IMG/VR virus record: IMGVR_UViG_3300046779_001067
Span: 1 to 61,108 of that record
DNA length: 61,108 nucleotides
Origin: a virus
Taxonomy: Duplodnaviria > Caudoviricetes
Reading direction: 5' to 3' (one strand)
In this document: piece after piece, positions 1 through 61,108 of the stretch
Layout of the letters: each line of letters opens with the position of its first letter
Numbering within the stretch: the stretch's first letter is position 1
Program-made: the position numbers and the translations under genes
The notes under the pieces: model-generated
What the model was told of the DNA's origin: nothing
The model's database searches: none
What the model saw: the letters and a program-made list of their open reading frames with translations, nothing else

Positions 1-105
1 ATTCGCAATCTTGTATTCGTCTGGTGTGAATGCATCGATGTAGCATTCTGGGAACATCTGGCGCAGACGTTCTAACTCTGCGTTGAATAACTTTTGATTG
101 AACAT
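1..105 (-). CDS. 5' part of hypothetical early protein (complete copy at 59265..59501)
   Basis: Identical to 59397-59501; ATG preceded by AAGGTAGGTAGGT. Confidence 0.8.
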   Translation of the reverse strand, partial: MFNQKLFNAELERLRQMFPECYIDAFTPDEYKIAN

Positions 106-166
106 ACCTACCTACCTTATGGAATGAATACCTGTACCAAGAATGATACAGGTATATGTAAACGTA

Positions 167-727
167 TCAGCAACCTATGGATGCTACCAAACGACCAGCG
201 ATGTATTCCTTGATTTCCTTGCGTGTATATGCACCAGCAAATTCAATCTGATGAATGATTCGCTGCACACTATCCCTACCATAGGTAAATGTAATGCTTT
301 CCAAATGCTTGTTCTTGTCGAACTGGAATAGACCATAGTTATGGATGCCGCCATTCCCATAGACTGAGATTTCTAAGTCTATAGAATTGCCTTCTGGGTC
401 ATACAATCCAACGCTTACAGATTCGATATCTAGGATGTGCTTCCAGAACATAGCACGTATATCGTCAAAGTCTATAGAGTAACGTTTGATGCCATATTGT
501 GCATACACTGCATCTGCCACGCTATCGATATGCTCATTCCATACCGTATCAGCACCAGAACACACGCCTATGGTGTTAGGTAATTCCATCACCTGGTGCT
601 TATCACCATCTACGAATGCGTGGTAAAGCTTGAATGAGATACTTTCACGCTGGCATACCTGTACCTGCTCCAACATATCGGATGCCGATATTTGGTCGAT
701 ATCGACCGATTCAATTCTGATGTTCAT
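167..727 (-). CDS. Hypothetical early protein (186 aa)
   Basis: ORF 167..799; start moved to 727 because of the RBS motif and the paralogous copy 59563..60123. Confidence 0.8.
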   Translation of the reverse strand: MNIRIESVDIDQISASDMLEQVQVCQRESISFKLYHAFVDGDKHQVMELPNTIGVCSGADTVWNEHIDSVADAVYAQYGIKRYSIDFDDIRAMFWKHILDIESVSVGLYDPEGNSIDLEISVYGNGGIHNYGLFQFDKNKHLESITFTYGRDSVQRIIHQIEFAGAYTRKEIKEYIAGRLVASIGC

Positions 728-737
728 AACTACCTGC

Positions 738-941
738 CTACTCCTGGATGCCTTCGTTGTCGTTACCGATATACTCTGCGATGATTTCCCCATCATCATC
801 TACCAGCGTTACCGATTCTCCTGCTGCCCTTCCGTATCCAATCGATGATAGGTTTACGTATGTCTGGTATTGATACTCTGCTACCTTCAGAGTGTCATAC
901 TTTCCGATTGTGCCGATGTTACCGACGATAAGTGTATACAT
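738..941 (-). CDS. Hypothetical early protein (67 aa)
   Basis: ORF conserved in the second copy at 60463..60666. Confidence 0.8.
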   Translation of the reverse strand: MYTLIVGNIGTIGKYDTLKVAEYQYQTYVNLSSIGYGRAAGESVTLVDDDGEIIAEYIGNDNEGIQE

Positions 942-947
942 AGCTGC

Positions 948-1202
948 CTATTCTCCTACCTCTGCTTCGTCGCAGACTGTCGCAAAAATGATGATGTTCG
1001 TCCCTTTAGGGAATTCGATTGTGAGTGTGTCATTACTCCAGAAATAGTAACGATGTGGGTATGTGATGCCTAGTGTACGTTTGACCTTGCGAACAACAGC
1101 AGTATCGCTGATTTTACCTGTATGGGTTACAGTCTTACGAACAACCCATCCATAGTTAGCGTTACCTGCGTCTGTGTCTGTCATTTCAATATTGAGATTC
1201 AT
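948..1202 (-). CDS. Hypothetical early protein (84 aa)
   Basis: ORF with GAAAGGCAGGTAGGT RBS; conserved at 60673..60927. Confidence 0.85.
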   Translation of the reverse strand: MNLNIEMTDTDAGNANYGWVVRKTVTHTGKISDTAVVRKVKRTLGITYPHRYYFWSNDTLTIEFPKGTNIIIFATVCDEAEVGE

Positions 1203-1216
1203 ACCTACCTGCCTTT

Positions 1217-1270
1217 CATGACTAGTATACTATATTGTACGGTAGTGTGTAGTGTTAGATATTCCACACT
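1217..1270 (-). promoter_or_regulatory. Repeated early promoter (TATACT -10, TACCGTAC spacer box, upstream TGTG-N-CACA-type palindrome)
   Basis: Near copy of 1563-1615, 3675-3730 and 60942-60995; directly upstream of an RBS and ATG. Confidence 0.7.
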
Positions 1271-1272
1271 AC

Positions 1273-1548
1273 CTACCTTTCTATGAGACTTCCCCAATCA
1301 CCGATACGTATCTTTCCATTCACACGTAGGATTGTTGTAGCGTATGTATCACCCATATTGACGTATGCAATGGTGCGATTTCTATCGTCTATGTATTCAA
1401 CGCCATATCCTTTCAGGATTCTGTTAATTCCACCTAGTGGTATAAAATGTGCGTCAAGCTCACGTTGATGCTCAAATTCTGAGCGTAATGCTTTTGCCTT
1501 GTCGATGCCAAAATGTTTTGCCATCGCTTTTACTGTTGGAATGTTCAT
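1273..1548 (-). CDS. Hypothetical early protein (91 aa)
   Basis: ORF with GAAAGGTAGGCAGGT RBS. Confidence 0.85.
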   Translation of the reverse strand: MNIPTVKAMAKHFGIDKAKALRSEFEHQRELDAHFIPLGGINRILKGYGVEYIDDRNRTIAYVNMGDTYATTILRVNGKIRIGDWGSLIER

Positions 1549-1562
1549 ACCTGCCTACCTTT

Positions 1563-1615
1563 CATAACTAGTATACTGCATTGTACGGTAGTGTGAAGTG
1601 TGAGATATTCCACAC
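1563..1615 (-). promoter_or_regulatory. Repeated early promoter TTCACA-16-TATACT with CRP/FNR-like box TGTGG-N6-TCACA
   Basis: Minus strand reads GTGTGGAATATCTCACACTTCACACTACCGTACAATGCAGTATACT. Confidence 0.7.
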
Positions 1616-1629
1616 TACCCTATGCCTAT

Positions 1630-1923
1630 CTACCTTGCGATTGTTTTGCTCCGTAGGGATTGTTCTACATAATCGTGGAGTCTATCAATGTCATTTGATA
1701 TCGTGAATCCTTCAGCACCATTGCAATCGATGCGCCATAGATTGGCGAGATTAATAACCAATTCATGTAAGGTTTTACGATTCTCGCCCAATTCTGCTAT
1801 GGATGTAGCGATAGATTCCAATTGTTCTATACGTTCGTCCTTGCCCTGGATTGTATGTAAATCCCTGATGTCTGCTAAGATGTCAAATACACGTTCACGC
1901 CTTGTGAGATTGCCAATTACCAT
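1630..1923 (-). CDS. Hypothetical early protein (97 aa)
   Basis: ORF with GAAAGGTAGGTAG RBS. Confidence 0.8.
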   Translation of the reverse strand: MVIGNLTRRERVFDILADIRDLHTIQGKDERIEQLESIATSIAELGENRKTLHELVINLANLWRIDCNGAEGFTISNDIDRLHDYVEQSLRSKTIAR

Positions 1924-1941
1924 TTCTATCTACCTACCTTT

Positions 1942-2241
1942 CTATATACGAACGTCTGATGCTTTGATGTGTGAATAGTATCCCTTTGATGGATAAAGCT
2001 TGAGATAGTTACGTGTACACATACGCTTGACATCAAACCTACCTGCTACGCTATGGCTCCAGCCTTCTCGCTTTATCGCTACGATATGATTTCCAGCATA
2101 TGCCAGCCTTGCGTAGAATGGCATTTCGTTATTCGCTACCTCAAATTCCTTTAGACTCTTGTAATCCTTGATAATGCGTACGTTTCGATTGGCTGCGTAG
2201 TCAGCTTGAGATTGTGCTATGTGAATATCTAAATGGTACAT
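1942..2241 (-). CDS. Hypothetical early protein (99 aa)
   Basis: ORF with GAAAGGTAGGT RBS. Confidence 0.8.
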   Translation of the reverse strand: MYHLDIHIAQSQADYAANRNVRIIKDYKSLKEFEVANNEMPFYARLAYAGNHIVAIKREGWSHSVAGRFDVKRMCTRNYLKLYPSKGYYSHIKASDVRI

Positions 2242-2302
2242 ACATACCTACCTTTCAGACGGTAGGGTATCCAACGGTATGAATACCCTACAGTTACCTA
2301 TC

Positions 2303-2554
2303 TTAGATGTACCTGCCTGATACCTGCCCAGACTCCACCAATTCATGTACATACTTTGCGATATCACGAGCATCAAATTTGTAGAATCCAAATTCAATAT
2401 CTCGGAGAACATCATCGTCTGATGCATCGTATATTTCCATTGATTCGGTTTCATCGTAGACTGTCACGCGAACATTTCCACGTTCATTCCACATATTGAC
2501 GTAGTAACTTGTGTTACCTAGACCATCACGATTTGAAACTGTAACTGCTGGCAT
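2303..2554 (-). CDS. Hypothetical early protein (83 aa)
   Basis: ORF with GAAAGG RBS; fits between intergenic motifs. Confidence 0.8.
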   Translation of the reverse strand: MPAVTVSNRDGLGNTSYYVNMWNERGNVRVTVYDETESMEIYDASDDDVLRDIEFGFYKFDARDIAKYVHELVESGQVSGRYI

Positions 2555-2644
2555 ATCTATAACCTTTCATTGATAACTGGTATCAGTCTGTTAGATACCT
2601 TTCAGATGGTAGGGTATACGCTTGTATACCCTACCGTTACCTAC

Positions 2645-2842
2645 CTACTTGTTATGTGTGCTATTCATCGCTGATAGCACGTCCTGGATTTCCCTAAGCT
2701 GAGAATACACTACTGCAAAGTCTGAGAATCTATCAGTTAGCAATTGCGAGTCTGGCATATGCTTCATTTTCAACACTCGTTTAATTACCTCTGCGATAAG
2801 TAACTCTGCCTCTGGTAACGTTTGTATATCTACGTTATTCAT
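2645..2842 (-). CDS. Hypothetical early protein (65 aa)
   Basis: ORF with GAAAGGCAGGCAGGT RBS. Confidence 0.8.
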   Translation of the reverse strand: MNNVDIQTLPEAELLIAEVIKRVLKMKHMPDSQLLTDRFSDFAVVYSQLREIQDVLSAMNSTHNK

Positions 2843-2874
2843 ACCTGCCTGCCTTTCAAGGTAAATGGTTCCAG

Positions 2875-3234
2875 CTACTTATCGAGCCTACCTTGGAACG
2901 TGAACGATGTTCTGAATTTGTCTGCTGCATCGTAATAGATATCGGTTAGCACGTTACCGTTACCATCTATCGTTGTATACGTTTTGACGTTATGATGCCC
3001 AGAATACAAATTGCGCATCACGTCAAGCAAATCAGCATCCGACATTTGTATATCCATCGAGAATAACTCCGTAGATATATGTATTCGCTTTAGGCTGTTA
3101 AGCGTGTATCGTTGTGATGTAAACGTACCACTTTGGATTACATAACGTCCTGGAAATTTTTCAACGAATACCGTAGCATCCTGAGCTTTGGATAAGTTAT
3201 AAGCGAAAATCATAATATTGAAAATATCTACCAT
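2875..3234 (-). CDS. Hypothetical early protein (119 aa)
   Basis: ORF with GAAAGGTAG RBS. Confidence 0.8.
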   Translation of the reverse strand: MVDIFNIMIFAYNLSKAQDATVFVEKFPGRYVIQSGTFTSQRYTLNSLKRIHISTELFSMDIQMSDADLLDVMRNLYSGHHNVKTYTTIDGNGNVLTDIYYDAADKFRTSFTFQGRLDK

Positions 3235-3294
3235 CTACATCTACCTTTCATCTGGTAGGGTACACGCTCGCATACCCTACCGTTACCTACCTAT

Positions 3295-3624
3295 CTACTC
3301 GTTGTCTTCGTCTTCGTCTTCGTCTTCGTCTTGGGTTAATTCGGCATCATCATTTACGTGACTTGCGATTTCGTGCCAGTCTACGGAACGCATAAAACTA
3401 TTGACTACATCCCCAATAAATCCCTGCGTGATGCTATTCTCCCCATACTTATCATCATCGGAATCTTTACGGTATTTGCTATCGAGGTATTGTTCAACTT
3501 GGCTTTGACACCAATCGGCATCGACAGCTTCACCATTATCGGACGCGATAGATACCATATCATCCATAAACCACAAACCTACGTTCCACGTTTCGTAATT
3601 CGCCCAGCCGTTGTATCGTTCCAT
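3295..3624 (-). CDS. Acidic early protein (YNGWxNYETW motif, poly-DE tail)
   Basis: N-terminal motif familiar from phage early proteins; GAAGAC hexamer repeats encode DEDEDED. Confidence 0.85.
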   Translation of the reverse strand: MERYNGWANYETWNVGLWFMDDMVSIASDNGEAVDADWCQSQVEQYLDSKYRKDSDDDKYGENSITQGFIGDVVNSFMRSVDWHEIASHVNDDAELTQDEDEDEDEDNE

Positions 3625-3674
3625 AGTTACCTACCTGTTACCTTTCATCGGTACTGCGTACCTGCATCTGCCTA

Positions 3675-3730
3675 CACTACTAGTCTACCAGATTGTACGG
3701 TATGTGTGTATGTGAGATATTGCACACATA
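3675..3730 (-). promoter_or_regulatory. Repeated early promoter (TGG-TAGACT -10, TACCGTAC box, TGTGC-N6-TCACA)
   Basis: Similarity to 1217-1270 and 1563-1615. Confidence 0.65.
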
Positions 3731-3752
3731 CCGTATACCCTACGCCTGGATT

Positions 3753-3881
3753 TTATCTACCCTGTAGAATCCACAACCCACAATAGATTATATAGAATGC
3801 GCCAAGTGTGAATACTGCCACCGCCAAGCTTTCAAGCGTACGCCTAGCACGTTTACCTGCGTCAAATGATTTCCTACACAT
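3753..3881 (-). CDS. Small membrane peptide (42 aa; below ORF-track cut-off)
   Basis: MCRKSFDAGKRARRTLESLAVAVFTLGAFYIIYCGLWILQGR; GAAAGG RBS; one hydrophobic segment. Confidence 0.7.
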   Translation of the reverse strand: MCRKSFDAGKRARRTLESLAVAVFTLGAFYIIYCGLWILQGR

Positions 3882-3943
3882 AGTCTTATCCTTTCATCTG
3901 GCAGGGTACCTGTTAGATACCCTGCATTTACCTACCTGCTAAT

Positions 3944-4168
3944 CTATATAGCGTGGTCACCTTCACACGCATTTTCTACATCTGGGTCAATAATGAAATC
4001 CGATACCTCCGCCAATTGTGAATACATCAAACCGATACACTCGGTAAAACTATCGGACAATTCCGGTACATCCTTGCATACCGTAGTAATTGCTTGTTGC
4101 ACGTTACGTAAATTTTGCATGACATGACCCAGCATTTGATGGGCATTTTCTAACGTCTGAATTTCCAT
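3944..4168 (-). CDS. Hypothetical early protein (74 aa)
   Basis: ORF 3944..4210; start moved to MEIQ after the GAAAGG RBS. Confidence 0.75.
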   Translation of the reverse strand: MEIQTLENAHQMLGHVMQNLRNVQQAITTVCKDVPELSDSFTECIGLMYSQLAEVSDFIIDPDVENACEGDHAI

Positions 4169-4228
4169 TTGTTCTAACCTTTCATACTGTGCAGGGTATA
4201 CGGTATGCATACCCTGCTAACCTTTCAT

Positions 4229-4495
4229 CTAGTCGTTGTCGGCATATGCCGATGGTATACGACACTCGCAATTCTCACAGTACAATTCGGGATTCTCCCA
4301 ATTGACATCTGATATTTCTACACACCAATTATCGTCGTCAGTATCGGCACATAATGCGAGGTTGTTATTCACACAATCTGGGCATAAGGTAGCACAATCG
4401 CGCGTTATGTAATAGATAGGGTACAGCCCTGGAAATGCTACCGTTGGGACTGGTTTACTTGCGTCAACCTTGAATGTAAAATTCTCTTTCAACAT
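4229..4495 (-). CDS. Small zinc-binding protein (two CxxC)
   Basis: LCPDC and YCENC motifs. Confidence 0.8.
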   Translation of the reverse strand: MLKENFTFKVDASKPVPTVAFPGLYPIYYITRDCATLCPDCVNNNLALCADTDDDNWCVEISDVNWENPELYCENCECRIPSAYADND

Positions 4496-4499
4496 CGGT

Positions 4500-4604
4500 C
4501 TATTTACCTTTCACCATCAATTCAGAAATGCCAAACGATGTACACCAAATAGATACTGGGAACGCATAGATACATAACGCCATAAACAAATCAGACATCA
4601 ACAT
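4500..4604 (-). CDS. Small membrane peptide (34 aa; below ORF-track cut-off)
   Basis: MLMSDLFMALCIYAFPVSIWCTSFGISELMVKGK; fills the gap between intergenic motifs. Confidence 0.6.
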   Translation of the reverse strand: MLMSDLFMALCIYAFPVSIWCTSFGISELMVKGK

Positions 4605-4672
4605 TTCTACCACCTGATAACCTTTCATAATGTGCAGGGTATACATAGGCGCATACCCTGCTAACCTTTCAT

Positions 4673-4909
4673 CTATTCAGTATCGCCATACTCTGCGGAG
4701 TAAATGCAACCTTCACACACTGTGCATATATCGTAACCACTTGACGGTATATGCGTGATGGTTACATCGTAACAAGTGTTATACACATCGCAATTCTCAC
4801 AACGTGCAAAGTAACTGCCAGACTCAAAATCTGGGCTACCTACAAAGTCGAATTCACCATTTGCATAATGCGCTACATAGTTACATACCAATTCATCTAC
4901 AGTTTCCAT
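4673..4909 (-). CDS. Small Cys-rich acidic protein
   Basis: CENC and CEGC motifs; downstream of a promoter repeat. Confidence 0.75.
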   Translation of the reverse strand: METVDELVCNYVAHYANGEFDFVGSPDFESGSYFARCENCDVYNTCYDVTITHIPSSGYDICTVCEGCIYSAEYGDTE

Positions 4910-4922
4910 AACGTCCTACTTT

Positions 4923-4975
4923 CATATTGAGTATTACATACCGTACGGTATATGGCAAGTGTAAAATGTCACACC
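4923..4975 (-). promoter_or_regulatory. Early promoter TTGCCA-17-AATACT with palindrome ATACCGTACGGTAT in the spacer
   Basis: Seen directly; same spacer palindrome at 5660-5700. Confidence 0.7.
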
Positions 4976-4977
4976 TG

Positions 4978-5295
4978 CTAACCGATAAAGTATTCCGTAC
5001 CGTCTACCCACTGCGTACCGTCTATGTGCCATACAAAGGATTTCTGAGATACTGAAAGCTTGCTACCTATACCCGACAGTATTGCATTGATACGTGATTT
5101 CGTTGTCTGCGTAGAATACCCACGATTCCACAGGGTAATTCGAGTCAAGCCTATCTCGGCAATTAGGCTGTTGTGTAGATACACAAGTGTAATTCTACTG
5201 TCGTCTACGTCTATGTGACGCACTTCCGTATTATCCAACCTCCAGGATTTACCCTGCCGAATAGCCTGCATCATTTGCTTCTCAATTACTCGCAT
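4978..5295 (-). CDS. Conserved phage early protein (TTKSRxNA motif)
   Basis: VYLH...IAEI and STQTTKSRINAIL resemble a widespread phage hypothetical family; function unknown. Confidence 0.8.
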   Translation of the reverse strand: MRVIEKQMMQAIRQGKSWRLDNTEVRHIDVDDSRITLVYLHNSLIAEIGLTRITLWNRGYSTQTTKSRINAILSGIGSKLSVSQKSFVWHIDGTQWVDGTEYFIG

Positions 5296-5406
5296 TTTGT
5301 TTACCTTTCATACTGGGCAGGTACCTTGCGATACCTGCCGATACTACCGTATACCTTTACTGATTTTTATCTACTTTGTTGGTTTGAGAATGATTCTCAA
5401 TAACAG

Positions 5407-5628
5407 TTAGAATGTCCCACCTGTCAATTCAATAACACGTTGGACACATACCCGCAATTTCAAATGGCGAGATTTGTAACCATCAGGTGACAAATTGCGT
5501 GGCGATACACCGTCTGATTCGTGCAATTCAATTGTTGTGTGTTTGATAAGTTCCATAAGTTCCGGTACGTCGTGATTTCGCAAGACATATTGCATCTTGC
5601 GATACTGTAACGATTGCTTGTCTGTCAT
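5407..5628 (-). CDS. Hypothetical early protein (73 aa), first gene of the leftward array
   Basis: ORF with GAAAGGT RBS, downstream of a promoter. Confidence 0.75.
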   Translation of the reverse strand: MTDKQSLQYRKMQYVLRNHDVPELMELIKHTTIELHESDGVSPRNLSPDGYKSRHLKLRVCVQRVIELTGGTF

Positions 5629-5659
5629 CTCTTTGTTTACCTTTCGTAGTTCCTACCGA

Positions 5660-5735
5660 CATCAATAGTATTGCATACCGTACGGTATATTGCAAGGGTT
5701 CAAGCCCAGGATTTAGTGTGAACAATTACACACTG
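5660..5735 (-). promoter_or_regulatory. Early promoter TTGCAA-17-AATACT with ATACCGTACGGTAT palindrome and upstream TGTGA-N6-ACACA
   Basis: Seen directly. Confidence 0.7.
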
Positions 5736-6256
5736 CCATACACTCCCAATTACTTGACAACTTACCCATACTTGTGGTATTCACGCGCGCGCGTTCCATT
5801 CTATACAGATTTGCCTATCACGCAGGGTGGTATTTGTACGATGTAAAGTGAGGACTCCGAAAAGCTGGAATACACGATGTGGGGTACCGGGTAAGGCAAC
5901 CTCCCGTCCCCAGTCCGCGTATTGGATGGGGGGACTCCTACGGATATATCTCCATATTTCCTATCTCTATATTTCTCCCACAGTAGATATGCGGTTATCC
6001 ATATCCATATCTACTACATCGTTGCAAAGTGTAACAATAGTAAATTTCTTTCCTATCTCACCTACTCCAATTGTAAGGTGGTCAACTACTGTTACGTACA
6101 ATTTATACTCAGGTAGAAGATTGATAGATGGTGCTGAAGTAAGTGTGTTCCGTATAGCTGGCGTATGGTGTGCATATGAAGGTAGTACAAGTCAGATAGG
6201 TATTCCGTATGCACACGTACGTTGTACGTACATTTATTAGCAGTATTATGATGAGT

Positions 6257-6604
6257 ATGAATAAGACTAAAACGCTGTACCATTATGCCCTTAGAAATAT
6301 ACGTGTAGTTGACGGTGATACGTTGGAGGCTGATATCGACCTAGGCTTTGGTGTAGCCCTTACATCAATCAAGATACGGGTAGCAAAGATTGACTGCCCT
6401 GAGATGAGTACAGAGGCTGGAGTAAATGCTAAAGGCTTTACTGAAAACTGGATTACCAGTAAGGCAGATACCGTACAGGTAGTTGTTAGTGTAAAGAACC
6501 ACAAGAAGGACAAATACGGCAGGATACTAGGTTCTGTATCAGCTGATGGAGAAGACCTGGCTGAGATGCTTATGGATGCTGGTCACGCTATGGGTTATAT
6601 GTAG
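6257..6604 (+). CDS. Staphylococcal nuclease (thermonuclease/SNase) family protein
   Basis: RVVDGDT, IRVAKIDCPE and DKYGRILG motifs; start uncertain (6248-6257). Confidence 0.9.
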   Translation: MNKTKTLYHYALRNIRVVDGDTLEADIDLGFGVALTSIKIRVAKIDCPEMSTEAGVNAKGFTENWITSKADTVQVVVSVKNHKKDKYGRILGSVSADGEDLAEMLMDAGHAMGYM

Positions 6605-6666
6605 ATATAGGGTATTATGTTCTTGCCACTGAGAAGTGAGCATCAACAAGAACAACAACCTACCAA

Positions 6667-6703
6667 AGGAAGAACCCCGGTGACAAGCCGGGGTTTTTCT
6701 TTG
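6667..6703 (+). terminator. Intrinsic terminator (possibly bidirectional)
   Basis: AACCCCGG-loop-CCGGGGTT followed by TTTCTTT. Confidence 0.8.
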
Positions 6704-6839
6704 TTAACAGAGGTTATAAGCCAATGGAGTATTCTGACTTGGGTTTTCTGGAGACTTTCATTCAGAATGCCACCTCTCGGTGGTGATTACAGTATACATC
6801 TAGACTAGTAGATATACCACTATATGGTACAATTGGCAG

Positions 6840-7100
6840 TAAGAACTACTCGCTACCCCTGCAAAGGATGATTCATCCCGGCGGCAGTTTAGAGTCCGTA
6901 CGCTGTTATTCAGGTCTAGTTTCGCTCTAAGACGGTTGGAATCCGTCAGTAGTTCAAGAGTGTGCTGGTGTAAATAACTTTGGATTGGTAATTGATGCCA
7001 GCACATACAATATTGGTCAAGGTGGTCTAGGTAGGGCTTACTCTTTCACCTATCGAGGGCTTCAATTCCGAGGATACAGATTAGAGTATCTCCAATATTG
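6840..7100 (+). ncRNA. Candidate structured non-coding RNA
   Basis: TGG-TACAAT at 6825-6833. Stems 6843-6850/6948-6955, 6888-6893/6925-6930, 6931-6947, 6961-6971/6995-7005 and 7008-7016/7092-7100. No convincing ORF. Confidence 0.5.
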
Positions 7101-8300
7101 TTAGACTCGTTTATCGAGTTCGTATTGAATACGCTTCTCAGTGATTGCTAAGTATTCTGCGTCAAGCTCACAACCAATAAAGTTCATGCCCTCACGCATT
7201 GCTGCCTTGCCTGTAGTACCACTACCCATAAATGGGTCTAATACCGTACATCCTTTTCTAGTGACCATTCGTACTAGGTAGCACATAAGGTCTGTAGGCT
7301 TAACCGTTGGATGATGGTTAGCAGCTACGCTATCGTTACGTTGATAGGCTGTTTCGTTGCGTGTTTCTCTGCCATCATGTGAGTATTGCTTAGGCTCTAA
7401 GCCTTCTAGCCCTTCGTTACGGTCTTTCTTGTTAGCCTTAGAACAGTAAAAAAACCTAGCTGCTGATGGGTTTTGCGGGAATAACTCTAGTACCTCTTGT
7501 GAGCCATCATGTATGAAATTAGCCCCCCATCTACCTAGTGGATTGGCTGGATTTGCACCTGAAAGGTCACTACTATTCTTCCAGGAATTATCCATTACGC
7601 CACCTCTCTCACGTATCTTATCTACGCCAGTAGATAACTTGACGAAGTCATCTTCATCCATAGGAACACGTGTGGCATCGACGTTAATGGTTCCTGTACC
7701 CCACTCTAATACGTTACTTGCAATTGTACCTTTGATAGGTTTTTGAGCCATAGTAATCATTTCCATAGCTGGTTTTAAGGCTGTCCCCCAGCCTTGCCAA
7801 GCCTTGGCTTCATCAGTAATAGGCTCATATGGCGCAACCGCATTACTGGTCAATTTGTTCTCTTTATCAACGTCAGAGGCTTGATATGTGGACGCTGTAG
7901 GGATTGCTCTACCCCTATTGGGATGCCCAAATGACTTGTCAATAGCACAACTTACGTTGTGTGATTTAGGAAATCCACTTCCATACACCCACGCAATACA
8001 ATCTTTGATGGTGAACCCAGCATCTTCAATATTGACTGCCATACGATGCTGCGTACGGGTACTAGCAAAGCACAAAAGATAGCCACCAGGCTTGAGTACA
8101 CGTAGGCATTCTTGCCATATCTCAACGGAAGGTACGTCATAATCCCACTTCTTGGACATGAACGATATACCGTACGGTGGGTCAGTAACGATAGAGTCTA
8201 TGCTGTTATCTGGATATGTCTTTAGAGTATCTAAACAATTTCCAAGATGTAATTGAAATTTTGGAATATGACCAATTTGTAATTGTGTATGGTCTACCAT
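7101..8300 (-). CDS. DNA N6-adenine/N4-cytosine methyltransferase (beta class)
   Basis: DPPY near the N-terminus; HPTVKP and VLDPFMGSGTTG near the C-terminus. Confidence 0.95.
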   Translation of the reverse strand: MVDHTQLQIGHIPKFQLHLGNCLDTLKTYPDNSIDSIVTDPPYGISFMSKKWDYDVPSVEIWQECLRVLKPGGYLLCFASTRTQHRMAVNIEDAGFTIKDCIAWVYGSGFPKSHNVSCAIDKSFGHPNRGRAIPTASTYQASDVDKENKLTSNAVAPYEPITDEAKAWQGWGTALKPAMEMITMAQKPIKGTIASNVLEWGTGTINVDATRVPMDEDDFVKLSTGVDKIRERGGVMDNSWKNSSDLSGANPANPLGRWGANFIHDGSQEVLELFPQNPSAARFFYCSKANKKDRNEGLEGLEPKQYSHDGRETRNETAYQRNDSVAANHHPTVKPTDLMCYLVRMVTRKGCTVLDPFMGSGTTGKAAMREGMNFIGCELDAEYLAITEKRIQYELDKRV

Positions 8301-8509
8301 ACTGGTTCCTCCACTACAATCCAGTCATCAGCGAAGAAACAGTCAGATGGCAAGGTAAGTGATTCCATTTGAGTCTCTGCTTCAGGGGTCTTGATGACAA
8401 AGCAGTTGAATACTTCTGACCAACGTAATGTCAGCTGGTCACTACCCCAGTGAACACGACTTACAAGTTTGCCGTATGCAATATCTTTGTGTATCTCACC
8501 AAATGTCAT
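8294..8509 (-). CDS. DUF2829/Tad2-like protein
   Basis: MTFGE...GKLVSRVHW...FADDWIVVE pattern. Confidence 0.7.
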   Translation of the reverse strand: MTFGEIHKDIAYGKLVSRVHWGSDQLTLRWSEVFNCFVIKTPEAETQMESLTLPSDCFFADDWIVVEEPVW

Positions 8510-8551
8510 AACACTACCTCTAGGTAATTCTAACCTAGTAAAAGTGTCATG

Positions 8552-8938
8552 TCAACGGAACTTAGATACCTTCTTTGCAATCTCCTTAGGTTGTGCAACA
8601 AACTGCTTGCCAGTTTTGTTGCCCTCTGCTTTTGCTCGATTGGTAGCTGCCTTTTCACCAGGGCTAAGTGCTGACCAAGCCTTATCTGGTAGGTACCGCT
8701 TTTTACCCTCTGAAGGTGTGTTGTCACTAGTACGCCACTTCTGGTCAGTCCACTTTGCAAGGCTATTATCAGACTTCTTTGGACCTTCGTATCCACCGCC
8801 TGAAGTCTTGTATTTTTGTACTGCTAACTGAGCTTTACGAGCCGACCATTCGCCTGAATCACCACCTTTTGATGATGACTTTACGTCATTAACTATCTTA
8901 TTCCAGAGGCTTGGATTTGTCTTTTTAGCGGTACTCAC
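8552..8938 (-). CDS. Conserved basic viral protein (DUF5872-like)
   Basis: GEWSARKAQL...YKTSGGGY...SLAKWTDQKW...RYLP motif. Confidence 0.75.
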   Translation of the reverse strand: MSTAKKTNPSLWNKIVNDVKSSSKGGDSGEWSARKAQLAVQKYKTSGGGYEGPKKSDNSLAKWTDQKWRTSDNTPSEGKKRYLPDKAWSALSPGEKAATNRAKAEGNKTGKQFVAQPKEIAKKVSKFR

Positions 8939-9080
8939 AGGGCATTATTCCTAGTAAAAGTGACCCATTTGTTTGAGCATATTCAGAGGCTTAATGGGTT
9001 CTATGAACTGATTCTATCCTGTTGGAGAAGATAGATTTATCCACTTGATGAATGAATATTTACTAGGCATCCCGATTATT

Positions 9081-9138
9081 GGGGGGTAAGTTTTTTGAGG
9101 GGGGAGGGTCAAGTTTTTTATACCCCTATTAACAAGAA
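9081..9138 (+). promoter_or_regulatory. Intergenic copy of replication-initiator iterons (possible second origin)
   Basis: 9100-9122 is the reverse complement of 53715-53737; 9121-9138 is the reverse complement of 53675-53692. Confidence 0.65.
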
Positions 9139-9215
9139 GATATATATACATACTACGTATGTACATATATATGACGCACGTAGTGATTGTGTTATGATTA
9201 CCCAAGGAAACGACT

Positions 9216-9473
9216 ATGCCATACGTAAACAAAGCCAGACCTTACGACAAGGAATATAAGCAACAGGTTGCTAGGGGTGAACACCCAACTCGTATGGAAA
9301 GACAAAAGGCTCGTAGGGCTATGGATGCTAATGGTGTAGCCCGTAAGGGTAAAGACATCGACCACAAAAAACCTCTTTCAAAGGGTGGTACTAATGCACC
9401 TTCCAATCTACGGTTGGTGAAACCTGCGACTAATCGCAGTTTCAAAAGAAACTCAGATGGTAGTGTCAAGTAA
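9216..9473 (+). CDS. Small HNH endonuclease
   Basis: DIDHKKPLSKGGTNAPSNLR...NR motif. Confidence 0.85.
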   Translation: MPYVNKARPYDKEYKQQVARGEHPTRMERQKARRAMDANGVARKGKDIDHKKPLSKGGTNAPSNLRLVKPATNRSFKRNSDGSVK

Positions 9474-9525
9474 GTGATGTGATACACTGTCATTGATGAC
9501 AAGTTACTGTCAGAGGAGTACAGTG

Positions 9526-9801
9526 ATGAAGATTATTTCCTTTTCAAGGGATTCTGATGCAGAGGTTGTAATCAACCCTAAAGTTGCCGGAACCTACGAT
9601 GTAGCAATCAAAACCGAAGACAGCACTGAAATGGTGTCAGCGGTATCTGCTGGTGAAGCGTGGATGTACATTCGTAACTACGAAGCAAAAGTTCCTATGA
9701 AGATTATGTTAGACTTTGCTGAGTTGGCTATTCGCTCGATGCAAGTTGCAACGCCTTCGTATAAGTTGCTTTTGAATCCTGAGGTTACTGATGCTGAATA
9801 A
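9526..9801 (+). CDS. Hypothetical protein
   Basis: ORF with GAGGAG RBS; overlaps the ssb start. Confidence 0.75.
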   Translation: MKIISFSRDSDAEVVINPKVAGTYDVAIKTEDSTEMVSAVSAGEAWMYIRNYEAKVPMKIMLDFAELAIRSMQVATPSYKLLLNPEVTDAE

Positions 9802-10177
9802 GGCTATTCTTATTGGTCGTTTGGTTGCCGACCCAGAACATCGCCAGACTGGTAGTGGAAAGTCAGTTGCTAACTTGCGTATTGCAGTTGACCGCAAGGG
9901 TCGAGAGAAGGAAACGGACTTCTTTGATGTTACGGCTTGGGGTCAGTCTGCGGACTTTGCTTGCACTTACTTATCTAAGGGTCGCCTTGTGGCTATTGAT
10001 GGTCGTATCCAAGTTCGCTCATACACTGATAAAGAGAACCAGCAACGCAAAGCTTGGGAAATTGTTGCTGATACGATTCAGCCTTTGGACAGTGGAAAGA
10101 CTGGAGGCGGAAGTGAATCGCCTAAGTCAGCTGCTGGTCAATCTGACCTGAACGAGATTGAAGACCCGTTTGCTTAG
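9791..10177 (+). CDS. ssb: Single-stranded DNA-binding protein
   Basis: NKAILIGRLVADPE...YLSKGRLVAIDGRI and acidic DPF tail. Confidence 0.95.
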   Translation: MLNKAILIGRLVADPEHRQTGSGKSVANLRIAVDRKGREKETDFFDVTAWGQSADFACTYLSKGRLVAIDGRIQVRSYTDKENQQRKAWEIVADTIQPLDSGKTGGGSESPKSAAGQSDLNEIEDPFA

Positions 10178-10607
10178 GAACCCACAATCCTAGTGGCGTA
10201 AAGTACGTAAGAGGAATGAAGACGGACAATGCTTCGTCATATTCATTCCTCTTTAATCTTGGACCAGCGAGCCTCGGTTCAAGGTTAGGCATACTTTGCA
10301 CTTCAGCCACGTAATCACCATCAATGAACTCAGTGAGCAGGATAGCGTATCCATTGTAACTTCTCAGGTAGTCCCACTTTGCTTTAGTAATCATTGCATC
10401 TGGGTATGTTCCAAACTTATGAGTACGTTGCTTGAACTCACATATGCCTTTTGATTCCCCAGCTACCCACTCAATATCGTGCCTACACTGCTTGCTAGTG
10501 GTTGATATATCACACTCACCAAATATGCAGAATAGACGGCTTTGCAGTTTGAGTGCTGCATATGCTTCAGCCTGTCGATTGGCGGAGGTTTCAAAAGACT
10601 TGTACAT
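10122..10607 (-). CDS. PD-(D/E)XK nuclease-like protein
   Basis: HD...ICEFKQR motif. Confidence 0.65.
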   Translation of the reverse strand: MYKSFETSANRQAEAYAALKLQSRLFCIFGECDISTTSKQCRHDIEWVAGESKGICEFKQRTHKFGTYPDAMITKAKWDYLRSYNGYAILLTEFIDGDYVAEVQSMPNLEPRLAGPRLKRNEYDEALSVFIPLTYFTPLGLWVPKQTGLQSRSGQIDQQLT

Positions 10608-10628
10608 AAAGGATTCTATAGGTAATCA

Positions 10629-11291
10629 ATGAACGAAGTTAAGACTATATGGAAAACTCCAGATGCTGAGGAACATATTTGTTTCTGTGCAAGAGTCTCA
10701 TCAAGTAAGCAATTTGATAGGACTGAAAAAGAAAACAAACGCCTACTGAAATACTGTATGCGTAATAACCATTGGTCAATCTTTGAAATGGCTAACTGGA
10801 CAATCGGAATAGAGACAACTAGAATGGTTAGCCGTCAGTTCATACGGCATTCAAGTATTCGTGTCCAGGAGTTCAGTCAAAGGTATGCAGAGGTTGATAA
10901 ACCCATTATTGCGCCAACTATGCGTGGCAAGCATCCATACAATCGTCAGTCATCCATTGAGTTGCCAACTGATATGCAAGTTTATGCTGACAGCATTGTT
11001 TCTGATGCAGTTCGCAAGATTCAAGAGTCATATGACCAGTTGATTGAATGTGGCGTAGCCTTTGAAACGGCAAGGGCTATCCTGCCTGAGTGTGCGCCTA
11101 CTAAGTTGTATGCCAACTCATACATCCGTAATTGGATTCACTATATGAACGTACGGCGTGGCAACGGTACGCAAAGCGAGCATGAAGACTTGGCTAACAA
11201 GATATTTGACGAGTTCAAAATACAGTTTCCGTTTATTGCAAGTGTGATGGAAGAGATGAATGAAGAATCGAAGGAGAGTAAAAATGTTTAA
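10629..11291 (+). CDS. thyX: Flavin-dependent thymidylate synthase
   Basis: HWSIFE, RQFIRHSSIRVQEFSQRY and ETARAILP motifs. Confidence 0.95.
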   Translation: MNEVKTIWKTPDAEEHICFCARVSSSKQFDRTEKENKRLLKYCMRNNHWSIFEMANWTIGIETTRMVSRQFIRHSSIRVQEFSQRYAEVDKPIIAPTMRGKHPYNRQSSIELPTDMQVYADSIVSDAVRKIQESYDQLIECGVAFETARAILPECAPTKLYANSYIRNWIHYMNVRRGNGTQSEHEDLANKIFDEFKIQFPFIASVMEEMNEESKESKNV

Positions 11292-11709
11292 CCTACTAGA
11301 TAAGGATGCGGTCATTCCTACTAGGGCTACGTCAGGGTCAGCAGGATTTGACCTGTACGCCACTACAGAGCATATTGTCTATAACGGTGGCATAGCTATT
11401 GTGTCTACTGGTGTGTCTGTAGATATACCTGAAGGACATTACGCTATGGTCTGTTCCCGTTCAGGTCTAGCTGCTAAGTATGGTGTCTTTGTATTGAATG
11501 CACCAGGAATCATTGACTCGGATTACAAGCAGGAAGTAAAGGTAATCCTTTCAAAGGTTCCGGGTAACAACATTGAAGAGCGTGAGTTTGTAATCAACAA
11601 AGGTGACCGCATTGCTCAGTTAGTATTTGCTAAGTGCGATGTAGATATCTTCACCCCAGTGACAAGTGACGCTATTCGTACTGGTGGACTAGGTAGCACA
11701 GGTATCTAG
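11284..11709 (+). CDS. dut: Trimeric dUTPase
   Basis: AGFDL, SRSG, GIIDSDY, GDRIAQL and RTGGLGSTG motifs. Confidence 0.95.
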   Translation: MFNLLDKDAVIPTRATSGSAGFDLYATTEHIVYNGGIAIVSTGVSVDIPEGHYAMVCSRSGLAAKYGVFVLNAPGIIDSDYKQEVKVILSKVPGNNIEEREFVINKGDRIAQLVFAKCDVDIFTPVTSDAIRTGGLGSTGI

Positions 11710-11713
11710 TAGA

Positions 11714-11752
11714 CAAATTAAAAGAGCCAGCTCTGGGAGTAAGCTGGCTCTT
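11714..11752 (-). terminator. Intrinsic terminator (U-tail on minus strand; may also stop dut transcript)
   Basis: AAGAGCCAGCT/AGCTGGCTCTT 11-bp stem; minus-strand tail TTTTAATTT. Confidence 0.85.
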
Positions 11753-11803
11753 CATCATGAAAGGTAGCCTGAATTGAGGTAGGTAGGTAGGTATAACTCA
11801 GAC
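11714..11803 (-). ncRNA. Candidate trans-acting small RNA antisense to the early/middle-gene RBS motif
   Basis: TTGCGG-16-TATACT promoter (11810-11837); 9-bp 5' stem around loop ATACCTACCTACCTACCTC; linker TACCTTTCAT; terminator stem 11722-11752 plus U-rich tail. Confidence 0.75.
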
Positions 11804-11823
11804 AAAAATAGTATACATGATTA

Positions 11824-12051
11824 CTAATTCTCCGCAATACCTGAATTGATATATTCAACGTATTCCAAAGCAACTTTCATCTGAGACCTAGCCGATGTTG
11901 GATAGCCTCTTTTCTTGTAGATGTTTTGCAGATGGTAATGTACCGTACGGGTAGAGATGAGTACTTTATCGCTAATCTCTTTAACTGTCAGTTTATCTAC
12001 AGCCATAAGGTGAAGGATGTACTTCTCTTTTGTTGTGAGGTTGTCAAACAT
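11824..12051 (-). CDS. LuxR/GerE-type helix-turn-helix protein
   Basis: LTTKEKYIL...KEISDKVLISTRTVHYHLQNIYKK. Confidence 0.85.
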   Translation of the reverse strand: MFDNLTTKEKYILHLMAVDKLTVKEISDKVLISTRTVHYHLQNIYKKRGYPTSARSQMKVALEYVEYINSGIAEN

Positions 12052-12403
12052 CTCTTGCTCTCCGTTTCAAAGTGTTGAACTGAGTCTCAGCTTTTGCTTC
12101 ATCTTCATAGAAGTAAATCACGCTTTGAGTTTTACCGTTTGAGTAGTCTTCCCGGTGGAATACAAAGAACGAGTAACTTGGATGCTTAGTGATTGTCCCT
12201 AAGTTACAGATGAGTGTGTGACCCAGACAACGTCCATTGACGCATCCCTCTTCGCAATACTGCTTGCCAATAAACTTCTCTTTCCACTTTGGAGATACGC
12301 CCATAGGTGTTCCGAATGTGCGTTCGTCAAGAAGATTAGCAAGATGAACAATTGCGTTTATGTACAAAGGGTCATCAGTAGATGTGATTAATTTTTGTGC
12401 CAT
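12044..12403 (-). CDS. Hypothetical protein
   Basis: ORF translationally coupled to the HTH gene. Confidence 0.7.
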   Translation of the reverse strand: MAQKLITSTDDPLYINAIVHLANLLDERTFGTPMGVSPKWKEKFIGKQYCEEGCVNGRCLGHTLICNLGTITKHPSYSFFVFHREDYSNGKTQSVIYFYEDEAKAETQFNTLKRRARDV

Positions 12404-12455
12404 ATGATAAGTTTATCAGTTATGTATTAATAGCGTCATACGTTACAATCCGATT

Positions 12456-12704
12456 ATGGGCGTACTGAAGAAATACCAGAATCCTAAGGGTGGGTTGAAT
12501 GCTGCTGGACGAGCGCATTTCAAGAAGACTACTGGTGCTAATTTGAAGCCACCTGCACCTAAGCCTAAAACACCTAAAGATGCTGCAAGACGTAAGTCAT
12601 TTTGTAGCCGTATGGAAGGTATGAAAGCAAAGCGTACGTCTGCAAAAACTGCTTCTGACCCTAATAGCCGTATCAATAAATCGCTAAGAGCCTGGAATTG
12701 TTAG
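12456..12704 (+). CDS. Conserved small basic phage protein (DUF6321-like)
   Basis: NPKGGLNAAGR...RRKSFCSRM...SRINKSLRAWNC. Confidence 0.75.
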   Translation: MGVLKKYQNPKGGLNAAGRAHFKKTTGANLKPPAPKPKTPKDAARRKSFCSRMEGMKAKRTSAKTASDPNSRINKSLRAWNC

Positions 12705-12714
12705 TGAGGTAAGA

Positions 12715-12888
12715 ATGAAAACTAAACCGCATCGTGGATTTAAAGTAGTCCAGGCTGAGATTGCTAAGAAGCAAGGTATCTCTATGAATAGTGCCGGTGC
12801 TATTCTTGCATCAGCTGCTCGTAAGGCAAGCCCTGCTGCTAAGGCTAAGAATCCTAGACTTAAAAAGGTATTGGGAAAGGCTAAATAA
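12715..12888 (+). CDS. Small basic protein (57 aa; below ORF-track cut-off)
   Basis: MKTKPHRGFK...NPRLKKVLGKAK; GAGG RBS; abuts the next ATG. Confidence 0.75.
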   Translation: MKTKPHRGFKVVQAEIAKKQGISMNSAGAILASAARKASPAAKAKNPRLKKVLGKAK

Positions 12889-13161
12889 ATGCTTAATCAG
12901 ATGAACAAGCATATCAATCATCTGTCTTGGGATAAATTGATGGGCATTGAGATGAAAGAGCATAACCTTAAAAGTATGCCTACGATGTCTCAATATCTAC
13001 AGATGGAAAAGCGAGAGCATGACCTAAAAGGTACTCCATCTGCTCGTAGGGTGCTACAGGCTGAGGCTGTTGAACATAGTTCAGAGTCAGGTGGTGTAGT
13101 GATTAGACCGAGTAAAGCACAGGAAAAGAAAGCCTCTGCTGTTTACAGAAAAGGAATGTAA
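12889..13161 (+). CDS. Hypothetical protein with short internal repeats
   Basis: ORF in a tightly packed operon. Confidence 0.7.
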   Translation: MLNQMNKHINHLSWDKLMGIEMKEHNLKSMPTMSQYLQMEKREHDLKGTPSARRVLQAEAVEHSSESGGVVIRPSKAQEKKASAVYRKGM

Positions 13162-13163
13162 TT

Positions 13164-13325
13164 ATGCCAATGGGAATGCCTTATCCAAAGGGCGGGATGT
13201 CGATGTCGAAGATGATGGGTGTTGAGTCCAAGAAGGATAATATGCCTATGAAATCTGAGAAGGCTGACATGAAAAAGGATGGTAAGAAGATGCCAGCCTT
13301 TATGATGAAGGGCAAGAAGAAATAA
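13164..13325 (+). CDS. Met/Lys-rich peptide (53 aa; below ORF-track cut-off)
   Basis: MPMGMPYPKGGMSMSKMMG...MMKGKKK; AAGGA RBS; TAATG overlap with the next gene. Confidence 0.7.
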   Translation: MPMGMPYPKGGMSMSKMMGVESKKDNMPMKSEKADMKKDGKKMPAFMMKGKKK

Positions 13326-13966
13326 TGCCGCAGTCTGGATTAACGGAAGAGCAAGCTTATCGTCTTGCTCAGGAACAATCAAAGGCTAGAAGAGAGGGTA
13401 GACCTATACCACCTGTTCCAGTAAGATTGCCTACACAACGAAAAAATGTTATGAGCGAGGAAGATGCATATCGTCTTGCTCAAGAGCAAACTAAGGCAAG
13501 GAAGGAAGGTAGACCTATCCCGCAACCTCCAGTCAGAACTAGGAATATGAAGCAGGGTATGACTGTTGGAATGGGTAATACAGATAAGTCTGTATTTGGA
13601 CCACCTAAAGCACCTGAATCTGGTGGAGATACTTTAGACTTCATTCGCAAGAATCAAGACACACCATTAGGTAAAGCAGTTGCCTATGGTGTTTCATTGG
13701 TTCAAGAGTCAGTTAAAAAGGGTCAACCTAAAGACCGTTCTGAATACATGAGGCTTTTAGCGGGTTCGGAACAGTTCCGTAAACTTGACCCGGAATCACA
13801 ACAAAAGGCGCGTCTTGGAATGCAACAATGGTTCCAAACGCAGTCTATGTTTAATCCAGTAAAAGCACTTGAGATGAAGAAGCGTCAGGGTAATCAAGAG
13901 CCAAAAGTAAAGATGGATGAAGTTGCAGAAGCAAAGAAAGCTGCTGAAATGATTTCTATCTTTTGA
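13325..13966 (+). CDS. Hypothetical protein with duplicated EExAYRLAQEQxKARxEGRPIP motif
   Basis: ORF; repeat visible in both DNA and protein. Confidence 0.8.
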   Translation: MPQSGLTEEQAYRLAQEQSKARREGRPIPPVPVRLPTQRKNVMSEEDAYRLAQEQTKARKEGRPIPQPPVRTRNMKQGMTVGMGNTDKSVFGPPKAPESGGDTLDFIRKNQDTPLGKAVAYGVSLVQESVKKGQPKDRSEYMRLLAGSEQFRKLDPESQQKARLGMQQWFQTQSMFNPVKALEMKKRQGNQEPKVKMDEVAEAKKAAEMISIF

Positions 13967-13980
13967 TAATGAAGGGAGAT

Positions 13981-14247
13981 TTAATCAACCTGATTAGTTG
14001 TTTCACTGATACTAGAAGCAGCAATAACAATATTGTCAGCAACAGATGTTGATTTAGTAATCTCAAATATCAAGTACCAAAGTGCCTTTTGCAAGTCTTC
14101 TTGCCGAGTGGCACTTTCTTTTTTGCCAGCCCTACCAACGTATTTCAGAACGTTGCCTAGGGAAAAGTTTAATTCCCAGTCAGCAATAACATCTATTGCC
14201 TGAATCTTTCCTTGGCGATAATGCTTTACTACTGGTATATCTGACAT
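13981..14247 (-). CDS. DUF3310 family protein
   Basis: KHY...IQAIDVI...FSLGNVLKYVGRAGKK...EDLQKALWYL. Confidence 0.85.
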   Translation of the reverse strand: MSDIPVVKHYRQGKIQAIDVIADWELNFSLGNVLKYVGRAGKKESATRQEDLQKALWYLIFEITKSTSVADNIVIAASSISETTNQVD

Positions 14248-14286
14248 AGTGAAAGTATACAACGATAAGGGCATCAAGTAAAACAA

Positions 14287-15162
14287 GTGACACCAAAGGC
14301 AAGAAGATATCTGTCGTACGGTCGTAGTGACAACAGTAAAGACCCAATCACTGAGAAGGATGGAGAGCGATACAAGACTAGAAATGGAACCTTAGTCAAG
14401 TTATGTAACGCAGAAATCTCTATCAATAAGTCTACGTTCCTATGTAAGAACTTCGCTATTAAAGGGGGAAACTTGTGTATGAGGCACGGCGGTATCCCTA
14501 AGGAAGTTGTAGCAGTTGACAAGGCTAACTTTACAACTGGGTTATCAAGTCGTACTGGTGCTGCATCTCGTTTTAGAAATGTTGGGTCACGACTACTAAA
14601 GCGTATTGATGAACTGAGAGAAGACCCAGATTTGTGGTCTCTCAGGGATGACACAGCGTACATAACTGCATTGCTTGACACAAGGGCAGAGGCAGCGGCT
14701 GAAGGTGTAAGTATTGAGCAATACAAGAAGATACAAGAGATGTATCGTGCTTGTGTTGAGAAGAAATACGCTGAAGATTTTTGGGATACGTTTGATGCTT
14801 TAGGTAAAGCACTCAATGAGGTAATGTCTGAGTATGCAGCTGCAAAGGATGTTATTGAACTCATTGAAAAAAGAACGAGTATTGTAGAGACAGAGCAACG
14901 ACTACTTCATCAGAAGGCGTATACACTAGAGGTAGACCAAGCGTTTAGCCTAGTTATGCAGTTGGTGAATATCATCAAGGCTAATGTTTCTAACAATGAG
15001 GAATACCAAGGCATTAAGGCTGGTATTGGTAAATTGCTTGCTGTCTACGCAGATTCTGTTGATGACATGATTATAGATGCAGAGGTAATAGATGGCTCAG
15101 AAGAGTCTGGTCAATACGAAGATAACGCCGAAACCACTCAAGAAGTTCATCCGACCGAATAA
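14287..15162 (+). CDS. Probable terminase small subunit (Cys/HGG zinc-finger N-terminus)
   Basis: CKN.AI.GG.LCMRHGG motif; position immediately before TerL. Confidence 0.6.
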   Translation: MTPKARRYLSYGRSDNSKDPITEKDGERYKTRNGTLVKLCNAEISINKSTFLCKNFAIKGGNLCMRHGGIPKEVVAVDKANFTTGLSSRTGAASRFRNVGSRLLKRIDELREDPDLWSLRDDTAYITALLDTRAEAAAEGVSIEQYKKIQEMYRACVEKKYAEDFWDTFDALGKALNEVMSEYAAAKDVIELIEKRTSIVETEQRLLHQKAYTLEVDQAFSLVMQLVNIIKANVSNNEEYQGIKAGIGKLLAVYADSVDDMIIDAEVIDGSEESGQYEDNAETTQEVHPTE

Positions 15163-16831
15163 GCCTTTGAGTATTGCATTGCTTGAGGCTATGCAAGAGA
15201 AGTTTGATGATGTTATTGATGGTAGTGAGTTTGGTTCAACGGCTCACCCTATTGATGGTAGTGAGTTAGAGTATACGAAGTGGCTACGAAAGTTTGCCCC
15301 ACACGCTGCGTCAGCACCACTTGGTAAGCACCACATACGTGCGTGGGACTGGGCTGAAGGTATCAAGACTGGTTCACCTCCACCAGCATTGATTGAGTGC
15401 TGGTTTCGTGGTGGTGGTAAGTCTACTACGATGGAACTTATATCCAGTCGTATTGCAGTTAAGGCTACTCGTAGGTTCCTTCTGTACGTGTGTTCAACGC
15501 AGGATGCTGCTAACCGCCACGTTGCTGATATTGCTAACACGATGGAGAAGTGTGGTATTGAACGGGCTATTAATAAGTATGGATATTCAAAGGGTTGGAA
15601 TGCTGAAAAACTGCGTACTGCTAATGGATTCAATATCCTAGCCTTTGGACTTGATACTGGCGCACGTGGTGTAAAGTTAGACAACCTTCGTCCAGACATG
15701 ATTATCTTGGACGATATTGATGAGTTAGATGACTCAGTCAATAGGGTTGAAAAGAAGATTCAAACTATCACTCAGACTATTCTCCCTGCGAAGAGTACTG
15801 ACTGTGCAATCGTATTTGTTCAAAACAGAATCCACGCTAACTCAGTAATGAGTCGAGTACTTAGTGGTGAGTTGGATATGTTACAGAACAGAATCCAATC
15901 GCCTATTGTTCCAGCTATTCAAAACTTACAGTATGTGCCTGTTGAAAAAGAAGATGGTCGAACAGGTTACAAGATTACTGGTGGTGAGGCTAACTGGGAG
16001 CATAAGTCTATTGAGGTTTGTCAAAGAGAGATTGATGACTTTGGTATCATCGCTTTCCTTCGAGAGTGCCAGCATGAAGTTGGTGTTGGAGGTAAGTTCT
16101 TTGCTGACTTCAAGGAGTATGGTCCAGAAGGAGAGCCTTGGCACGTAGTAGATGCTGTAGAACTTCAGCCCTGGTGGAGATACTGGGCAAGCCACGACTT
16201 TGGTACAGGTTCACCAGCTGCATTCATCCTTTACGCAAGTGATGAGAAAGAAAACATCTACGCTATTGGAGAGTTTTACGAAGCCGGTCACGTATCCTCT
16301 AAACAGGCTGAGAATGCACTTCTCCTTATGGAGAAACATAAACTAGCAGAGCCAGCTGACAGACGGTTCAAGGATGGTAAGTGGAATACTAAACTTGAAG
16401 CAGTTGCGTTTGACTGGGCGAATACATTCCCACCTGAGAATGTGTCTCAACGTATTGGTGAGTATCCAGTAGAGATATGGTGGAAGAAGGGTATTCCTTG
16501 TGTACGTGCAGTCAAAGACCGTAAGGCTGGTTGGCGTAGAGTTAAGGAATGGTTGATTGCAAGTAGAGTAGATGGTGACAAGGTGAAGCCTAAGTTACGC
16601 ATTCTCAGGGATGCTTGTCCTAACCTTATTAGGGAACTAAGCAATACTATGGCTGACCCTAGAGACCCTGAAGAGATTGATGGAGGCACGAGGAGTGACC
16701 ACGCCATTGACTCATTCCGCTATGGATTGATGTGGCGTGAATATCCGGTCAAGTGTCCAGAGACATCAGATATGAAAACGTGGAAGCCATTATGGGCAGA
16801 TGATGGGTACGGTAGGAAAGATTACCTGTGA
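15092..16831 (+). CDS. terL: Terminase large subunit
   Basis: Walker A FRGGGKST, Walker B IILDDID, nuclease HDFG and DHAIDSFRY. Confidence 0.93.
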   Translation: MAQKSLVNTKITPKPLKKFIRPNKPLSIALLEAMQEKFDDVIDGSEFGSTAHPIDGSELEYTKWLRKFAPHAASAPLGKHHIRAWDWAEGIKTGSPPPALIECWFRGGGKSTTMELISSRIAVKATRRFLLYVCSTQDAANRHVADIANTMEKCGIERAINKYGYSKGWNAEKLRTANGFNILAFGLDTGARGVKLDNLRPDMIILDDIDELDDSVNRVEKKIQTITQTILPAKSTDCAIVFVQNRIHANSVMSRVLSGELDMLQNRIQSPIVPAIQNLQYVPVEKEDGRTGYKITGGEANWEHKSIEVCQREIDDFGIIAFLRECQHEVGVGGKFFADFKEYGPEGEPWHVVDAVELQPWWRYWASHDFGTGSPAAFILYASDEKENIYAIGEFYEAGHVSSKQAENALLLMEKHKLAEPADRRFKDGKWNTKLEAVAFDWANTFPPENVSQRIGEYPVEIWWKKGIPCVRAVKDRKAGWRRVKEWLIASRVDGDKVKPKLRILRDACPNLIRELSNTMADPRDPEEIDGGTRSDHAIDSFRYGLMWREYPVKCPETSDMKTWKPLWADDGYGRKDYL

Positions 16832-16968
16832 AAACTATGAACATTTACTTTGGTACACTTGCATTTATAACTACTTGTGCGTGTGTATACACCGCATATG
16901 AATTACACTGCATTCGTAGGAATATACCTGCACGTAAAAAGCAGGATGATAAGGATTGGTACATCTGA
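16828..16968 (+). CDS. Small membrane protein (46 aa; below ORF-track cut-off)
   Basis: Bridges the TerL stop and portal start with overlapping codons; one hydrophobic segment. Confidence 0.55.
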   Translation: MKTMNIYFGTLAFITTCACVYTAYELHCIRRNIPARKKQDDKDWYI

Positions 16969-19190
16969 TGCGATTACCTCTACAGCGCAAGAGGAATAAG
17001 AACACTCTTGGAATGGATGTTATGTCTGGGATGGTTTCTTTTGCTGAGCAAAAGATGCAAGAAGATATGCAGCCTAAAGTTATGGCATTTGAAAAGCGTA
17101 TGGTTGATGGCATCCCTGGTGCTGCTCAACTGAAGAATGATGAGACTATCAACGACAACAATCTTACGCTAGACCATAACTCAAATGAGTGGAAGGTATT
17201 ACCCGATGCTCCTGATGAGGAAAAGATAAAGATTACCAAGTTCGTCAAAGAGCAGTTTGATATTGCTTATCGAGCAAGGCAAGAGATGGAACTTGAGTGG
17301 GCTATGGCTATTGCCTTCTTTGAAGGTAGGCAGTGGTTCCGAATATCAAGTCAAACGCGTAACCTCATTCAATTACAGAATAAGGATGAGCCTAACCGTT
17401 ACATCACAGTCAATAAGATGCGCCCATTGATTGATGGTGTTGTAGGTAAGTTGACTCAGGTTGCACCAGATGCGAGAGCTGTACCACTTTCGCACTCCCA
17501 AAAAGACCTACTTGCTTCGGATGAAGCAAACCACATCTGTGGTCATTACAACCGTAAATTCAGCAGAGAGACTCAGTTGAAGGAACGTGTACGCTGGGCT
17601 TGTGTATGCGGAACATCCTATCTAAAGATTTACTGGGATGCTAAAGGTGAGCAGGTTATGCCTTACTTCTCTCCTGAAACAGGTGAGATTACAGGGTATG
17701 AGAATATCCAGATTGGTGATGTCAAGGAAGAAATTCTTCCTGCCTTTGACGTATTCCTAGACCCAACAGCAAAGCGTGATGCTGACGTTCGTTGGTTGAT
17801 TCACGCATCTGCAAAACCACTATCCTGGTTCGTAGACAACTATGGTGACACAGGTAAGTTAGTTAACCCTGACGCAATGATGGGTAATAACGCATCCTAT
17901 ATTGATGCTTACCTTGAAGGTGGTAACGGTTCAGGTAATGGATGGGTTCCACCATCTACTGCTAGACTTGCTCAGAGTGACTCCAAAAAACGTGCTGCAA
18001 TTGTCTATGAGTACTGGGAAAAACCGTCACAACAATATCCATCCGGGCGATACATAGTTAGCACTAACGCTGTATTACTACACGCTGGACCTTGGCTATA
18101 CAAGAAGAAGGACGAGTTCCCATTCATACCTCTTCGTTGGCAACCACGCAGTGGTACACCGTACGGACACTCACTAGGCTTTGACTTGTGTTCATTGCAA
18201 CAAACATACAATCGAGTTTACTCACGTATGCTTGAGCAGTTTGAGCAACAGCGAGACTATGTAATGGTTCAGCGTCTATCTAATGTAGGTGCTGATGCAT
18301 TCAATAATACTGGTGATGATTACTACGACGAGACTCGTACATACAAGAAGATTTACTACAATCCCGGTTCTGCGCCTCCAGTAGTTAGTCGTGCGCCGGG
18401 TATCGGTGGCGACCTATTCCCTATGCTCCAATATGTTGAAAAGGACATGATGGATATTGCGGGATTGCATGATGTGTCTCAAGGTATGGCTCCTGCTGGC
18501 ACACCTGCTGAGGCTGTTCAGTTGCTTCAACGAGCGGACAATACGCAACACTCTTATGTACGTGCGGACATTGAGATATCAGCCGCCAAAATCAAAGAGT
18601 GGGAGATTGCTCTTGTTGAAGAGTTTGGTGTAGCACCATTTATTGGTAATGTTGACCAAGAGTCTAATCCATACGAAAACATCGAGCAGGGCGTTATTAC
18701 CTTTGAGCATATTCGCAACGGTGGTCAATACCGCATTGTGTATGTACCGGGTTCGAGTATGGAAGACAGTCCTGACCAGAAGTTGCAGAAGTTACTGACT
18801 ATGCGACAGATGGGATTGTTTGGTGACCCTGGTGACCCATCAACAAACAAGCTTGTTGTCAGTATGTTGAACATCCCTGAGACATCTAAGATTATCCAAC
18901 ATCTTGATGAGCAGGAAGAGGGTATGGCTCAACAAGCAATGATGATGCAACAGCAGATGGCACAACAACAAGGGGTTGCGGCTGAGTCTGCTCGTAAGTT
19001 TGACCCAGAGGCTGCTCAGCTGCAGTCTGAACTGGACACACAGAAGATACAGGCACAGATTGCTGCTAAGACAGAATCTGACCTTATCAAGATGCGGGAG
19101 CGTTCACGCCTGACTCAGGAGAACGATGCTGCAAAGGGTATCGTTGATGTTTCAAAGGAAAAATTGAAACAACAAATGAATCCCCAATAG
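16968..19190 (+). CDS. Portal protein (P22-like, with Gln-rich C-terminal barrel)
   Basis: Size, position after TerL, FPFIP motif and coiled-coil tail. Confidence 0.88.
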   Translation: MRLPLQRKRNKNTLGMDVMSGMVSFAEQKMQEDMQPKVMAFEKRMVDGIPGAAQLKNDETINDNNLTLDHNSNEWKVLPDAPDEEKIKITKFVKEQFDIAYRARQEMELEWAMAIAFFEGRQWFRISSQTRNLIQLQNKDEPNRYITVNKMRPLIDGVVGKLTQVAPDARAVPLSHSQKDLLASDEANHICGHYNRKFSRETQLKERVRWACVCGTSYLKIYWDAKGEQVMPYFSPETGEITGYENIQIGDVKEEILPAFDVFLDPTAKRDADVRWLIHASAKPLSWFVDNYGDTGKLVNPDAMMGNNASYIDAYLEGGNGSGNGWVPPSTARLAQSDSKKRAAIVYEYWEKPSQQYPSGRYIVSTNAVLLHAGPWLYKKKDEFPFIPLRWQPRSGTPYGHSLGFDLCSLQQTYNRVYSRMLEQFEQQRDYVMVQRLSNVGADAFNNTGDDYYDETRTYKKIYYNPGSAPPVVSRAPGIGGDLFPMLQYVEKDMMDIAGLHDVSQGMAPAGTPAEAVQLLQRADNTQHSYVRADIEISAAKIKEWEIALVEEFGVAPFIGNVDQESNPYENIEQGVITFEHIRNGGQYRIVYVPGSSMEDSPDQKLQKLLTMRQMGLFGDPGDPSTNKLVVSMLNIPETSKIIQHLDEQEEGMAQQAMMMQQQMAQQQGVAAESARKFDPEAAQLQSELDTQKIQAQIAAKTESDLIKMRERSRLTQENDAAKGIVDVSKEKLKQQMNPQ

Positions 19191-19223
19191 TTGGCAATGT
19201 AAGAAATAAGGAGTACGATAAAT

Positions 19224-20057
19224 TTGTCAGACGAGATGATGACACTCACACCCGATTCATCAGCGGGTGCGTCAGACGGTTACGGCGTTGGTAACGCCAT
19301 TTTGGACGCAGTACGTGGAACCGCCGACTACGATACTGGAAGCACGACAGGCGTTAACGAAAGTGCTATGGTCCCAGCGGAGCAATCCGCACCTGATGAT
19401 AGTTTCGGCTATCTGTCAGAGCCAGCCACCGATACTAAGGAACCGGGTCCTATCCCTTACGATAGGTTCAGGGAAGTAAACGATAGGGCAAGAGCTGCTT
19501 CTGAGCGGCTTGATAAATGGGCTGATGTTATTAGTCAGTTTGAACAGCAAGGATTTCAATCTGCTGCTGATATTCAAAGGGCTATGCAACAGCAACAGGT
19601 TCAAGCGCAGGAAGAATCTATTCGCCAACGCTATCGTGAACTTGAGCAGCAAGAGCTGGTTGACCCAACTACTGCCCAAATGCAACTTGATGCAGAACTA
19701 CAGAAGTTCCGCTATGAACAGGCAATGCAGGAAGTCAGTCAGTTTATGGTTCAACGAGAACGTGAACAAGCTGCTATTCAGTATCCACTGGCACAGAAGG
19801 CTAATCATATGGTGGACAGTCTTGTAAACGTAGGTGTAAAACCTGCGGATGCAGTACGACTTGTACACGAGCAGATTCAGAGTCTTCAGCAATCACTAGT
19901 TCCAGAACTTACTAAGCAAGTGGTTCAGGGTCAACGTACTCCGACTCCACAATCACAAGCAGGTTCAGCAGCACCAGTGGTTGGTGGCGCATCACAGCAA
20001 CAACGAAGAATATCCCTCTCAGAAATGATGGGTATTAATCGAAACAAAACAATGTAG
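19224..20057 (+). CDS. Capsid scaffolding protein
   Basis: IPYDRFREVN motif, coiled coil, position before the capsid gene. Confidence 0.8.
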   Translation: MSDEMMTLTPDSSAGASDGYGVGNAILDAVRGTADYDTGSTTGVNESAMVPAEQSAPDDSFGYLSEPATDTKEPGPIPYDRFREVNDRARAASERLDKWADVISQFEQQGFQSAADIQRAMQQQQVQAQEESIRQRYRELEQQELVDPTTAQMQLDAELQKFRYEQAMQEVSQFMVQREREQAAIQYPLAQKANHMVDSLVNVGVKPADAVRLVHEQIQSLQQSLVPELTKQVVQGQRTPTPQSQAGSAAPVVGGASQQQRRISLSEMMGINRNKTM

Positions 20058-20071
20058 GAAAGGCTAAGTAA

Positions 20072-21088
20072 ATGGCTATTGACTTTAACGGTGCCTTGAC
20101 GCTTGCGGACCAAGCAGCAATCAGCAATGACCCACTCGTCAAGGAAATCACAAAATCCCTCCACAAGACTTGGAATGCACTTAAAGACATTCCTCTCTAC
20201 ACCTCACCATCTCTCAAGCAGATTGGTGTTCGTTACCTCAACTCCGGTATCCCTTCGCCAAACTGGACGGGTGTAAACTCTGAACCAGTAGCAGTTAAGG
20301 GACGACCAAAGTCGTACGAAGAGCAGATGTACTTGGTTCGCAACAAGATTCTTGTTGACCACGTTCTGCTTGACCAGCCGACGAACATCATCGACCCAAT
20401 TGAAGCGCAGGTACAAATCTTCCTTGAAGGTTTTGCTTATGATTTCAACGACAAGTTCATTAACAACAATCCGCTTACGGGCAATATTGATTGTTTCCCT
20501 GGACTTGCTTATCGTATGGACAACCCTAGCGACTTTGATATTCCTTCGGAGATGTCTCTGATTGCACCAGACGCTGCCCGTATTGACATCTCGGCTAGTA
20601 CGACATCTGCTACGGCTAACGCATTCTTCGCTTACCTCCAGCAGTTGCTTGACAACATGAACTCCCCAGATGGAGATGGTGTTGTTCTGTATATGTCTGA
20701 GAAGGCGAAGCGTTCTGTTGAGTTCGCTATCCGTACTATGGGTATTGGTGCTGGTTTTGATGTCACACGTGACTCGTTCGACCGCCCAGTTGAGAAGTAC
20801 AAGAATGCAACCGTTCGTACAGTTGGTCGTAAGGCTGATGGTACTACGAGTGTAATCTCGGATACTCAGACTGCATCTGGTATTACAGGTTCCGTTGCTT
20901 CCTCCATCTATGCAGTTCGTTATGGAACTGGATATGCACAGGGATGGCAGAGCGGACCATTCAAGCCAACCTACCTTGGTCTTTCCAAGGAAAATGGCAT
21001 TATGCACAACGTTGTCTTCGATTGGGGTATTGGTTTGTGGGTTCCACATACTCGTGCCGTTGGTCGTTTGTTCTGCCGAGTCGCATAA
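20072..21088 (+). CDS. Major capsid protein
   Basis: 338 aa; LTLAD N-terminus, FPGL, SSIYAVRYG and AVGRL patterns typical of HK97-fold capsids; synteny. Confidence 0.88.
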   Translation: MAIDFNGALTLADQAAISNDPLVKEITKSLHKTWNALKDIPLYTSPSLKQIGVRYLNSGIPSPNWTGVNSEPVAVKGRPKSYEEQMYLVRNKILVDHVLLDQPTNIIDPIEAQVQIFLEGFAYDFNDKFINNNPLTGNIDCFPGLAYRMDNPSDFDIPSEMSLIAPDAARIDISASTTSATANAFFAYLQQLLDNMNSPDGDGVVLYMSEKAKRSVEFAIRTMGIGAGFDVTRDSFDRPVEKYKNATVRTVGRKADGTTSVISDTQTASGITGSVASSIYAVRYGTGYAQGWQSGPFKPTYLGLSKENGIMHNVVFDWGIGLWVPHTRAVGRLFCRVA

Positions 21089-21106
21089 TAGAAAGGAAGA
21101 AAAGAA

Positions 21107-21691
21107 ATGGCACGTGATAAGAAGGCTTCCTTCAAATATACAACCGTTGGTAGTTATGCTTCTGCAAAACTTAAGCAGACTGCTGCAACTGACAAGTTGT
21201 CTACAACTATTGACGTAACAGGTTATGCTGGAACAACTCAGGTGTATGGTGCATCTGATGTGTTCTCTACGCCTAACATGATTCTTGCAGCTGCTGCAGA
21301 CTTTGCTTCACAAGCAGATACTCCAGCATCTGGTGCTGGTGTACTTCCGGGAATCAACGGACAGAATCAAGACCTCTTTGTCAAGGTTGTTTATACAACT
21401 GCTGGTACGCTGACCAATATTGGTACTGCTGTATTCAAGGTTGTTGGTTCTGATGCAAGTACGGTAGCTACCGCTGGTAACCTCAGTAGTAGCCCTGCTG
21501 ATATCTCTCCATCTGTAGTTGTAAATAAGACTGCTGGAACGTATGTCGCATATCTTCCAGTTCTCTCTGCAAAGCCATATTGGCAACTGCAATTTACATC
21601 CCTGACAGGTGCAACCACGACAGACACAGGTACTATTGCTATCGCAATGGCTGCCCTCGTCAACGGACGTGACGGCTCAGTCAGCCTCTAA
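21107..21691 (+). CDS. Probable capsid decoration/cement protein
   Basis: Ala/Thr-rich beta protein right after the capsid gene; strong RBS. Confidence 0.6.
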   Translation: MARDKKASFKYTTVGSYASAKLKQTAATDKLSTTIDVTGYAGTTQVYGASDVFSTPNMILAAAADFASQADTPASGAGVLPGINGQNQDLFVKVVYTTAGTLTNIGTAVFKVVGSDASTVATAGNLSSSPADISPSVVVNKTAGTYVAYLPVLSAKPYWQLQFTSLTGATTTDTGTIAIAMAALVNGRDGSVSL

Positions 21692-21709
21692 GTAATATAA
21701 GGTAACGAG

Positions 21710-22351
21710 ATGACACTAGGTGAAATCAAACAAAAGGTCAGGATGATAGGTTTGCACCATTTTGGTAGCAAGCAAGACCTTGACCCATTTGGCTTGGAAT
21801 ACCTAGTGTTGGAATCTGCCAATCAGATAGCCCGTAAAACAGACTGTTTGTTTGGCAGACGTTACCTAGACTTAGAAGAAGATGTAGACGAATACTGCTC
21901 CCCTGATATGTATCGTATTAGGGGAGTATTCAAGTTAGAAGATAACGAATACAAGCGACTGCGATTACTAGACTTTGCTGACCGTCAGGTAGACCGCTAC
22001 AGGACGCAAGGAAACGCTGTTATCGACGCTTGTATACTTTATGCCACCAATAGGCTTAGGTTCCTTCCTACGCCAGAATCTAACGTCACAAACGGCGTTA
22101 TGATTGAAGGTTACTGTCAACCTGGAATGATATGGCAGTACGACACTAATGGTAATGCTGTACCACTTGCTGATGACCAAGAGTGTCCTCTCCCTGAATC
22201 TGCACACGATTGTTTGGTGTACTCTGTTTTGTACTCACGAGCTATGCAGATGAAGGATGCTAATGTACTTGCGTTGTACAAGAGCGAGTATCTGGATAGA
22301 CTGGGTATGGTGGAGTCAAACTCTGCTATATATGGTCGAAGGACAGTCTAA
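21710..22351 (+). CDS. Head-tail adaptor-like protein
   Basis: MTLGEIK start, LRFLPTP and LPESAHDCLVY patterns; synteny. Confidence 0.65.
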   Translation: MTLGEIKQKVRMIGLHHFGSKQDLDPFGLEYLVLESANQIARKTDCLFGRRYLDLEEDVDEYCSPDMYRIRGVFKLEDNEYKRLRLLDFADRQVDRYRTQGNAVIDACILYATNRLRFLPTPESNVTNGVMIEGYCQPGMIWQYDTNGNAVPLADDQECPLPESAHDCLVYSVLYSRAMQMKDANVLALYKSEYLDRLGMVESNSAIYGRRTV

Positions 22352-23091
22352 TGGCTAATCTTGCAACGCTTACCTCAGAGGTACTGCGACTCCTGAACGA
22401 AGCGACTAACTCATCTGTTGGTGAAGTTGGTGACGGTTCAGGTACTGTTACGACCACAACGAGTGCAACAATCGAAGCCTACTTGAATGAGGCTATCAAA
22501 GAAACGTGTAGGACTTGTATATACGTTCCAGCTAAGGGAACGATTACTCAGTCCAATCCTATTATCAATTTATCCAGTCTGTCTCTGGATTCCACGTATG
22601 TTCCTACTGACGCTTCGACGGTGAATGACGCTAGTAGTATGTGGTTTCCACTAACAGTACAGTCTGGTCTTACGAATCTTACACACTGTAGCGAACCATC
22701 ACTACGTGCATATGACCCATCCTTTGAGTCTACCGCTGTAGGTACACCAAAGTATTGGTATCGTTCTGGTGACTACGGAATAAGGGTTTATCCTGCACCA
22801 TCAGCATCCACTACGTTTACTGTTTATGGATGTGGTGTTCTAGGTGATATCTCTGCAACATCTATTACGGTTATCCCTGATGACTTGCAGTTGAAGATGT
22901 GGGCTAGTTACGCTGCCTACAAGTTGGCATTAAAGAATACGGATGACCCATCTGTTGCTCAACGTGCCTTCTGGGGAAATTGGTATAACGAAGTGCGTAT
23001 GAGGCTATGGTCTCAGTTGGATACCTTCTTGCGTATGCCGGGTTCTCCATTTGCAATCCCTCCAGTTACAGGTGGTTCTGATGGAAGTTAA
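22351..23091 (+). CDS. Second head-tail adaptor-like protein
   Basis: YLNEA, GTPKYWY and IRVYPAP patterns. Confidence 0.65.
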   Translation: MANLATLTSEVLRLLNEATNSSVGEVGDGSGTVTTTTSATIEAYLNEAIKETCRTCIYVPAKGTITQSNPIINLSSLSLDSTYVPTDASTVNDASSMWFPLTVQSGLTNLTHCSEPSLRAYDPSFESTAVGTPKYWYRSGDYGIRVYPAPSASTTFTVYGCGVLGDISATSITVIPDDLQLKMWASYAAYKLALKNTDDPSVAQRAFWGNWYNEVRMRLWSQLDTFLRMPGSPFAIPPVTGGSDGS

Positions 23092-23350
23092 GGATATTCT
23101 CCCAGTAGTATTGTCTACCCTGCTTACAGGTGTGTCCTCATTCTTAGGCGCATCATTCACGTTTGTTCGTAAAGTAGACAAACTTGAGATTATGTTGGCT
23201 CACCTTACGTCACAAAGTGAAACCCAGTATAAAGACCTCAAGGGTAGCATTCACGATATGCGTGTTGAGATTGTACGGTTGGATAAAGAGTTGCAGAACG
23301 TAAAGGAGCGACTCAGAGTCCTAGAGGAAAAGACTAAGACATCACGATGA
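23081..23350 (+). CDS. Membrane-anchored coiled-coil protein (lysis accessory/holin-like)
   Basis: N-terminal TM followed by a coiled coil. Confidence 0.55.
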   Translation: MEVKDILPVVLSTLLTGVSSFLGASFTFVRKVDKLEIMLAHLTSQSETQYKDLKGSIHDMRVEIVRLDKELQNVKERLRVLEEKTKTSR

Positions 23351-23682
23351 ACATAGCTTGGAGTAGGCTGGTATGGATTGCACTTGGTGCATTTATGGCT
23401 AGTGCTGGTCCCGCATTCAATATGGAGTGGGAAGCAAGGCACATACCAGATACTGCCACATTTGGTTATGTGATGAAGATGTTTACGTTATGTGCTGTTG
23501 AAGGAGTACGTGCAGGTATTCCTGCACTGGTAACTGCAGTAATCGCATTCTTTGTACGTCAGGACTCAGATGCTAAAGCCTTTCAGCTGCAGTCTCAACG
23601 AGAAGTAGTCTTAAAGCATATACGTGATAGTTCGCCAAGTGACTTGGTTTTCAGTAAAGCGTCCAAGGAGGAAATGCTATGA
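23347..23682 (+). CDS. Holin-like membrane protein
   Basis: Two hydrophobic segments, charged C-terminus. Confidence 0.55.
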   Translation: MNIAWSRLVWIALGAFMASAGPAFNMEWEARHIPDTATFGYVMKMFTLCAVEGVRAGIPALVTAVIAFFVRQDSDAKAFQLQSQREVVLKHIRDSSPSDLVFSKASKEEML

Positions 23683-23861
23683 GTTGGCTTAGTAAGTTAT
23701 TGAAGAAAAGTGCTAATGTCCCTGAGGTAAAGATTCCATTTGGTGAGATGCTACTAGTAAACCAAATCATTGAGAATCTAGACTTCTTGTCCACATCTGA
23801 CCTTGAGAAGGTGCGTGATGTAGTCATGATGGCTATTAATAAGCGTAAGGTGAAGAAATGA
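23679..23861 (+). CDS. Hypothetical protein (60 aa)
   Basis: ORF with AGGAGG RBS. Confidence 0.7.
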   Translation: MSWLSKLLKKSANVPEVKIPFGEMLLVNQIIENLDFLSTSDLEKVRDVVMMAINKRKVKK

Positions 23862-23983
23862 TAGCACTCTACGGGAGCAAGGCGGTAGCGGCTGGCGTCT
23901 CCGCTGCGGTGTCTAGTGTGCTGGCGTTCCTGACGATGCCGTTCAAGGGTGTTGAGGCGAACAGTCTGAAGGTGGGCAAATGA
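23858..23983 (+). CDS. 41-aa hydrophobic ORF, possibly a holin fragment co-transferred with the tail module
   Basis: MIALYGSKAVAAGVSAAVSSVLAFLTMPFKG...; locally GC-rich; overlapping start and stop codons on both sides. Confidence 0.5.
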   Translation: MIALYGSKAVAAGVSAAVSSVLAFLTMPFKGVEANSLKVGK

Positions 23984-24207
23984 ATCTCCAAAATTACCGG
24001 CTTGAACCTAACCCAACCAGTCCCGGTGATTGGATTGTCTTTGGTGATATTACCGATGATGATGGAAACATTCTCGGTACGTTTGGTAAAAACGGAACAT
24101 CCGTTTTTGGCTGGTGGGTTACACAGGATGCTGCTTTTCAACAGTTTTACAGCAATCAGTTTGCTGTAGTAATGGCTCAAGAAATTGTAAATGGAACCGC
24201 TGAATAA
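23980..24207 (+). CDS. Small tailspike-associated protein, copy 1
   Basis: Paralogue of 26067..26294. Confidence 0.8.
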   Translation: MNLQNYRLEPNPTSPGDWIVFGDITDDDGNILGTFGKNGTSVFGWWVTQDAAFQQFYSNQFAVVMAQEIVNGTAE

Positions 24208-26057
24208 TGGCAACTTATTACGTTCGGCAGGACGGAAACGATAGTAATACCGGCTTGGGGTCTACGACTGCGCTTGCGTGGCGTACCATTCAAAAAGCAC
24301 TTGGAGCTACAGGTATTGGTTCTGGTGATACGGTCTACATAGCTCCCGGTCATTATAATGAGACTGTTACAATCGGTGGCACTTATTCCGTCGAAACTCA
24401 GATTATTGGAGACCCAACAGCATCACAGTTTGTAGGTGTAAATGCAGGGTTTGTAAGACACAGTCAATATGCAGCTACCAACAACACAGCATCAAACTTG
24501 ACGCAACTAATTGTTGGAGTCAGTAAGAACTTTTTACATTTCAGGAATATTTATTTTGAAACTGCATCACAAAGTAGTGTTTCTAACTTCACAATTTCTG
24601 GACGTAACAATAAACTCACATCTTGTGTTTTTGTCAATAATCTGCTAAATGTAGCTCTTGCCGTAGATATAACTTTGTCCGCCGTTGCTGGTCAAAATCT
24701 GAACGCACAAATTAATAATTGTATTTTTTATGGAATGCGGTATTTTTCATTAGATGGAACAACTGCCTCTGGTGATGCTTCGTCAATAACAAATTCAGCA
24801 TTTATAAACTTGAGGAGTGAAGCTATTGCCTTGTCAGTAGTTACCTGTAGTGTTTATAACTGTTTGGTTTTAGGCGGTACAACTGGATTACGAAATTATG
24901 CTGGAACTACAACAACAATGCGTAATTGCATTATTAGCAACTGTACGACAGGTATAAGTAATCAAGGCACTCTTAACGGAGACAACAATCGGATCATAGG
25001 TAACTCAACAACAGTATCAAACACAGGCACGTATACTGCTGGTAGTAACTCAGTCACAGCTGGAACAATGGGATTAGAGTTTGGTTACTCACTCCTGCAC
25101 AATTTAATCAATCAGGTTATATTTGGAAGCATTCCAAACAGTGCAAATGCATCTTTTGGTACAACAAGTGGTGCGCCTACAACCGATATGTTCGGTGTAG
25201 CGTGGTCTGGTACTTCACCTGATGCCGGAGCAATCACTAACAGAAGTATTGGCGCAGTTGGTCAATACCTCCCAACCGAGCGCAACGCCAGCACCATCAC
25301 AATCGCTCCCGGCTCCACATCCCAAAGCATAGAGCTCTATCTAGGTGCTACAGGTCTAACAGCCTCCACAAGCGGTCTAACAGCCCGCTACAACCGCACA
25401 AGGACTGCTAGTGTATCCATCCCTCTAGTAGCCCGTACAATCGCTCAGGCGTGGACCTCTGGTGGCTTTGCTGAGGTTGACGCAACCAATATGCCGGGAG
25501 TCTACAGGCTCGACGTACCTGATGCTGCGCTTGCGGCTGGTGCTGACGATGTCACTGTAGTTGTACGTGGTGCGTCTGGTACTAACGGTGCGGTCATGAC
25601 GGTCAAACTGTCCTCTGGTGGCTTGACGGAAGCACAGACGGCATCTGCTGTCTGGGGTGCTGACCCATCACCATATAACGACGCTACAACACTTGGTGGT
25701 GTACTAAACGAGACACGCTCAGTTGTAGGCTCTACTGAAACTACAGTACAGGCTATACCACAAGCTGTATGGGATGAACCTAAGTCAGGTCACGCAACGC
25801 CTGGTACGTTTGGTGCTAAGCTGCAGGATAATGTACTGGCAGATGAACTTCTTTCTAGAGATGTAGGAAGTGGTTCAGGTGCAGGAACAGTAAATGAGCG
25901 GACTGTAAGGTCTGCTCTAAGAGGTTTGCGTAATAAGACTACAGTCATCAATAATGAGATGACTGTATACAAAGAAGACGATACGACTACTGCGTGGTCT
26001 GCTACAGTAAGTAGTAGTGATAGCAGTAAGACGATTACTGGCGTTGACCCTACGTAG
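24207..26057 (+). CDS. Tailspike/receptor-binding protein (right-handed beta-helix plus C-terminal structural domain)
   Basis: ATYYV..DGNDSNTG, GDTVYIAPGHY and Asn/Cys ladder repeats. Confidence 0.75.
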   Translation: MATYYVRQDGNDSNTGLGSTTALAWRTIQKALGATGIGSGDTVYIAPGHYNETVTIGGTYSVETQIIGDPTASQFVGVNAGFVRHSQYAATNNTASNLTQLIVGVSKNFLHFRNIYFETASQSSVSNFTISGRNNKLTSCVFVNNLLNVALAVDITLSAVAGQNLNAQINNCIFYGMRYFSLDGTTASGDASSITNSAFINLRSEAIALSVVTCSVYNCLVLGGTTGLRNYAGTTTTMRNCIISNCTTGISNQGTLNGDNNRIIGNSTTVSNTGTYTAGSNSVTAGTMGLEFGYSLLHNLINQVIFGSIPNSANASFGTTSGAPTTDMFGVAWSGTSPDAGAITNRSIGAVGQYLPTERNASTITIAPGSTSQSIELYLGATGLTASTSGLTARYNRTRTASVSIPLVARTIAQAWTSGGFAEVDATNMPGVYRLDVPDAALAAGADDVTVVVRGASGTNGAVMTVKLSSGGLTEAQTASAVWGADPSPYNDATTLGGVLNETRSVVGSTETTVQAIPQAVWDEPKSGHATPGTFGAKLQDNVLADELLSRDVGSGSGAGTVNERTVRSALRGLRNKTTVINNEMTVYKEDDTTTAWSATVSSSDSSKTITGVDPT

Positions 26058-26066
26058 AGGTATTTG

Positions 26067-26294
26067 ATGAATCTTCAGAACTTTCGTATTGAAAAAGAAT
26101 CTGCGCCTTCTACTGACTGGAAGGTTTACGGAGATATTTTTGATGAATCTGGAACGCAAATAGGTACGTTTGGACCTGATGGTACTAGCGTTAATGTTTG
26201 GTGGGTTTCACAAGATGCAGATTTTCAGTTTAGTATTGTTAGTCAGTTTGCTGTGATTATGGCTCAACAGATAACGCAAGGAACTGCTGAGTAA
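26067..26294 (+). CDS. Small tailspike-associated protein, copy 2
   Basis: Paralogue of 23980..24207. Confidence 0.8.
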   Translation: MNLQNFRIEKESAPSTDWKVYGDIFDESGTQIGTFGPDGTSVNVWWVSQDADFQFSIVSQFAVIMAQQITQGTAE

Positions 26295-27439
26295 TGGCAA
26301 CTTACTATGTAGCTACTTATGGGTCAAACTCCAATAATGGCACAAGTGCATCAACGCCTTGGAAGGATATATCTTTTGCAATTGGTGCTGCTTCTGGCAC
26401 GAATCCCGGTTTGTCTGCTGGTGATACCGTTTGGGTTGCACCTGGCACTTATAGAGAATCTTTAAATGCAGCTTTACAGTATCTCGGTGGTAGTGGTTCC
26501 GTCGGTAGCCCAATTACAATTAAAGGTGACCCGCTAGCTACTCAATCTTGGACTGCAACAACAGCAGGTGTTGTTCGGTGGACTGCTTTTCCTACTGACA
26601 CAACTAATCCAACAACTGGTTGGGCTTTACTTACAGCAACAAGCAAAAACTATATTAATTGGGAATCTTTATATTTTGACCCTTGGACAAGTGGTTACGC
26701 AATTAACCTGACGACCTGTCGTGGCTGGTCATTTACCAAATGTGTTTTTTCAAGTGTTCAACTGAACGCACAAATATTCAGAATGAACAATACTGCTGGC
26801 ACTCCTTTTGATTTCACATTAGACCGCTGTGTACTTTTAGGTGGTCAATGTCTAGTACCTGTTTATGAACGTCATACAAGTACTTACGATGTAAATATAA
26901 ATATTAAAGATTGTATATTTTTAGGATGCCCTAGTACTGGTCAAGCTATTGTATTCACAGCATCTGGCACTGGTTCAGATGGCAATGGAATAAAAATATA
27001 TAATAGTCATTTTCAAGGTTTTGACAGTCAGACAATTTATATTTCAAGTACAAACACTACTCACAACAGTATTGTAAAAAACTGTGTATTGATTCGTGGG
27101 AATATCTTTGGTGGAACTACTGGTGCTGTTGTACAAACGTACAATAGGCTTATAAATGTTACGCTTCAAAATACAGCAACATCAGCCACTACTGTTACAG
27201 CTGGTAGTCCGGGATTATCACTTGGTTATGAGCGCATAAATGGTTTGACAGGTAATGATATTTTTGCTCCATACCCAAACAGTCCAAATATTGGATTTGG
27301 TAACAGTACTGGTGCGCCTACTATCGACCTATACAGTGCAACGTGGGCAGGTAATCCAGATGCTGGTGCAGTGCAGAAGCTTGCAGCTAGCGGTGGACTG
27401 CTAACGCATCCCGGCATGACAGGAGGCATTCGTGGCTAA
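26294..27439 (+). CDS. Second beta-helix tailspike-like protein
   Basis: ATYYV..GSNSNNGT, GDTVWVAPGTY; paralogous to the N-terminal part of 24207..26057. Confidence 0.75.
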   Translation: MATYYVATYGSNSNNGTSASTPWKDISFAIGAASGTNPGLSAGDTVWVAPGTYRESLNAALQYLGGSGSVGSPITIKGDPLATQSWTATTAGVVRWTAFPTDTTNPTTGWALLTATSKNYINWESLYFDPWTSGYAINLTTCRGWSFTKCVFSSVQLNAQIFRMNNTAGTPFDFTLDRCVLLGGQCLVPVYERHTSTYDVNINIKDCIFLGCPSTGQAIVFTASGTGSDGNGIKIYNSHFQGFDSQTIYISSTNTTHNSIVKNCVLIRGNIFGGTTGAVVQTYNRLINVTLQNTATSATTVTAGSPGLSLGYERINGLTGNDIFAPYPNSPNIGFGNSTGAPTIDLYSATWAGNPDAGAVQKLAASGGLLTHPGMTGGIRG

Positions 27440-28388
27440 GTTATTCGTACAGGCGCAAGCCACATCAAACCGCTCTGAGTACGTTTTTGTACAGGACAGT
27501 ACAAGTACAACAGGTGGCGGTAAGACAGGAATTGCCTACAACGCTGCTGGCTTGACTGCTTACTATGTGAGACCTCCAGTTGGTGGAACGGGTGGTACCG
27601 CAGTTTCAATTACGTTAGCGACTCAAACAGTATCAGGTTCTTGGTCATCTGGTGGATGGGTTGAGGTAGACGCAACAAACCTGCCTGGCATCTATCGGTT
27701 TGATATCCCTAACGCAGTATTTGCAACAGGTGTAGACCACGCTGTCGTAATGCTTAAAGGTGCATCTGGTATGGCTCCTGTATCGCTTGAATACCAACTC
27801 GTAGGTTTTGACCCTTCAACTTCGTGGCTTACATCAGCACAAACAGCACAAGCTGTTCTTGATGCAGTCGCATCAACACACAATAATATTGGTTCTATTG
27901 GTGCATTCATCCAAGATAAGTCTGGATACTCACTATCTACGTCTCAGTCGTTCAATACTACAGGTTCTGTAGGAAGCGTTGCTGGTAACGTAACAGGTAA
28001 CGTAGTGGGGACAGTAGGTGGTGTTGCTGGAAACATTACTGGTAACCTTGCTGGCTCAGTAGGTACAGTCGCTAACCCTGACAACATTATTGATGCGGTA
28101 TGGGATGAGCAACGTACTGGTCATACAGCGTCAGGTTCGTTTGGTGAAAAACTACAGACGAATGCGCTTGCAGATGAGATGCTTGCAAGAGACCTTGGTA
28201 GTGGTTTGAATGCTGGTACTGCTGAGGAGCGTACTGTACGTTCTGCTCTACGTGCGTTGCGTAATAAGGTCAACGTAGGTAGTTCTCAGATGGTTGTAAA
28301 GAAGGAAGATGACTCTACAGATGCGTGGACTGCCACAGTCACGACTACTGCGGTATCATCCAACGTAAGTGGAATAGACCCTAATTAA
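27432..28388 (+). CDS. Virion structural protein paralogous to the C-terminal half of 24207..26057
   Basis: Shared WxSGGxxEVDATNxPGxYRxDxP and ERTVRSALRxLRNK segments. Confidence 0.8.
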   Translation: MAKLFVQAQATSNRSEYVFVQDSTSTTGGGKTGIAYNAAGLTAYYVRPPVGGTGGTAVSITLATQTVSGSWSSGGWVEVDATNLPGIYRFDIPNAVFATGVDHAVVMLKGASGMAPVSLEYQLVGFDPSTSWLTSAQTAQAVLDAVASTHNNIGSIGAFIQDKSGYSLSTSQSFNTTGSVGSVAGNVTGNVVGTVGGVAGNITGNLAGSVGTVANPDNIIDAVWDEQRTGHTASGSFGEKLQTNALADEMLARDLGSGLNAGTAEERTVRSALRALRNKVNVGSSQMVVKKEDDSTDAWTATVTTTAVSSNVSGIDPN

Positions 28389-28398
28389 GGAATAAGAG

Positions 28399-28788
28399 AT
28401 GCCTACTACTACTGCTATGACGAACACTCTTGAGAGTGCGTTATTGAATCTTATATTGAATGGAACATCCTATACGGCTGGTCAGGTTACCTTTGTCGGC
28501 ATCTTGAGTGCAGCTGGTACAGATTCGTCTCAGACTGAGATGAGTGGTAGTTCACGCCAGGCTATTGCATTCGGGAGTTCATCTGGTGGAAGTGCTGTCA
28601 CTAATACAGGTGCTATTACATTCACTAACTCAGGTTGGGGTAGCACTACTGTTTATGGTGTGGGTTTTTACACTGCTTCTTCATCTGGTACTTGTTTGCT
28701 TTACGGTAATTTTGATAGTGCTGTCACTGTAGCTTCAGGTCAATCTCTACAGTTCAACATTGCTGGCATTACCATATCTATGGATTAA
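28399..28788 (+). CDS. Small tail-fibre-type structural protein
   Basis: LESALLN...RQAIAF...TNTGAITF...GTCLLYG pattern typical of phage tail proteins. Confidence 0.65.
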   Translation: MPTTTAMTNTLESALLNLILNGTSYTAGQVTFVGILSAAGTDSSQTEMSGSSRQAIAFGSSSGGSAVTNTGAITFTNSGWGSTTVYGVGFYTASSSGTCLLYGNFDSAVTVASGQSLQFNIAGITISMD

Positions 28789-28791
28789 TAG

Positions 28792-29538
28792 ATGCCTACA
28801 GAAGAAGAAGGTGGTGGACTACCGCCAGTACCTGTACCAGTAGTAATTACTGACTTTGGTCAAGGTGGTGGTGGCGATGCAGTCATTACGATTGAACCTC
28901 CAATCATTGTCCCGCCTTCTGCCTTTAGCCTATCTGCTCAAGCCACTGTAACCCTACCTATCTTCGCTACGATATCTCAGTCTGGTCGAGCGAGTGTATC
29001 AACCACTCCAGCACAGGTAAGGACGATATCGCTTAGTACAACGACGACTACTACGACGCAGGTTAGATTTGTACAGTCACTAACCTTGAGAGGTAATATT
29101 GGTGTAACAAGTACACCAGTAATTAATTTTGCATTAGCGTTGAATGGTCAGGCTGGCGTTACTACTGACCCTATTGTTGGTGGAATCGTTGATGCAAGTA
29201 TCTCGTTATCAGCGAGTGCAAGTGTTGACCTAGACATAGGCTACACTGTTTGTGAATGCCCTGATTATGTGTTTGACCCAGTAGATGATTTACCTGCTGG
29301 TTCATTTCGTAGTGGTGTATTCATACCTATATTTAGGTTGGCTGCTGGTAGCGTATTTGTACCGGCTACAACTGAGCAGACGTGGATACGGCGTGGTGAT
29401 AATGGTTGCCATACGTATGGTCCTGTAGGTTTTCAATTTCCTCTGGGTCCATTAATGTTGCGATATGCGAATGGTGTGTCTGGCACTAAGCATGATGGCA
29501 GTAAGGCTAATAGCTGGAAACGTAGAGGGTGTGATTGA
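28792..29538 (+). CDS. Structural protein (beta-rich)
   Basis: ORF within the tail cluster. Confidence 0.6.
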   Translation: MPTEEEGGGLPPVPVPVVITDFGQGGGGDAVITIEPPIIVPPSAFSLSAQATVTLPIFATISQSGRASVSTTPAQVRTISLSTTTTTTTQVRFVQSLTLRGNIGVTSTPVINFALALNGQAGVTTDPIVGGIVDASISLSASASVDLDIGYTVCECPDYVFDPVDDLPAGSFRSGVFIPIFRLAAGSVFVPATTEQTWIRRGDNGCHTYGPVGFQFPLGPLMLRYANGVSGTKHDGSKANSWKRRGCD

Positions 29539-32500
29539 TGGCAGATACAACACGTATGGTTACTGACTCAGCCCAGCCGTTTATCGTTGGTGACAAGATA
29601 TGGCGTGGTGTTGATACCTATAACGACCCAAACAAACTTGAGACTGGCTACGCTGAAACCATAAGTAACCTACAACTTGATGGTGGCTCCCTTGTACTGC
29701 GTAATGGATGGCAGGGGTTACTACAGCCAACTGAGTTGAATGGTGCTGGTAGTGACGCTAACGGCGTTTACGAGATGGTTCCTATCAAGAACTCTGCTGG
29801 TGTTACAAGTAACTTTGTATATACATCTGCTGGTGATGTTCGCCTATTCAATACTACTACTAATACGTATACGAACCTGACGACGAATAGTGCGTTCGAT
29901 ACTTTGTATAGCCCTAATGTGCGTATGGTGGCTTACGGCAAGTATGTGTATGGTGTTCCAGGACGTAAGTCAGATGGTACTGAATCACCTATTGGTCTGT
30001 TCCGTACTGATGGCTCAACCATCGAGATAGTCCCTACTATCACTGGATTCCCTAACCTCAAGCCGTCTGCTAGGGCATATGCGTTTGTTGAGTATGGTGT
30101 CCCTGCTACTAACAAGAGTACTTTTATTGATAGTGCTGTTGGTCCAATCCTTAGAGCGGGTGGAACAACAACGCTTATCTCTGACTGGAACTTTACTGCT
30201 GGTAGTACAGGTGCTATGCCTACTTCAGGTGCAGCTTGGTTGAAGTATTCGGGTGACCCACAACGTAAGGCTATTCCTCTTACTGTTGCTGCTGGTAATT
30301 TCCCATCTGGTGTAACTGCTGAGATTGTTTCCCCTCTAGGTCAGGGTGCAACTCGTATGATTGAGATTGCTGGTACGGATGATGGTATCTACCAGAATAT
30401 TCCATATACGAGTACTGCGGTTACTTTCACTAACGGTAGTGCAGATATTGGTGGTACTTTCAATCCTGTACCTGCTGTTGGAACACCAGTGCAGTTTTCT
30501 ACAGCCGGTACGTTGCCGACAAACTTTGCTATCAATACAACGTACTTTGTTATAGGTACTCCATCATCTACGATTATTCAAGTATCGACTACGGTTGGTG
30601 GGACGGCTGTAAGTGCTGGTAGTGCAGGTAGTGGTACTCATTCGTTGCAGTACATCAACGAGCCAGATGAGCAGTTAAACTTCACTAACCAAAATGATAG
30701 TTCAACGGCTATCAGTTGTTCGGTTGCGTCTTCAACTATAGTAACGAGTGCAAGTCATAACCTCAAGGTTGGTCAGAAGGTACTCTTTATGGGTACTGTT
30801 GGCATCCCTGCTAATACTCCTGCGTGGGTATTGACTGTGCCTTCATCTAATACCTTTACTGTATCTATTGTGTCTCAGGGTGGTGCTACCTATACATTTA
30901 CGGATACTGGAATCAATAGTTACCATACGATTCAAGGTGCTGGTCTGTACCTAGTTAGTCTATGGGCTATCAACGTAGACACTCAGAATAGTGTTACGGG
31001 TCAATCCATAAAAGTAGCATTACAAGCTTACAAGAATGGTGTTGCTATTCAGGGTGCATATGCATCTGCTATTGTCGCACCACCTATTGCTAGGTCTGGT
31101 ACTGACTGGATAAAGGCTAATCTCTTATGTGACTTCCGTCCATTTAGAGACCAGATTACATCCTTCCAGATATTGATTCAGAACATCAACGCAAAGGATG
31201 GAAGCCAGAAGGGTATCTATGTAACCAACGTAAACCTACACGCTGTAAGCCCTAGATTGAACTCAGATAGTGCTGATTCAGCTGACCCTATCACTGGGCT
31301 AGTAAAGGTAAAGGTTTACCAGAACAATACTAATGTCGCTGGGTACGCAGGACTCCTCAAAGGTTGTGCTGTCAAGTTCTCTTTTGCCACCGCAAAAGAC
31401 TGGAGTAAGTACGACAGCGTTAGTATGCGTATGCAATTACCTGAGAAGATTCGGGATATTGCACCTAACCTTAGGATAGGTCTACAACAGAGTGGTGCTG
31501 CCATCGAGTGGGGTGGTTACGGCACTATTGACGAGAAGAACGGCTATATGACGTGGAGTGTAAGAGGTTTTACTGACTCCCGTATTAGTGCTGTACGTCA
31601 GATGTATCTCCGTTGTGAGACTGACATTCAAGACCTAGTTGATGGTGAAGACTTTATGTATATCGGAGACATAGTTGTAAATGGCAACTTGTCTGCTGAT
31701 ATCAAGTACACCTATAGATTCTCAAGGTGGTATCCAGAGGATGGTGCATCTGCACCATATATTCCGGGCGTTGGTACTGCTGCTTCAACTGTATATGCCA
31801 AAGGCTTTGAGAGTGAACTATCTGGTGCTAGTGAACAGATAACTGCTACTGAAGCACTTAGTGCTAACCAGATTATGCTGAACCCCGGTAACGAAACACT
31901 TACTGGAACGGGTTACACACACCTCATTATTTACAGGTCAAGTACTGCATTTACTGATGGGTTGTATCGTTGTCTAGGTTCTTTGAAACTAAGTGACAAT
32001 ACTATTAATGGTGTCAACCTTACATTACTTAGTACAACAGGTGGCATTACTCTTATTGATAATGTCGCTGAATCTGCTGTTCTAGATGATGGTCCAAAGG
32101 GTTCGCAGGGTGATGTGTATGAGTCTGGTCAGGATTACTTCCCGACTGGTGCTACTGCTATATCTGTTCACCAGAATCGGTTGTGGGTATCTAAGAACAA
32201 CACGTTGTGGACTTCTTGGCAGTTTGATGCTGACAACGAGTACACAATTAACACAACTCATGTGCCACTTCCTACTGACCCTAAGATTGCAGTCAAGGGT
32301 GCTTCGTTTGATGTCTCATCGAAAGATGACAAAGAGTACATCGTAAATATGTTGTCGTACCACGGCGACATGATGTCCAAGAACAATAGTACAACAGCTG
32401 TACTTCTCGTCTTCCGAGAGAATACCGTTTATCCGGTTACAGGTTTTGACCCAACTAACTATTCAATACAGGCATTCCTGCGTGAGCCTGGTATTGGATT

Positions 32501-33524
32501 GCTTGCACCTAGAGGTCTTGCTAATGTACTTGGTCAGCCTTGGTTCTTGAATACGAATGGGGTTGTCCAGTTCGCTGGTACGCAGGTTATTCCTAAGTCA
32601 GTAGCACTTGATGGGTTGATGTCAATCAACAAGTATAGGGTTCAGATTGATAGCGAGAACTACATTACATCTGAGCAGTACGCTAAGTCGTTCATGACTA
32701 TGCATGACAAGAAGTTGTTCTTGTTTGCACCTAGAGCGTATAAGACTGATGCCGTTGATTATCGAAGTAATGTTCAGGCATATGTGTGGGATACACGTTA
32801 TTCAGGATGGGTTGCATTTAGTGCGCCATCTGTAATGACTGGTGGTGTATCAGTAGATACGACAAATGACAGCAGTATCCTTTATGTTGGTGGATATGAC
32901 GGTCAGATTTATGTGATGAACAAGTTCTATGACAGCCTGTATAGGTATAAGCCTACAAGTGGTTCAGGAACCAGCACTCTGTCATTCTCTGGTACGACAA
33001 ACACTACTGGGCTTGTGGTCAACGACCCAGTCACTATTGTGAAGGCTGGTGGTGGTTTAGCAGTAGACGCAACGATGTATGTAAAGACGGTTACCAATAA
33101 TAGTGTTCAACTGAGTACTGCTGTTGGTGGTCCAGCGTATGCGTTTACTGGTGGAACTGTCCCTGAGTTCTGTTTACTAGGTGAGATTGATTGGGAAGTA
33201 TTCACTAGAGCTTTTGGTCAAGCATACTCTGATGGTATTGCGTATTACTCTAAGAATCGTCCTAGCCAGATAAACTTACACGCTATTGGTGATACGACTG
33301 GTGGGTCAACGGTCAACTGGGTTGTTCAGAATGAGGTTGGCGTACAGACTACAGGTGATTACAAGATAACAGGTAACTCTTCTAGGGCTATACGTGGACT
33401 GAATAGAGATGTAATTGGTGTGAACTTCCAGATTGGATTGTCTGGTACTGAACTAGATTATCCGTTTAGGTTGTATGCAGTACACATCCATATGGTTGAG
33501 AGTGGAATCCAGAGGCATAGATAA
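29538..33524 (+). CDS. Tail nozzle/stabilisation-like protein with inserted domains (1328 aa)
   Basis: WRGVD..D/NLQLDGGSLVLRNG start, beta-propeller-like segments (HQNRLWV, LLVFRENTVY, GIGLLAPRG). Confidence 0.65.
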   Translation: MADTTRMVTDSAQPFIVGDKIWRGVDTYNDPNKLETGYAETISNLQLDGGSLVLRNGWQGLLQPTELNGAGSDANGVYEMVPIKNSAGVTSNFVYTSAGDVRLFNTTTNTYTNLTTNSAFDTLYSPNVRMVAYGKYVYGVPGRKSDGTESPIGLFRTDGSTIEIVPTITGFPNLKPSARAYAFVEYGVPATNKSTFIDSAVGPILRAGGTTTLISDWNFTAGSTGAMPTSGAAWLKYSGDPQRKAIPLTVAAGNFPSGVTAEIVSPLGQGATRMIEIAGTDDGIYQNIPYTSTAVTFTNGSADIGGTFNPVPAVGTPVQFSTAGTLPTNFAINTTYFVIGTPSSTIIQVSTTVGGTAVSAGSAGSGTHSLQYINEPDEQLNFTNQNDSSTAISCSVASSTIVTSASHNLKVGQKVLFMGTVGIPANTPAWVLTVPSSNTFTVSIVSQGGATYTFTDTGINSYHTIQGAGLYLVSLWAINVDTQNSVTGQSIKVALQAYKNGVAIQGAYASAIVAPPIARSGTDWIKANLLCDFRPFRDQITSFQILIQNINAKDGSQKGIYVTNVNLHAVSPRLNSDSADSADPITGLVKVKVYQNNTNVAGYAGLLKGCAVKFSFATAKDWSKYDSVSMRMQLPEKIRDIAPNLRIGLQQSGAAIEWGGYGTIDEKNGYMTWSVRGFTDSRISAVRQMYLRCETDIQDLVDGEDFMYIGDIVVNGNLSADIKYTYRFSRWYPEDGASAPYIPGVGTAASTVYAKGFESELSGASEQITATEALSANQIMLNPGNETLTGTGYTHLIIYRSSTAFTDGLYRCLGSLKLSDNTINGVNLTLLSTTGGITLIDNVAESAVLDDGPKGSQGDVYESGQDYFPTGATAISVHQNRLWVSKNNTLWTSWQFDADNEYTINTTHVPLPTDPKIAVKGASFDVSSKDDKEYIVNMLSYHGDMMSKNNSTTAVLLVFRENTVYPVTGFDPTNYSIQAFLREPGIGLLAPRGLANVLGQPWFLNTNGVVQFAGTQVIPKSVALDGLMSINKYRVQIDSENYITSEQYAKSFMTMHDKKLFLFAPRAYKTDAVDYRSNVQAYVWDTRYSGWVAFSAPSVMTGGVSVDTTNDSSILYVGGYDGQIYVMNKFYDSLYRYKPTSGSGTSTLSFSGTTNTTGLVVNDPVTIVKAGGGLAVDATMYVKTVTNNSVQLSTAVGGPAYAFTGGTVPEFCLLGEIDWEVFTRAFGQAYSDGIAYYSKNRPSQINLHAIGDTTGGSTVNWVVQNEVGVQTTGDYKITGNSSRAIRGLNRDVIGVNFQIGLSGTELDYPFRLYAVHIHMVESGIQRHR

Positions 33525-33982
33525 TGAGTATCCCTACACCTGCACCAGTAGTCCCACCCGGTGACCAAGGCGTACCTCCAGTACAGATACTGCCGGGTTC
33601 TAGCGTTGTTGTTATTGAGGGTGACTTTAGTACATACAACGAACGACCAAAGGCTGTTGCAGCTGAAGTAACGATTACGACTACGACTGCATCAACAATT
33701 ACTTTAGATAATGCACCTTATGTTCTAAGGTGTGATTGTACGAGTAATAATATTGCAGTTACGTTGCCACCTGCAAACTCTTGTATAGGTCGTATTGTTT
33801 GGATTGCTAAGGTTGACTTTGGTTCTAATGAAGTTAGTATTGCAGTCCAGACTGGTGACACGTTATGGAGACCATCTCACTTTACAGTATTGAAGAATAC
33901 GCATACGTGTTGCTCTTTGATTGCTTGTACGGATGGTGTTAGTGGAACTAGTCCTGGATGGCAAGCACTAAGTTTCTCTTAG
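33524..33982 (+). CDS. Tail-associated protein (VTLPPA motif)
   Basis: CDCTSNNIAVTLPPANSCIGR resembles short tail-fibre modules. Confidence 0.55.
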   Translation: MSIPTPAPVVPPGDQGVPPVQILPGSSVVVIEGDFSTYNERPKAVAAEVTITTTTASTITLDNAPYVLRCDCTSNNIAVTLPPANSCIGRIVWIAKVDFGSNEVSIAVQTGDTLWRPSHFTVLKNTHTCCSLIACTDGVSGTSPGWQALSFS

Positions 33983-33992
33983 GTATAGATGT

Positions 33993-34124
33993 ATGTATGA
34001 AGAGTTTGAAGATGTGGTCAAAGAGTTATCAGTAGATGACCTAATGCGCCTTATATGTATAATGCAGGAAGAGATTGAACGAAGGATTCGCACAACCAAA
34101 GAAGCGAATGACGGTACAAATTAA
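33993..34124 (+). CDS. Small helical protein (43 aa; below ORF-track cut-off)
   Basis: MYEEFEDVVKELSVDDLMRL...; TAATG overlap with the next gene. Confidence 0.55.
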   Translation: MYEEFEDVVKELSVDDLMRLICIMQEEIERRIRTTKEANDGTN

Positions 34125-35485
34125 TGGCAAGTAATTCAGCAAATCCATTCGCTTGGTTCGGTCGAATGTCAAAGCAAAACCCTAAGTGGGCGCAGGATGT
34201 CAATAATTTAAGTGGATTTACAAACACTATGGGTTATATGGATGCTGGGCAGAAGGCACTTAAGGGTGATGTTGGTGGTGCTTTGGCTAGTGGTGCTGAT
34301 ACATACCTTCGTACTGCTGTACCTGCCTATGGTGCAATCAAAACCTTTAATGATATTACAGGTGGCATCAACTTCAATAGGATGATGAATCCACGTAAGC
34401 CTGTTTATGATGAATCTAAACTAGCGGCTCAGGCTATGAACGCCAATATGATTGAGAGTCAGCGCAACTTAGCTTCACAACAGATGCGTGATGCTATGGA
34501 GCAACGTCAACAGATTCGTCCTCAGTATGAGAAGGTACAGAACGACCTTCTTGATATGTTGCAACAAGGTTTATCTAGCCGTCAACTGGCTCCTATCTAC
34601 GGTGCTGGTGAAGCCCGTAATAGACAGATTGGTGCTGCATCACAAGCCGCTATGCAACAGAACCTTGCTGCTAGAGGTGTAGGTGGTGGTATTCAGGCTG
34701 GTGTAGAACAGGCTAACCTAGCTGCTCAGAATGAGCGTTCTGCTGCGTTGAATAATGCCATTACTCAACAACAGTTACAGCAACGACCTGAGATGTTGCA
34801 AGCGGCATTCAATATCCTTGCTAATCGAGATGCACAAGCTGCTGCTGAACTACAGGCTGGTCAGGGTATGAACCTGCAAGCATCCCAGATGGCGTTGAAT
34901 CAGGCTAATCTTGAGCGTCAACAACGTATGCAAGAAGAGGCTATTGCTAGGGCTAATCGCCAACAAGAGATGGAGAATATTGGTAGCGTACTTGCTTTGC
35001 TTTCACCTGAGTTAGACAGGATGAAGCGTAGGGAGCAGAAGACTCCTGATAAACCATATGCCCCAACAAATACTCCTTTTACTCCAGAGAATACGCTTGG
35101 GTATGGATTAGACACTACTATTGAACAAGCACCTGATGTGTCGTTTGATTTGCCAACTCCTGAAGTTTCAGCGATAAGACCACGAGATATTGTAAATGCT
35201 GGTAGAGCACAACCTGCAAATATTGGTGGTGGTATCCAGCAGGTTACTGACGTTGCAACTATGCAAGAGATTGAGGCAAGTGAAACCAAGAGGATTAGTA
35301 AAGACCTTGGTAATGGGCTTTCATTAATTGCATATCTTGACCCACGTACTGGTAGATATATGAAAATGTATGCTCGCAGTAATCCTGAATATATTGGTCA
35401 ACCTATTAGTGGTGACGCTATTCTGCTTCAAGGTGAAACTAGGAATCTTGGCGGTACAACACTTGCTCGTTCATTCTATGGATAA
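34124..35485 (+). CDS. Probable DNA ejection/internal virion protein
   Basis: Ala/Gln-rich helical protein, QNLAARGVGGG motif; synteny. Confidence 0.65.
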   Translation: MASNSANPFAWFGRMSKQNPKWAQDVNNLSGFTNTMGYMDAGQKALKGDVGGALASGADTYLRTAVPAYGAIKTFNDITGGINFNRMMNPRKPVYDESKLAAQAMNANMIESQRNLASQQMRDAMEQRQQIRPQYEKVQNDLLDMLQQGLSSRQLAPIYGAGEARNRQIGAASQAAMQQNLAARGVGGGIQAGVEQANLAAQNERSAALNNAITQQQLQQRPEMLQAAFNILANRDAQAAAELQAGQGMNLQASQMALNQANLERQQRMQEEAIARANRQQEMENIGSVLALLSPELDRMKRREQKTPDKPYAPTNTPFTPENTLGYGLDTTIEQAPDVSFDLPTPEVSAIRPRDIVNAGRAQPANIGGGIQQVTDVATMQEIEASETKRISKDLGNGLSLIAYLDPRTGRYMKMYARSNPEYIGQPISGDAILLQGETRNLGGTTLARSFYG

Positions 35486-35490
35486 AAACT

Positions 35491-37149
35491 ATGGCTATTA
35501 ATCTAACAGGTTTACTACAAGGCTTCCAGCAGGGTAATCAGTTTGTTGAACAGCAAAAGCAGAATAAACGTGCTGAGGAACAGTTCAAGTTAGCCGGTGA
35601 GCAATTCAAACTTACAGAGCGTAAGCAACGTGGTATGGAACTTGATACTAAGTTTAAAGAGGCTAGACGTGTTGCTGAACTAGATGCCGCTGATGAGGAT
35701 GCAACTCTAAAGTCTTTGATGCAACCGGGTATGGATGAAGGTAGCCGACAAGCTATCCTTGCTTCACGTAATCGCAGACGTACTGAGAACGAAGCATACC
35801 TAAAGTCTATGACGGCTGACCCTGAGATGTCTCAGGAGTTGTCAACTAGATTTGGTGATGTTACTAAGTTGATGAAGCCTTCATCGATTCAGTCAGGTAT
35901 GTTGCCAAAGCCATCTATGGATATTTCTCAGCTGATTAAAATGGCAGAGGGATATCGCAAGGAGGCTGAACTTACACCGGATGCTGAGTCTAAGGGATTC
36001 TTGGTTCAACGTGGACGTGATGCACTATCAGCGATTGGTGCTTCACAACAGATTATCGACAAGTTCCTCCCTGGATACAAGTCCGTTGTAGGCAAGGGTG
36101 CTGAAACAGCGTCTCCACTTACTGCGGTTATGGAACCTGAAGCATTGCGTGCTAAGGGTCTTGGTGCAGGTAGTACGTTTGTAGACCCACAGACTGGTCA
36201 GACTGTACGACTTACTGAGCAAGACGGTAAGTTGATGAAGTCTTACGTTACACCTGCAAAAGACATTACTGCTGAATATATGCCTTCAGGTATTGAGGGT
36301 GCTAAAGTCAAGAAGATATACGCTGATATTGACCGTACTGAGGCGGCTATTAAAGATATTGATTCCAAGATAAAAATGCGTCCTGAGGAGATGAAACTCA
36401 AAACGCAACAGGTTTTTGCTAAGATTAGTAACGACCAACTAAGGGCAAAGATTGCTAAGGAGAGTCTTGGTATTCGTTATGCTGGTCTTGCTCTTCGTAG
36501 GGACTTGGCTGAGTTAGCAAGAGAAGACGCAAAGCGTAAGTTAGGCATCAATACATCATTTAGGATGGCTGACTTCAATCGTAAGATTCAGGCTACTGCT
36601 GCAGCTAATGTTGGACGTGCTGAGGCATCATTGCTTAATGCTAAAAAGACATTAGCACAGGCTACAACTGAAGGTAAACCTAACGAACGACAAGCCGCTC
36701 AAGAGGCTATTAATTTTCTTGAAGGTGAAGTTGCAACTTTACGCAGGGCTGCTTCCGGTGGTATTGACTATAGCGGCTTTAAACAATCTATGGACAGTAT
36801 TGGGCTAGGCGATGTTGATATCGATATGTCGATGTTTGGCGGCACATCTCCGATACAAAGTTATGGGTATCAAGGTTACCCACAACAGCAACAAGCACCT
36901 GTTATAGTTATGCCGGGTGGTGGCGCACCAGCACCTTATCCATATCCATATCCGCCGTCTCCTTATCCAGCACCGGGTCCAGCACCTGCACCGGGAGGTG
37001 GCACAACAGCAGGAAGTGCCGTATTTAGATTGAGTGATGGTAGTGCTATTCCGATTGGACCAGATGGTTTTCGTGTAGGTCCACAACCGGGTCAAGTTTC
37101 AAATAAAGCTAACGCACTCGTAAAGATGATGTCAGGTGGCAAAAAGTAA
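35491..37149 (+). CDS. Probable DNA ejection/internal virion protein
   Basis: LTGLLQGFQQG start, coiled coils, Pro/Tyr-rich tail. Confidence 0.65.
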   Translation: MAINLTGLLQGFQQGNQFVEQQKQNKRAEEQFKLAGEQFKLTERKQRGMELDTKFKEARRVAELDAADEDATLKSLMQPGMDEGSRQAILASRNRRRTENEAYLKSMTADPEMSQELSTRFGDVTKLMKPSSIQSGMLPKPSMDISQLIKMAEGYRKEAELTPDAESKGFLVQRGRDALSAIGASQQIIDKFLPGYKSVVGKGAETASPLTAVMEPEALRAKGLGAGSTFVDPQTGQTVRLTEQDGKLMKSYVTPAKDITAEYMPSGIEGAKVKKIYADIDRTEAAIKDIDSKIKMRPEEMKLKTQQVFAKISNDQLRAKIAKESLGIRYAGLALRRDLAELAREDAKRKLGINTSFRMADFNRKIQATAAANVGRAEASLLNAKKTLAQATTEGKPNERQAAQEAINFLEGEVATLRRAASGGIDYSGFKQSMDSIGLGDVDIDMSMFGGTSPIQSYGYQGYPQQQQAPVIVMPGGGAPAPYPYPYPPSPYPAPGPAPAPGGGTTAGSAVFRLSDGSAIPIGPDGFRVGPQPGQVSNKANALVKMMSGGKK

Positions 37150-40100
37150 TGGCTGAAAACCCAAAGCAGAGATTTCGTCGAGTTCTTAATGACCTGTCAC
37201 AAGATGACAGAACATTTATTGATAGTTCACTTCGTCGTATATATAGCGAGTCTCTGTCTTATGGGTTGAAGAATAACTTCCTTACAAAAGATGAGGTAGT
37301 TAAATACCAGAACCTTGGACAACAGCGGGATGCTGCACTTCGTAAGGTGAACGTCCTTGACCCTCAAGGGCAACCTATCTCTAAAGAAACTACCGTTCCC
37401 GTTATGCGTAACGGTCAGATTGTCCAAGAGAAGAGGGTTACACCTGTCACTCCATTTGACTTACTGCGTAGGACTGGCGGTCAGATGGAAGGTGGTCCGG
37501 CAGATGGTCCACTATTTACTGGATATACATTAGATACGCAATCACCTCTTGGCACAGCACGTAAGAGGTTTCAAGAAGAAGTTATCCCTAGTGCAAAGAA
37601 AACTGCATCTGAACTTGAAGCCGCTAAAGGAGAGACTAAGTTTTTCCAACCCGGCACTATAGGTGGGCTTACTGCTGGTGCAATTACGTCCATACCAGTA
37701 GGTGCATTTAAAGCAGTTACCGCACCTCTTGCATCTGCTGTCTCAAGAGGTGTCGGAGTATTTAATCCAGAAGCATCAGAGGCTATGGATACTGCCCTTG
37801 CAAAGGCTTACTATCCTAAGGCAACGATAGATGTATCTCAGCCATTCAAGACTGGTATGGATGTAGCTGAGATTGCTGGCACAAAGTTTGCTGAAGCTAT
37901 TCCTGCATCTATTGCTGCGCTTACTGCTGGTAGTGCTGCTGCTATTCCCGCATCTGCTGTGACTACACCTATTGGTGGTGCTGTAGCTGGAGTTGCGACT
38001 GGTCTTGCAGCTGCCACCGCTACTGGTCAAGCACAAAACTTCCTTACTGAGTTTGCATTAGGCTCTTCTTACAAGCCTTCTGAAAAAGGCTTTGGGTTTG
38101 ATATTCAGCGTAGCCCATTAAGCCAAGCTAGAGCAGAGTTTATGGGTGAGCGTACTGAACTTGCTCCTAGTGCTGCTTTTGCAGGTGAGTTTGCACCCAA
38201 CCTTTTGATGGGTACTCCTACCCTTCCTAAGGGATTTGTAGGTGGATTGAAGTCAGGTTATCAGGCTACTAAACTAGGTACTGCTGGCAGACAAGCACTT
38301 GCGGCTGCATCTATACCTACTGAAGGTCTTGCTGGTAGATTTGCTGCTACGCCATTAGCGCAGACTGGTCGTGCAATAGGTCAGTCACTAGAAAGGATTC
38401 CAGGGGTAGGTACGGCTGCTACGTTTGGTCGTGGATTCTCTGCATCCCCTGCTGGACAAGAGTTCCTTTCTGACATTACTGAGAGAGGCGTTGAAGGTTC
38501 TGCTGACCTTTATCTTGCATTAAAGGGTAATGCTGAGAAGCCTGAGTCAGAGCGTGACCCATTGTGGAAGATTCTAGGCATGACTGCTCTTGGTTCGATG
38601 TTTGAAGGTAGACATCGCCTTGGAGATATTCTTAATGCACCTGGTCAGAAAATTGGCAAGTCGATTGTACGTGGGTTAGATGCTAGATATGGAACAACTA
38701 CTCCATTTGCCTATGAGGGATTGACTCCATCTACTCCTTCTATTACGCCTGAAGGAGTGCCTACAACACCTATTGTGCCTAAGGGTAGGGTATCTGGTAC
38801 ATCTACACCAGCACCAACACTTGCATCTAATGTAGTCCCTATTGGTGGAGGGAATGTTGCTGTCGTTGACGCTGAAACAATGACTACAACTATTCAGCCA
38901 GCACCGCCAGTTGATAGTGATAGGACTCCTATTACAAATCCTGCGATTGGAACTAACGTACTAGATGCAGTAGCAAGTATTGCTCCAAAGGTTAGTGATA
39001 TCGTTTCTGGAACCTACGGGCGTGTTGGGACTATGTTTGGCAGGGTTCCATCAAAGGGTGGAGAAAGCCAGTTGTTCCTTGGCTTGACTGCTGATGGTCT
39101 TGCTATGGTCAAGGTTACAGACAAGAAGACTGGTGAATCAAGCGTTGACCTTATCAGCCCTGACTTGTTGATTGGTGACAATAAGCGCATTGCGAGTAAA
39201 GCATTTAAGGCTGGTAATCTACTACCAAGTGATAAGACTGGATATCAGCGTAAAGGTTACGACTCTGAGTTAAGTCAGGCATCTAGTTATATTCCAACGT
39301 CTGAAGGAGAAGGTCCATCATTTGATGACTTTGACAGAGAGATTAATATTTCTGGCACTCCTTTCTACGGACGGATAGTCAAGGCTGTTGATAACAACTA
39401 CTCAGTTGTTCAGGTCCCATCACCTGTAAGTGGTTTCGATATGATGGTCGTTCCTAACGACACTATTCAAGGAATCACTCGTGAAGGAATCAAAGAAGGT
39501 GTAAAGGCAGGTCAGGTAGCAAGAGAGGTTCTTGATACCACTGCTATGAACCTTGATATGTCAGGTTATAGGGTTGATAGAACAAAGCATAACCCGTTGT
39601 TCAAGGACACTGACAGGACAACTGTAAAGGGAGAGTTTAATCCTATCCTTCTTACACCAGACCAGATGTCTGATGTGGACACACGTAAAACCAATATCCG
39701 TAACTATCGCAATCAACTGATTTCTCAAGGGCTACCTGATGGAACAGTCAAGGATAGGCTTGCTGCGGCTCGCAAAGAAAACAATAAAGGTCTTGATAAG
39801 ACTATTAGCCCTGCTGTCAATCAGTATGAAGTTGGTTCTCTTATAGACCACGTAACTCCATCTGGAGAAGTTGATACGGCTGTTGTTGTTGGTAACTCTA
39901 AATTTGGACCAGTTGCAGTTAGTGCTACTAACCCATCATCACCTGCTTATATTGTCCAGGAATCAGCTATTGCACGAGCATATGGTGAGGTTTCACCTAT
40001 TACAAAGGCAGAGGCTAAAAAGGCTGAGACTGTAACACCTACACCTAAGGTTGAACCTGTTGCTAAGGCTGAACCAGTAAAGAGAACAGAGCCTAAGGTA

Positions 40101-43100
40101 GAACCTGCAAAGAAAGTTGAGCCAAAGGCTGAAGCACCTAAGGTTGAGGAAAAACCTAAACCTGAACCTAAAGTAGATACTTCTACACAAAAACAAAAAG
40201 ATGTAGCTGAAGCACGAAGAAAGATAATAGAAGAAATCGACTCTGAACGGCAAACAATAGAAGACGCATTAAAGCCTGTTCCTCTATCAACAGGTGAGAA
40301 GAAAGAGTTGACTATTACTCCAAAACAACAAGCTATTAATGAAGCTGGTAATGATGGAGCAAAACAGATTGCCGTTGAATTAAAATTTGACGACATGCTT
40401 CCATTTGCCGAGATTGTAAAATCTTGGTTTGGTAAAAAGTTTACAATAGGTGGTGAAACAGGAACATTAATAGGCACTAATCTAAATGGTGAACTCCTGT
40501 TTATGGTGGATGTTGATGCAGGATATAAAGTTTTACGTACGCCACGTATGGCAGACTTATCTGTAGATGAAAAGATTGATATTTTTGGTTCACTATTAGA
40601 TGCAGAAATATTTAGCCGTTTACAACTAAATGCAAATATTGACTCAAATAATTTGCATTATGAAATTCAGTCTCCTGATTTCCCTACTCCTATACCTCTT
40701 GGTGTAGTTAGTAAAAACAGAAGTGAAACGTGGGTTGGTGGACGTAAGATTTATGATGATAATGGATTATCTATATATCAAACATCCAGTGGTCAACTTA
40801 TATACTTGCCAAGTGGTGGTGATGCGACACCTGTAGTTGAGCCTATTAATACAGGGAGAACAAGCAGTAGTCCTGAGTTTAGACCACGAGGTACGACTCC
40901 AGTAACACAAGTATCAGTAACTGCTCCTGTTACAACACCTGTTGAGCCAAAGCCAGAGGCTGTAGTACAACCAAAACAACAGGCTAAACCTGCACCTACG
41001 GTTGAGCGACCTGCTCAGGCTGGTGAGTTGGCTCGCCCAATACGTGGTGGATTGAACAGGATTGATGCTGGTGTTAAGGATTTAAAGAAGAAGTTAGTAA
41101 CATTCAAGGTTGATGACCTTGGCAACAAGCGTAATCCTGACCCATATAATCAGGCTAGGGTTGATGATTCTAGACGTGCTGTCGAGTCAACCGTTGACAC
41201 TCTGTCTAAGGATTTTGTTGAAACACTATCTAAAGTTTCAATTGCAAAGACAAAGGTTATTGACACTCTGGCAAAAGAAATTGAATCAGGCAAAGCAACT
41301 CCTGAGTCAATAGCACTTGCAGAAACGTCTATCAAGAATATTGATTCTGCAATAGCATCTATAAAGTCTAACTTTAATAGTGTCAAGCCATCGCTTGATA
41401 CGCACCTTGGTGAGCAATCAAGGATTGGTGCTATATCAAAGTCTATTGATAGGCTTGAAAGTTTAAAGTTACCTGAGGCTAAAGCGAAGGAAGTTAAGCC
41501 TGTAGAGCCTAAGGTTGAAGTCACTAAGCCTACTACTCCTGAGGCTGAAGTTAAACCTACTACGCCTACTACTACGTTTACACCTCAAGAGCAAAAGGTC
41601 ATCAATGATGTTGAAGCAGAGATAAATGCGGAGACTCGATATTGGGGACGTGTCCTTACTAGAATTAAAGGATGGGATACGTTTAGTGATGCAGCAAAGA
41701 GGGAAATAAAATCACTTGTAGATGATAACGGGGCTGAACTTCTTGCTCCAGAAATAGATGATACTTTTGACAGCAACATAATGGAGTTTGAAACATTACC
41801 TCTTAACTTCACTAATCGTGTAGCAAAAGTGTTGCGACCTGGAATGATAGCACCGGACGGGTCAAAGTTTAAGGCTATAGTTGAACGAGGTAGCACAACA
41901 CCTGTCGTAAAACCAGAACCAAAGATTGAAACACCTAAAGCTGAAGTTAAACCTACTACCTTTACACCTGAAGAAAAAACTGCAATTGATAAAATTGCTG
42001 ACTTGTTGCAAAGCAGTGACATCCGTTGGGGACGAGTTAAATTTGCAACGCAAGGATGGAATACATTTAGTGATGCTGCAAAGGCAAGAATAACTCAACT
42101 AGTAAATGCCAAGAATGGTGAAGTTATTGCTCCAAAATTTGGTGACACCGTAGATGAAACCATTATGGACATTGGACTTGTCACTGGTGATTACTCTGGA
42201 AAAGTTGCTGAAACCATTGCTGCTGGTATGCGAGATAAGTCAACTGGAGATGTATTTATAGCTAAGGTTCGTCCAGCATCTACTGGTGAGATTAATGCTG
42301 GTAAACCTGAAGTAACTACACCTGTAGAGCCTACAGTTGAAGGTCCCGTCACAGGATTTGGTGTAGAGAGTCCTAAGGACGTAGCTCAACTTACTGGTGA
42401 GAAGCGTTTTGAATTAGGTAAAAAACTAAACAAAGAACAACGTGCTTCCATCCTTAAAAGAGTTGGCGATTCATACAAAGACCAAAGGCATCAGAAGGAA
42501 TTTGCTGGGCTTGATAGTCGTGGCGAAGAGATGTATCGATACCCATATTCAACTGAGCATATGTACGTATCTAACATTACAGGAAAGTTCATCCGCTACT
42601 ACGTTGTAATACCTTCTGATATAGCACAAGAACTAACTGGAGTGAAGCGTGACATCTACGCTCATCCTAGTGAGTTGTTCCCTGATATCTCAATGCCAAA
42701 GGCAGTTGAGATGGCACGTATGACTAAGTCAAAGGAGTTGCGTGAACTTATTGCTGAGGCTGAGTCTAATGGCTTTATTACAGAAAATGAAAGCCGTACC
42801 GCTATCAACATACTGCCATCGTATGTAGAGGATAAGGCAAAGCCTAACCGCACAAAGACTATCGAAGACATCATTCGTAAGGCAGAGCGCATTAATGAGC
42901 CTAACGAAGAAGTGGATGTTCTTGAGAAGGCTATTCGTGATAACGCTAAGGATGGAATACCTGAATTCTTAGATGCTAAGATGCTTGCTAATTTTGCTGA
43001 AGGCAAGTTAGCAAGAACATATGCTTTCAAGGATATTAATGGTCTACCTATTCGTCAGTTCCCTGGAGTAGTCACTGCTGCTAAGGCTCGCATAAAGAGG

Positions 43101-46100
43101 GAAGGTGCTACACCCGAAGTTGAAGCACCAAAGGTTAACCCAGTAGTAAAAGAAACTGCCATTGAAACTGCTGACCTTATTAGTGAGCCAATCTTTACGC
43201 CTGAGGAAGAAGGAAGTGAACTCAATACAACATTACCGGGAGATGTGGAAATCCTTGATGACCCATCACTCGTTCGTATTCAAGCATCTATCGAAGGGCT
43301 TGGAAACATTAATGATGTGTTCCGTAAGGCACGTAATATTGGGGAACTACAACAGACGTTAGTCAACGTCATTACTGATGCTAATCAAGGTATTAATCCT
43401 GCTGAAGCTCAGAAGTACGCTACGGCTATATCTCAATATTACGATGAGTGGATTCACGCATTCGTAAACAGAGATTTGCTACTGGCACAACAGTTGGCTC
43501 AAGGTGTTACTGCGTTCAAGAGTGCAGCTCCTAGCGGTGATGCAGCTGAGTACTCTATCTTTGAGAAACCTATTGAAGAAGGTATGGACTTTGCTAAACG
43601 CAAGGCAGTAGAGCGTCAGAATAGGGTTGCAAGGCTTTATCAGTCTGTAGATATGCCACGCCTAAACAGCATTATTGATATGTTGAATGATGAGGCTAGT
43701 CGTAAAGTTGTTGCTTTGAATGAAGAAGGCAAATATCAATACCTTCCAATCAACTTCTTCACAAAGGCAGGTGAAGGTACAGCACTGACTCCAACGCAAA
43801 AGGCTGATGTAGTCGCTAAGGTTCAGGCTAAGTTGGTGCGTGAACGATATCGAACCAATATGCCTGTATTCGCAGTCCTGTCAAAAGCTCCTGAAATCAA
43901 CAGGGACTTTAATGACCTGTTTGTTGGTGAAGGCGCATACGTCAACATTAGAGGTAACGATACCAATATTGGTCAACAGGTAGTGTTCTTGACTAAGAAT
44001 AATAGTGACCCATCTACTATTGTTGAAGAACTGTCTCATGCACTGCTTGAGAATATGCCTATTGATATGGCAAGAGAAGTTGCTACCAAACTAGGTAAGA
44101 CGCTTCGTGAGCCAACATCAACTAATACAAGTGTAACGTCATACGAACTGCAAGAAATGTTTGCAGCTAGGATGAAGTTATCTTTCCTTACAGGCGAGAA
44201 GGCAGCATTCACTGGAGTACAAGGCAGTAAGGCTACTAAGAAGCGTCTAGGCGAAGTGTGGGACACCATACAGGGCTTTATGCGTAAGGCTTACGGTCGT
44301 ATGGTTGATGGCACTGCTATCCCAGCAGATGACAAGCCTAAGGTTGAATGGGTAGTCCCATATAACAACCAGACTGTATCTCTATGGGATAAAGCACCAA
44401 TCCTGTTCCGTAATAATGACGGAACACTTTCTCGTGGTGTTATCCAGCCTACTAAGAAGTATCCGGGTGGTCCAGGACTAGTTAGGGATACGATGCTTGA
44501 GAAGCCTATCGTAACAGTCAAGACCGCTGATGGTACAACTGTAGATATAGCACCTAAGAGCGTTGTTGCTTTATCTGACTTTATTAGTGAGACTCCTGAG
44601 TTCGGCAAGATGATGCTGACGTTTATGTCTGGCTCTGCTGGTCAGAGAGGCGTATCTGTTGTCGGTCTGTTGAATTCGTATGGCGATGTAACTAAGGCAC
44701 TTAGTGATTCAACTTATGAAGGACTTCAAGGTAAGTTTGACGAATTTATTGACGATACAGATTCCAAGTATCGGCTAGATGCAACTGGGGATGCTACGCA
44801 AAAAGCAAACGCAGAGACAATCCTTAAGGCAGAGATGCCTAATAGATTGCTTGGAATAGTCAATCAGGCTTACAAGTACGGGCTATTGTCTGATGTTTCT
44901 GACAACCCGTCTGATTCTCTGAGTTTACAAAACTGGTTGAACGTAGTGGGAGTAATGCGAAGTGGAAATGGAACGACAAGTGATACCTTTGCCAAGGGTA
45001 AGTCAACCAAAATGTCCGCATACGATTGGTATCGCAGTTCAATCAAAGACCTGCAGAAAGCAATCAAAGACGCAGAACCATATGCAAGTCAACTGGAGAT
45101 TCAAGGCGATTATCAACGGCTCAATTACAACGTGGACGCAGACAACACCGGCGGTAATGTCCTGTACTCCAGTCGGCAAGTTGGTGATACGCCGAGAATC
45201 AACAGAGCATTAGCAAACGGTCAGTCCTCCAACACTAACCCTGATTCACAGACTCCTGGTGATTACGCTGAGTCTGCTACCAGTAGTGGTATGCCACGTG
45301 AGTCAGTCACACCTATTGTTGAGCGACGAGTTATTGCTGATGCTGACCGTTCTGGTCTAGGTAACAGCAACATCCGAGTGATGGAACTGAATGACGTTCT
45401 CGTTATCGATGGCACTATCGGATTGTCACCTGTAGGTATTGATACGATTGGTAAGGCTATTGACTTTGCTGCTCGTAATAATATCCAGAACGCTATCTTA
45501 GTGTCACCTGCTACGCCATCTGAAGACCTTGGTTACAACGACAGAGGTGGTTATACAGTAAACCCATCTGTTACTTTTGAGTTTGAGAATCCAGTCACTG
45601 ACAATATGTATGCGGTGATGAAACGTATCTATCCGTATATCCGTAAGGGATTGGATAGCCGTTCAGTTACGTTACATAACGTAGAAGAAGTAGGAAAACC
45701 ATATGAAGAGTCCCTCAATACCTTCGAGCAAGCCGTTGACAAGATTGCCAGAGAAATCTCTAAAAGACGTGTTCCGGTTCAGGCTATCCAAGGTGCTGAA
45801 AGAATCTGGCATTTCGGAAACCAATCGGCGGAAGGCTACGCCATTCCTTACTACGAAGCGAGAAATGTACTTCACCTCCTCAAGCCGGAAATCTATGAAA
45901 CCGGACGTGAGCCTGTTGCAGACAAGAGAGTAAAGTCAGTTCTTGAAGACGCTATATCTTCTGTATCTGGTCGGTCAATCAGCCTACCGAATATAGACTT
46001 TGCATCTGTACCTGACAATCCTGAGCGTAGGATTGCTATGGTTGACAACTATAACCGTCTGCCAGATAACACATACAGTACTAATCCAGAGACAAAGGCA

Positions 46101-48419
46101 TCTTATGATTCCCTGATGTCTGAACTAGACCGGCAGTTTACCTATCTAGGACTGAGTGTAAGTACTACTGGTTCTGATACACCTAGCAAGTTCTTGCTGA
46201 CACCTCAACCTATTACTAAGGGTCATCCTTTGATGGCTAACAGCAAGCATAAAGACGTTGATGGTAAACCACTCCGTTACATCGACATCCTTGATGCTGT
46301 TCACAATAGCCTTTCAGAGGCTGTAAAAATGATTAGTGCTGGTGAGCATTCTGACCTGATGGCATATGCTGCTCATTCTGCAATCACTAAGGATGCTAAA
46401 GCTCTACGTGCTTTGTATACAGAGACGCTTGGTCGTTCTTCGTATGAAACACTGACGAGTACAGATGTACACAAGGCATCACTCGCACCTATTGAAGACT
46501 CAAAGACAGGTATTGTTGCACTTGATAAACGTGTGCAATCTTTGTACAAGGATAGCACTGCTCCTTATGGTGACCTAAAGAAGAATGAAGTCAACAATGC
46601 TATGGGTCGGGTTCAGTATGCGGCTGGTAGCGGCACTCCTATTTACAGTCTGCGTCCTATTAGTGATGCTGTTATCAGCGATACTGGTGAGCCTGATGAG
46701 GCTAGTGCGGATAACCCAGTAACTGTAGTCGCTGAAGACGGAACTGAGACGATTGCTACAAGTGAGTCAGCAGTTAGCCGTATCTTGAACTTCCTTGATA
46801 AGAACCCTGTTACTAAGACTCTTGATGTTATCAATGCACTAGGTCGGTTCCCAATGGCAGGTGACTGGTCAGCTCCACTGGTTCAGAACTGGATGCTTGC
46901 TAACCCGATTGAATCACCTGACTTGTTCTTCAAGTCACTTATGTTTGGTCCAAAGTCACTTGCACCTAACATAGGATTTGATAACGGAACCAATATTGTG
47001 AACCGCCGTATGTTCTATGGACGTAAGCAAGTTCACGAAATGGGTGACGTTATTCGTTCCAACCGATTCTATGAATTGGCTAAGGAGGCTAATCTCAACC
47101 TAGCTACTATGGAATACGACCGTATTCTTGAGCAGAAGCGCAAGGAACGAGAAGAGAAACTTGAGCAACTAAGGCAACGTGACCCGAACGCAACTCTTCC
47201 TGAGATTGACTTGATGGATATTGATGAACTTGATGTAGACCCTGACATCCAAGGTCTATTGACTGGTGAACGTCACGTTCCACTCAAGGCTGCATCTGAG
47301 CGTGCTATGACGATGATGAAGGACTACGTAAAGTTCAACAAGTTCTATCAGGCGTGTGAGCATTACGTTGAACTTGGATATGACCCATCTTCTGAAGGAT
47401 TCAAGGAAATGGCTAGTGATATGGCTGCTATCTTGAATGTTATGAATGGTGATGTCAAGTTCACTGCTAATGAATATGACAAGGCTATTGGTCGATTGAT
47501 GCGGCGTGTAATGTTTGCACCACGTTGGCTTACCAGTCGTGTTATTGCTGACCCAATCCTTCGTCAGGCTGTTGCTATGTTTGAACCTGGTAAGAAGTGG
47601 TTAAAGGCGAACGGTATTCCTACGGACCGCTCTTTGAACCCATATGTACTTAGGGCTAATATCCGAATGGCAGCGAAGGCTCAAGCCTTCTGGTATGCAC
47701 TATTGGCATTCTTTGGTTATATGCGACCGTTTGACCAGTTCAAGGTTCAAACTTCGGTTGGTAATATGGCTACAAAGATTCAGGTTGGCAACTATGTGTT
47801 CAAGGCTCCGGGTGGAAGCATGATGGCACTTGAGTTTATGGACTCCTTCTTCAAAGCAGTTAAGGTTTCTGCTAAGGATTCACCAAAGGAAGGTGTAAAG
47901 AAGATGACTGAGATGATGTCATCCTTTGCACTTGGTCGTATCGTCAACTCACCTGCAATCGGAATTATGACGGAGGCATTTACTGGTCGGGACTTTATGG
48001 GTAAGCCTGTAGGTTACATTGATACAGACTTGCAATCTTGGTGGGAAGGTGTAGCCCGTCCTACGATGTCTGAGATTGGTATTCCTCTACCAGATATGAA
48101 ACTCAGTAAGTTCGTAACGAAGAACCTTATGTTCTTGTGGATGCAGTCTTATCTTGAAACATATAAGATGGCTGAAGACAGACTAGAGGACGATAAGTTC
48201 TTTGAGGCTGGGTTCATAGGTGCTGTATCTGCACTAGGTGGTCGTATTAGATATAACCCACCTGCTGGTAAGGGTGAGTATGATTACGATACATACGGTA
48301 ACCCACCGGGAGTACAGCACTACATCCTTGGTATTGATAGAGAAGAGTGGTTGGCAAGTCCTGGTGCTAGAACAACGCCAGAGCAGATTGAGGCTATGGA
48401 GCAGGAGTTACTGAAATGA
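37149..48419 (+). CDS. Giant multidomain internal virion/ejection protein (3756 aa; polyvalent-protein-like)
   Basis: Uninterrupted ORF; Ala/Gly hydrophobic N-region, PKVE linkers, internal duplications, C-terminal EAFTGRDFMGKP motif. Confidence 0.75.
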   Translation: MAENPKQRFRRVLNDLSQDDRTFIDSSLRRIYSESLSYGLKNNFLTKDEVVKYQNLGQQRDAALRKVNVLDPQGQPISKETTVPVMRNGQIVQEKRVTPVTPFDLLRRTGGQMEGGPADGPLFTGYTLDTQSPLGTARKRFQEEVIPSAKKTASELEAAKGETKFFQPGTIGGLTAGAITSIPVGAFKAVTAPLASAVSRGVGVFNPEASEAMDTALAKAYYPKATIDVSQPFKTGMDVAEIAGTKFAEAIPASIAALTAGSAAAIPASAVTTPIGGAVAGVATGLAAATATGQAQNFLTEFALGSSYKPSEKGFGFDIQRSPLSQARAEFMGERTELAPSAAFAGEFAPNLLMGTPTLPKGFVGGLKSGYQATKLGTAGRQALAAASIPTEGLAGRFAATPLAQTGRAIGQSLERIPGVGTAATFGRGFSASPAGQEFLSDITERGVEGSADLYLALKGNAEKPESERDPLWKILGMTALGSMFEGRHRLGDILNAPGQKIGKSIVRGLDARYGTTTPFAYEGLTPSTPSITPEGVPTTPIVPKGRVSGTSTPAPTLASNVVPIGGGNVAVVDAETMTTTIQPAPPVDSDRTPITNPAIGTNVLDAVASIAPKVSDIVSGTYGRVGTMFGRVPSKGGESQLFLGLTADGLAMVKVTDKKTGESSVDLISPDLLIGDNKRIASKAFKAGNLLPSDKTGYQRKGYDSELSQASSYIPTSEGEGPSFDDFDREINISGTPFYGRIVKAVDNNYSVVQVPSPVSGFDMMVVPNDTIQGITREGIKEGVKAGQVAREVLDTTAMNLDMSGYRVDRTKHNPLFKDTDRTTVKGEFNPILLTPDQMSDVDTRKTNIRNYRNQLISQGLPDGTVKDRLAAARKENNKGLDKTISPAVNQYEVGSLIDHVTPSGEVDTAVVVGNSKFGPVAVSATNPSSPAYIVQESAIARAYGEVSPITKAEAKKAETVTPTPKVEPVAKAEPVKRTEPKVEPAKKVEPKAEAPKVEEKPKPEPKVDTSTQKQKDVAEARRKIIEEIDSERQTIEDALKPVPLSTGEKKELTITPKQQAINEAGNDGAKQIAVELKFDDMLPFAEIVKSWFGKKFTIGGETGTLIGTNLNGELLFMVDVDAGYKVLRTPRMADLSVDEKIDIFGSLLDAEIFSRLQLNANIDSNNLHYEIQSPDFPTPIPLGVVSKNRSETWVGGRKIYDDNGLSIYQTSSGQLIYLPSGGDATPVVEPINTGRTSSSPEFRPRGTTPVTQVSVTAPVTTPVEPKPEAVVQPKQQAKPAPTVERPAQAGELARPIRGGLNRIDAGVKDLKKKLVTFKVDDLGNKRNPDPYNQARVDDSRRAVESTVDTLSKDFVETLSKVSIAKTKVIDTLAKEIESGKATPESIALAETSIKNIDSAIASIKSNFNSVKPSLDTHLGEQSRIGAISKSIDRLESLKLPEAKAKEVKPVEPKVEVTKPTTPEAEVKPTTPTTTFTPQEQKVINDVEAEINAETRYWGRVLTRIKGWDTFSDAAKREIKSLVDDNGAELLAPEIDDTFDSNIMEFETLPLNFTNRVAKVLRPGMIAPDGSKFKAIVERGSTTPVVKPEPKIETPKAEVKPTTFTPEEKTAIDKIADLLQSSDIRWGRVKFATQGWNTFSDAAKARITQLVNAKNGEVIAPKFGDTVDETIMDIGLVTGDYSGKVAETIAAGMRDKSTGDVFIAKVRPASTGEINAGKPEVTTPVEPTVEGPVTGFGVESPKDVAQLTGEKRFELGKKLNKEQRASILKRVGDSYKDQRHQKEFAGLDSRGEEMYRYPYSTEHMYVSNITGKFIRYYVVIPSDIAQELTGVKRDIYAHPSELFPDISMPKAVEMARMTKSKELRELIAEAESNGFITENESRTAINILPSYVEDKAKPNRTKTIEDIIRKAERINEPNEEVDVLEKAIRDNAKDGIPEFLDAKMLANFAEGKLARTYAFKDINGLPIRQFPGVVTAAKARIKREGATPEVEAPKVNPVVKETAIETADLISEPIFTPEEEGSELNTTLPGDVEILDDPSLVRIQASIEGLGNINDVFRKARNIGELQQTLVNVITDANQGINPAEAQKYATAISQYYDEWIHAFVNRDLLLAQQLAQGVTAFKSAAPSGDAAEYSIFEKPIEEGMDFAKRKAVERQNRVARLYQSVDMPRLNSIIDMLNDEASRKVVALNEEGKYQYLPINFFTKAGEGTALTPTQKADVVAKVQAKLVRERYRTNMPVFAVLSKAPEINRDFNDLFVGEGAYVNIRGNDTNIGQQVVFLTKNNSDPSTIVEELSHALLENMPIDMAREVATKLGKTLREPTSTNTSVTSYELQEMFAARMKLSFLTGEKAAFTGVQGSKATKKRLGEVWDTIQGFMRKAYGRMVDGTAIPADDKPKVEWVVPYNNQTVSLWDKAPILFRNNDGTLSRGVIQPTKKYPGGPGLVRDTMLEKPIVTVKTADGTTVDIAPKSVVALSDFISETPEFGKMMLTFMSGSAGQRGVSVVGLLNSYGDVTKALSDSTYEGLQGKFDEFIDDTDSKYRLDATGDATQKANAETILKAEMPNRLLGIVNQAYKYGLLSDVSDNPSDSLSLQNWLNVVGVMRSGNGTTSDTFAKGKSTKMSAYDWYRSSIKDLQKAIKDAEPYASQLEIQGDYQRLNYNVDADNTGGNVLYSSRQVGDTPRINRALANGQSSNTNPDSQTPGDYAESATSSGMPRESVTPIVERRVIADADRSGLGNSNIRVMELNDVLVIDGTIGLSPVGIDTIGKAIDFAARNNIQNAILVSPATPSEDLGYNDRGGYTVNPSVTFEFENPVTDNMYAVMKRIYPYIRKGLDSRSVTLHNVEEVGKPYEESLNTFEQAVDKIAREISKRRVPVQAIQGAERIWHFGNQSAEGYAIPYYEARNVLHLLKPEIYETGREPVADKRVKSVLEDAISSVSGRSISLPNIDFASVPDNPERRIAMVDNYNRLPDNTYSTNPETKASYDSLMSELDRQFTYLGLSVSTTGSDTPSKFLLTPQPITKGHPLMANSKHKDVDGKPLRYIDILDAVHNSLSEAVKMISAGEHSDLMAYAAHSAITKDAKALRALYTETLGRSSYETLTSTDVHKASLAPIEDSKTGIVALDKRVQSLYKDSTAPYGDLKKNEVNNAMGRVQYAAGSGTPIYSLRPISDAVISDTGEPDEASADNPVTVVAEDGTETIATSESAVSRILNFLDKNPVTKTLDVINALGRFPMAGDWSAPLVQNWMLANPIESPDLFFKSLMFGPKSLAPNIGFDNGTNIVNRRMFYGRKQVHEMGDVIRSNRFYELAKEANLNLATMEYDRILEQKRKEREEKLEQLRQRDPNATLPEIDLMDIDELDVDPDIQGLLTGERHVPLKAASERAMTMMKDYVKFNKFYQACEHYVELGYDPSSEGFKEMASDMAAILNVMNGDVKFTANEYDKAIGRLMRRVMFAPRWLTSRVIADPILRQAVAMFEPGKKWLKANGIPTDRSLNPYVLRANIRMAAKAQAFWYALLAFFGYMRPFDQFKVQTSVGNMATKIQVGNYVFKAPGGSMMALEFMDSFFKAVKVSAKDSPKEGVKKMTEMMSSFALGRIVNSPAIGIMTEAFTGRDFMGKPVGYIDTDLQSWWEGVARPTMSEIGIPLPDMKLSKFVTKNLMFLWMQSYLETYKMAEDRLEDDKFFEAGFIGAVSALGGRIRYNPPAGKGEYDYDTYGNPPGVQHYILGIDREEWLASPGARTTPEQIEAMEQELLK

Positions 48420-49195
48420 CACCAGTACAGCAGTTCATTAATATCGCCAGAGGATGGGTCGGCACAAAGGAGGAGCCAGTAGGAAGTAACCGTTCATTCC
48501 ATATTGATGTATGGAATAAGTCATGCGGTGTACCTCTAGGTTCCTTCTGGTGTGCATCATTCCTTTGCTCTGGCGTACACAATAGATGGAAGTTCCTTAC
48601 GGGGCTTGACTGGCAACTAGGCACATCTGCAAGCTGTGATGTATTACTCGCAAGGGCTAAACGTCTAGGTATCCTTCATAAGACTCCATACGTTGGTGAC
48701 ATAGGCTTTGTGCTTGCTCCTAAGGACGATACAGACGCTGTTCATGTGTTCTTGGTATCAGGCTTCAAGGACGGAAAGTTTACGTCTATAGAGGGCAATA
48801 GCAACCTAGATGGTAGCCGTAATGGTACAGAGGTTGTTGAGCGTTCTGACCTCTACAAGTTTCGTAACCCTAGCAGGATAGTGTTTGCTAGGTGGGCTGA
48901 CCTAATTGATGAGGTCGCTGATGGATGGAATGTAGTGATTGGTTCTGACACCATCAAGGCTGTGAATGCTAACGGTAAGACGTACTCGCCACTTCGTCCT
49001 ATGCTTGAGGCTTTGTATGGCGAAGAAGTAAAGACTCGCTTGACGTTTGACTTAGTCCCATTGTGGGATGGTGGGACAATACCTTGTTCGCCAATCATTA
49101 TGGATGGTAAGTCTATGGTGTCAGTAAGAGACTTTGCTAACTGGCAGGGACTGAATATCGTAATCGACGATAACTCTATCGTACTGAAGAGATAG
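48416..49195 (+). CDS. Endolysin, CHAP-type peptidase with C-terminal copper-amine-oxidase-N/stalk-like domain
   Basis: WCASF, HVFLV and SIEGN motifs; GKTYSPLR and GKSMVSVRDF repeats. Confidence 0.85.
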   Translation: MTPVQQFINIARGWVGTKEEPVGSNRSFHIDVWNKSCGVPLGSFWCASFLCSGVHNRWKFLTGLDWQLGTSASCDVLLARAKRLGILHKTPYVGDIGFVLAPKDDTDAVHVFLVSGFKDGKFTSIEGNSNLDGSRNGTEVVERSDLYKFRNPSRIVFARWADLIDEVADGWNVVIGSDTIKAVNANGKTYSPLRPMLEALYGEEVKTRLTFDLVPLWDGGTIPCSPIIMDGKSMVSVRDFANWQGLNIVIDDNSIVLKR

Positions 49196-49214
49196 CAAAA
49201 GAGAGTAGGTTCCC

Positions 49215-49454
49215 CTACTCTCCATCTTTACTTTCCTCTTTATGTTGGATGAGGTCTATCTCAACTGACGCTAGTTTAGATAACTTGTACATCATCATGT
49301 ACTGGTCAACTCTACGTTGGCTAGACTCGTCCTCGATATCAATACCTTTCTCTTCCAGCCATATTCCCATACGTATGTATTCTATGTAATCGTATATGAG
49401 AGTGAACCCATAACAGATTGCTATTCCTATGACTGCTCCGATTAGGTATTGCAT
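49215..49454 (-). CDS. Small membrane protein
   Basis: N-terminal TM. Confidence 0.7.
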   Translation of the reverse strand: MQYLIGAVIGIAICYGFTLIYDYIEYIRMGIWLEEKGIDIEDESSQRRVDQYMMMYKLSKLASVEIDLIQHKEESKDGE

Positions 49455-49459
49455 ATGTG

Positions 49460-49723
49460 CTACTTATCTTTCAGCATGACTGTACGTATTAATGTCCTGT
49501 TGTTATAGGTAGATAGGATAGATGCTGCACTGTCTACTATTGTTAGGTATTTGGGATTCACTATCTTCCCTGCGTGTCCAACGATTCCATCATCATTTTT
49601 TACGTAGACATCAGCAGCATATTCATTTGGGTGTTTCTCGAAGAACTTATATGCAGTCTTTGCTAGTTCTATGATAAGACTCTCGTCTTTATTAGGTCTT
49701 ATTGCTTGCAATTCAATCTTCAC
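49460..49723 (-). CDS. Hypothetical protein
   Basis: ORF in a coupled operon. Confidence 0.7.
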   Translation of the reverse strand: MKIELQAIRPNKDESLIIELAKTAYKFFEKHPNEYAADVYVKNDDGIVGHAGKIVNPKYLTIVDSAASILSTYNNRTLIRTVMLKDK

Positions 49724-49925
49724 TTGTCACCTCGCTAATATCTATCTGCAACACGCTTGCAATCTGGTTTATGTATTGAGAGCCGTCTCTCCTGCCCTTC
49801 TCAATACAGTTCATTATCTGAGGTGATATGTGAGAGCCATCAGTATTGAATACTTTACGAGCAAGCTCTCTTTGTGACATCCCTAACTCTTTACGGCGTG
49901 TAACGATAACCTCACCTATTGTCAT
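49713..49925 (-). CDS. XRE-family HTH protein
   Basis: RRKELGMSQRELA...IEKGRR. Confidence 0.85.
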   Translation of the reverse strand: MTIGEVIVTRRKELGMSQRELARKVFNTDGSHISPQIMNCIEKGRRDGSQYINQIASVLQIDISEVTSED

Positions 49926-50173
49926 CTTGTTACCTTTTTGTTGCCATCAACAATATGGTCATCAGACCATTTGCCATAATCCCAGTCACTTGCGACTAGG
50001 TCATCTAGTGTTACGCTTGGATACTTATCGCATATATCCATACCGATATTGAAGTCGTGGTCTATGAACTGCTGGATACTTGCATCGTGGTACAAGGCTC
50101 TTGTTTTACCCCACGCCTTGCGATAGATAGGTCTACCTGCTTGTAGGTGCTTTAGTATTCCACCGAATGTCAT
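49922..50173 (-). CDS. DUF2829/Tad2-like protein
   Basis: MTFGG..KHLQAGRPIYRKAW...DLVASDW. Confidence 0.7.
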   Translation of the reverse strand: MTFGGILKHLQAGRPIYRKAWGKTRALYHDASIQQFIDHDFNIGMDICDKYPSVTLDDLVASDWDYGKWSDDHIVDGNKKVTR

Positions 50174-50370
50174 TCCACTATCTCCCAGTCGTTTGACAGT
50201 ATGTCAGCTGATGATAGGTTCGCTATCCCATCAAAGACTCTGTTGTTAGCCCCATCTAGTCTGTAGGTTATCAGTCGTTTATCTACCATCTGAATGAACC
50301 ACCTGGCTCCTATACGTCTGATACGGCTACCCTTACGAACATCATCAAGTGCTTGGCACAGAGTCTTCAT
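50170..50370 (-). CDS. DUF2829/Tad2-like protein
   Basis: QALDDVRKGSRIRR...DILSNDWEIVE. Confidence 0.65.
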   Translation of the reverse strand: MKTLCQALDDVRKGSRIRRIGARWFIQMVDKRLITYRLDGANNRVFDGIANLSSADILSNDWEIVE

Positions 50371-50626
50371 CTACCACTACCTCATACTTCTCGATTACTT
50401 TGTTGATTGCGTTGATTCCCCAAGGAAGAGTCATCTTAGGTGACGGCACTCCTTCATCAACCAATATGAGACTGATGTCTCTTCGGCTTACGCCACCCTT
50501 ATACATATTCCAGATACGCAACTGAACGTCATCTGGTATCTGGTCGATAAGTTTCACTCTCTTATAGGGAACTGGTTTCACATTCCCAGATGCAGATAAT
50601 TGACTGATATGTTTTACGCCTATCAT
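50345..50626 (-). CDS. Small DNA-binding protein resembling the serine-recombinase DNA-binding domain (no catalytic domain)
   Basis: RIWNMY.GG.S.RDIS..L.DEGVPSP...W...AI pattern. Confidence 0.55.
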   Translation of the reverse strand: MIGVKHISQLSASGNVKPVPYKRVKLIDQIPDDVQLRIWNMYKGGVSRRDISLILVDEGVPSPKMTLPWGINAINKVIEKYEVVVDEDSVPST

Positions 50627-50726
50627 TCCTAACTCCTAGTATGCTTGTCTATCAAGTATCCTAAACCCAAATAGTAGCAGGTTATGGATGCAACGACGAT
50701 GCAGATTATGGTCAAAAGTACGTTTA

Positions 50727-50948
50727 TCATTTGGTGATTGGTATCCCTAACTTAGCGGCTGCGCCTTTGAGATTGCGACAGTCAAGGACGATGTACGCTC
50801 GGTAAAGTAGGTCATCAAAGGTGCGCTTCTTGATACCTAGTAACTCTGCTGCCTCTGTACGATTCTTCGTGCTACACGCCGCCTTGATAGCCTGACGTTG
50901 CCAATTGCTAACGCTCTTTAATCCTCGGCGGTCTTCAATACTTTCCAT
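50727..50948 (-). CDS. HTH DNA-binding protein
   Basis: NRTEAAELLGIKKRTF. Confidence 0.75.
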   Translation of the reverse strand: MESIEDRRGLKSVSNWQRQAIKAACSTKNRTEAAELLGIKKRTFDDLLYRAYIVLDCRNLKGAAAKLGIPITK

Positions 50949-52321
50949 TACAAACTCCCCTCTGGTATGTCCTGGAATCTTGCGATTGTCTTGTGGAACT
51001 CTACCCTTGAAACCCCTATTGAACCGTTACGGTTCTTCGCAGTAATAACCTCAGTCTCTGACGGGAGGTTATCGTCCCAACTGCTTCTATCTTCCGAATA
51101 ATAGTCCGGTCTGTACAGAAATTGTACCACGTCAGCGTCAGATTCAATATCGCCAGACTCACGTAAGTCTGACATGATTGGTCGCTTGTCATTCCGCTGT
51201 TCACTTGCACGTGACAGAGATGATAGAGCTATGACCGGAATATTGAACTCTTTCGCTATGGACTTTAAGCCTCTGCTCAGTACGCCGATATCACGTGTCC
51301 TACCTTGCGTCTCCTTGCCTGTGTCAAGCATCTGGAGGTAGTCAACCACTAGGATGGATAATGCTCCCTTGCGTTGCATATCACGAGCCTTCGCCCTGAT
51401 GCTCTGAATGGTCACAGGAGTGTCAGTAGAGAAGTAAAGGGGTAATGAGTCCACCTCACGTTGTGTAGCCTCCATAGCGTCACGCTCAGACTTAGAGAAG
51501 TAACTGTTGGATATTGATTGCCCGTCTACGTTTCCGATTATCTGTAGGAGGCGTTGGCTAATCATGTCCTGTGACATCTCGATGCTGATGTAGAGCGCAC
51601 CGCCACCATTCGTCTTGCAGTATCTAGATGCGTTGATTGCATACTGTAGTCCAAGTGATGACTTACCCATAGATGGTCTGCCACCAAGGATGATTAGTTC
51701 ACCTTCCTTGAATCCGTTGATGACTTTATCGATATCAGCGAAGCCTGTAGGAATGCCCTTCTTGCGACCATTAAGGATGCCTGAGATGCTTTCCCGTAGT
51801 ACGTCACCTGCGCTTGATACTACGTTGGTGGAACTGTTTATCTCAGTACCTTTGGCAAAGTCCAAGGTGATTACTTCAGGGTCAACCTCACCTTGCTGCG
51901 CTCGTAGCATAGCGTATTCAGAGTTGACTACGATATTCCTAAGCTCGTGGTATCGCTTGACCTTATTGGCGTAGGTTACAGCGTTGGATGTAGTGAATTC
52001 CATATCGCCTAACTGAAGTAGATATGCCAACCCACCAATCAGGTCTATCTGGTTATGGTTAGTCAGGTCATCATTCAGGAGGACAATATCGCAACTGCCT
52101 TGTGTCTGAGATACGACTCGTTTCATCGCAGAGAAGATTGCTTGGTTACCAGGACGATAGAACATCTGCTCATTGACGATATGCTCTACATCATCCATTA
52201 CCTTTTTACCGCCAAGGAGGATAGTCCCCAGAAGGGACATCTCCACCATAGCGTCGAATGGGTAGTATCCATCCTTCTTGTTTGCAGATAGGTCAGATAC
52301 ACGTTTCTCTAATTCTGTCAT
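50948..52321 (-). CDS. dnaB: Replicative DNA helicase
   Basis: GRPSMGKS, VVDYLQ and SDLRESGDIESDAD motifs. Confidence 0.97.
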   Translation of the reverse strand: MTELEKRVSDLSANKKDGYYPFDAMVEMSLLGTILLGGKKVMDDVEHIVNEQMFYRPGNQAIFSAMKRVVSQTQGSCDIVLLNDDLTNHNQIDLIGGLAYLLQLGDMEFTTSNAVTYANKVKRYHELRNIVVNSEYAMLRAQQGEVDPEVITLDFAKGTEINSSTNVVSSAGDVLRESISGILNGRKKGIPTGFADIDKVINGFKEGELIILGGRPSMGKSSLGLQYAINASRYCKTNGGGALYISIEMSQDMISQRLLQIIGNVDGQSISNSYFSKSERDAMEATQREVDSLPLYFSTDTPVTIQSIRAKARDMQRKGALSILVVDYLQMLDTGKETQGRTRDIGVLSRGLKSIAKEFNIPVIALSSLSRASEQRNDKRPIMSDLRESGDIESDADVVQFLYRPDYYSEDRSSWDDNLPSETEVITAKNRNGSIGVSRVEFHKTIARFQDIPEGSL

Positions 52322-52815
52322 TCCGCAATCGCCTTTACTTGAGTCTTGGCATCAATCTGCACAAGGTTCTGAACCGTATCGTTAGCATCCTTCGTCCAGT
52401 CACGCAGGGCTGAGATGAGCTTATCTCTATCCATCTTCCCTGCTGACTGCCATCCCCCTATGTACTTGACTGCTACGACATCAAAGGGGTGTAGGTCACC
52501 ATCTGTAAGCCATTCAACCTCACGTGATTCACGCATCTTTGGATGGACATCTGCTAGGAACCGACAGATACGATTGAACATCTGAATGACGGATGTCTCA
52601 CCGCAACGAATACCACGCACCTTGCGAAGGATGGCTGCTGGACTAGGGCGGAAGTCCTCAGTCTTGAGCATCTCGATAACTACGTCAATAGCAGTCTTAT
52701 CATCTACGTCCTTGAGAGCGATTGCATAACCTACCGCTACGCCATCATCCCATCGCTGTTGGGCTGGCATAGCACTAAGGATGCCAGCAACTGTACCGAA
52801 CGCTTTATCAGTCAT
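52318..52815 (-). CDS. Probable helicase loader/inhibitor
   Basis: FRPSPAAI motif; position between the initiator and dnaB. Confidence 0.55.
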   Translation of the reverse strand: MTDKAFGTVAGILSAMPAQQRWDDGVAVGYAIALKDVDDKTAIDVVIEMLKTEDFRPSPAAILRKVRGIRCGETSVIQMFNRICRFLADVHPKMRESREVEWLTDGDLHPFDVVAVKYIGGWQSAGKMDRDKLISALRDWTKDANDTVQNLVQIDAKTQVKAIAE

Positions 52816-53188
52816 AGTAATTCTCCCATTCCGAACCGTCTAGATAACCTTCTAACTTCGTTTGTGCATACGATTGCATCGTTGCATTCAACTCTGCCTC
52901 AACCCAGTACTTCACCCCATCAAGGGTTTCCTCTAGAGTGAGTGTCTCGCCTTCTTCAGATTGCATAGCGTTCTTCAACGCTGTAGCCCAATAGTTTCGT
53001 GGAGTAAGTAACTCTTGTGGGATACTCCCACCAGCATAGAGTAATGCTGTTATTTCAAGAACCTTTGTAGTCTCGACTACTTCGTACGTAACTGTCGTAT
53101 TGGACTCATCATCCTCAAGGTCTAACTCTGTCATCCACTCTTTAGGGAATGCCCAGTCAAACTGCTCGTTCATAGTAACGTCTGCCAT
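52808..53188 (-). CDS. Acidic hypothetical protein
   Basis: ORF with GGAGGTAGGT RBS and upstream TTGACA-16-TAAAGT. Confidence 0.75.
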   Translation of the reverse strand: MADVTMNEQFDWAFPKEWMTELDLEDDESNTTVTYEVVETTKVLEITALLYAGGSIPQELLTPRNYWATALKNAMQSEEGETLTLEETLDGVKYWVEAELNATMQSYAQTKLEGYLDGSEWENYYD

Positions 53189-53232
53189 ACCTACCTCCTA
53201 TGCCAAGTACTTTACCATAATACACCGTACTG

Positions 53233-54105
53233 TCAAGACATCTCTCTAACAAACTTCATTACATCTACCGCAGATGTTGCGTGGTCTTTCGTTGTCGCCT
53301 TTGCGATAGGTGTTCCTATTGGTGCTGAGAGCTGTGTTGCAGTTGACCAGTGTTTCCATAAAGAGTTGATGGATACCATCTGTACGTTGCCCCACTTCAG
53401 GGTGAGGTTCTTACAAGCGTTGACTAGGGTTTCAGGTGATACAGACTTGTTGACCATCTGGTAGAGAATGAAGTAAACGGACTTCCATTCGGTGACATTG
53501 AAGTCTGTTGCGTCCTGGTCAGGGTATCTCCACTGCCTGAATGCGATGTAAAGTTCACGTGCTGGGTCATCATCCTTTGGAAGGGAAACCTTTGAGCGTT
53601 TCTTTGTTGCTACCTTTGGTACAACAACCTCTGGAACAGAGGGAATATTGTTAATTGATTCTTGTTCTAATTGGTTCTTGTTAATAGGGGTACAAATTTC
53701 TTTACCCTCCCCCCTATAAAAAACTTGACCCTCCCCCTGTAAGTTTCTTTCCCCCTCAACCGATGGTGAACCGGGGAATATGACGTATTCGTTGCTTGTC
53801 TGTCGCTTGTCAGAGAACCTTGCAGTACGCTGCATAACCTTGTAGCCATCAATGACCTTAGACTCTAAACCAGATAGCGCATTGCGAACTGTAGGGGCTG
53901 ACAGCCCTGTAGTTTCAACTAGTCTAGGGATTGATGGGAAGCACACGCCGTTAGCGTCAGCGTGTAGAGATATAGCACAAAACACCATCCATTCAGCTGA
54001 AGTGAAGTGCTTCATATGCTTGAGTATCCGGTGTTCTATTTGGATAAATGAAGTGGAATGAGACTCCTGCAAATTGCGGAGCCTCCCGTTGAATATCGAA
54101 ATCAT
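53233..54105 (-). CDS. Replication initiator (N-terminal winged HTH) containing iterons
   Basis: CFPSIPRLVETTGLSAPTVRNAL...SNEY; G-rich repeats at 53675-53757. Confidence 0.85.
   Translation of the reverse strand: MISIFNGRLRNLQESHSTSFIQIEHRILKHMKHFTSAEWMVFCAISLHADANGVCFPSIPRLVETTGLSAPTVRNALSGLESKVIDGYKVMQRTARFSDKRQTSNEYVIFPGSPSVEGERNLQGEGQVFYRGEGKEICTPINKNQLEQESINNIPSVPEVVVPKVATKKRSKVSLPKDDDPARELYIAFRQWRYPDQDATDFNVTEWKSVYFILYQMVNKSVSPETLVNACKNLTLKWGNVQMVSINSLWKHWSTATQLSAPIGTPIAKATTKDHATSAVDVMKFVREMS
53675..53757 (-). promoter_or_regulatory. Putative replication origin iterons (lambda-O-like, inside the initiator gene)
   Basis: Repeats GGGGGAGGGT(C/A)AAG at 24-bp spacing next to an AT-rich tract. 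Confidence 0.65.
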
Positions 54106-54127
54106 AACTACCTCCTTGGGAATAGGA

Positions 54128-55351
54128 CTATATCACACTCTGAATGCGCTTCCCTAACCAACGCATACAGGGGACAGCCATACTGTTGCCCAAAGCTTTA
54201 TAGCGTGGTCCATCAGGTGTATCTTTACCGTTAGGTCGTATATCGGTATACCCATCAGGAAATCCCTGGAGTCTTTCCACCTCTGTTGGAGTAAGTCTCC
54301 TCACTACCATATGGTGTGCTACGCCTTGCGTTGCCATCTTATCTAGCGTGTAGGACGGGTCACCCTCTTTACCTATTCCTAAGCCATTCTGACCCTTATC
54401 TATCGGTCTTACGTCCTGAATAGGTATTGGCGCAGTAACGATATCAACTGACCTTATATCGCCAATATCAAAGCAATTAAGCGTATTGGTGACATTGTCA
54501 GGAACCCACGTCTCATAGTCTTCTGTACTCTGCGCTCTACGGGACTTACGGAATGTGTGTTGTACAAGTGGAGTGTTACCTCCACCTGTACCCCATCTCG
54601 CGGCTACTGTAGGGCTAGGGTCAACGGGTCCTGTTACCCTTGAATCGTTAGGGTGATTCTCATACAAATATGATGTATTGACTAAGTTGTAGCATTCGTC
54701 TCCTGCGGGTCCTCCTGTTCCCTTAGCCCACTTTGAAGATACAGTGCCTGTGATAGATGCATCGGCAATTCCTTGCCCCTGCGTTCGGCTCTTTTTATGA
54801 TTCCCTGACAAGCTCTCTGGCTCAAATAGTACTTCTGCTGCACGTCTTGAATCTCCTGAAGAATGTGCGACAAGGAAGATTCTTCTGCGTCTTTGTGGTA
54901 CTCCGAAGTACTGAGCGTCCAGACATCTCCAAGCGAACCCATACCCGATGCTTGCCAACGCCCCGATAAAGGAACCAAAGTCCCGTCCTCCGTTGCTGGA
55001 CAGGACACCGGGGACATTTTCCCAGACAACCCACTCTGGCTTAAAGTGTTCAACCATTCCAACGAAGACGAGTGAGAGGTTTCCCCTTGGGTCTTCAAGT
55101 CCTTTTCTAAGTCCTGCAACGCTGAATGCTTGACAGGGTGTTCCTCCAACGAGAAGGTCAACTGAATCTCCATCGATATCCCATTCCTTATACTTAGTCA
55201 TATCCCCGTAGTTCTTTACGTCAGGATAATGATGAGCCAATACTGAGCTAGGGAAACGCTCTATCTCAGAGAATCCAACAGCCTCCCAGCCTAGTCCCTC
55301 CCACGCTACTGTTGCAGCTTCAATACCACTGCATACAGACAAGTACCTCAT
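54128..55351 (-). CDS. C5-cytosine DNA methyltransferase
   Basis: CSGIEA, GTPCQAFS, ENV, QRRRR, RRLTP.E.ERLQGFP and GNSMAVP motifs. Confidence 0.95.
   Translation of the reverse strand: MRYLSVCSGIEAATVAWEGLGWEAVGFSEIERFPSSVLAHHYPDVKNYGDMTKYKEWDIDGDSVDLLVGGTPCQAFSVAGLRKGLEDPRGNLSLVFVGMVEHFKPEWVVWENVPGVLSSNGGRDFGSFIGALASIGYGFAWRCLDAQYFGVPQRRRRIFLVAHSSGDSRRAAEVLFEPESLSGNHKKSRTQGQGIADASITGTVSSKWAKGTGGPAGDECYNLVNTSYLYENHPNDSRVTGPVDPSPTVAARWGTGGGNTPLVQHTFRKSRRAQSTEDYETWVPDNVTNTLNCFDIGDIRSVDIVTAPIPIQDVRPIDKGQNGLGIGKEGDPSYTLDKMATQGVAHHMVVRRLTPTEVERLQGFPDGYTDIRPNGKDTPDGPRYKALGNSMAVPCMRWLGKRIQSVI
54682..55173 (-). CDS. Overlapping alternative-frame ORF resembling the M.EcoHK31I beta polypeptide
   Basis: 163-aa ORF wholly inside the MTase; SSLSHIL...KYYLSQRACQGIIKRAERRGKELP motif. 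Confidence 0.6.
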   Translation of the reverse strand: MEIQLTFSLEEHPVKHSALQDLEKDLKTQGETSHSSSLEWLNTLSQSGLSGKMSPVSCPATEDGTLVPLSGRWQASGMGSLGDVWTLSTSEYHKDAEESSLSHILQEIQDVQQKYYLSQRACQGIIKRAERRGKELPMHLSQALYLQSGLREQEDPQETNATT

Positions 55352-55353
55352 AC

Positions 55354-55902
55354 CTACCTACCTTTTCTGAATGGGCATTCATCACATAGTGATGTGCAGT
55401 TAGATGCCTGATGTAGTACAGCATTTGCTTCTCGTACTGACATGCCTTCAGGTATCAATAATGGTTCAACTGTATTCTTTGGAAGAGGTTCGCCCCGTAC
55501 TTCTTCCATCAACGTAGTGATAGTCCAATCGTTCTTCTTTGCTATTGTGAGAAGCTCTGTTTGTTTTTCAGGGTCAAGTTTGGCTACAACTCTATGGTGA
55601 GTCCAACTTAGTCCTGGTACACGTCTGTCCTTCGTTACAGACTTGCTTACCCATACATAGTTAGCGAGTGATTGATAAGACTGTCCTGTAACATCACAGG
55701 CTTGTGAGTATCGTTCACCATAACGACTTTCGCCATAGAGGAGTGCATCCCCTATGGCAAATTGAAACGCCGTATCCATCCTGCTGAGAGTACCCATCAG
55801 GGATGACCATTGTTCAAAGGATAACTCCTTTACAACAGCCAACCCTGTTTCACTTATGGATACAGAATCAGTAAGACTACCGATATGTACCACTTCACTC
55901 AT
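55354..55902 (-). CDS. LmbU-like DNA-binding protein
   Basis: FAIGDALLYG..RYGERY...SLANYVWV...LSWTHHRVVA. Confidence 0.65.
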   Translation of the reverse strand: MSEVVHIGSLTDSVSISETGLAVVKELSFEQWSSLMGTLSRMDTAFQFAIGDALLYGESRYGERYSQACDVTGQSYQSLANYVWVSKSVTKDRRVPGLSWTHHRVVAKLDPEKQTELLTIAKKNDWTITTLMEEVRGEPLPKNTVEPLLIPEGMSVREANAVLHQASNCTSLCDECPFRKGR

Positions 55903-56138
55903 AGTTTGAAACCTACAAACATATTGAACTTCTGAGCCAACGTCTTAGGTGTCCTGTCCTTCGTTGCGTAAACCTCTTTTGTAAGGAGGTTGATTGTCTG
56001 GTCTAACTTCTCAAGTACACCTGCGATAGGAAACTGAGGTTGACCAGACTTCAGTTCTTCGTTTACTTGCAGGTAATGAGCCTTAGCCCTAAGTGCAACT
56101 AGCCCTTCAAGCACAACTTCAAGTTCACTTCGTCTCAT
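55899..56138 (-). CDS. Hypothetical protein
   Basis: ORF; start taken at MRRSE after GGAG. Confidence 0.65.
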   Translation of the reverse strand: MRRSELEVVLEGLVALRAKAHYLQVNEELKSGQPQFPIAGVLEKLDQTINLLTKEVYATKDRTPKTLAQKFNMFVGFKL

Positions 56139-56715
56139 CTTTAGGCTCCGTAATTGTCTTGATGGTAACGCTCTCGCCACCTTCCACTACTGTAAAGCCA
56201 AATGACTCAGCACTAGCAGGGTCATTCAACAACTTAGCCTTCACTGGTTCTGGAACCATAGATATCAGTACAGATTCCTGTACCTTTATAGCCTGTGGGC
56301 ATTCCAACTTTGCGAATGCGAGTGCAACGTCTGATGTAGCCACCTTTATCGTTGGTGTAGTCGTACGTTGTGCAATCGTGCCGAATGGACATCGATATGT
56401 TTTAGTGCGTAGGTTGCCATCCTTATCCCTTGGAAGGAGTGTTGTTGCTACCTTGGATGCTTGACCTTCGTACATATCCCTGAGATATTTGACCTTGGAC
56501 TTATGACGCTTGACCATCTTCTCTACGTTACTGAGCAGAGTCTTGTACTTTGCTTCTTCAGCCATAGCCCTGGTCTCAGAGTCAAGAAGGATACGCATAT
56601 ATTTGAGGAGGTCTTCCTCTGTCTCTAGGACTGCTGGCAAGTCTCTACCTGTTGGTCCAGCGTACTCGCCTGTCTCATCGTCAAACAGGTCACCATCAAT
56701 CTCGATGATAGCCAT
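56125..56715 (-). CDS. Gam-like/Gp157-like host-nuclease-inhibitor-type protein
   Basis: DDETGE start, coiled coil, KT...PFGTI..R motif; next to erf. Confidence 0.6.
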   Translation of the reverse strand: MAIIEIDGDLFDDETGEYAGPTGRDLPAVLETEEDLLKYMRILLDSETRAMAEEAKYKTLLSNVEKMVKRHKSKVKYLRDMYEGQASKVATTLLPRDKDGNLRTKTYRCPFGTIAQRTTTPTIKVATSDVALAFAKLECPQAIKVQESVLISMVPEPVKAKLLNDPASAESFGFTVVEGGESVTIKTITEPKDETK

Positions 56716-56729
56716 ACCTACCTACCTTT

Positions 56730-57503
56730 CTACTCGCTTGCTTCTAAGCATCCGGTGATGAATGCATCTGCCTCTGCTTTGTCCTTACACTCCGACAGGC
56801 AATCTGCTACGTGTGTGAGTGAATCCTTTGTGATTGGAACCTCTCCACCTCCAGCTGCAACAGCGTTATGTACGTTCTTCCTGTCAGCCTTAGAAGTTTC
56901 CTTGCCCCACAATCTATCCACCTCAGCGTTGAATCTATCTAGTGGTGCTGGCGCAGATGGCTCAGGTGCTGGCGTAGCCTTTGTTACATCACTGAACTTC
57001 TTAGACTGTTGTGGAGCCTGTGGCTGGCGCAAAGGTTGTTGTGGAGCCTGAGATTGATTCTGGTATCCACTAGCGGTATTCCCATCATCATCATCTTCAC
57101 CGATAGATAGGAGCGCAGACAACGAGTAACGCCTTCCGTACGTAAGACTACCGCCAACTCTATGTGCATCTACTGCCATAGCCTTACCGTTTCGGTCTAC
57201 GTTATTCGTTACAGGTACAACAACACTTGACGCAATCCATTCACCACTAGAGTGAATCAGTTTCGATTCCACCTCTACGGAATTGACTACGCCAGCATCA
57301 TCCTTTGCCACATTGACGATACCTTGCGTCAGGAATAGATTGTGCTGTGACAACACAGGACGTACCGCCAGTAAGATACTGTCAAGCGTGATGTACTTAC
57401 TGCGGAAGATGGGATTGTTACCATCCTTGGCTACGCCATTAATGCCAGCCTGAGCCTTGACTAGGTCAGGTGCAATATTGATAAGTGATTCTGAAGTTTT
57501 CAT
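56730..57503 (-). CDS. erf: ERF-family single-strand annealing protein
   Basis: NPIFRSKY.TL, LIHSSGEWI and GGSLTYGRRYSL...DDDG motifs. Confidence 0.92.
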   Translation of the reverse strand: MKTSESLINIAPDLVKAQAGINGVAKDGNNPIFRSKYITLDSILLAVRPVLSQHNLFLTQGIVNVAKDDAGVVNSVEVESKLIHSSGEWIASSVVVPVTNNVDRNGKAMAVDAHRVGGSLTYGRRYSLSALLSIGEDDDDGNTASGYQNQSQAPQQPLRQPQAPQQSKKFSDVTKATPAPEPSAPAPLDRFNAEVDRLWGKETSKADRKNVHNAVAAGGGEVPITKDSLTHVADCLSECKDKAEADAFITGCLEASE

Positions 57504-57526
57504 AAGTTTCTCCCTTACGTAGAAGT

Positions 57527-58192
57527 CTACCAATCCTTTGCTGTACTGTCAAGTTTACTAAGGAGTATCTCTTCTTCGTCTGGTTCTGGTGCTAGTGCAT
57601 CGATTGCCTGAAGGTCTACTACCTTTCCTGACACGAACTTGAGATAGTTACACTGTCTGTAGAGCTTTGCAATCGGTATGTACTCGATGAAGTGATTTAA
57701 TGTCATCAGCGTATCGACTGGGTCACCTGTCATATCCTTGACCATCTTCATAATGCCTTCGACGTTCTCTGATACAACCTGGCATCGTTCCCCATCGATG
57801 ATTTGATTAATGCTACCTAAGCCTTTGTCTGATAACTGTATGAGCCTATACACAAAGCCTGTCATATCAGGCGTTACTTGACCATCTGGTGCGTCTGTAG
57901 GGCATACGCAAAGCTTGTCTTTGCATCCCATCAGGGATACCTTTCTACCGTTTAGGTTTACGAACTTGTACATAGATACAAGGTCACCTACTGTTATCTC
58001 GTTAGAGTATGCTGTCTCTCCAATCAGGGTAGGTTTAGAGTAAACGATTGCATACCTCCACCCACCTGATTCTTCTTCCTTGATTGTGTATTCGCCTTCG
58101 ATAGTCTCTACGTTTGCGTAGAGTTTGTCTGATGCTTTCATATCGATGACATAAGAATACATATCTATGTCTGGCTTGTTGTAATGTCCCAT
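57527..58192 (-). CDS. Hypothetical protein
   Basis: ORF; start at MGHY after GGAGG. Confidence 0.7.
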   Translation of the reverse strand: MGHYNKPDIDMYSYVIDMKASDKLYANVETIEGEYTIKEEESGGWRYAIVYSKPTLIGETAYSNEITVGDLVSMYKFVNLNGRKVSLMGCKDKLCVCPTDAPDGQVTPDMTGFVYRLIQLSDKGLGSINQIIDGERCQVVSENVEGIMKMVKDMTGDPVDTLMTLNHFIEYIPIAKLYRQCNYLKFVSGKVVDLQAIDALAPEPDEEEILLSKLDSTAKDW

Positions 58193-58584
58193 CCATTTGC
58201 CTCCGCCAGCCTGTAGATTCGGTCTACAGCCAGCCAATTCTCTCTGTTGATTTCTTCCTTGTACACAGTCTTGATAACGTCTGTAATGCTTCTACATATG
58301 GTGACGTAACCAGCTGATGCAATCTCCTTCTGAATCTGCGAAACTACTCCCTTCTCCGCCTTCAGTTCTATGCCTAGTGCCATACTCTTCCAGCATGATG
58401 CCTTTGAGTGTATGTATAAGTCTGGTAGTCCTGGTGTATTACCTTGCCAGCCTGTAGCGTATGAGGATGTACCGCATTTGGTGCATCTAACCTTTGTCCT
58501 TGTCTTGCCAGTCTCAAATACTCGGTAGCCCAGTGTCGTTAGTATTTGTATTACTTGTTTCTGTAGTGCTGCTTCTGGTTTCAA
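58165..58584 (-). CDS. VRR-NUC/PD-(D/E)XK nuclease (possible Holliday junction resolvase)
   Basis: EAALQ...GLPDL...IELKAEKG..S.IQ. Confidence 0.8.
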   Translation of the reverse strand: MKPEAALQKQVIQILTTLGYRVFETGKTRTKVRCTKCGTSSYATGWQGNTPGLPDLYIHSKASCWKSMALGIELKAEKGVVSQIQKEIASAGYVTICRSITDVIKTVYKEEINRENWLAVDRIYRLAEANGWDITTSQT

Positions 58585-59152
58585 GGTTCATTACTTTCCA
58601 AGCGTAATTTGCTACGCTCGCTGTCAAAGGTTTCTTTAGGATGCCTAGTTTACGGAGTGCTGTTCTGAATGCCAGTGGTGATGGCGCACGTTTACACAGT
58701 TCTGTTAGGGATGGGTCGTTCTGAATAATCTCAAACCCATCTACTATTAATGGGCTTCCGTTTACCGGGTCGGTATAAAACTCTGTAAGTTCAGCGTGTT
58801 TCCAGTATATGTAGACCTTATCTACATACTTGGTAACCTTTCCATTCTTTATCGATACATCGTAAAGAACAGCCCATCCATACTCGCCATTAAGGAAATC
58901 GATAATGTCTCGCTTCGTCCAGTGGTGATTGACCTTTCGTACAAAGCGTGATGCTAAGACCTGGACTTTACCTGTCCTACCTTCTTGCATCATCTTGTAT
59001 TGCAATACCCTAGCTTCTGCCCTTGCTTGTTCTTTCGTATGGTGAAACTTGCGGTATGACCCACAACGTACCTGCGTAATTGATGTATGGTTACCTGTGC
59101 CAGTTCGGCTGGCGTGTCTACCTGCTAGAATCTTTCCTCCCTTATCGTTCAT
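58514..59152 (-). CDS. Hypothetical basic protein
   Basis: ORF 58514..59245; start uncertain, MNDK chosen. Confidence 0.6.
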   Translation of the reverse strand: MNDKGGKILAGRHASRTGTGNHTSITQVRCGSYRKFHHTKEQARAEARVLQYKMMQEGRTGKVQVLASRFVRKVNHHWTKRDIIDFLNGEYGWAVLYDVSIKNGKVTKYVDKVYIYWKHAELTEFYTDPVNGSPLIVDGFEIIQNDPSLTELCKRAPSPLAFRTALRKLGILKKPLTASVANYAWKVMNLETRSSTTETSNTNTNDTGLPSI

Positions 59153-59264
59153 GCTGACAACCTTATGAGTGTGAATCCTATAACTAGTATGGTGATACCT
59201 ATAACTAGCTGCCCTAGTAGGATAGAAGCCCATCCTATAAAGCATATGAAACTACCGATTCCCT

Positions 59265-59501
59265 TCAATCGTGTAAGCCTTTCTCTCCCTTTGCGTATGC
59301 AATACCTTTATAGACTATCTTCCACATATGCGTAGTGTCTGCGTTTGTGTAGATGTATTCGGCGATTCGCTTTGCGTCTCTTACTGTTACGCTATTATTC
59401 GCAATCTTGTATTCGTCTGGTGTGAATGCATCGATGTAGCATTCTGGGAACATCTGGCGCAGACGTTCTAACTCTGCGTTGAATAACTTTTGATTGAACA
59501 T
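59265..59501 (-). CDS. Hypothetical early protein (78 aa)
   Basis: ORF with AAGGTAGGT RBS. Confidence 0.8.
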   Translation of the reverse strand: MFNQKLFNAELERLRQMFPECYIDAFTPDEYKIANNSVTVRDAKRIAEYIYTNADTTHMWKIVYKGIAYAKGEKGLHD

Positions 59502-59562
59502 ACTTACCTACCTTGTGGAATGAATACCTGCACCACGAATGATACAGGTATATGCAAACGTA

Positions 59563-60123
59563 TCAGCAACCTATGGATGCTACCAAACGACCAGCGATGT
59601 ATTCCTTGATTTCCTTGCGTGTATATGCACCAGCAAATTCAATCTGGTGAATGATTCGCTGCACACTATCCCTACCATATGTGAATGTAATGCTTTCCAA
59701 ATGCTTGTTCTTATCGAACTGGAATAGACCATAGTTATGGATGCCACCATTCCCATAGACTGAGATTTCTAAGTCTATAGAATTGCTTTCTGGGTCATAC
59801 AATCCTACGCTTACAGATTCAATATCTAGGATGTGCTTCCAGAACATAGCACGTATATCATCAAAGTCTATAGAGTAACGCTTGATGCCATATTGTGCAT
59901 AAACAGCATCTGCTACATTATCGATATGCTCATTCCATACCGTATCAGCACCAGACATAACACCGATGGTGTTAGGTAACTCCATCACCTGGTGCTTATC
60001 ACCATCTACGAATGCGTGGTAAAGCTTGAAAGGGATACTTTCACGCTGGCATACCTGTACCTGCTCCAGCATATCGGATGCCGAAATTTGGTCGATATCG
60101 ACCGATTCAATTCTGATGTCCAT
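59563..60123 (-). CDS. Variant copy of 167..727
   Basis: Near-identical protein. Confidence 0.85.
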   Translation of the reverse strand: MDIRIESVDIDQISASDMLEQVQVCQRESIPFKLYHAFVDGDKHQVMELPNTIGVMSGADTVWNEHIDNVADAVYAQYGIKRYSIDFDDIRAMFWKHILDIESVSVGLYDPESNSIDLEISVYGNGGIHNYGLFQFDKNKHLESITFTYGRDSVQRIIHQIEFAGAYTRKEIKEYIAGRLVASIGC

Positions 60124-60138
60124 AACTACCTACCTTTG

Positions 60139-60456
60139 CTAAACCTTTGCGCTATCCCATACCGCAATAAGAATGTCTGCGTCTGAGTATTCTTCGGTAT
60201 TCTGTAAGTCTGCTACTAGTCTGATAAATTCTCGCTGCCATATCTCAGCGTTACCAAGCTGTTTGCATTTGTATAAATCGAATACCATATCAACGAATTG
60301 TTGTACAGACATAACTGTTGCGTAATTCTTTATGTCTGGAAGTCTGATGTAAATGGATGCTATTACATCATCCATTGATAACTTGTACCCACCGATAGCA
60401 ATTACCTTTGCCAAACTCACCAATTCAACATTTGAGAATGTCTTAGATGTGTCCAT
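60139..60456 (-). CDS. Hypothetical protein present only in the right repeat copy (105 aa)
   Basis: ORF bounded by the 17-bp direct repeat TGTCCATAACTACCTAC (60117-60133, 60450-60466). Confidence 0.85.
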   Translation of the reverse strand: MDTSKTFSNVELVSLAKVIAIGGYKLSMDDVIASIYIRLPDIKNYATVMSVQQFVDMVFDLYKCKQLGNAEIWQREFIRLVADLQNTEEYSDADILIAVWDSAKV

Positions 60457-60462
60457 AACTAC

Positions 60463-60666
60463 CTACTCCTGGATACATTCGTTGTCGTTGCCTATATGCT
60501 CTTCGATGATTTCCCCATCATCATCTACCAGTGTTACCGATTCTCCTGATACTCTTCCGTACCCGATAACTGATAGTGTACGGTATGTAAAGTATTGATG
60601 CTTTGCTGCCTTAAGAGTGTCATACGTTCCAATTGTGCCGACATTACCGACGATAAGTGTATACAT
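60463..60666 (-). CDS. Variant copy of 738..941
   Basis: Same length, several amino-acid differences. Confidence 0.85.
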   Translation of the reverse strand: MYTLIVGNVGTIGTYDTLKAAKHQYFTYRTLSVIGYGRVSGESVTLVDDDGEIIEEHIGNDNECIQE

Positions 60667-60672
60667 AACTAC

Positions 60673-60927
60673 CTATTCTCCTACCTCTGCTTCGTCGCAG
60701 ACTGTCGCAAAAATGATGATGTTAGTCCCTTTAGGGAATTCGATTGTGAGTGTGTCGTTACTCCAGAAATAGTAACGATGTGGGTATGTGATGCCTAGCG
60801 TACGCTTGACCTTGCGAACAACAGCAGTATCGCTACCTTTACCTGTATGGGTTACAGTCTTACGAACAACCCAGCTATAGTTAGCGTTACCTGCGTCTGT
60901 ATCTGTCATTTCAATATTGAGATTCAT
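60673..60927 (-). CDS. Variant copy of 948..1202
   Basis: Near-identical protein. Confidence 0.85.
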   Translation of the reverse strand: MNLNIEMTDTDAGNANYSWVVRKTVTHTGKGSDTAVVRKVKRTLGITYPHRYYFWSNDTLTIEFPKGTNIIIFATVCDEAEVGE

Positions 60928-61108
60928 ACCTACCTGCCTTTCATGACTAGTATACTATATTGTACGGTAGTAGGTAGTGTGAGATATTCCACACTACCTA
61001 CCTTTCTATGAGACTTCCCCAATCACCGATACGTATCTTTCCATTCACACGTAGGATTGTTGTAGCGTATGTATCACCCATATTGACGTATGCAATGGTG
61101 CGATTTCT

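Follow-up and report, generated by a model that had tools for sequence, protein, structure and literature searches.

RsaE, LhrC and the csRNAs are small RNAs (sRNAs) that act on multiple targets through anti-Shine-Dalgarno (anti-SD) sequences. AbcR1 is of a similar kind and addresses many mRNAs via two exposed C/U-rich anti-SD modules (PMC4152367). The c4 RNA of phages P1 and P7 has loop sequences that pair around the ribosome-binding site (RBS), block translation and set the immunity specificity between related phages, and the phage sRNAs covered in the accessible part of the same 2025 review have a single phage gene or host genes as their targets (PMC12197685). SviR of the PLE satellite is a trans-acting sRNA that lowers the translation of phage mRNAs; it is made by a satellite against another genome, and its abstract mentions no shared RBS tag (bioRxiv 10.1101/2022.04.08.487710). 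The element described here, a predicted sRNA of an uncultured tailed phage, resembles c4 in being a phage RNA with loops that would pair around an RBS, and AbcR1 in having two anti-SD-type modules and many targets. The target of c4 is a single antirepressor mRNA in a temperate phage, whereas about 19 target genes with one motif are predicted here; a linked antirepressor operon of the c4 type was not found among 40 proteins scanned (a subset of the genes), and no Rfam match links the element to c4. AbcR1 is chromosomal and pairs with canonical SD-like host sites, whereas the present element is phage-encoded and matches a private RBS variant of its own genome that changes with the loop; the Rfam comparison gave no sequence relation to AbcR1-type sRNAs. 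The pairing chemistry is known, but no phage RNA aimed at a shared, co-changing RBS tag of its own early genes was found in the literature searched, in which subscription journals are poorly covered.

A parallel on the side of the RBS is found in the cluster K mycobacteriophages, as described in two papers. A 13-bp sequence, SAS, overlies the RBS of non-structural genes in one orientation (PMC3203893), and promoter-linked repeats, ESAS, are present upstream of SAS (PMC3203893, PMC11373665). In four K1 genomes there is one reverse SAS, which is not at a gene start (PMC3203893). The role of SAS was called unknown in 2011, in a paper that asks whether RNA or protein binds it (PMC3203893), and still in 2024 (PMC11373665). 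The RBS motif of the phage studied here is SAS-type in kind, being asymmetric and present over the RBS of non-structural genes only; it does not match the cluster K SAS consensus, the motif of the window being AUGAAAGG/GGUAGGU.

The window, by which we mean the whole stretch of 61,108 nucleotides that was analysed, is one near-complete virus record of about 61 kb from a lake. The virion and lysis genes are on the plus strand (terminase at 15092, portal at 16956, capsid at 20072 and endolysin at 48416), and a 3756-aa ORF is present in the virion region (37149-48419). Small minus-strand genes, mostly of unknown function, run leftwards from 5628, and the minus-strand run resumes at the opposite end of the record with genes for ERF, a Gam-like protein, a C5 methyltransferase, an HTH protein and DnaB. 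From position and gene content we infer an early class (105-5628) and a middle class (49454-59245). Positions 1-1383 and 59397-61108 carry the same sequence twice, with 93-96% identity and a length difference of 320 bases; these repeated ends probably reflect a circular genome assembled from mixed strains, and five gene starts duplicated by the repeat were excluded from the counts. An inverted match (85% identical) was also seen between 9081-9138 and 53675-53735. In relatives, tandem paralogous genes for basic low-complexity proteins, with N- and C-terminal stretches in common, are found upstream of the terminase genes (loci L152 26-1910, L050 and L066). No cultured relative was found, capsid matches being limited to 24-25% identity. 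A terminase relative is present on a 61-kb contig of an Armatimonadia metagenome-assembled genome (MAG), but a DNA search of 301 genomes of the phylum of this MAG matched just that assembly plus one 86-base stretch, and no 16S gene was found in the MAG. Helicase look-alikes were uninformative as a clue to the host. The canonical 16S end was found exactly in 10 of 26 genomes of the candidate-host class and in one more with 2 mismatches. Searches for tyrosine integrase and for serine recombinase domains were negative in all five records examined for each.

The element occupies the gap between a 75-aa GerE/LuxR-type HTH protein gene upstream (11824-12051, minus strand; PF00196, E 1.3e-10) and a convergent dUTPase gene (11260-11709, plus strand; phrog_135, E 9e-47). 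A candidate -35 box, TTGCGG, is present at 11832-11837 on the minus strand, within the last codons of the GerE/LuxR-type gene, and is followed after 16 nt by a candidate -10 box, TATACT (11810-11815), which ends 6 nt ahead of the predicted RNA. This RNA would be about 90 nt long (11714-11803, minus strand), both ends being predicted; all these positions agree with those given in the original prediction. The 5' hairpin (11767-11803) has 9 bp, two of which are G-U pairs, and a 19-nt loop (loop 1, 11776-11794) with the ACCU-repeat AUACCUACCUACCUACCUC, antisense to the sequence GGUAGGUA(U) that adjoins the start codon. The hairpin is followed by a single-stranded linker, UACCUUUCAUGAU with the core UACCUUUCAU (11754-11766), which is complementary to the upstream half of the RBS motif, AUGAAAGGUA, and by a terminator-like 3' hairpin (11721-11753) with the conserved C-rich loop ACUCCCA. 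The minus-strand 90-mer folds into the two hairpins with an energy of -28.8 kcal/mol (z -5.36), which none of 200 shuffles equalled, whereas the plus strand of the same 90-mer gave a z of -1.06 (24/200 shuffles as good) and lost the 5' hairpin, confirming that the stem with its two G-U pairs closes on the minus strand only. The energy of the 5' hairpin alone is unremarkable (z -1.22). No Rfam covariance model matched the window at its gathering score; the sole signal was a chance U7 match (E 1), which scored 14 bits where the cut-off is 34. Three runs of the same study gave nothing over 10600-12500, a result that carries no weight for or against expression. In a scan with consensus promoters the sRNA promoter of the window falls below the threshold and is unlisted, and the case for the promoter therefore rests on its conservation. 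The RNA is 79-94 nt long in clades A-G of the relatives described below. An ATG is present inside it in just 2 of 8 clades, and every frame is closed in C, D, F and H, as expected of a non-coding RNA; a small ORF (11718-11873) was considered as a coding product and rejected, as it is not conserved across the clades. The loop of the 3' hairpin (11734-11740) is C-rich throughout (ACUCCCA, ACCCCUUC or ACCCCUCC; loci L109 and L139), though the stem changes. As a seed this second loop was rejected: it has no 8-nt match at any of 74 gene starts and shows a weak bias to middle genes (p 0.025).

Complementarity to gene starts was scored in 74 windows reaching from -24 to +5, the starts being chosen by hand; for three early genes (4613, 4168 and 727) the RBS was visible when the choice was made. 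Uninterrupted pairing with loop or linker over at least 8 nt was found at 15 of 18 early starts and 4 of 16 middle starts, and at none of the 34 plus-strand starts and none of the 6 other minus-strand starts. None of 1000 loop shuffles reached the early value, and in a blind set of starts runs of at least 7 nt were present in 15 of 16. The bias to early genes that had been proposed is thereby borne out, as is the absence of the motif from the structural genes, but its extension to the middle genes holds for a quarter of their starts. Predicted target sites on the minus strand include the 14-nt perfect matches to loop 1 listed originally, at 104-117, at the C5 DNA methyltransferase gene (55350-55363, within an RBS at 55350-55365) and at the Gam-like gene (56714-56727, RBS at 56714-56730; its Pfam score is under the curated cut-off). 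The site at 104-117 is in the duplicated end, and its second copy (59505-59513) matches over 9 nt only. At two composite RBSs (1201-1221, by matches and cofolding, and 1547-1565) linker and loop would act together; further predicted sites are at 1930-1942, 2244-2257 and, in the replication region, at a 126-aa gene (53188-53197), and the linker matches described before were also recovered. The other early RBS matches are at 2562-70, 2841-54, 3241-51, 3623-48, 3890-97, 4177-85, 4505-13, 4620-28, 5302-11 and 5638-45. The perfect runs are 8-14 nt long, with the element 6-45 kb away from the matched sites; the long matches pair 4-nt repeats, and their information content is below what the length implies.

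Genome-wide counts gave the same picture. The loop 1 14-mer occurs 21 times with at most 2 mismatches (0.53 expected), 19 times on the minus strand and as 2 overlapping copies in the element; ATGAAAGG occurs 13 times (1.88 expected), 12 times on the minus strand and once in the element. Of the loop matches with 9 nt or more, 16 are on the minus strand, and those on the plus strand are confined to the element; for the linker, with a threshold of 8 nt, the minus strand has 28 matches and the opposite strand has the element and one other site. The original observation of the motif in antisense orientation at this place only is qualified by two shorter antisense 8-mers on the plus strand, at 8688 and 38405. 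The accompanying observation that a following gene is missing here only proved wrong: five matching sense copies (1269-1281, 2596-2604, 2638-2648, 3284-3293 and 3929-3937) have no subsequent start codon. The cofold gain was -14.9 for early, -9.5 for middle and -5.1 for plus-strand starts. In the composite RBS, AUGAAAGG is followed by GGUAGGU-AUG, and the RNA has its two modules in mirror order, which allows both of them to pair with a single site, as seen in the cofold with gene 1202.

Searches for relatives started from the capsid, from the GerE-type gene and from an alignment of the gene upstream (119 aa), and they yielded 56 loci, many of which are one contig in two collections and 5 of which end too early. 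The element was found directly after the HTH gene in 38 of the 51 assessable loci and was absent from 13, and its loop changes with the RBS motif of the phage, as the original prediction had anticipated. It is present in all 36 assessable loci with at least 67% identity; among the 15 loci with 50-56% identity only the two of clade H have it. The HTH gene is retained in phages without the element. Eight variants were distinguished: A (the window), B, C, D and E have ACCU-repeat loops, F and G have UUCCCCUCCC and H has ACCUAACCUCCU, and the linker becomes AACCUUUCUA in C and D. In clades A-E (9 sequences) all 142 of 142 cells are paired, a value equalled by 9 of 500 shuffles, slid controls giving 24-44%. 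All three variable pairs of stem 1 in these clades swap between Watson-Crick and G-U, changes that would be mismatches on the opposite strand. The outer five pairs of stem 1 are kept in 75 of 75 cells (15 sequences); pair 5 goes from G-C to A-U in F and G, and three adjacent pairs of stem 2 are changed on both sides in these two clades; in F one position is unpaired. The pairs of F and G were counted by anchoring on the stem ends, since a MAFFT alignment of the whole set of clades was wrong at stem 1. The pairing counts argue for a conserved secondary structure with an exposed seed, which is doubtful for clade H. The fold energy is a point against: it favours the RNA strand in A, B, C and E only (4 of 8 clades), is tied in D, F and G, and is reversed in H.

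The spacing of the candidate -10 box is conserved as well. A -10 box TATACT or TATAAT is located 5-6 nt ahead of the stem in 7 of 8 clades (A-G) and reads TAAAAT in H; the -35 box is TTGCCA in B, C and E, TTGACA in D (giving TTGACA-16-TATACT) and TTGAAT in F and G. In F, G and H this box shares bases with the stop codon of the preceding gene, a point against the favoured reading. The 3' hairpin is terminator-like, as proposed, but the U-rich tail is absent from B, D and E, where the 3' ends are CUCCUCCUUAUU or similar. Past the 3' hairpin the element in these clades ends in CUCCUCCUU or CUCCUCCUC, a canonical anti-SD (loci L097, L100 and L125). A covariance model built from A-E found one copy each, at the fixed place, in 6 records; it missed known F and H copies, and its blanks in 15 other records are uninformative. 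A descriptor scan of 1.84 Mb of loci recovered clades A-H and no convincing new class, although its cut-off for C-content missed the variant of the window itself. Pattern scans of viral contigs yielded known clades only among the 237 matches listed, and comparison of the element with annotated phages gave no meaningful match. Overall, the element is real and conserved, well beyond chance.

Loop and tag change together between the clades. The loop ACCUACCU is paired with a GGUAGGU tag and CCCCUCC with GGAGGGG, and the linker CCUUUCAU or CCUUUCUA with AUGAAAGG or UAGAAAGG, clade C genes favouring UAGAAAGG. In three near-complete A/B records the early strand has 21, 20 and 23 copies of AGGTAGGT and the opposite strand 3, 2 and 2, every one of the latter within the element; the early strand of a 93%-complete clade F record has none, and eight searched virus records without a known element have at most 3 per strand. 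Early genes of this F record use ATATTGGAGGGGTTCA-ATG and variants. GGAGGGG, of which the window has 0 copies, is found in the F record 6 times on the early strand, 5 of these directly before early ATGs, and once on the opposite strand, in the loop of the element; the reversed control also occurs 5 times on the early strand, and the argument rests on the position before ATG. In gene sets defined blindly by the first ATG, some members of which are not genes, 7-nt runs with the F and G RNAs were absent from all 76 windows of A/B/C and present in 8 and 7, respectively, of the 21 windows of F; the A-E RNAs had such runs in 4, 1, 0, 0 and 1 of these 21. The mean duplex energies in the F phage give a slight edge to the F and G RNAs (-10.4 and -11.4 vs -8.7 to -10.0 for A-E). 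Clade A regions hold 23 copies of ATGAAAGG and 2 of TAGAAAGG, clade C regions 1 and 10 (sites that are not independent); this difference, AU vs UA before GAAAGG, matches the linkers CCUUUCAU and CCUUUCUA. For clade H three starts were seen, all AGGAGGT, the canonical SD, which fits the H loop and proves little. On a tree of the neighbouring gene, with three label changes among four groups, the loop type changes just 2-3 times, so the evidence for co-change consists of few independent events. A phage with the GGUAGGU tag and without the element, which would speak against the original prediction, was not found among 19 records searched. A weaker form of this case exists in a sister clade, one of those without the element: its RBS tag is a different one, AGGAGAACAGAC, with 12 sense copies, and in its complete record no antisense element was found, only three antisense near-matches in seemingly coding contexts. 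A common RBS tag, therefore, does not require the RNA, and tags without it probably arise through repeated intergenic modules. In the sister clade a module TTGACAGACAGG...AGGAGAACAGAC-ATG is present ahead of nearly every early gene (loci L119 13000-17096 and L120 13800-15636).

The early region also has promoter-like sites of its own. Two of these, starting from 5695 and 4958 on the minus strand (within 4930-5695), have the palindrome ATACCGTACGGTAT in the spacer. TACCGT(A), often palindromic, is seen in the spacers 4930-4958 and 5667-5695 (minus strand) and in loci L153, L140, L099, L104 and L127. The core TACCGT is found in early promoter spacers of clades A, B, C, F and G, where it is constant while tag and loop change, and in none of the 8 sRNA promoters; it is possibly an operator for the GerE-type protein. 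Repeated intergenic hairpins of the type GGTAGGGTA...TACCCTACC directly precede ATGAAAGG on the minus strand (2249-2300, 2596-2647, 3242-3293, 4175-4231 and 4618-4675), and repeated promoter modules are present at 1198-1273, 1544-1619 and 3679-3736. This arrangement gives the early region the appearance of a series of exchangeable cassettes, similar to ESAS.

The reading that we favour, with the chances somewhat on its side, is that a trans-acting sRNA represses the translation of the tagged early genes. That the element is an RNA that pairs with the tagged sites is the safer part of this reading and has a high probability in our estimation. The outcome of pairing could also be the processing, decay or stabilization of the early polycistronic RNA. 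Duplexes of more than 20 bp are possible, and matches without a start codon are present at gene ends just 5' of the repeated hairpins (2638-48, 3284-93, 3929-37 and 1269-81); yet most matches cover the SD site and the start codon, and the order of linker site and then loop site suits an antiparallel duplex across the entire RBS, and we regard such an outcome as unlikely. If the motif were a protein site, it could be a DNA operator of the adjacent GerE-type protein, or the plus strand could be an RNA decoy for a GGUA-binding protein, titrated by the inverted copy. The GerE-type HTH gene is indeed the fixed upstream neighbour, and the plus strand has no U-tract past the hairpin, so read-through from dut could carry GGUAGGUA. 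This reading is improbable: the G-U-type changes in the stem pair on the minus strand only, the -10 box faces the opposite direction from a decoy transcript, the HTH gene is also kept where the element is missing, and the palindromic motif of the early spacers, which does not follow the tag, is the better operator candidate.

We consider it quite improbable that the RNA is a generic anti-SD sRNA against host mRNAs, its fit to the phage following from strong SD sites. Every loop is C/U-rich, that of H is near the canonical anti-SD, and the 3' ends of B, D and E are of the CUCCUCCUU type. A generic anti-SD 14-mer also favours early over plus-strand starts (p 2e-5), but its preference is weaker (-10.4 vs -16.7 for the element), and it has a run of at least 8 nt at 0 of 18 early starts. 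Moreover, where a phage departs from the canonical SD its loops depart with it, even in the choice of AU or UA before GAAAGG, and AGGTAGGT is rarer than its reversed control in the one assembly of a tentative candidate host (53 vs 294). An inverted relic of an early intergenic module beside an ordinary terminator, with no regulatory RNA, is very improbable. Early intergenic modules are duplicated within the genome and 4-nt repeats are easily made by slippage; a relic would not account for one copy per genome at a fixed place, for stems that are conserved while loop length and sequence change, or for the conserved spacing of the -10 box. Translational repression by the RNA, as put forward in the original prediction, is partly supported overall, with its expectations at the level of sequence borne out.

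The comparison with cluster K was extended to the genomes. Late transcription starts between genes 92 and 93 (PMC11373665), and a reverse SAS is present in the 92/93 gap of Adephagia, Anaya and CrimD and was not found in TM4 and Pixie. Adephagia and Anaya have, about 100 nt past a conserved promoter-like site, a long hairpin with the reverse SAS as its 10-nt loop, CCUCCUAUCC. As in the window, the motif overlies the RBS of non-structural genes and a lone reverse copy is present in a hairpin loop; the sequences are unrelated, and the anti-SAS loop is within a multi-hairpin late leader and not in a stand-alone gene. This leader, with a conserved promoter-like site and then several conserved hairpins over about 250 nt (loci L161 886-1115 and L162-L174), is unannotated or, in some records, called short hypothetical genes. 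In 14 aligned genomes, 10 picked among the more distant of 182 matching records plus four others, the anti-SAS loop is intact in 5, degenerate and C/U-rich in 3 and absent from 6. SAS is unchanged in the 7 genomes checked of the 9 in which the loop is degenerate or absent; a general co-change of loop and tag in cluster K was therefore rejected. For gp39 of Adephagia an Hfq-like fold is listed, and its gene, 39, has an ESAS-type promoter (PMC11373665); if SAS acted by RNA pairing, an RNA chaperone made by the phage would be in keeping with this. The SAS parallel is a lead for K1 only and no general explanation. Adephagia is a cultured phage in which the anti-SAS loop can be mutated, and this makes the SAS question open to experiment.

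From the element, its conserved fold, the complementarity, the early bias and the co-change of tag and loop, all of them properties of the sequences, we infer a course of events that would run from transcription and defined RNA ends to pairing in the cell, repression and its timing. A separate promoter of the sigma70 type, located behind the GerE-type gene, would give rise to an sRNA of about 80-95 nt, and loop 1 and the linker of this sRNA would pair with the composite RBS (AUGAAAGG...GGUAGGU-AUG) of early mRNAs. The duplex would cover the SD site, and often the start codon, thereby blocking the loading of ribosomes. Since the sRNA promoter is early-like but without TACCGT, the RNA would build up through infection, leading to a delayed translational shutdown of the early mRNAs. 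If TACCGT is an operator, a protein would shut off early transcription while the RNA accumulates and silences the mRNA already made. An incoming relative that carries this tag would also have its early mRNAs silenced by the RNA. As no integrase or serine recombinase domain was found, a lytic timer or the exclusion of relatives is likelier than prophage immunity.

A wider interpretation, which is tentative and to our mind rather doubtful, is that of a translational address code: a lineage-specific tag on all early genes would be read by one RNA, the two co-evolving like immunity groups, and would end the early phase and exclude relatives with the same tag, the lone reverse SAS of the K1 late leader being a separately evolved instance of the same logic. 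If true, this would be the first mechanism for SAS elements. The system also offers natural orthogonal pairs of RBS and sRNA. For the phages themselves, the early-to-late transition would gain a translational off-switch if one RNA read a co-evolving RBS tag common to a whole set of early genes, and relatives could be excluded by the same simple means.
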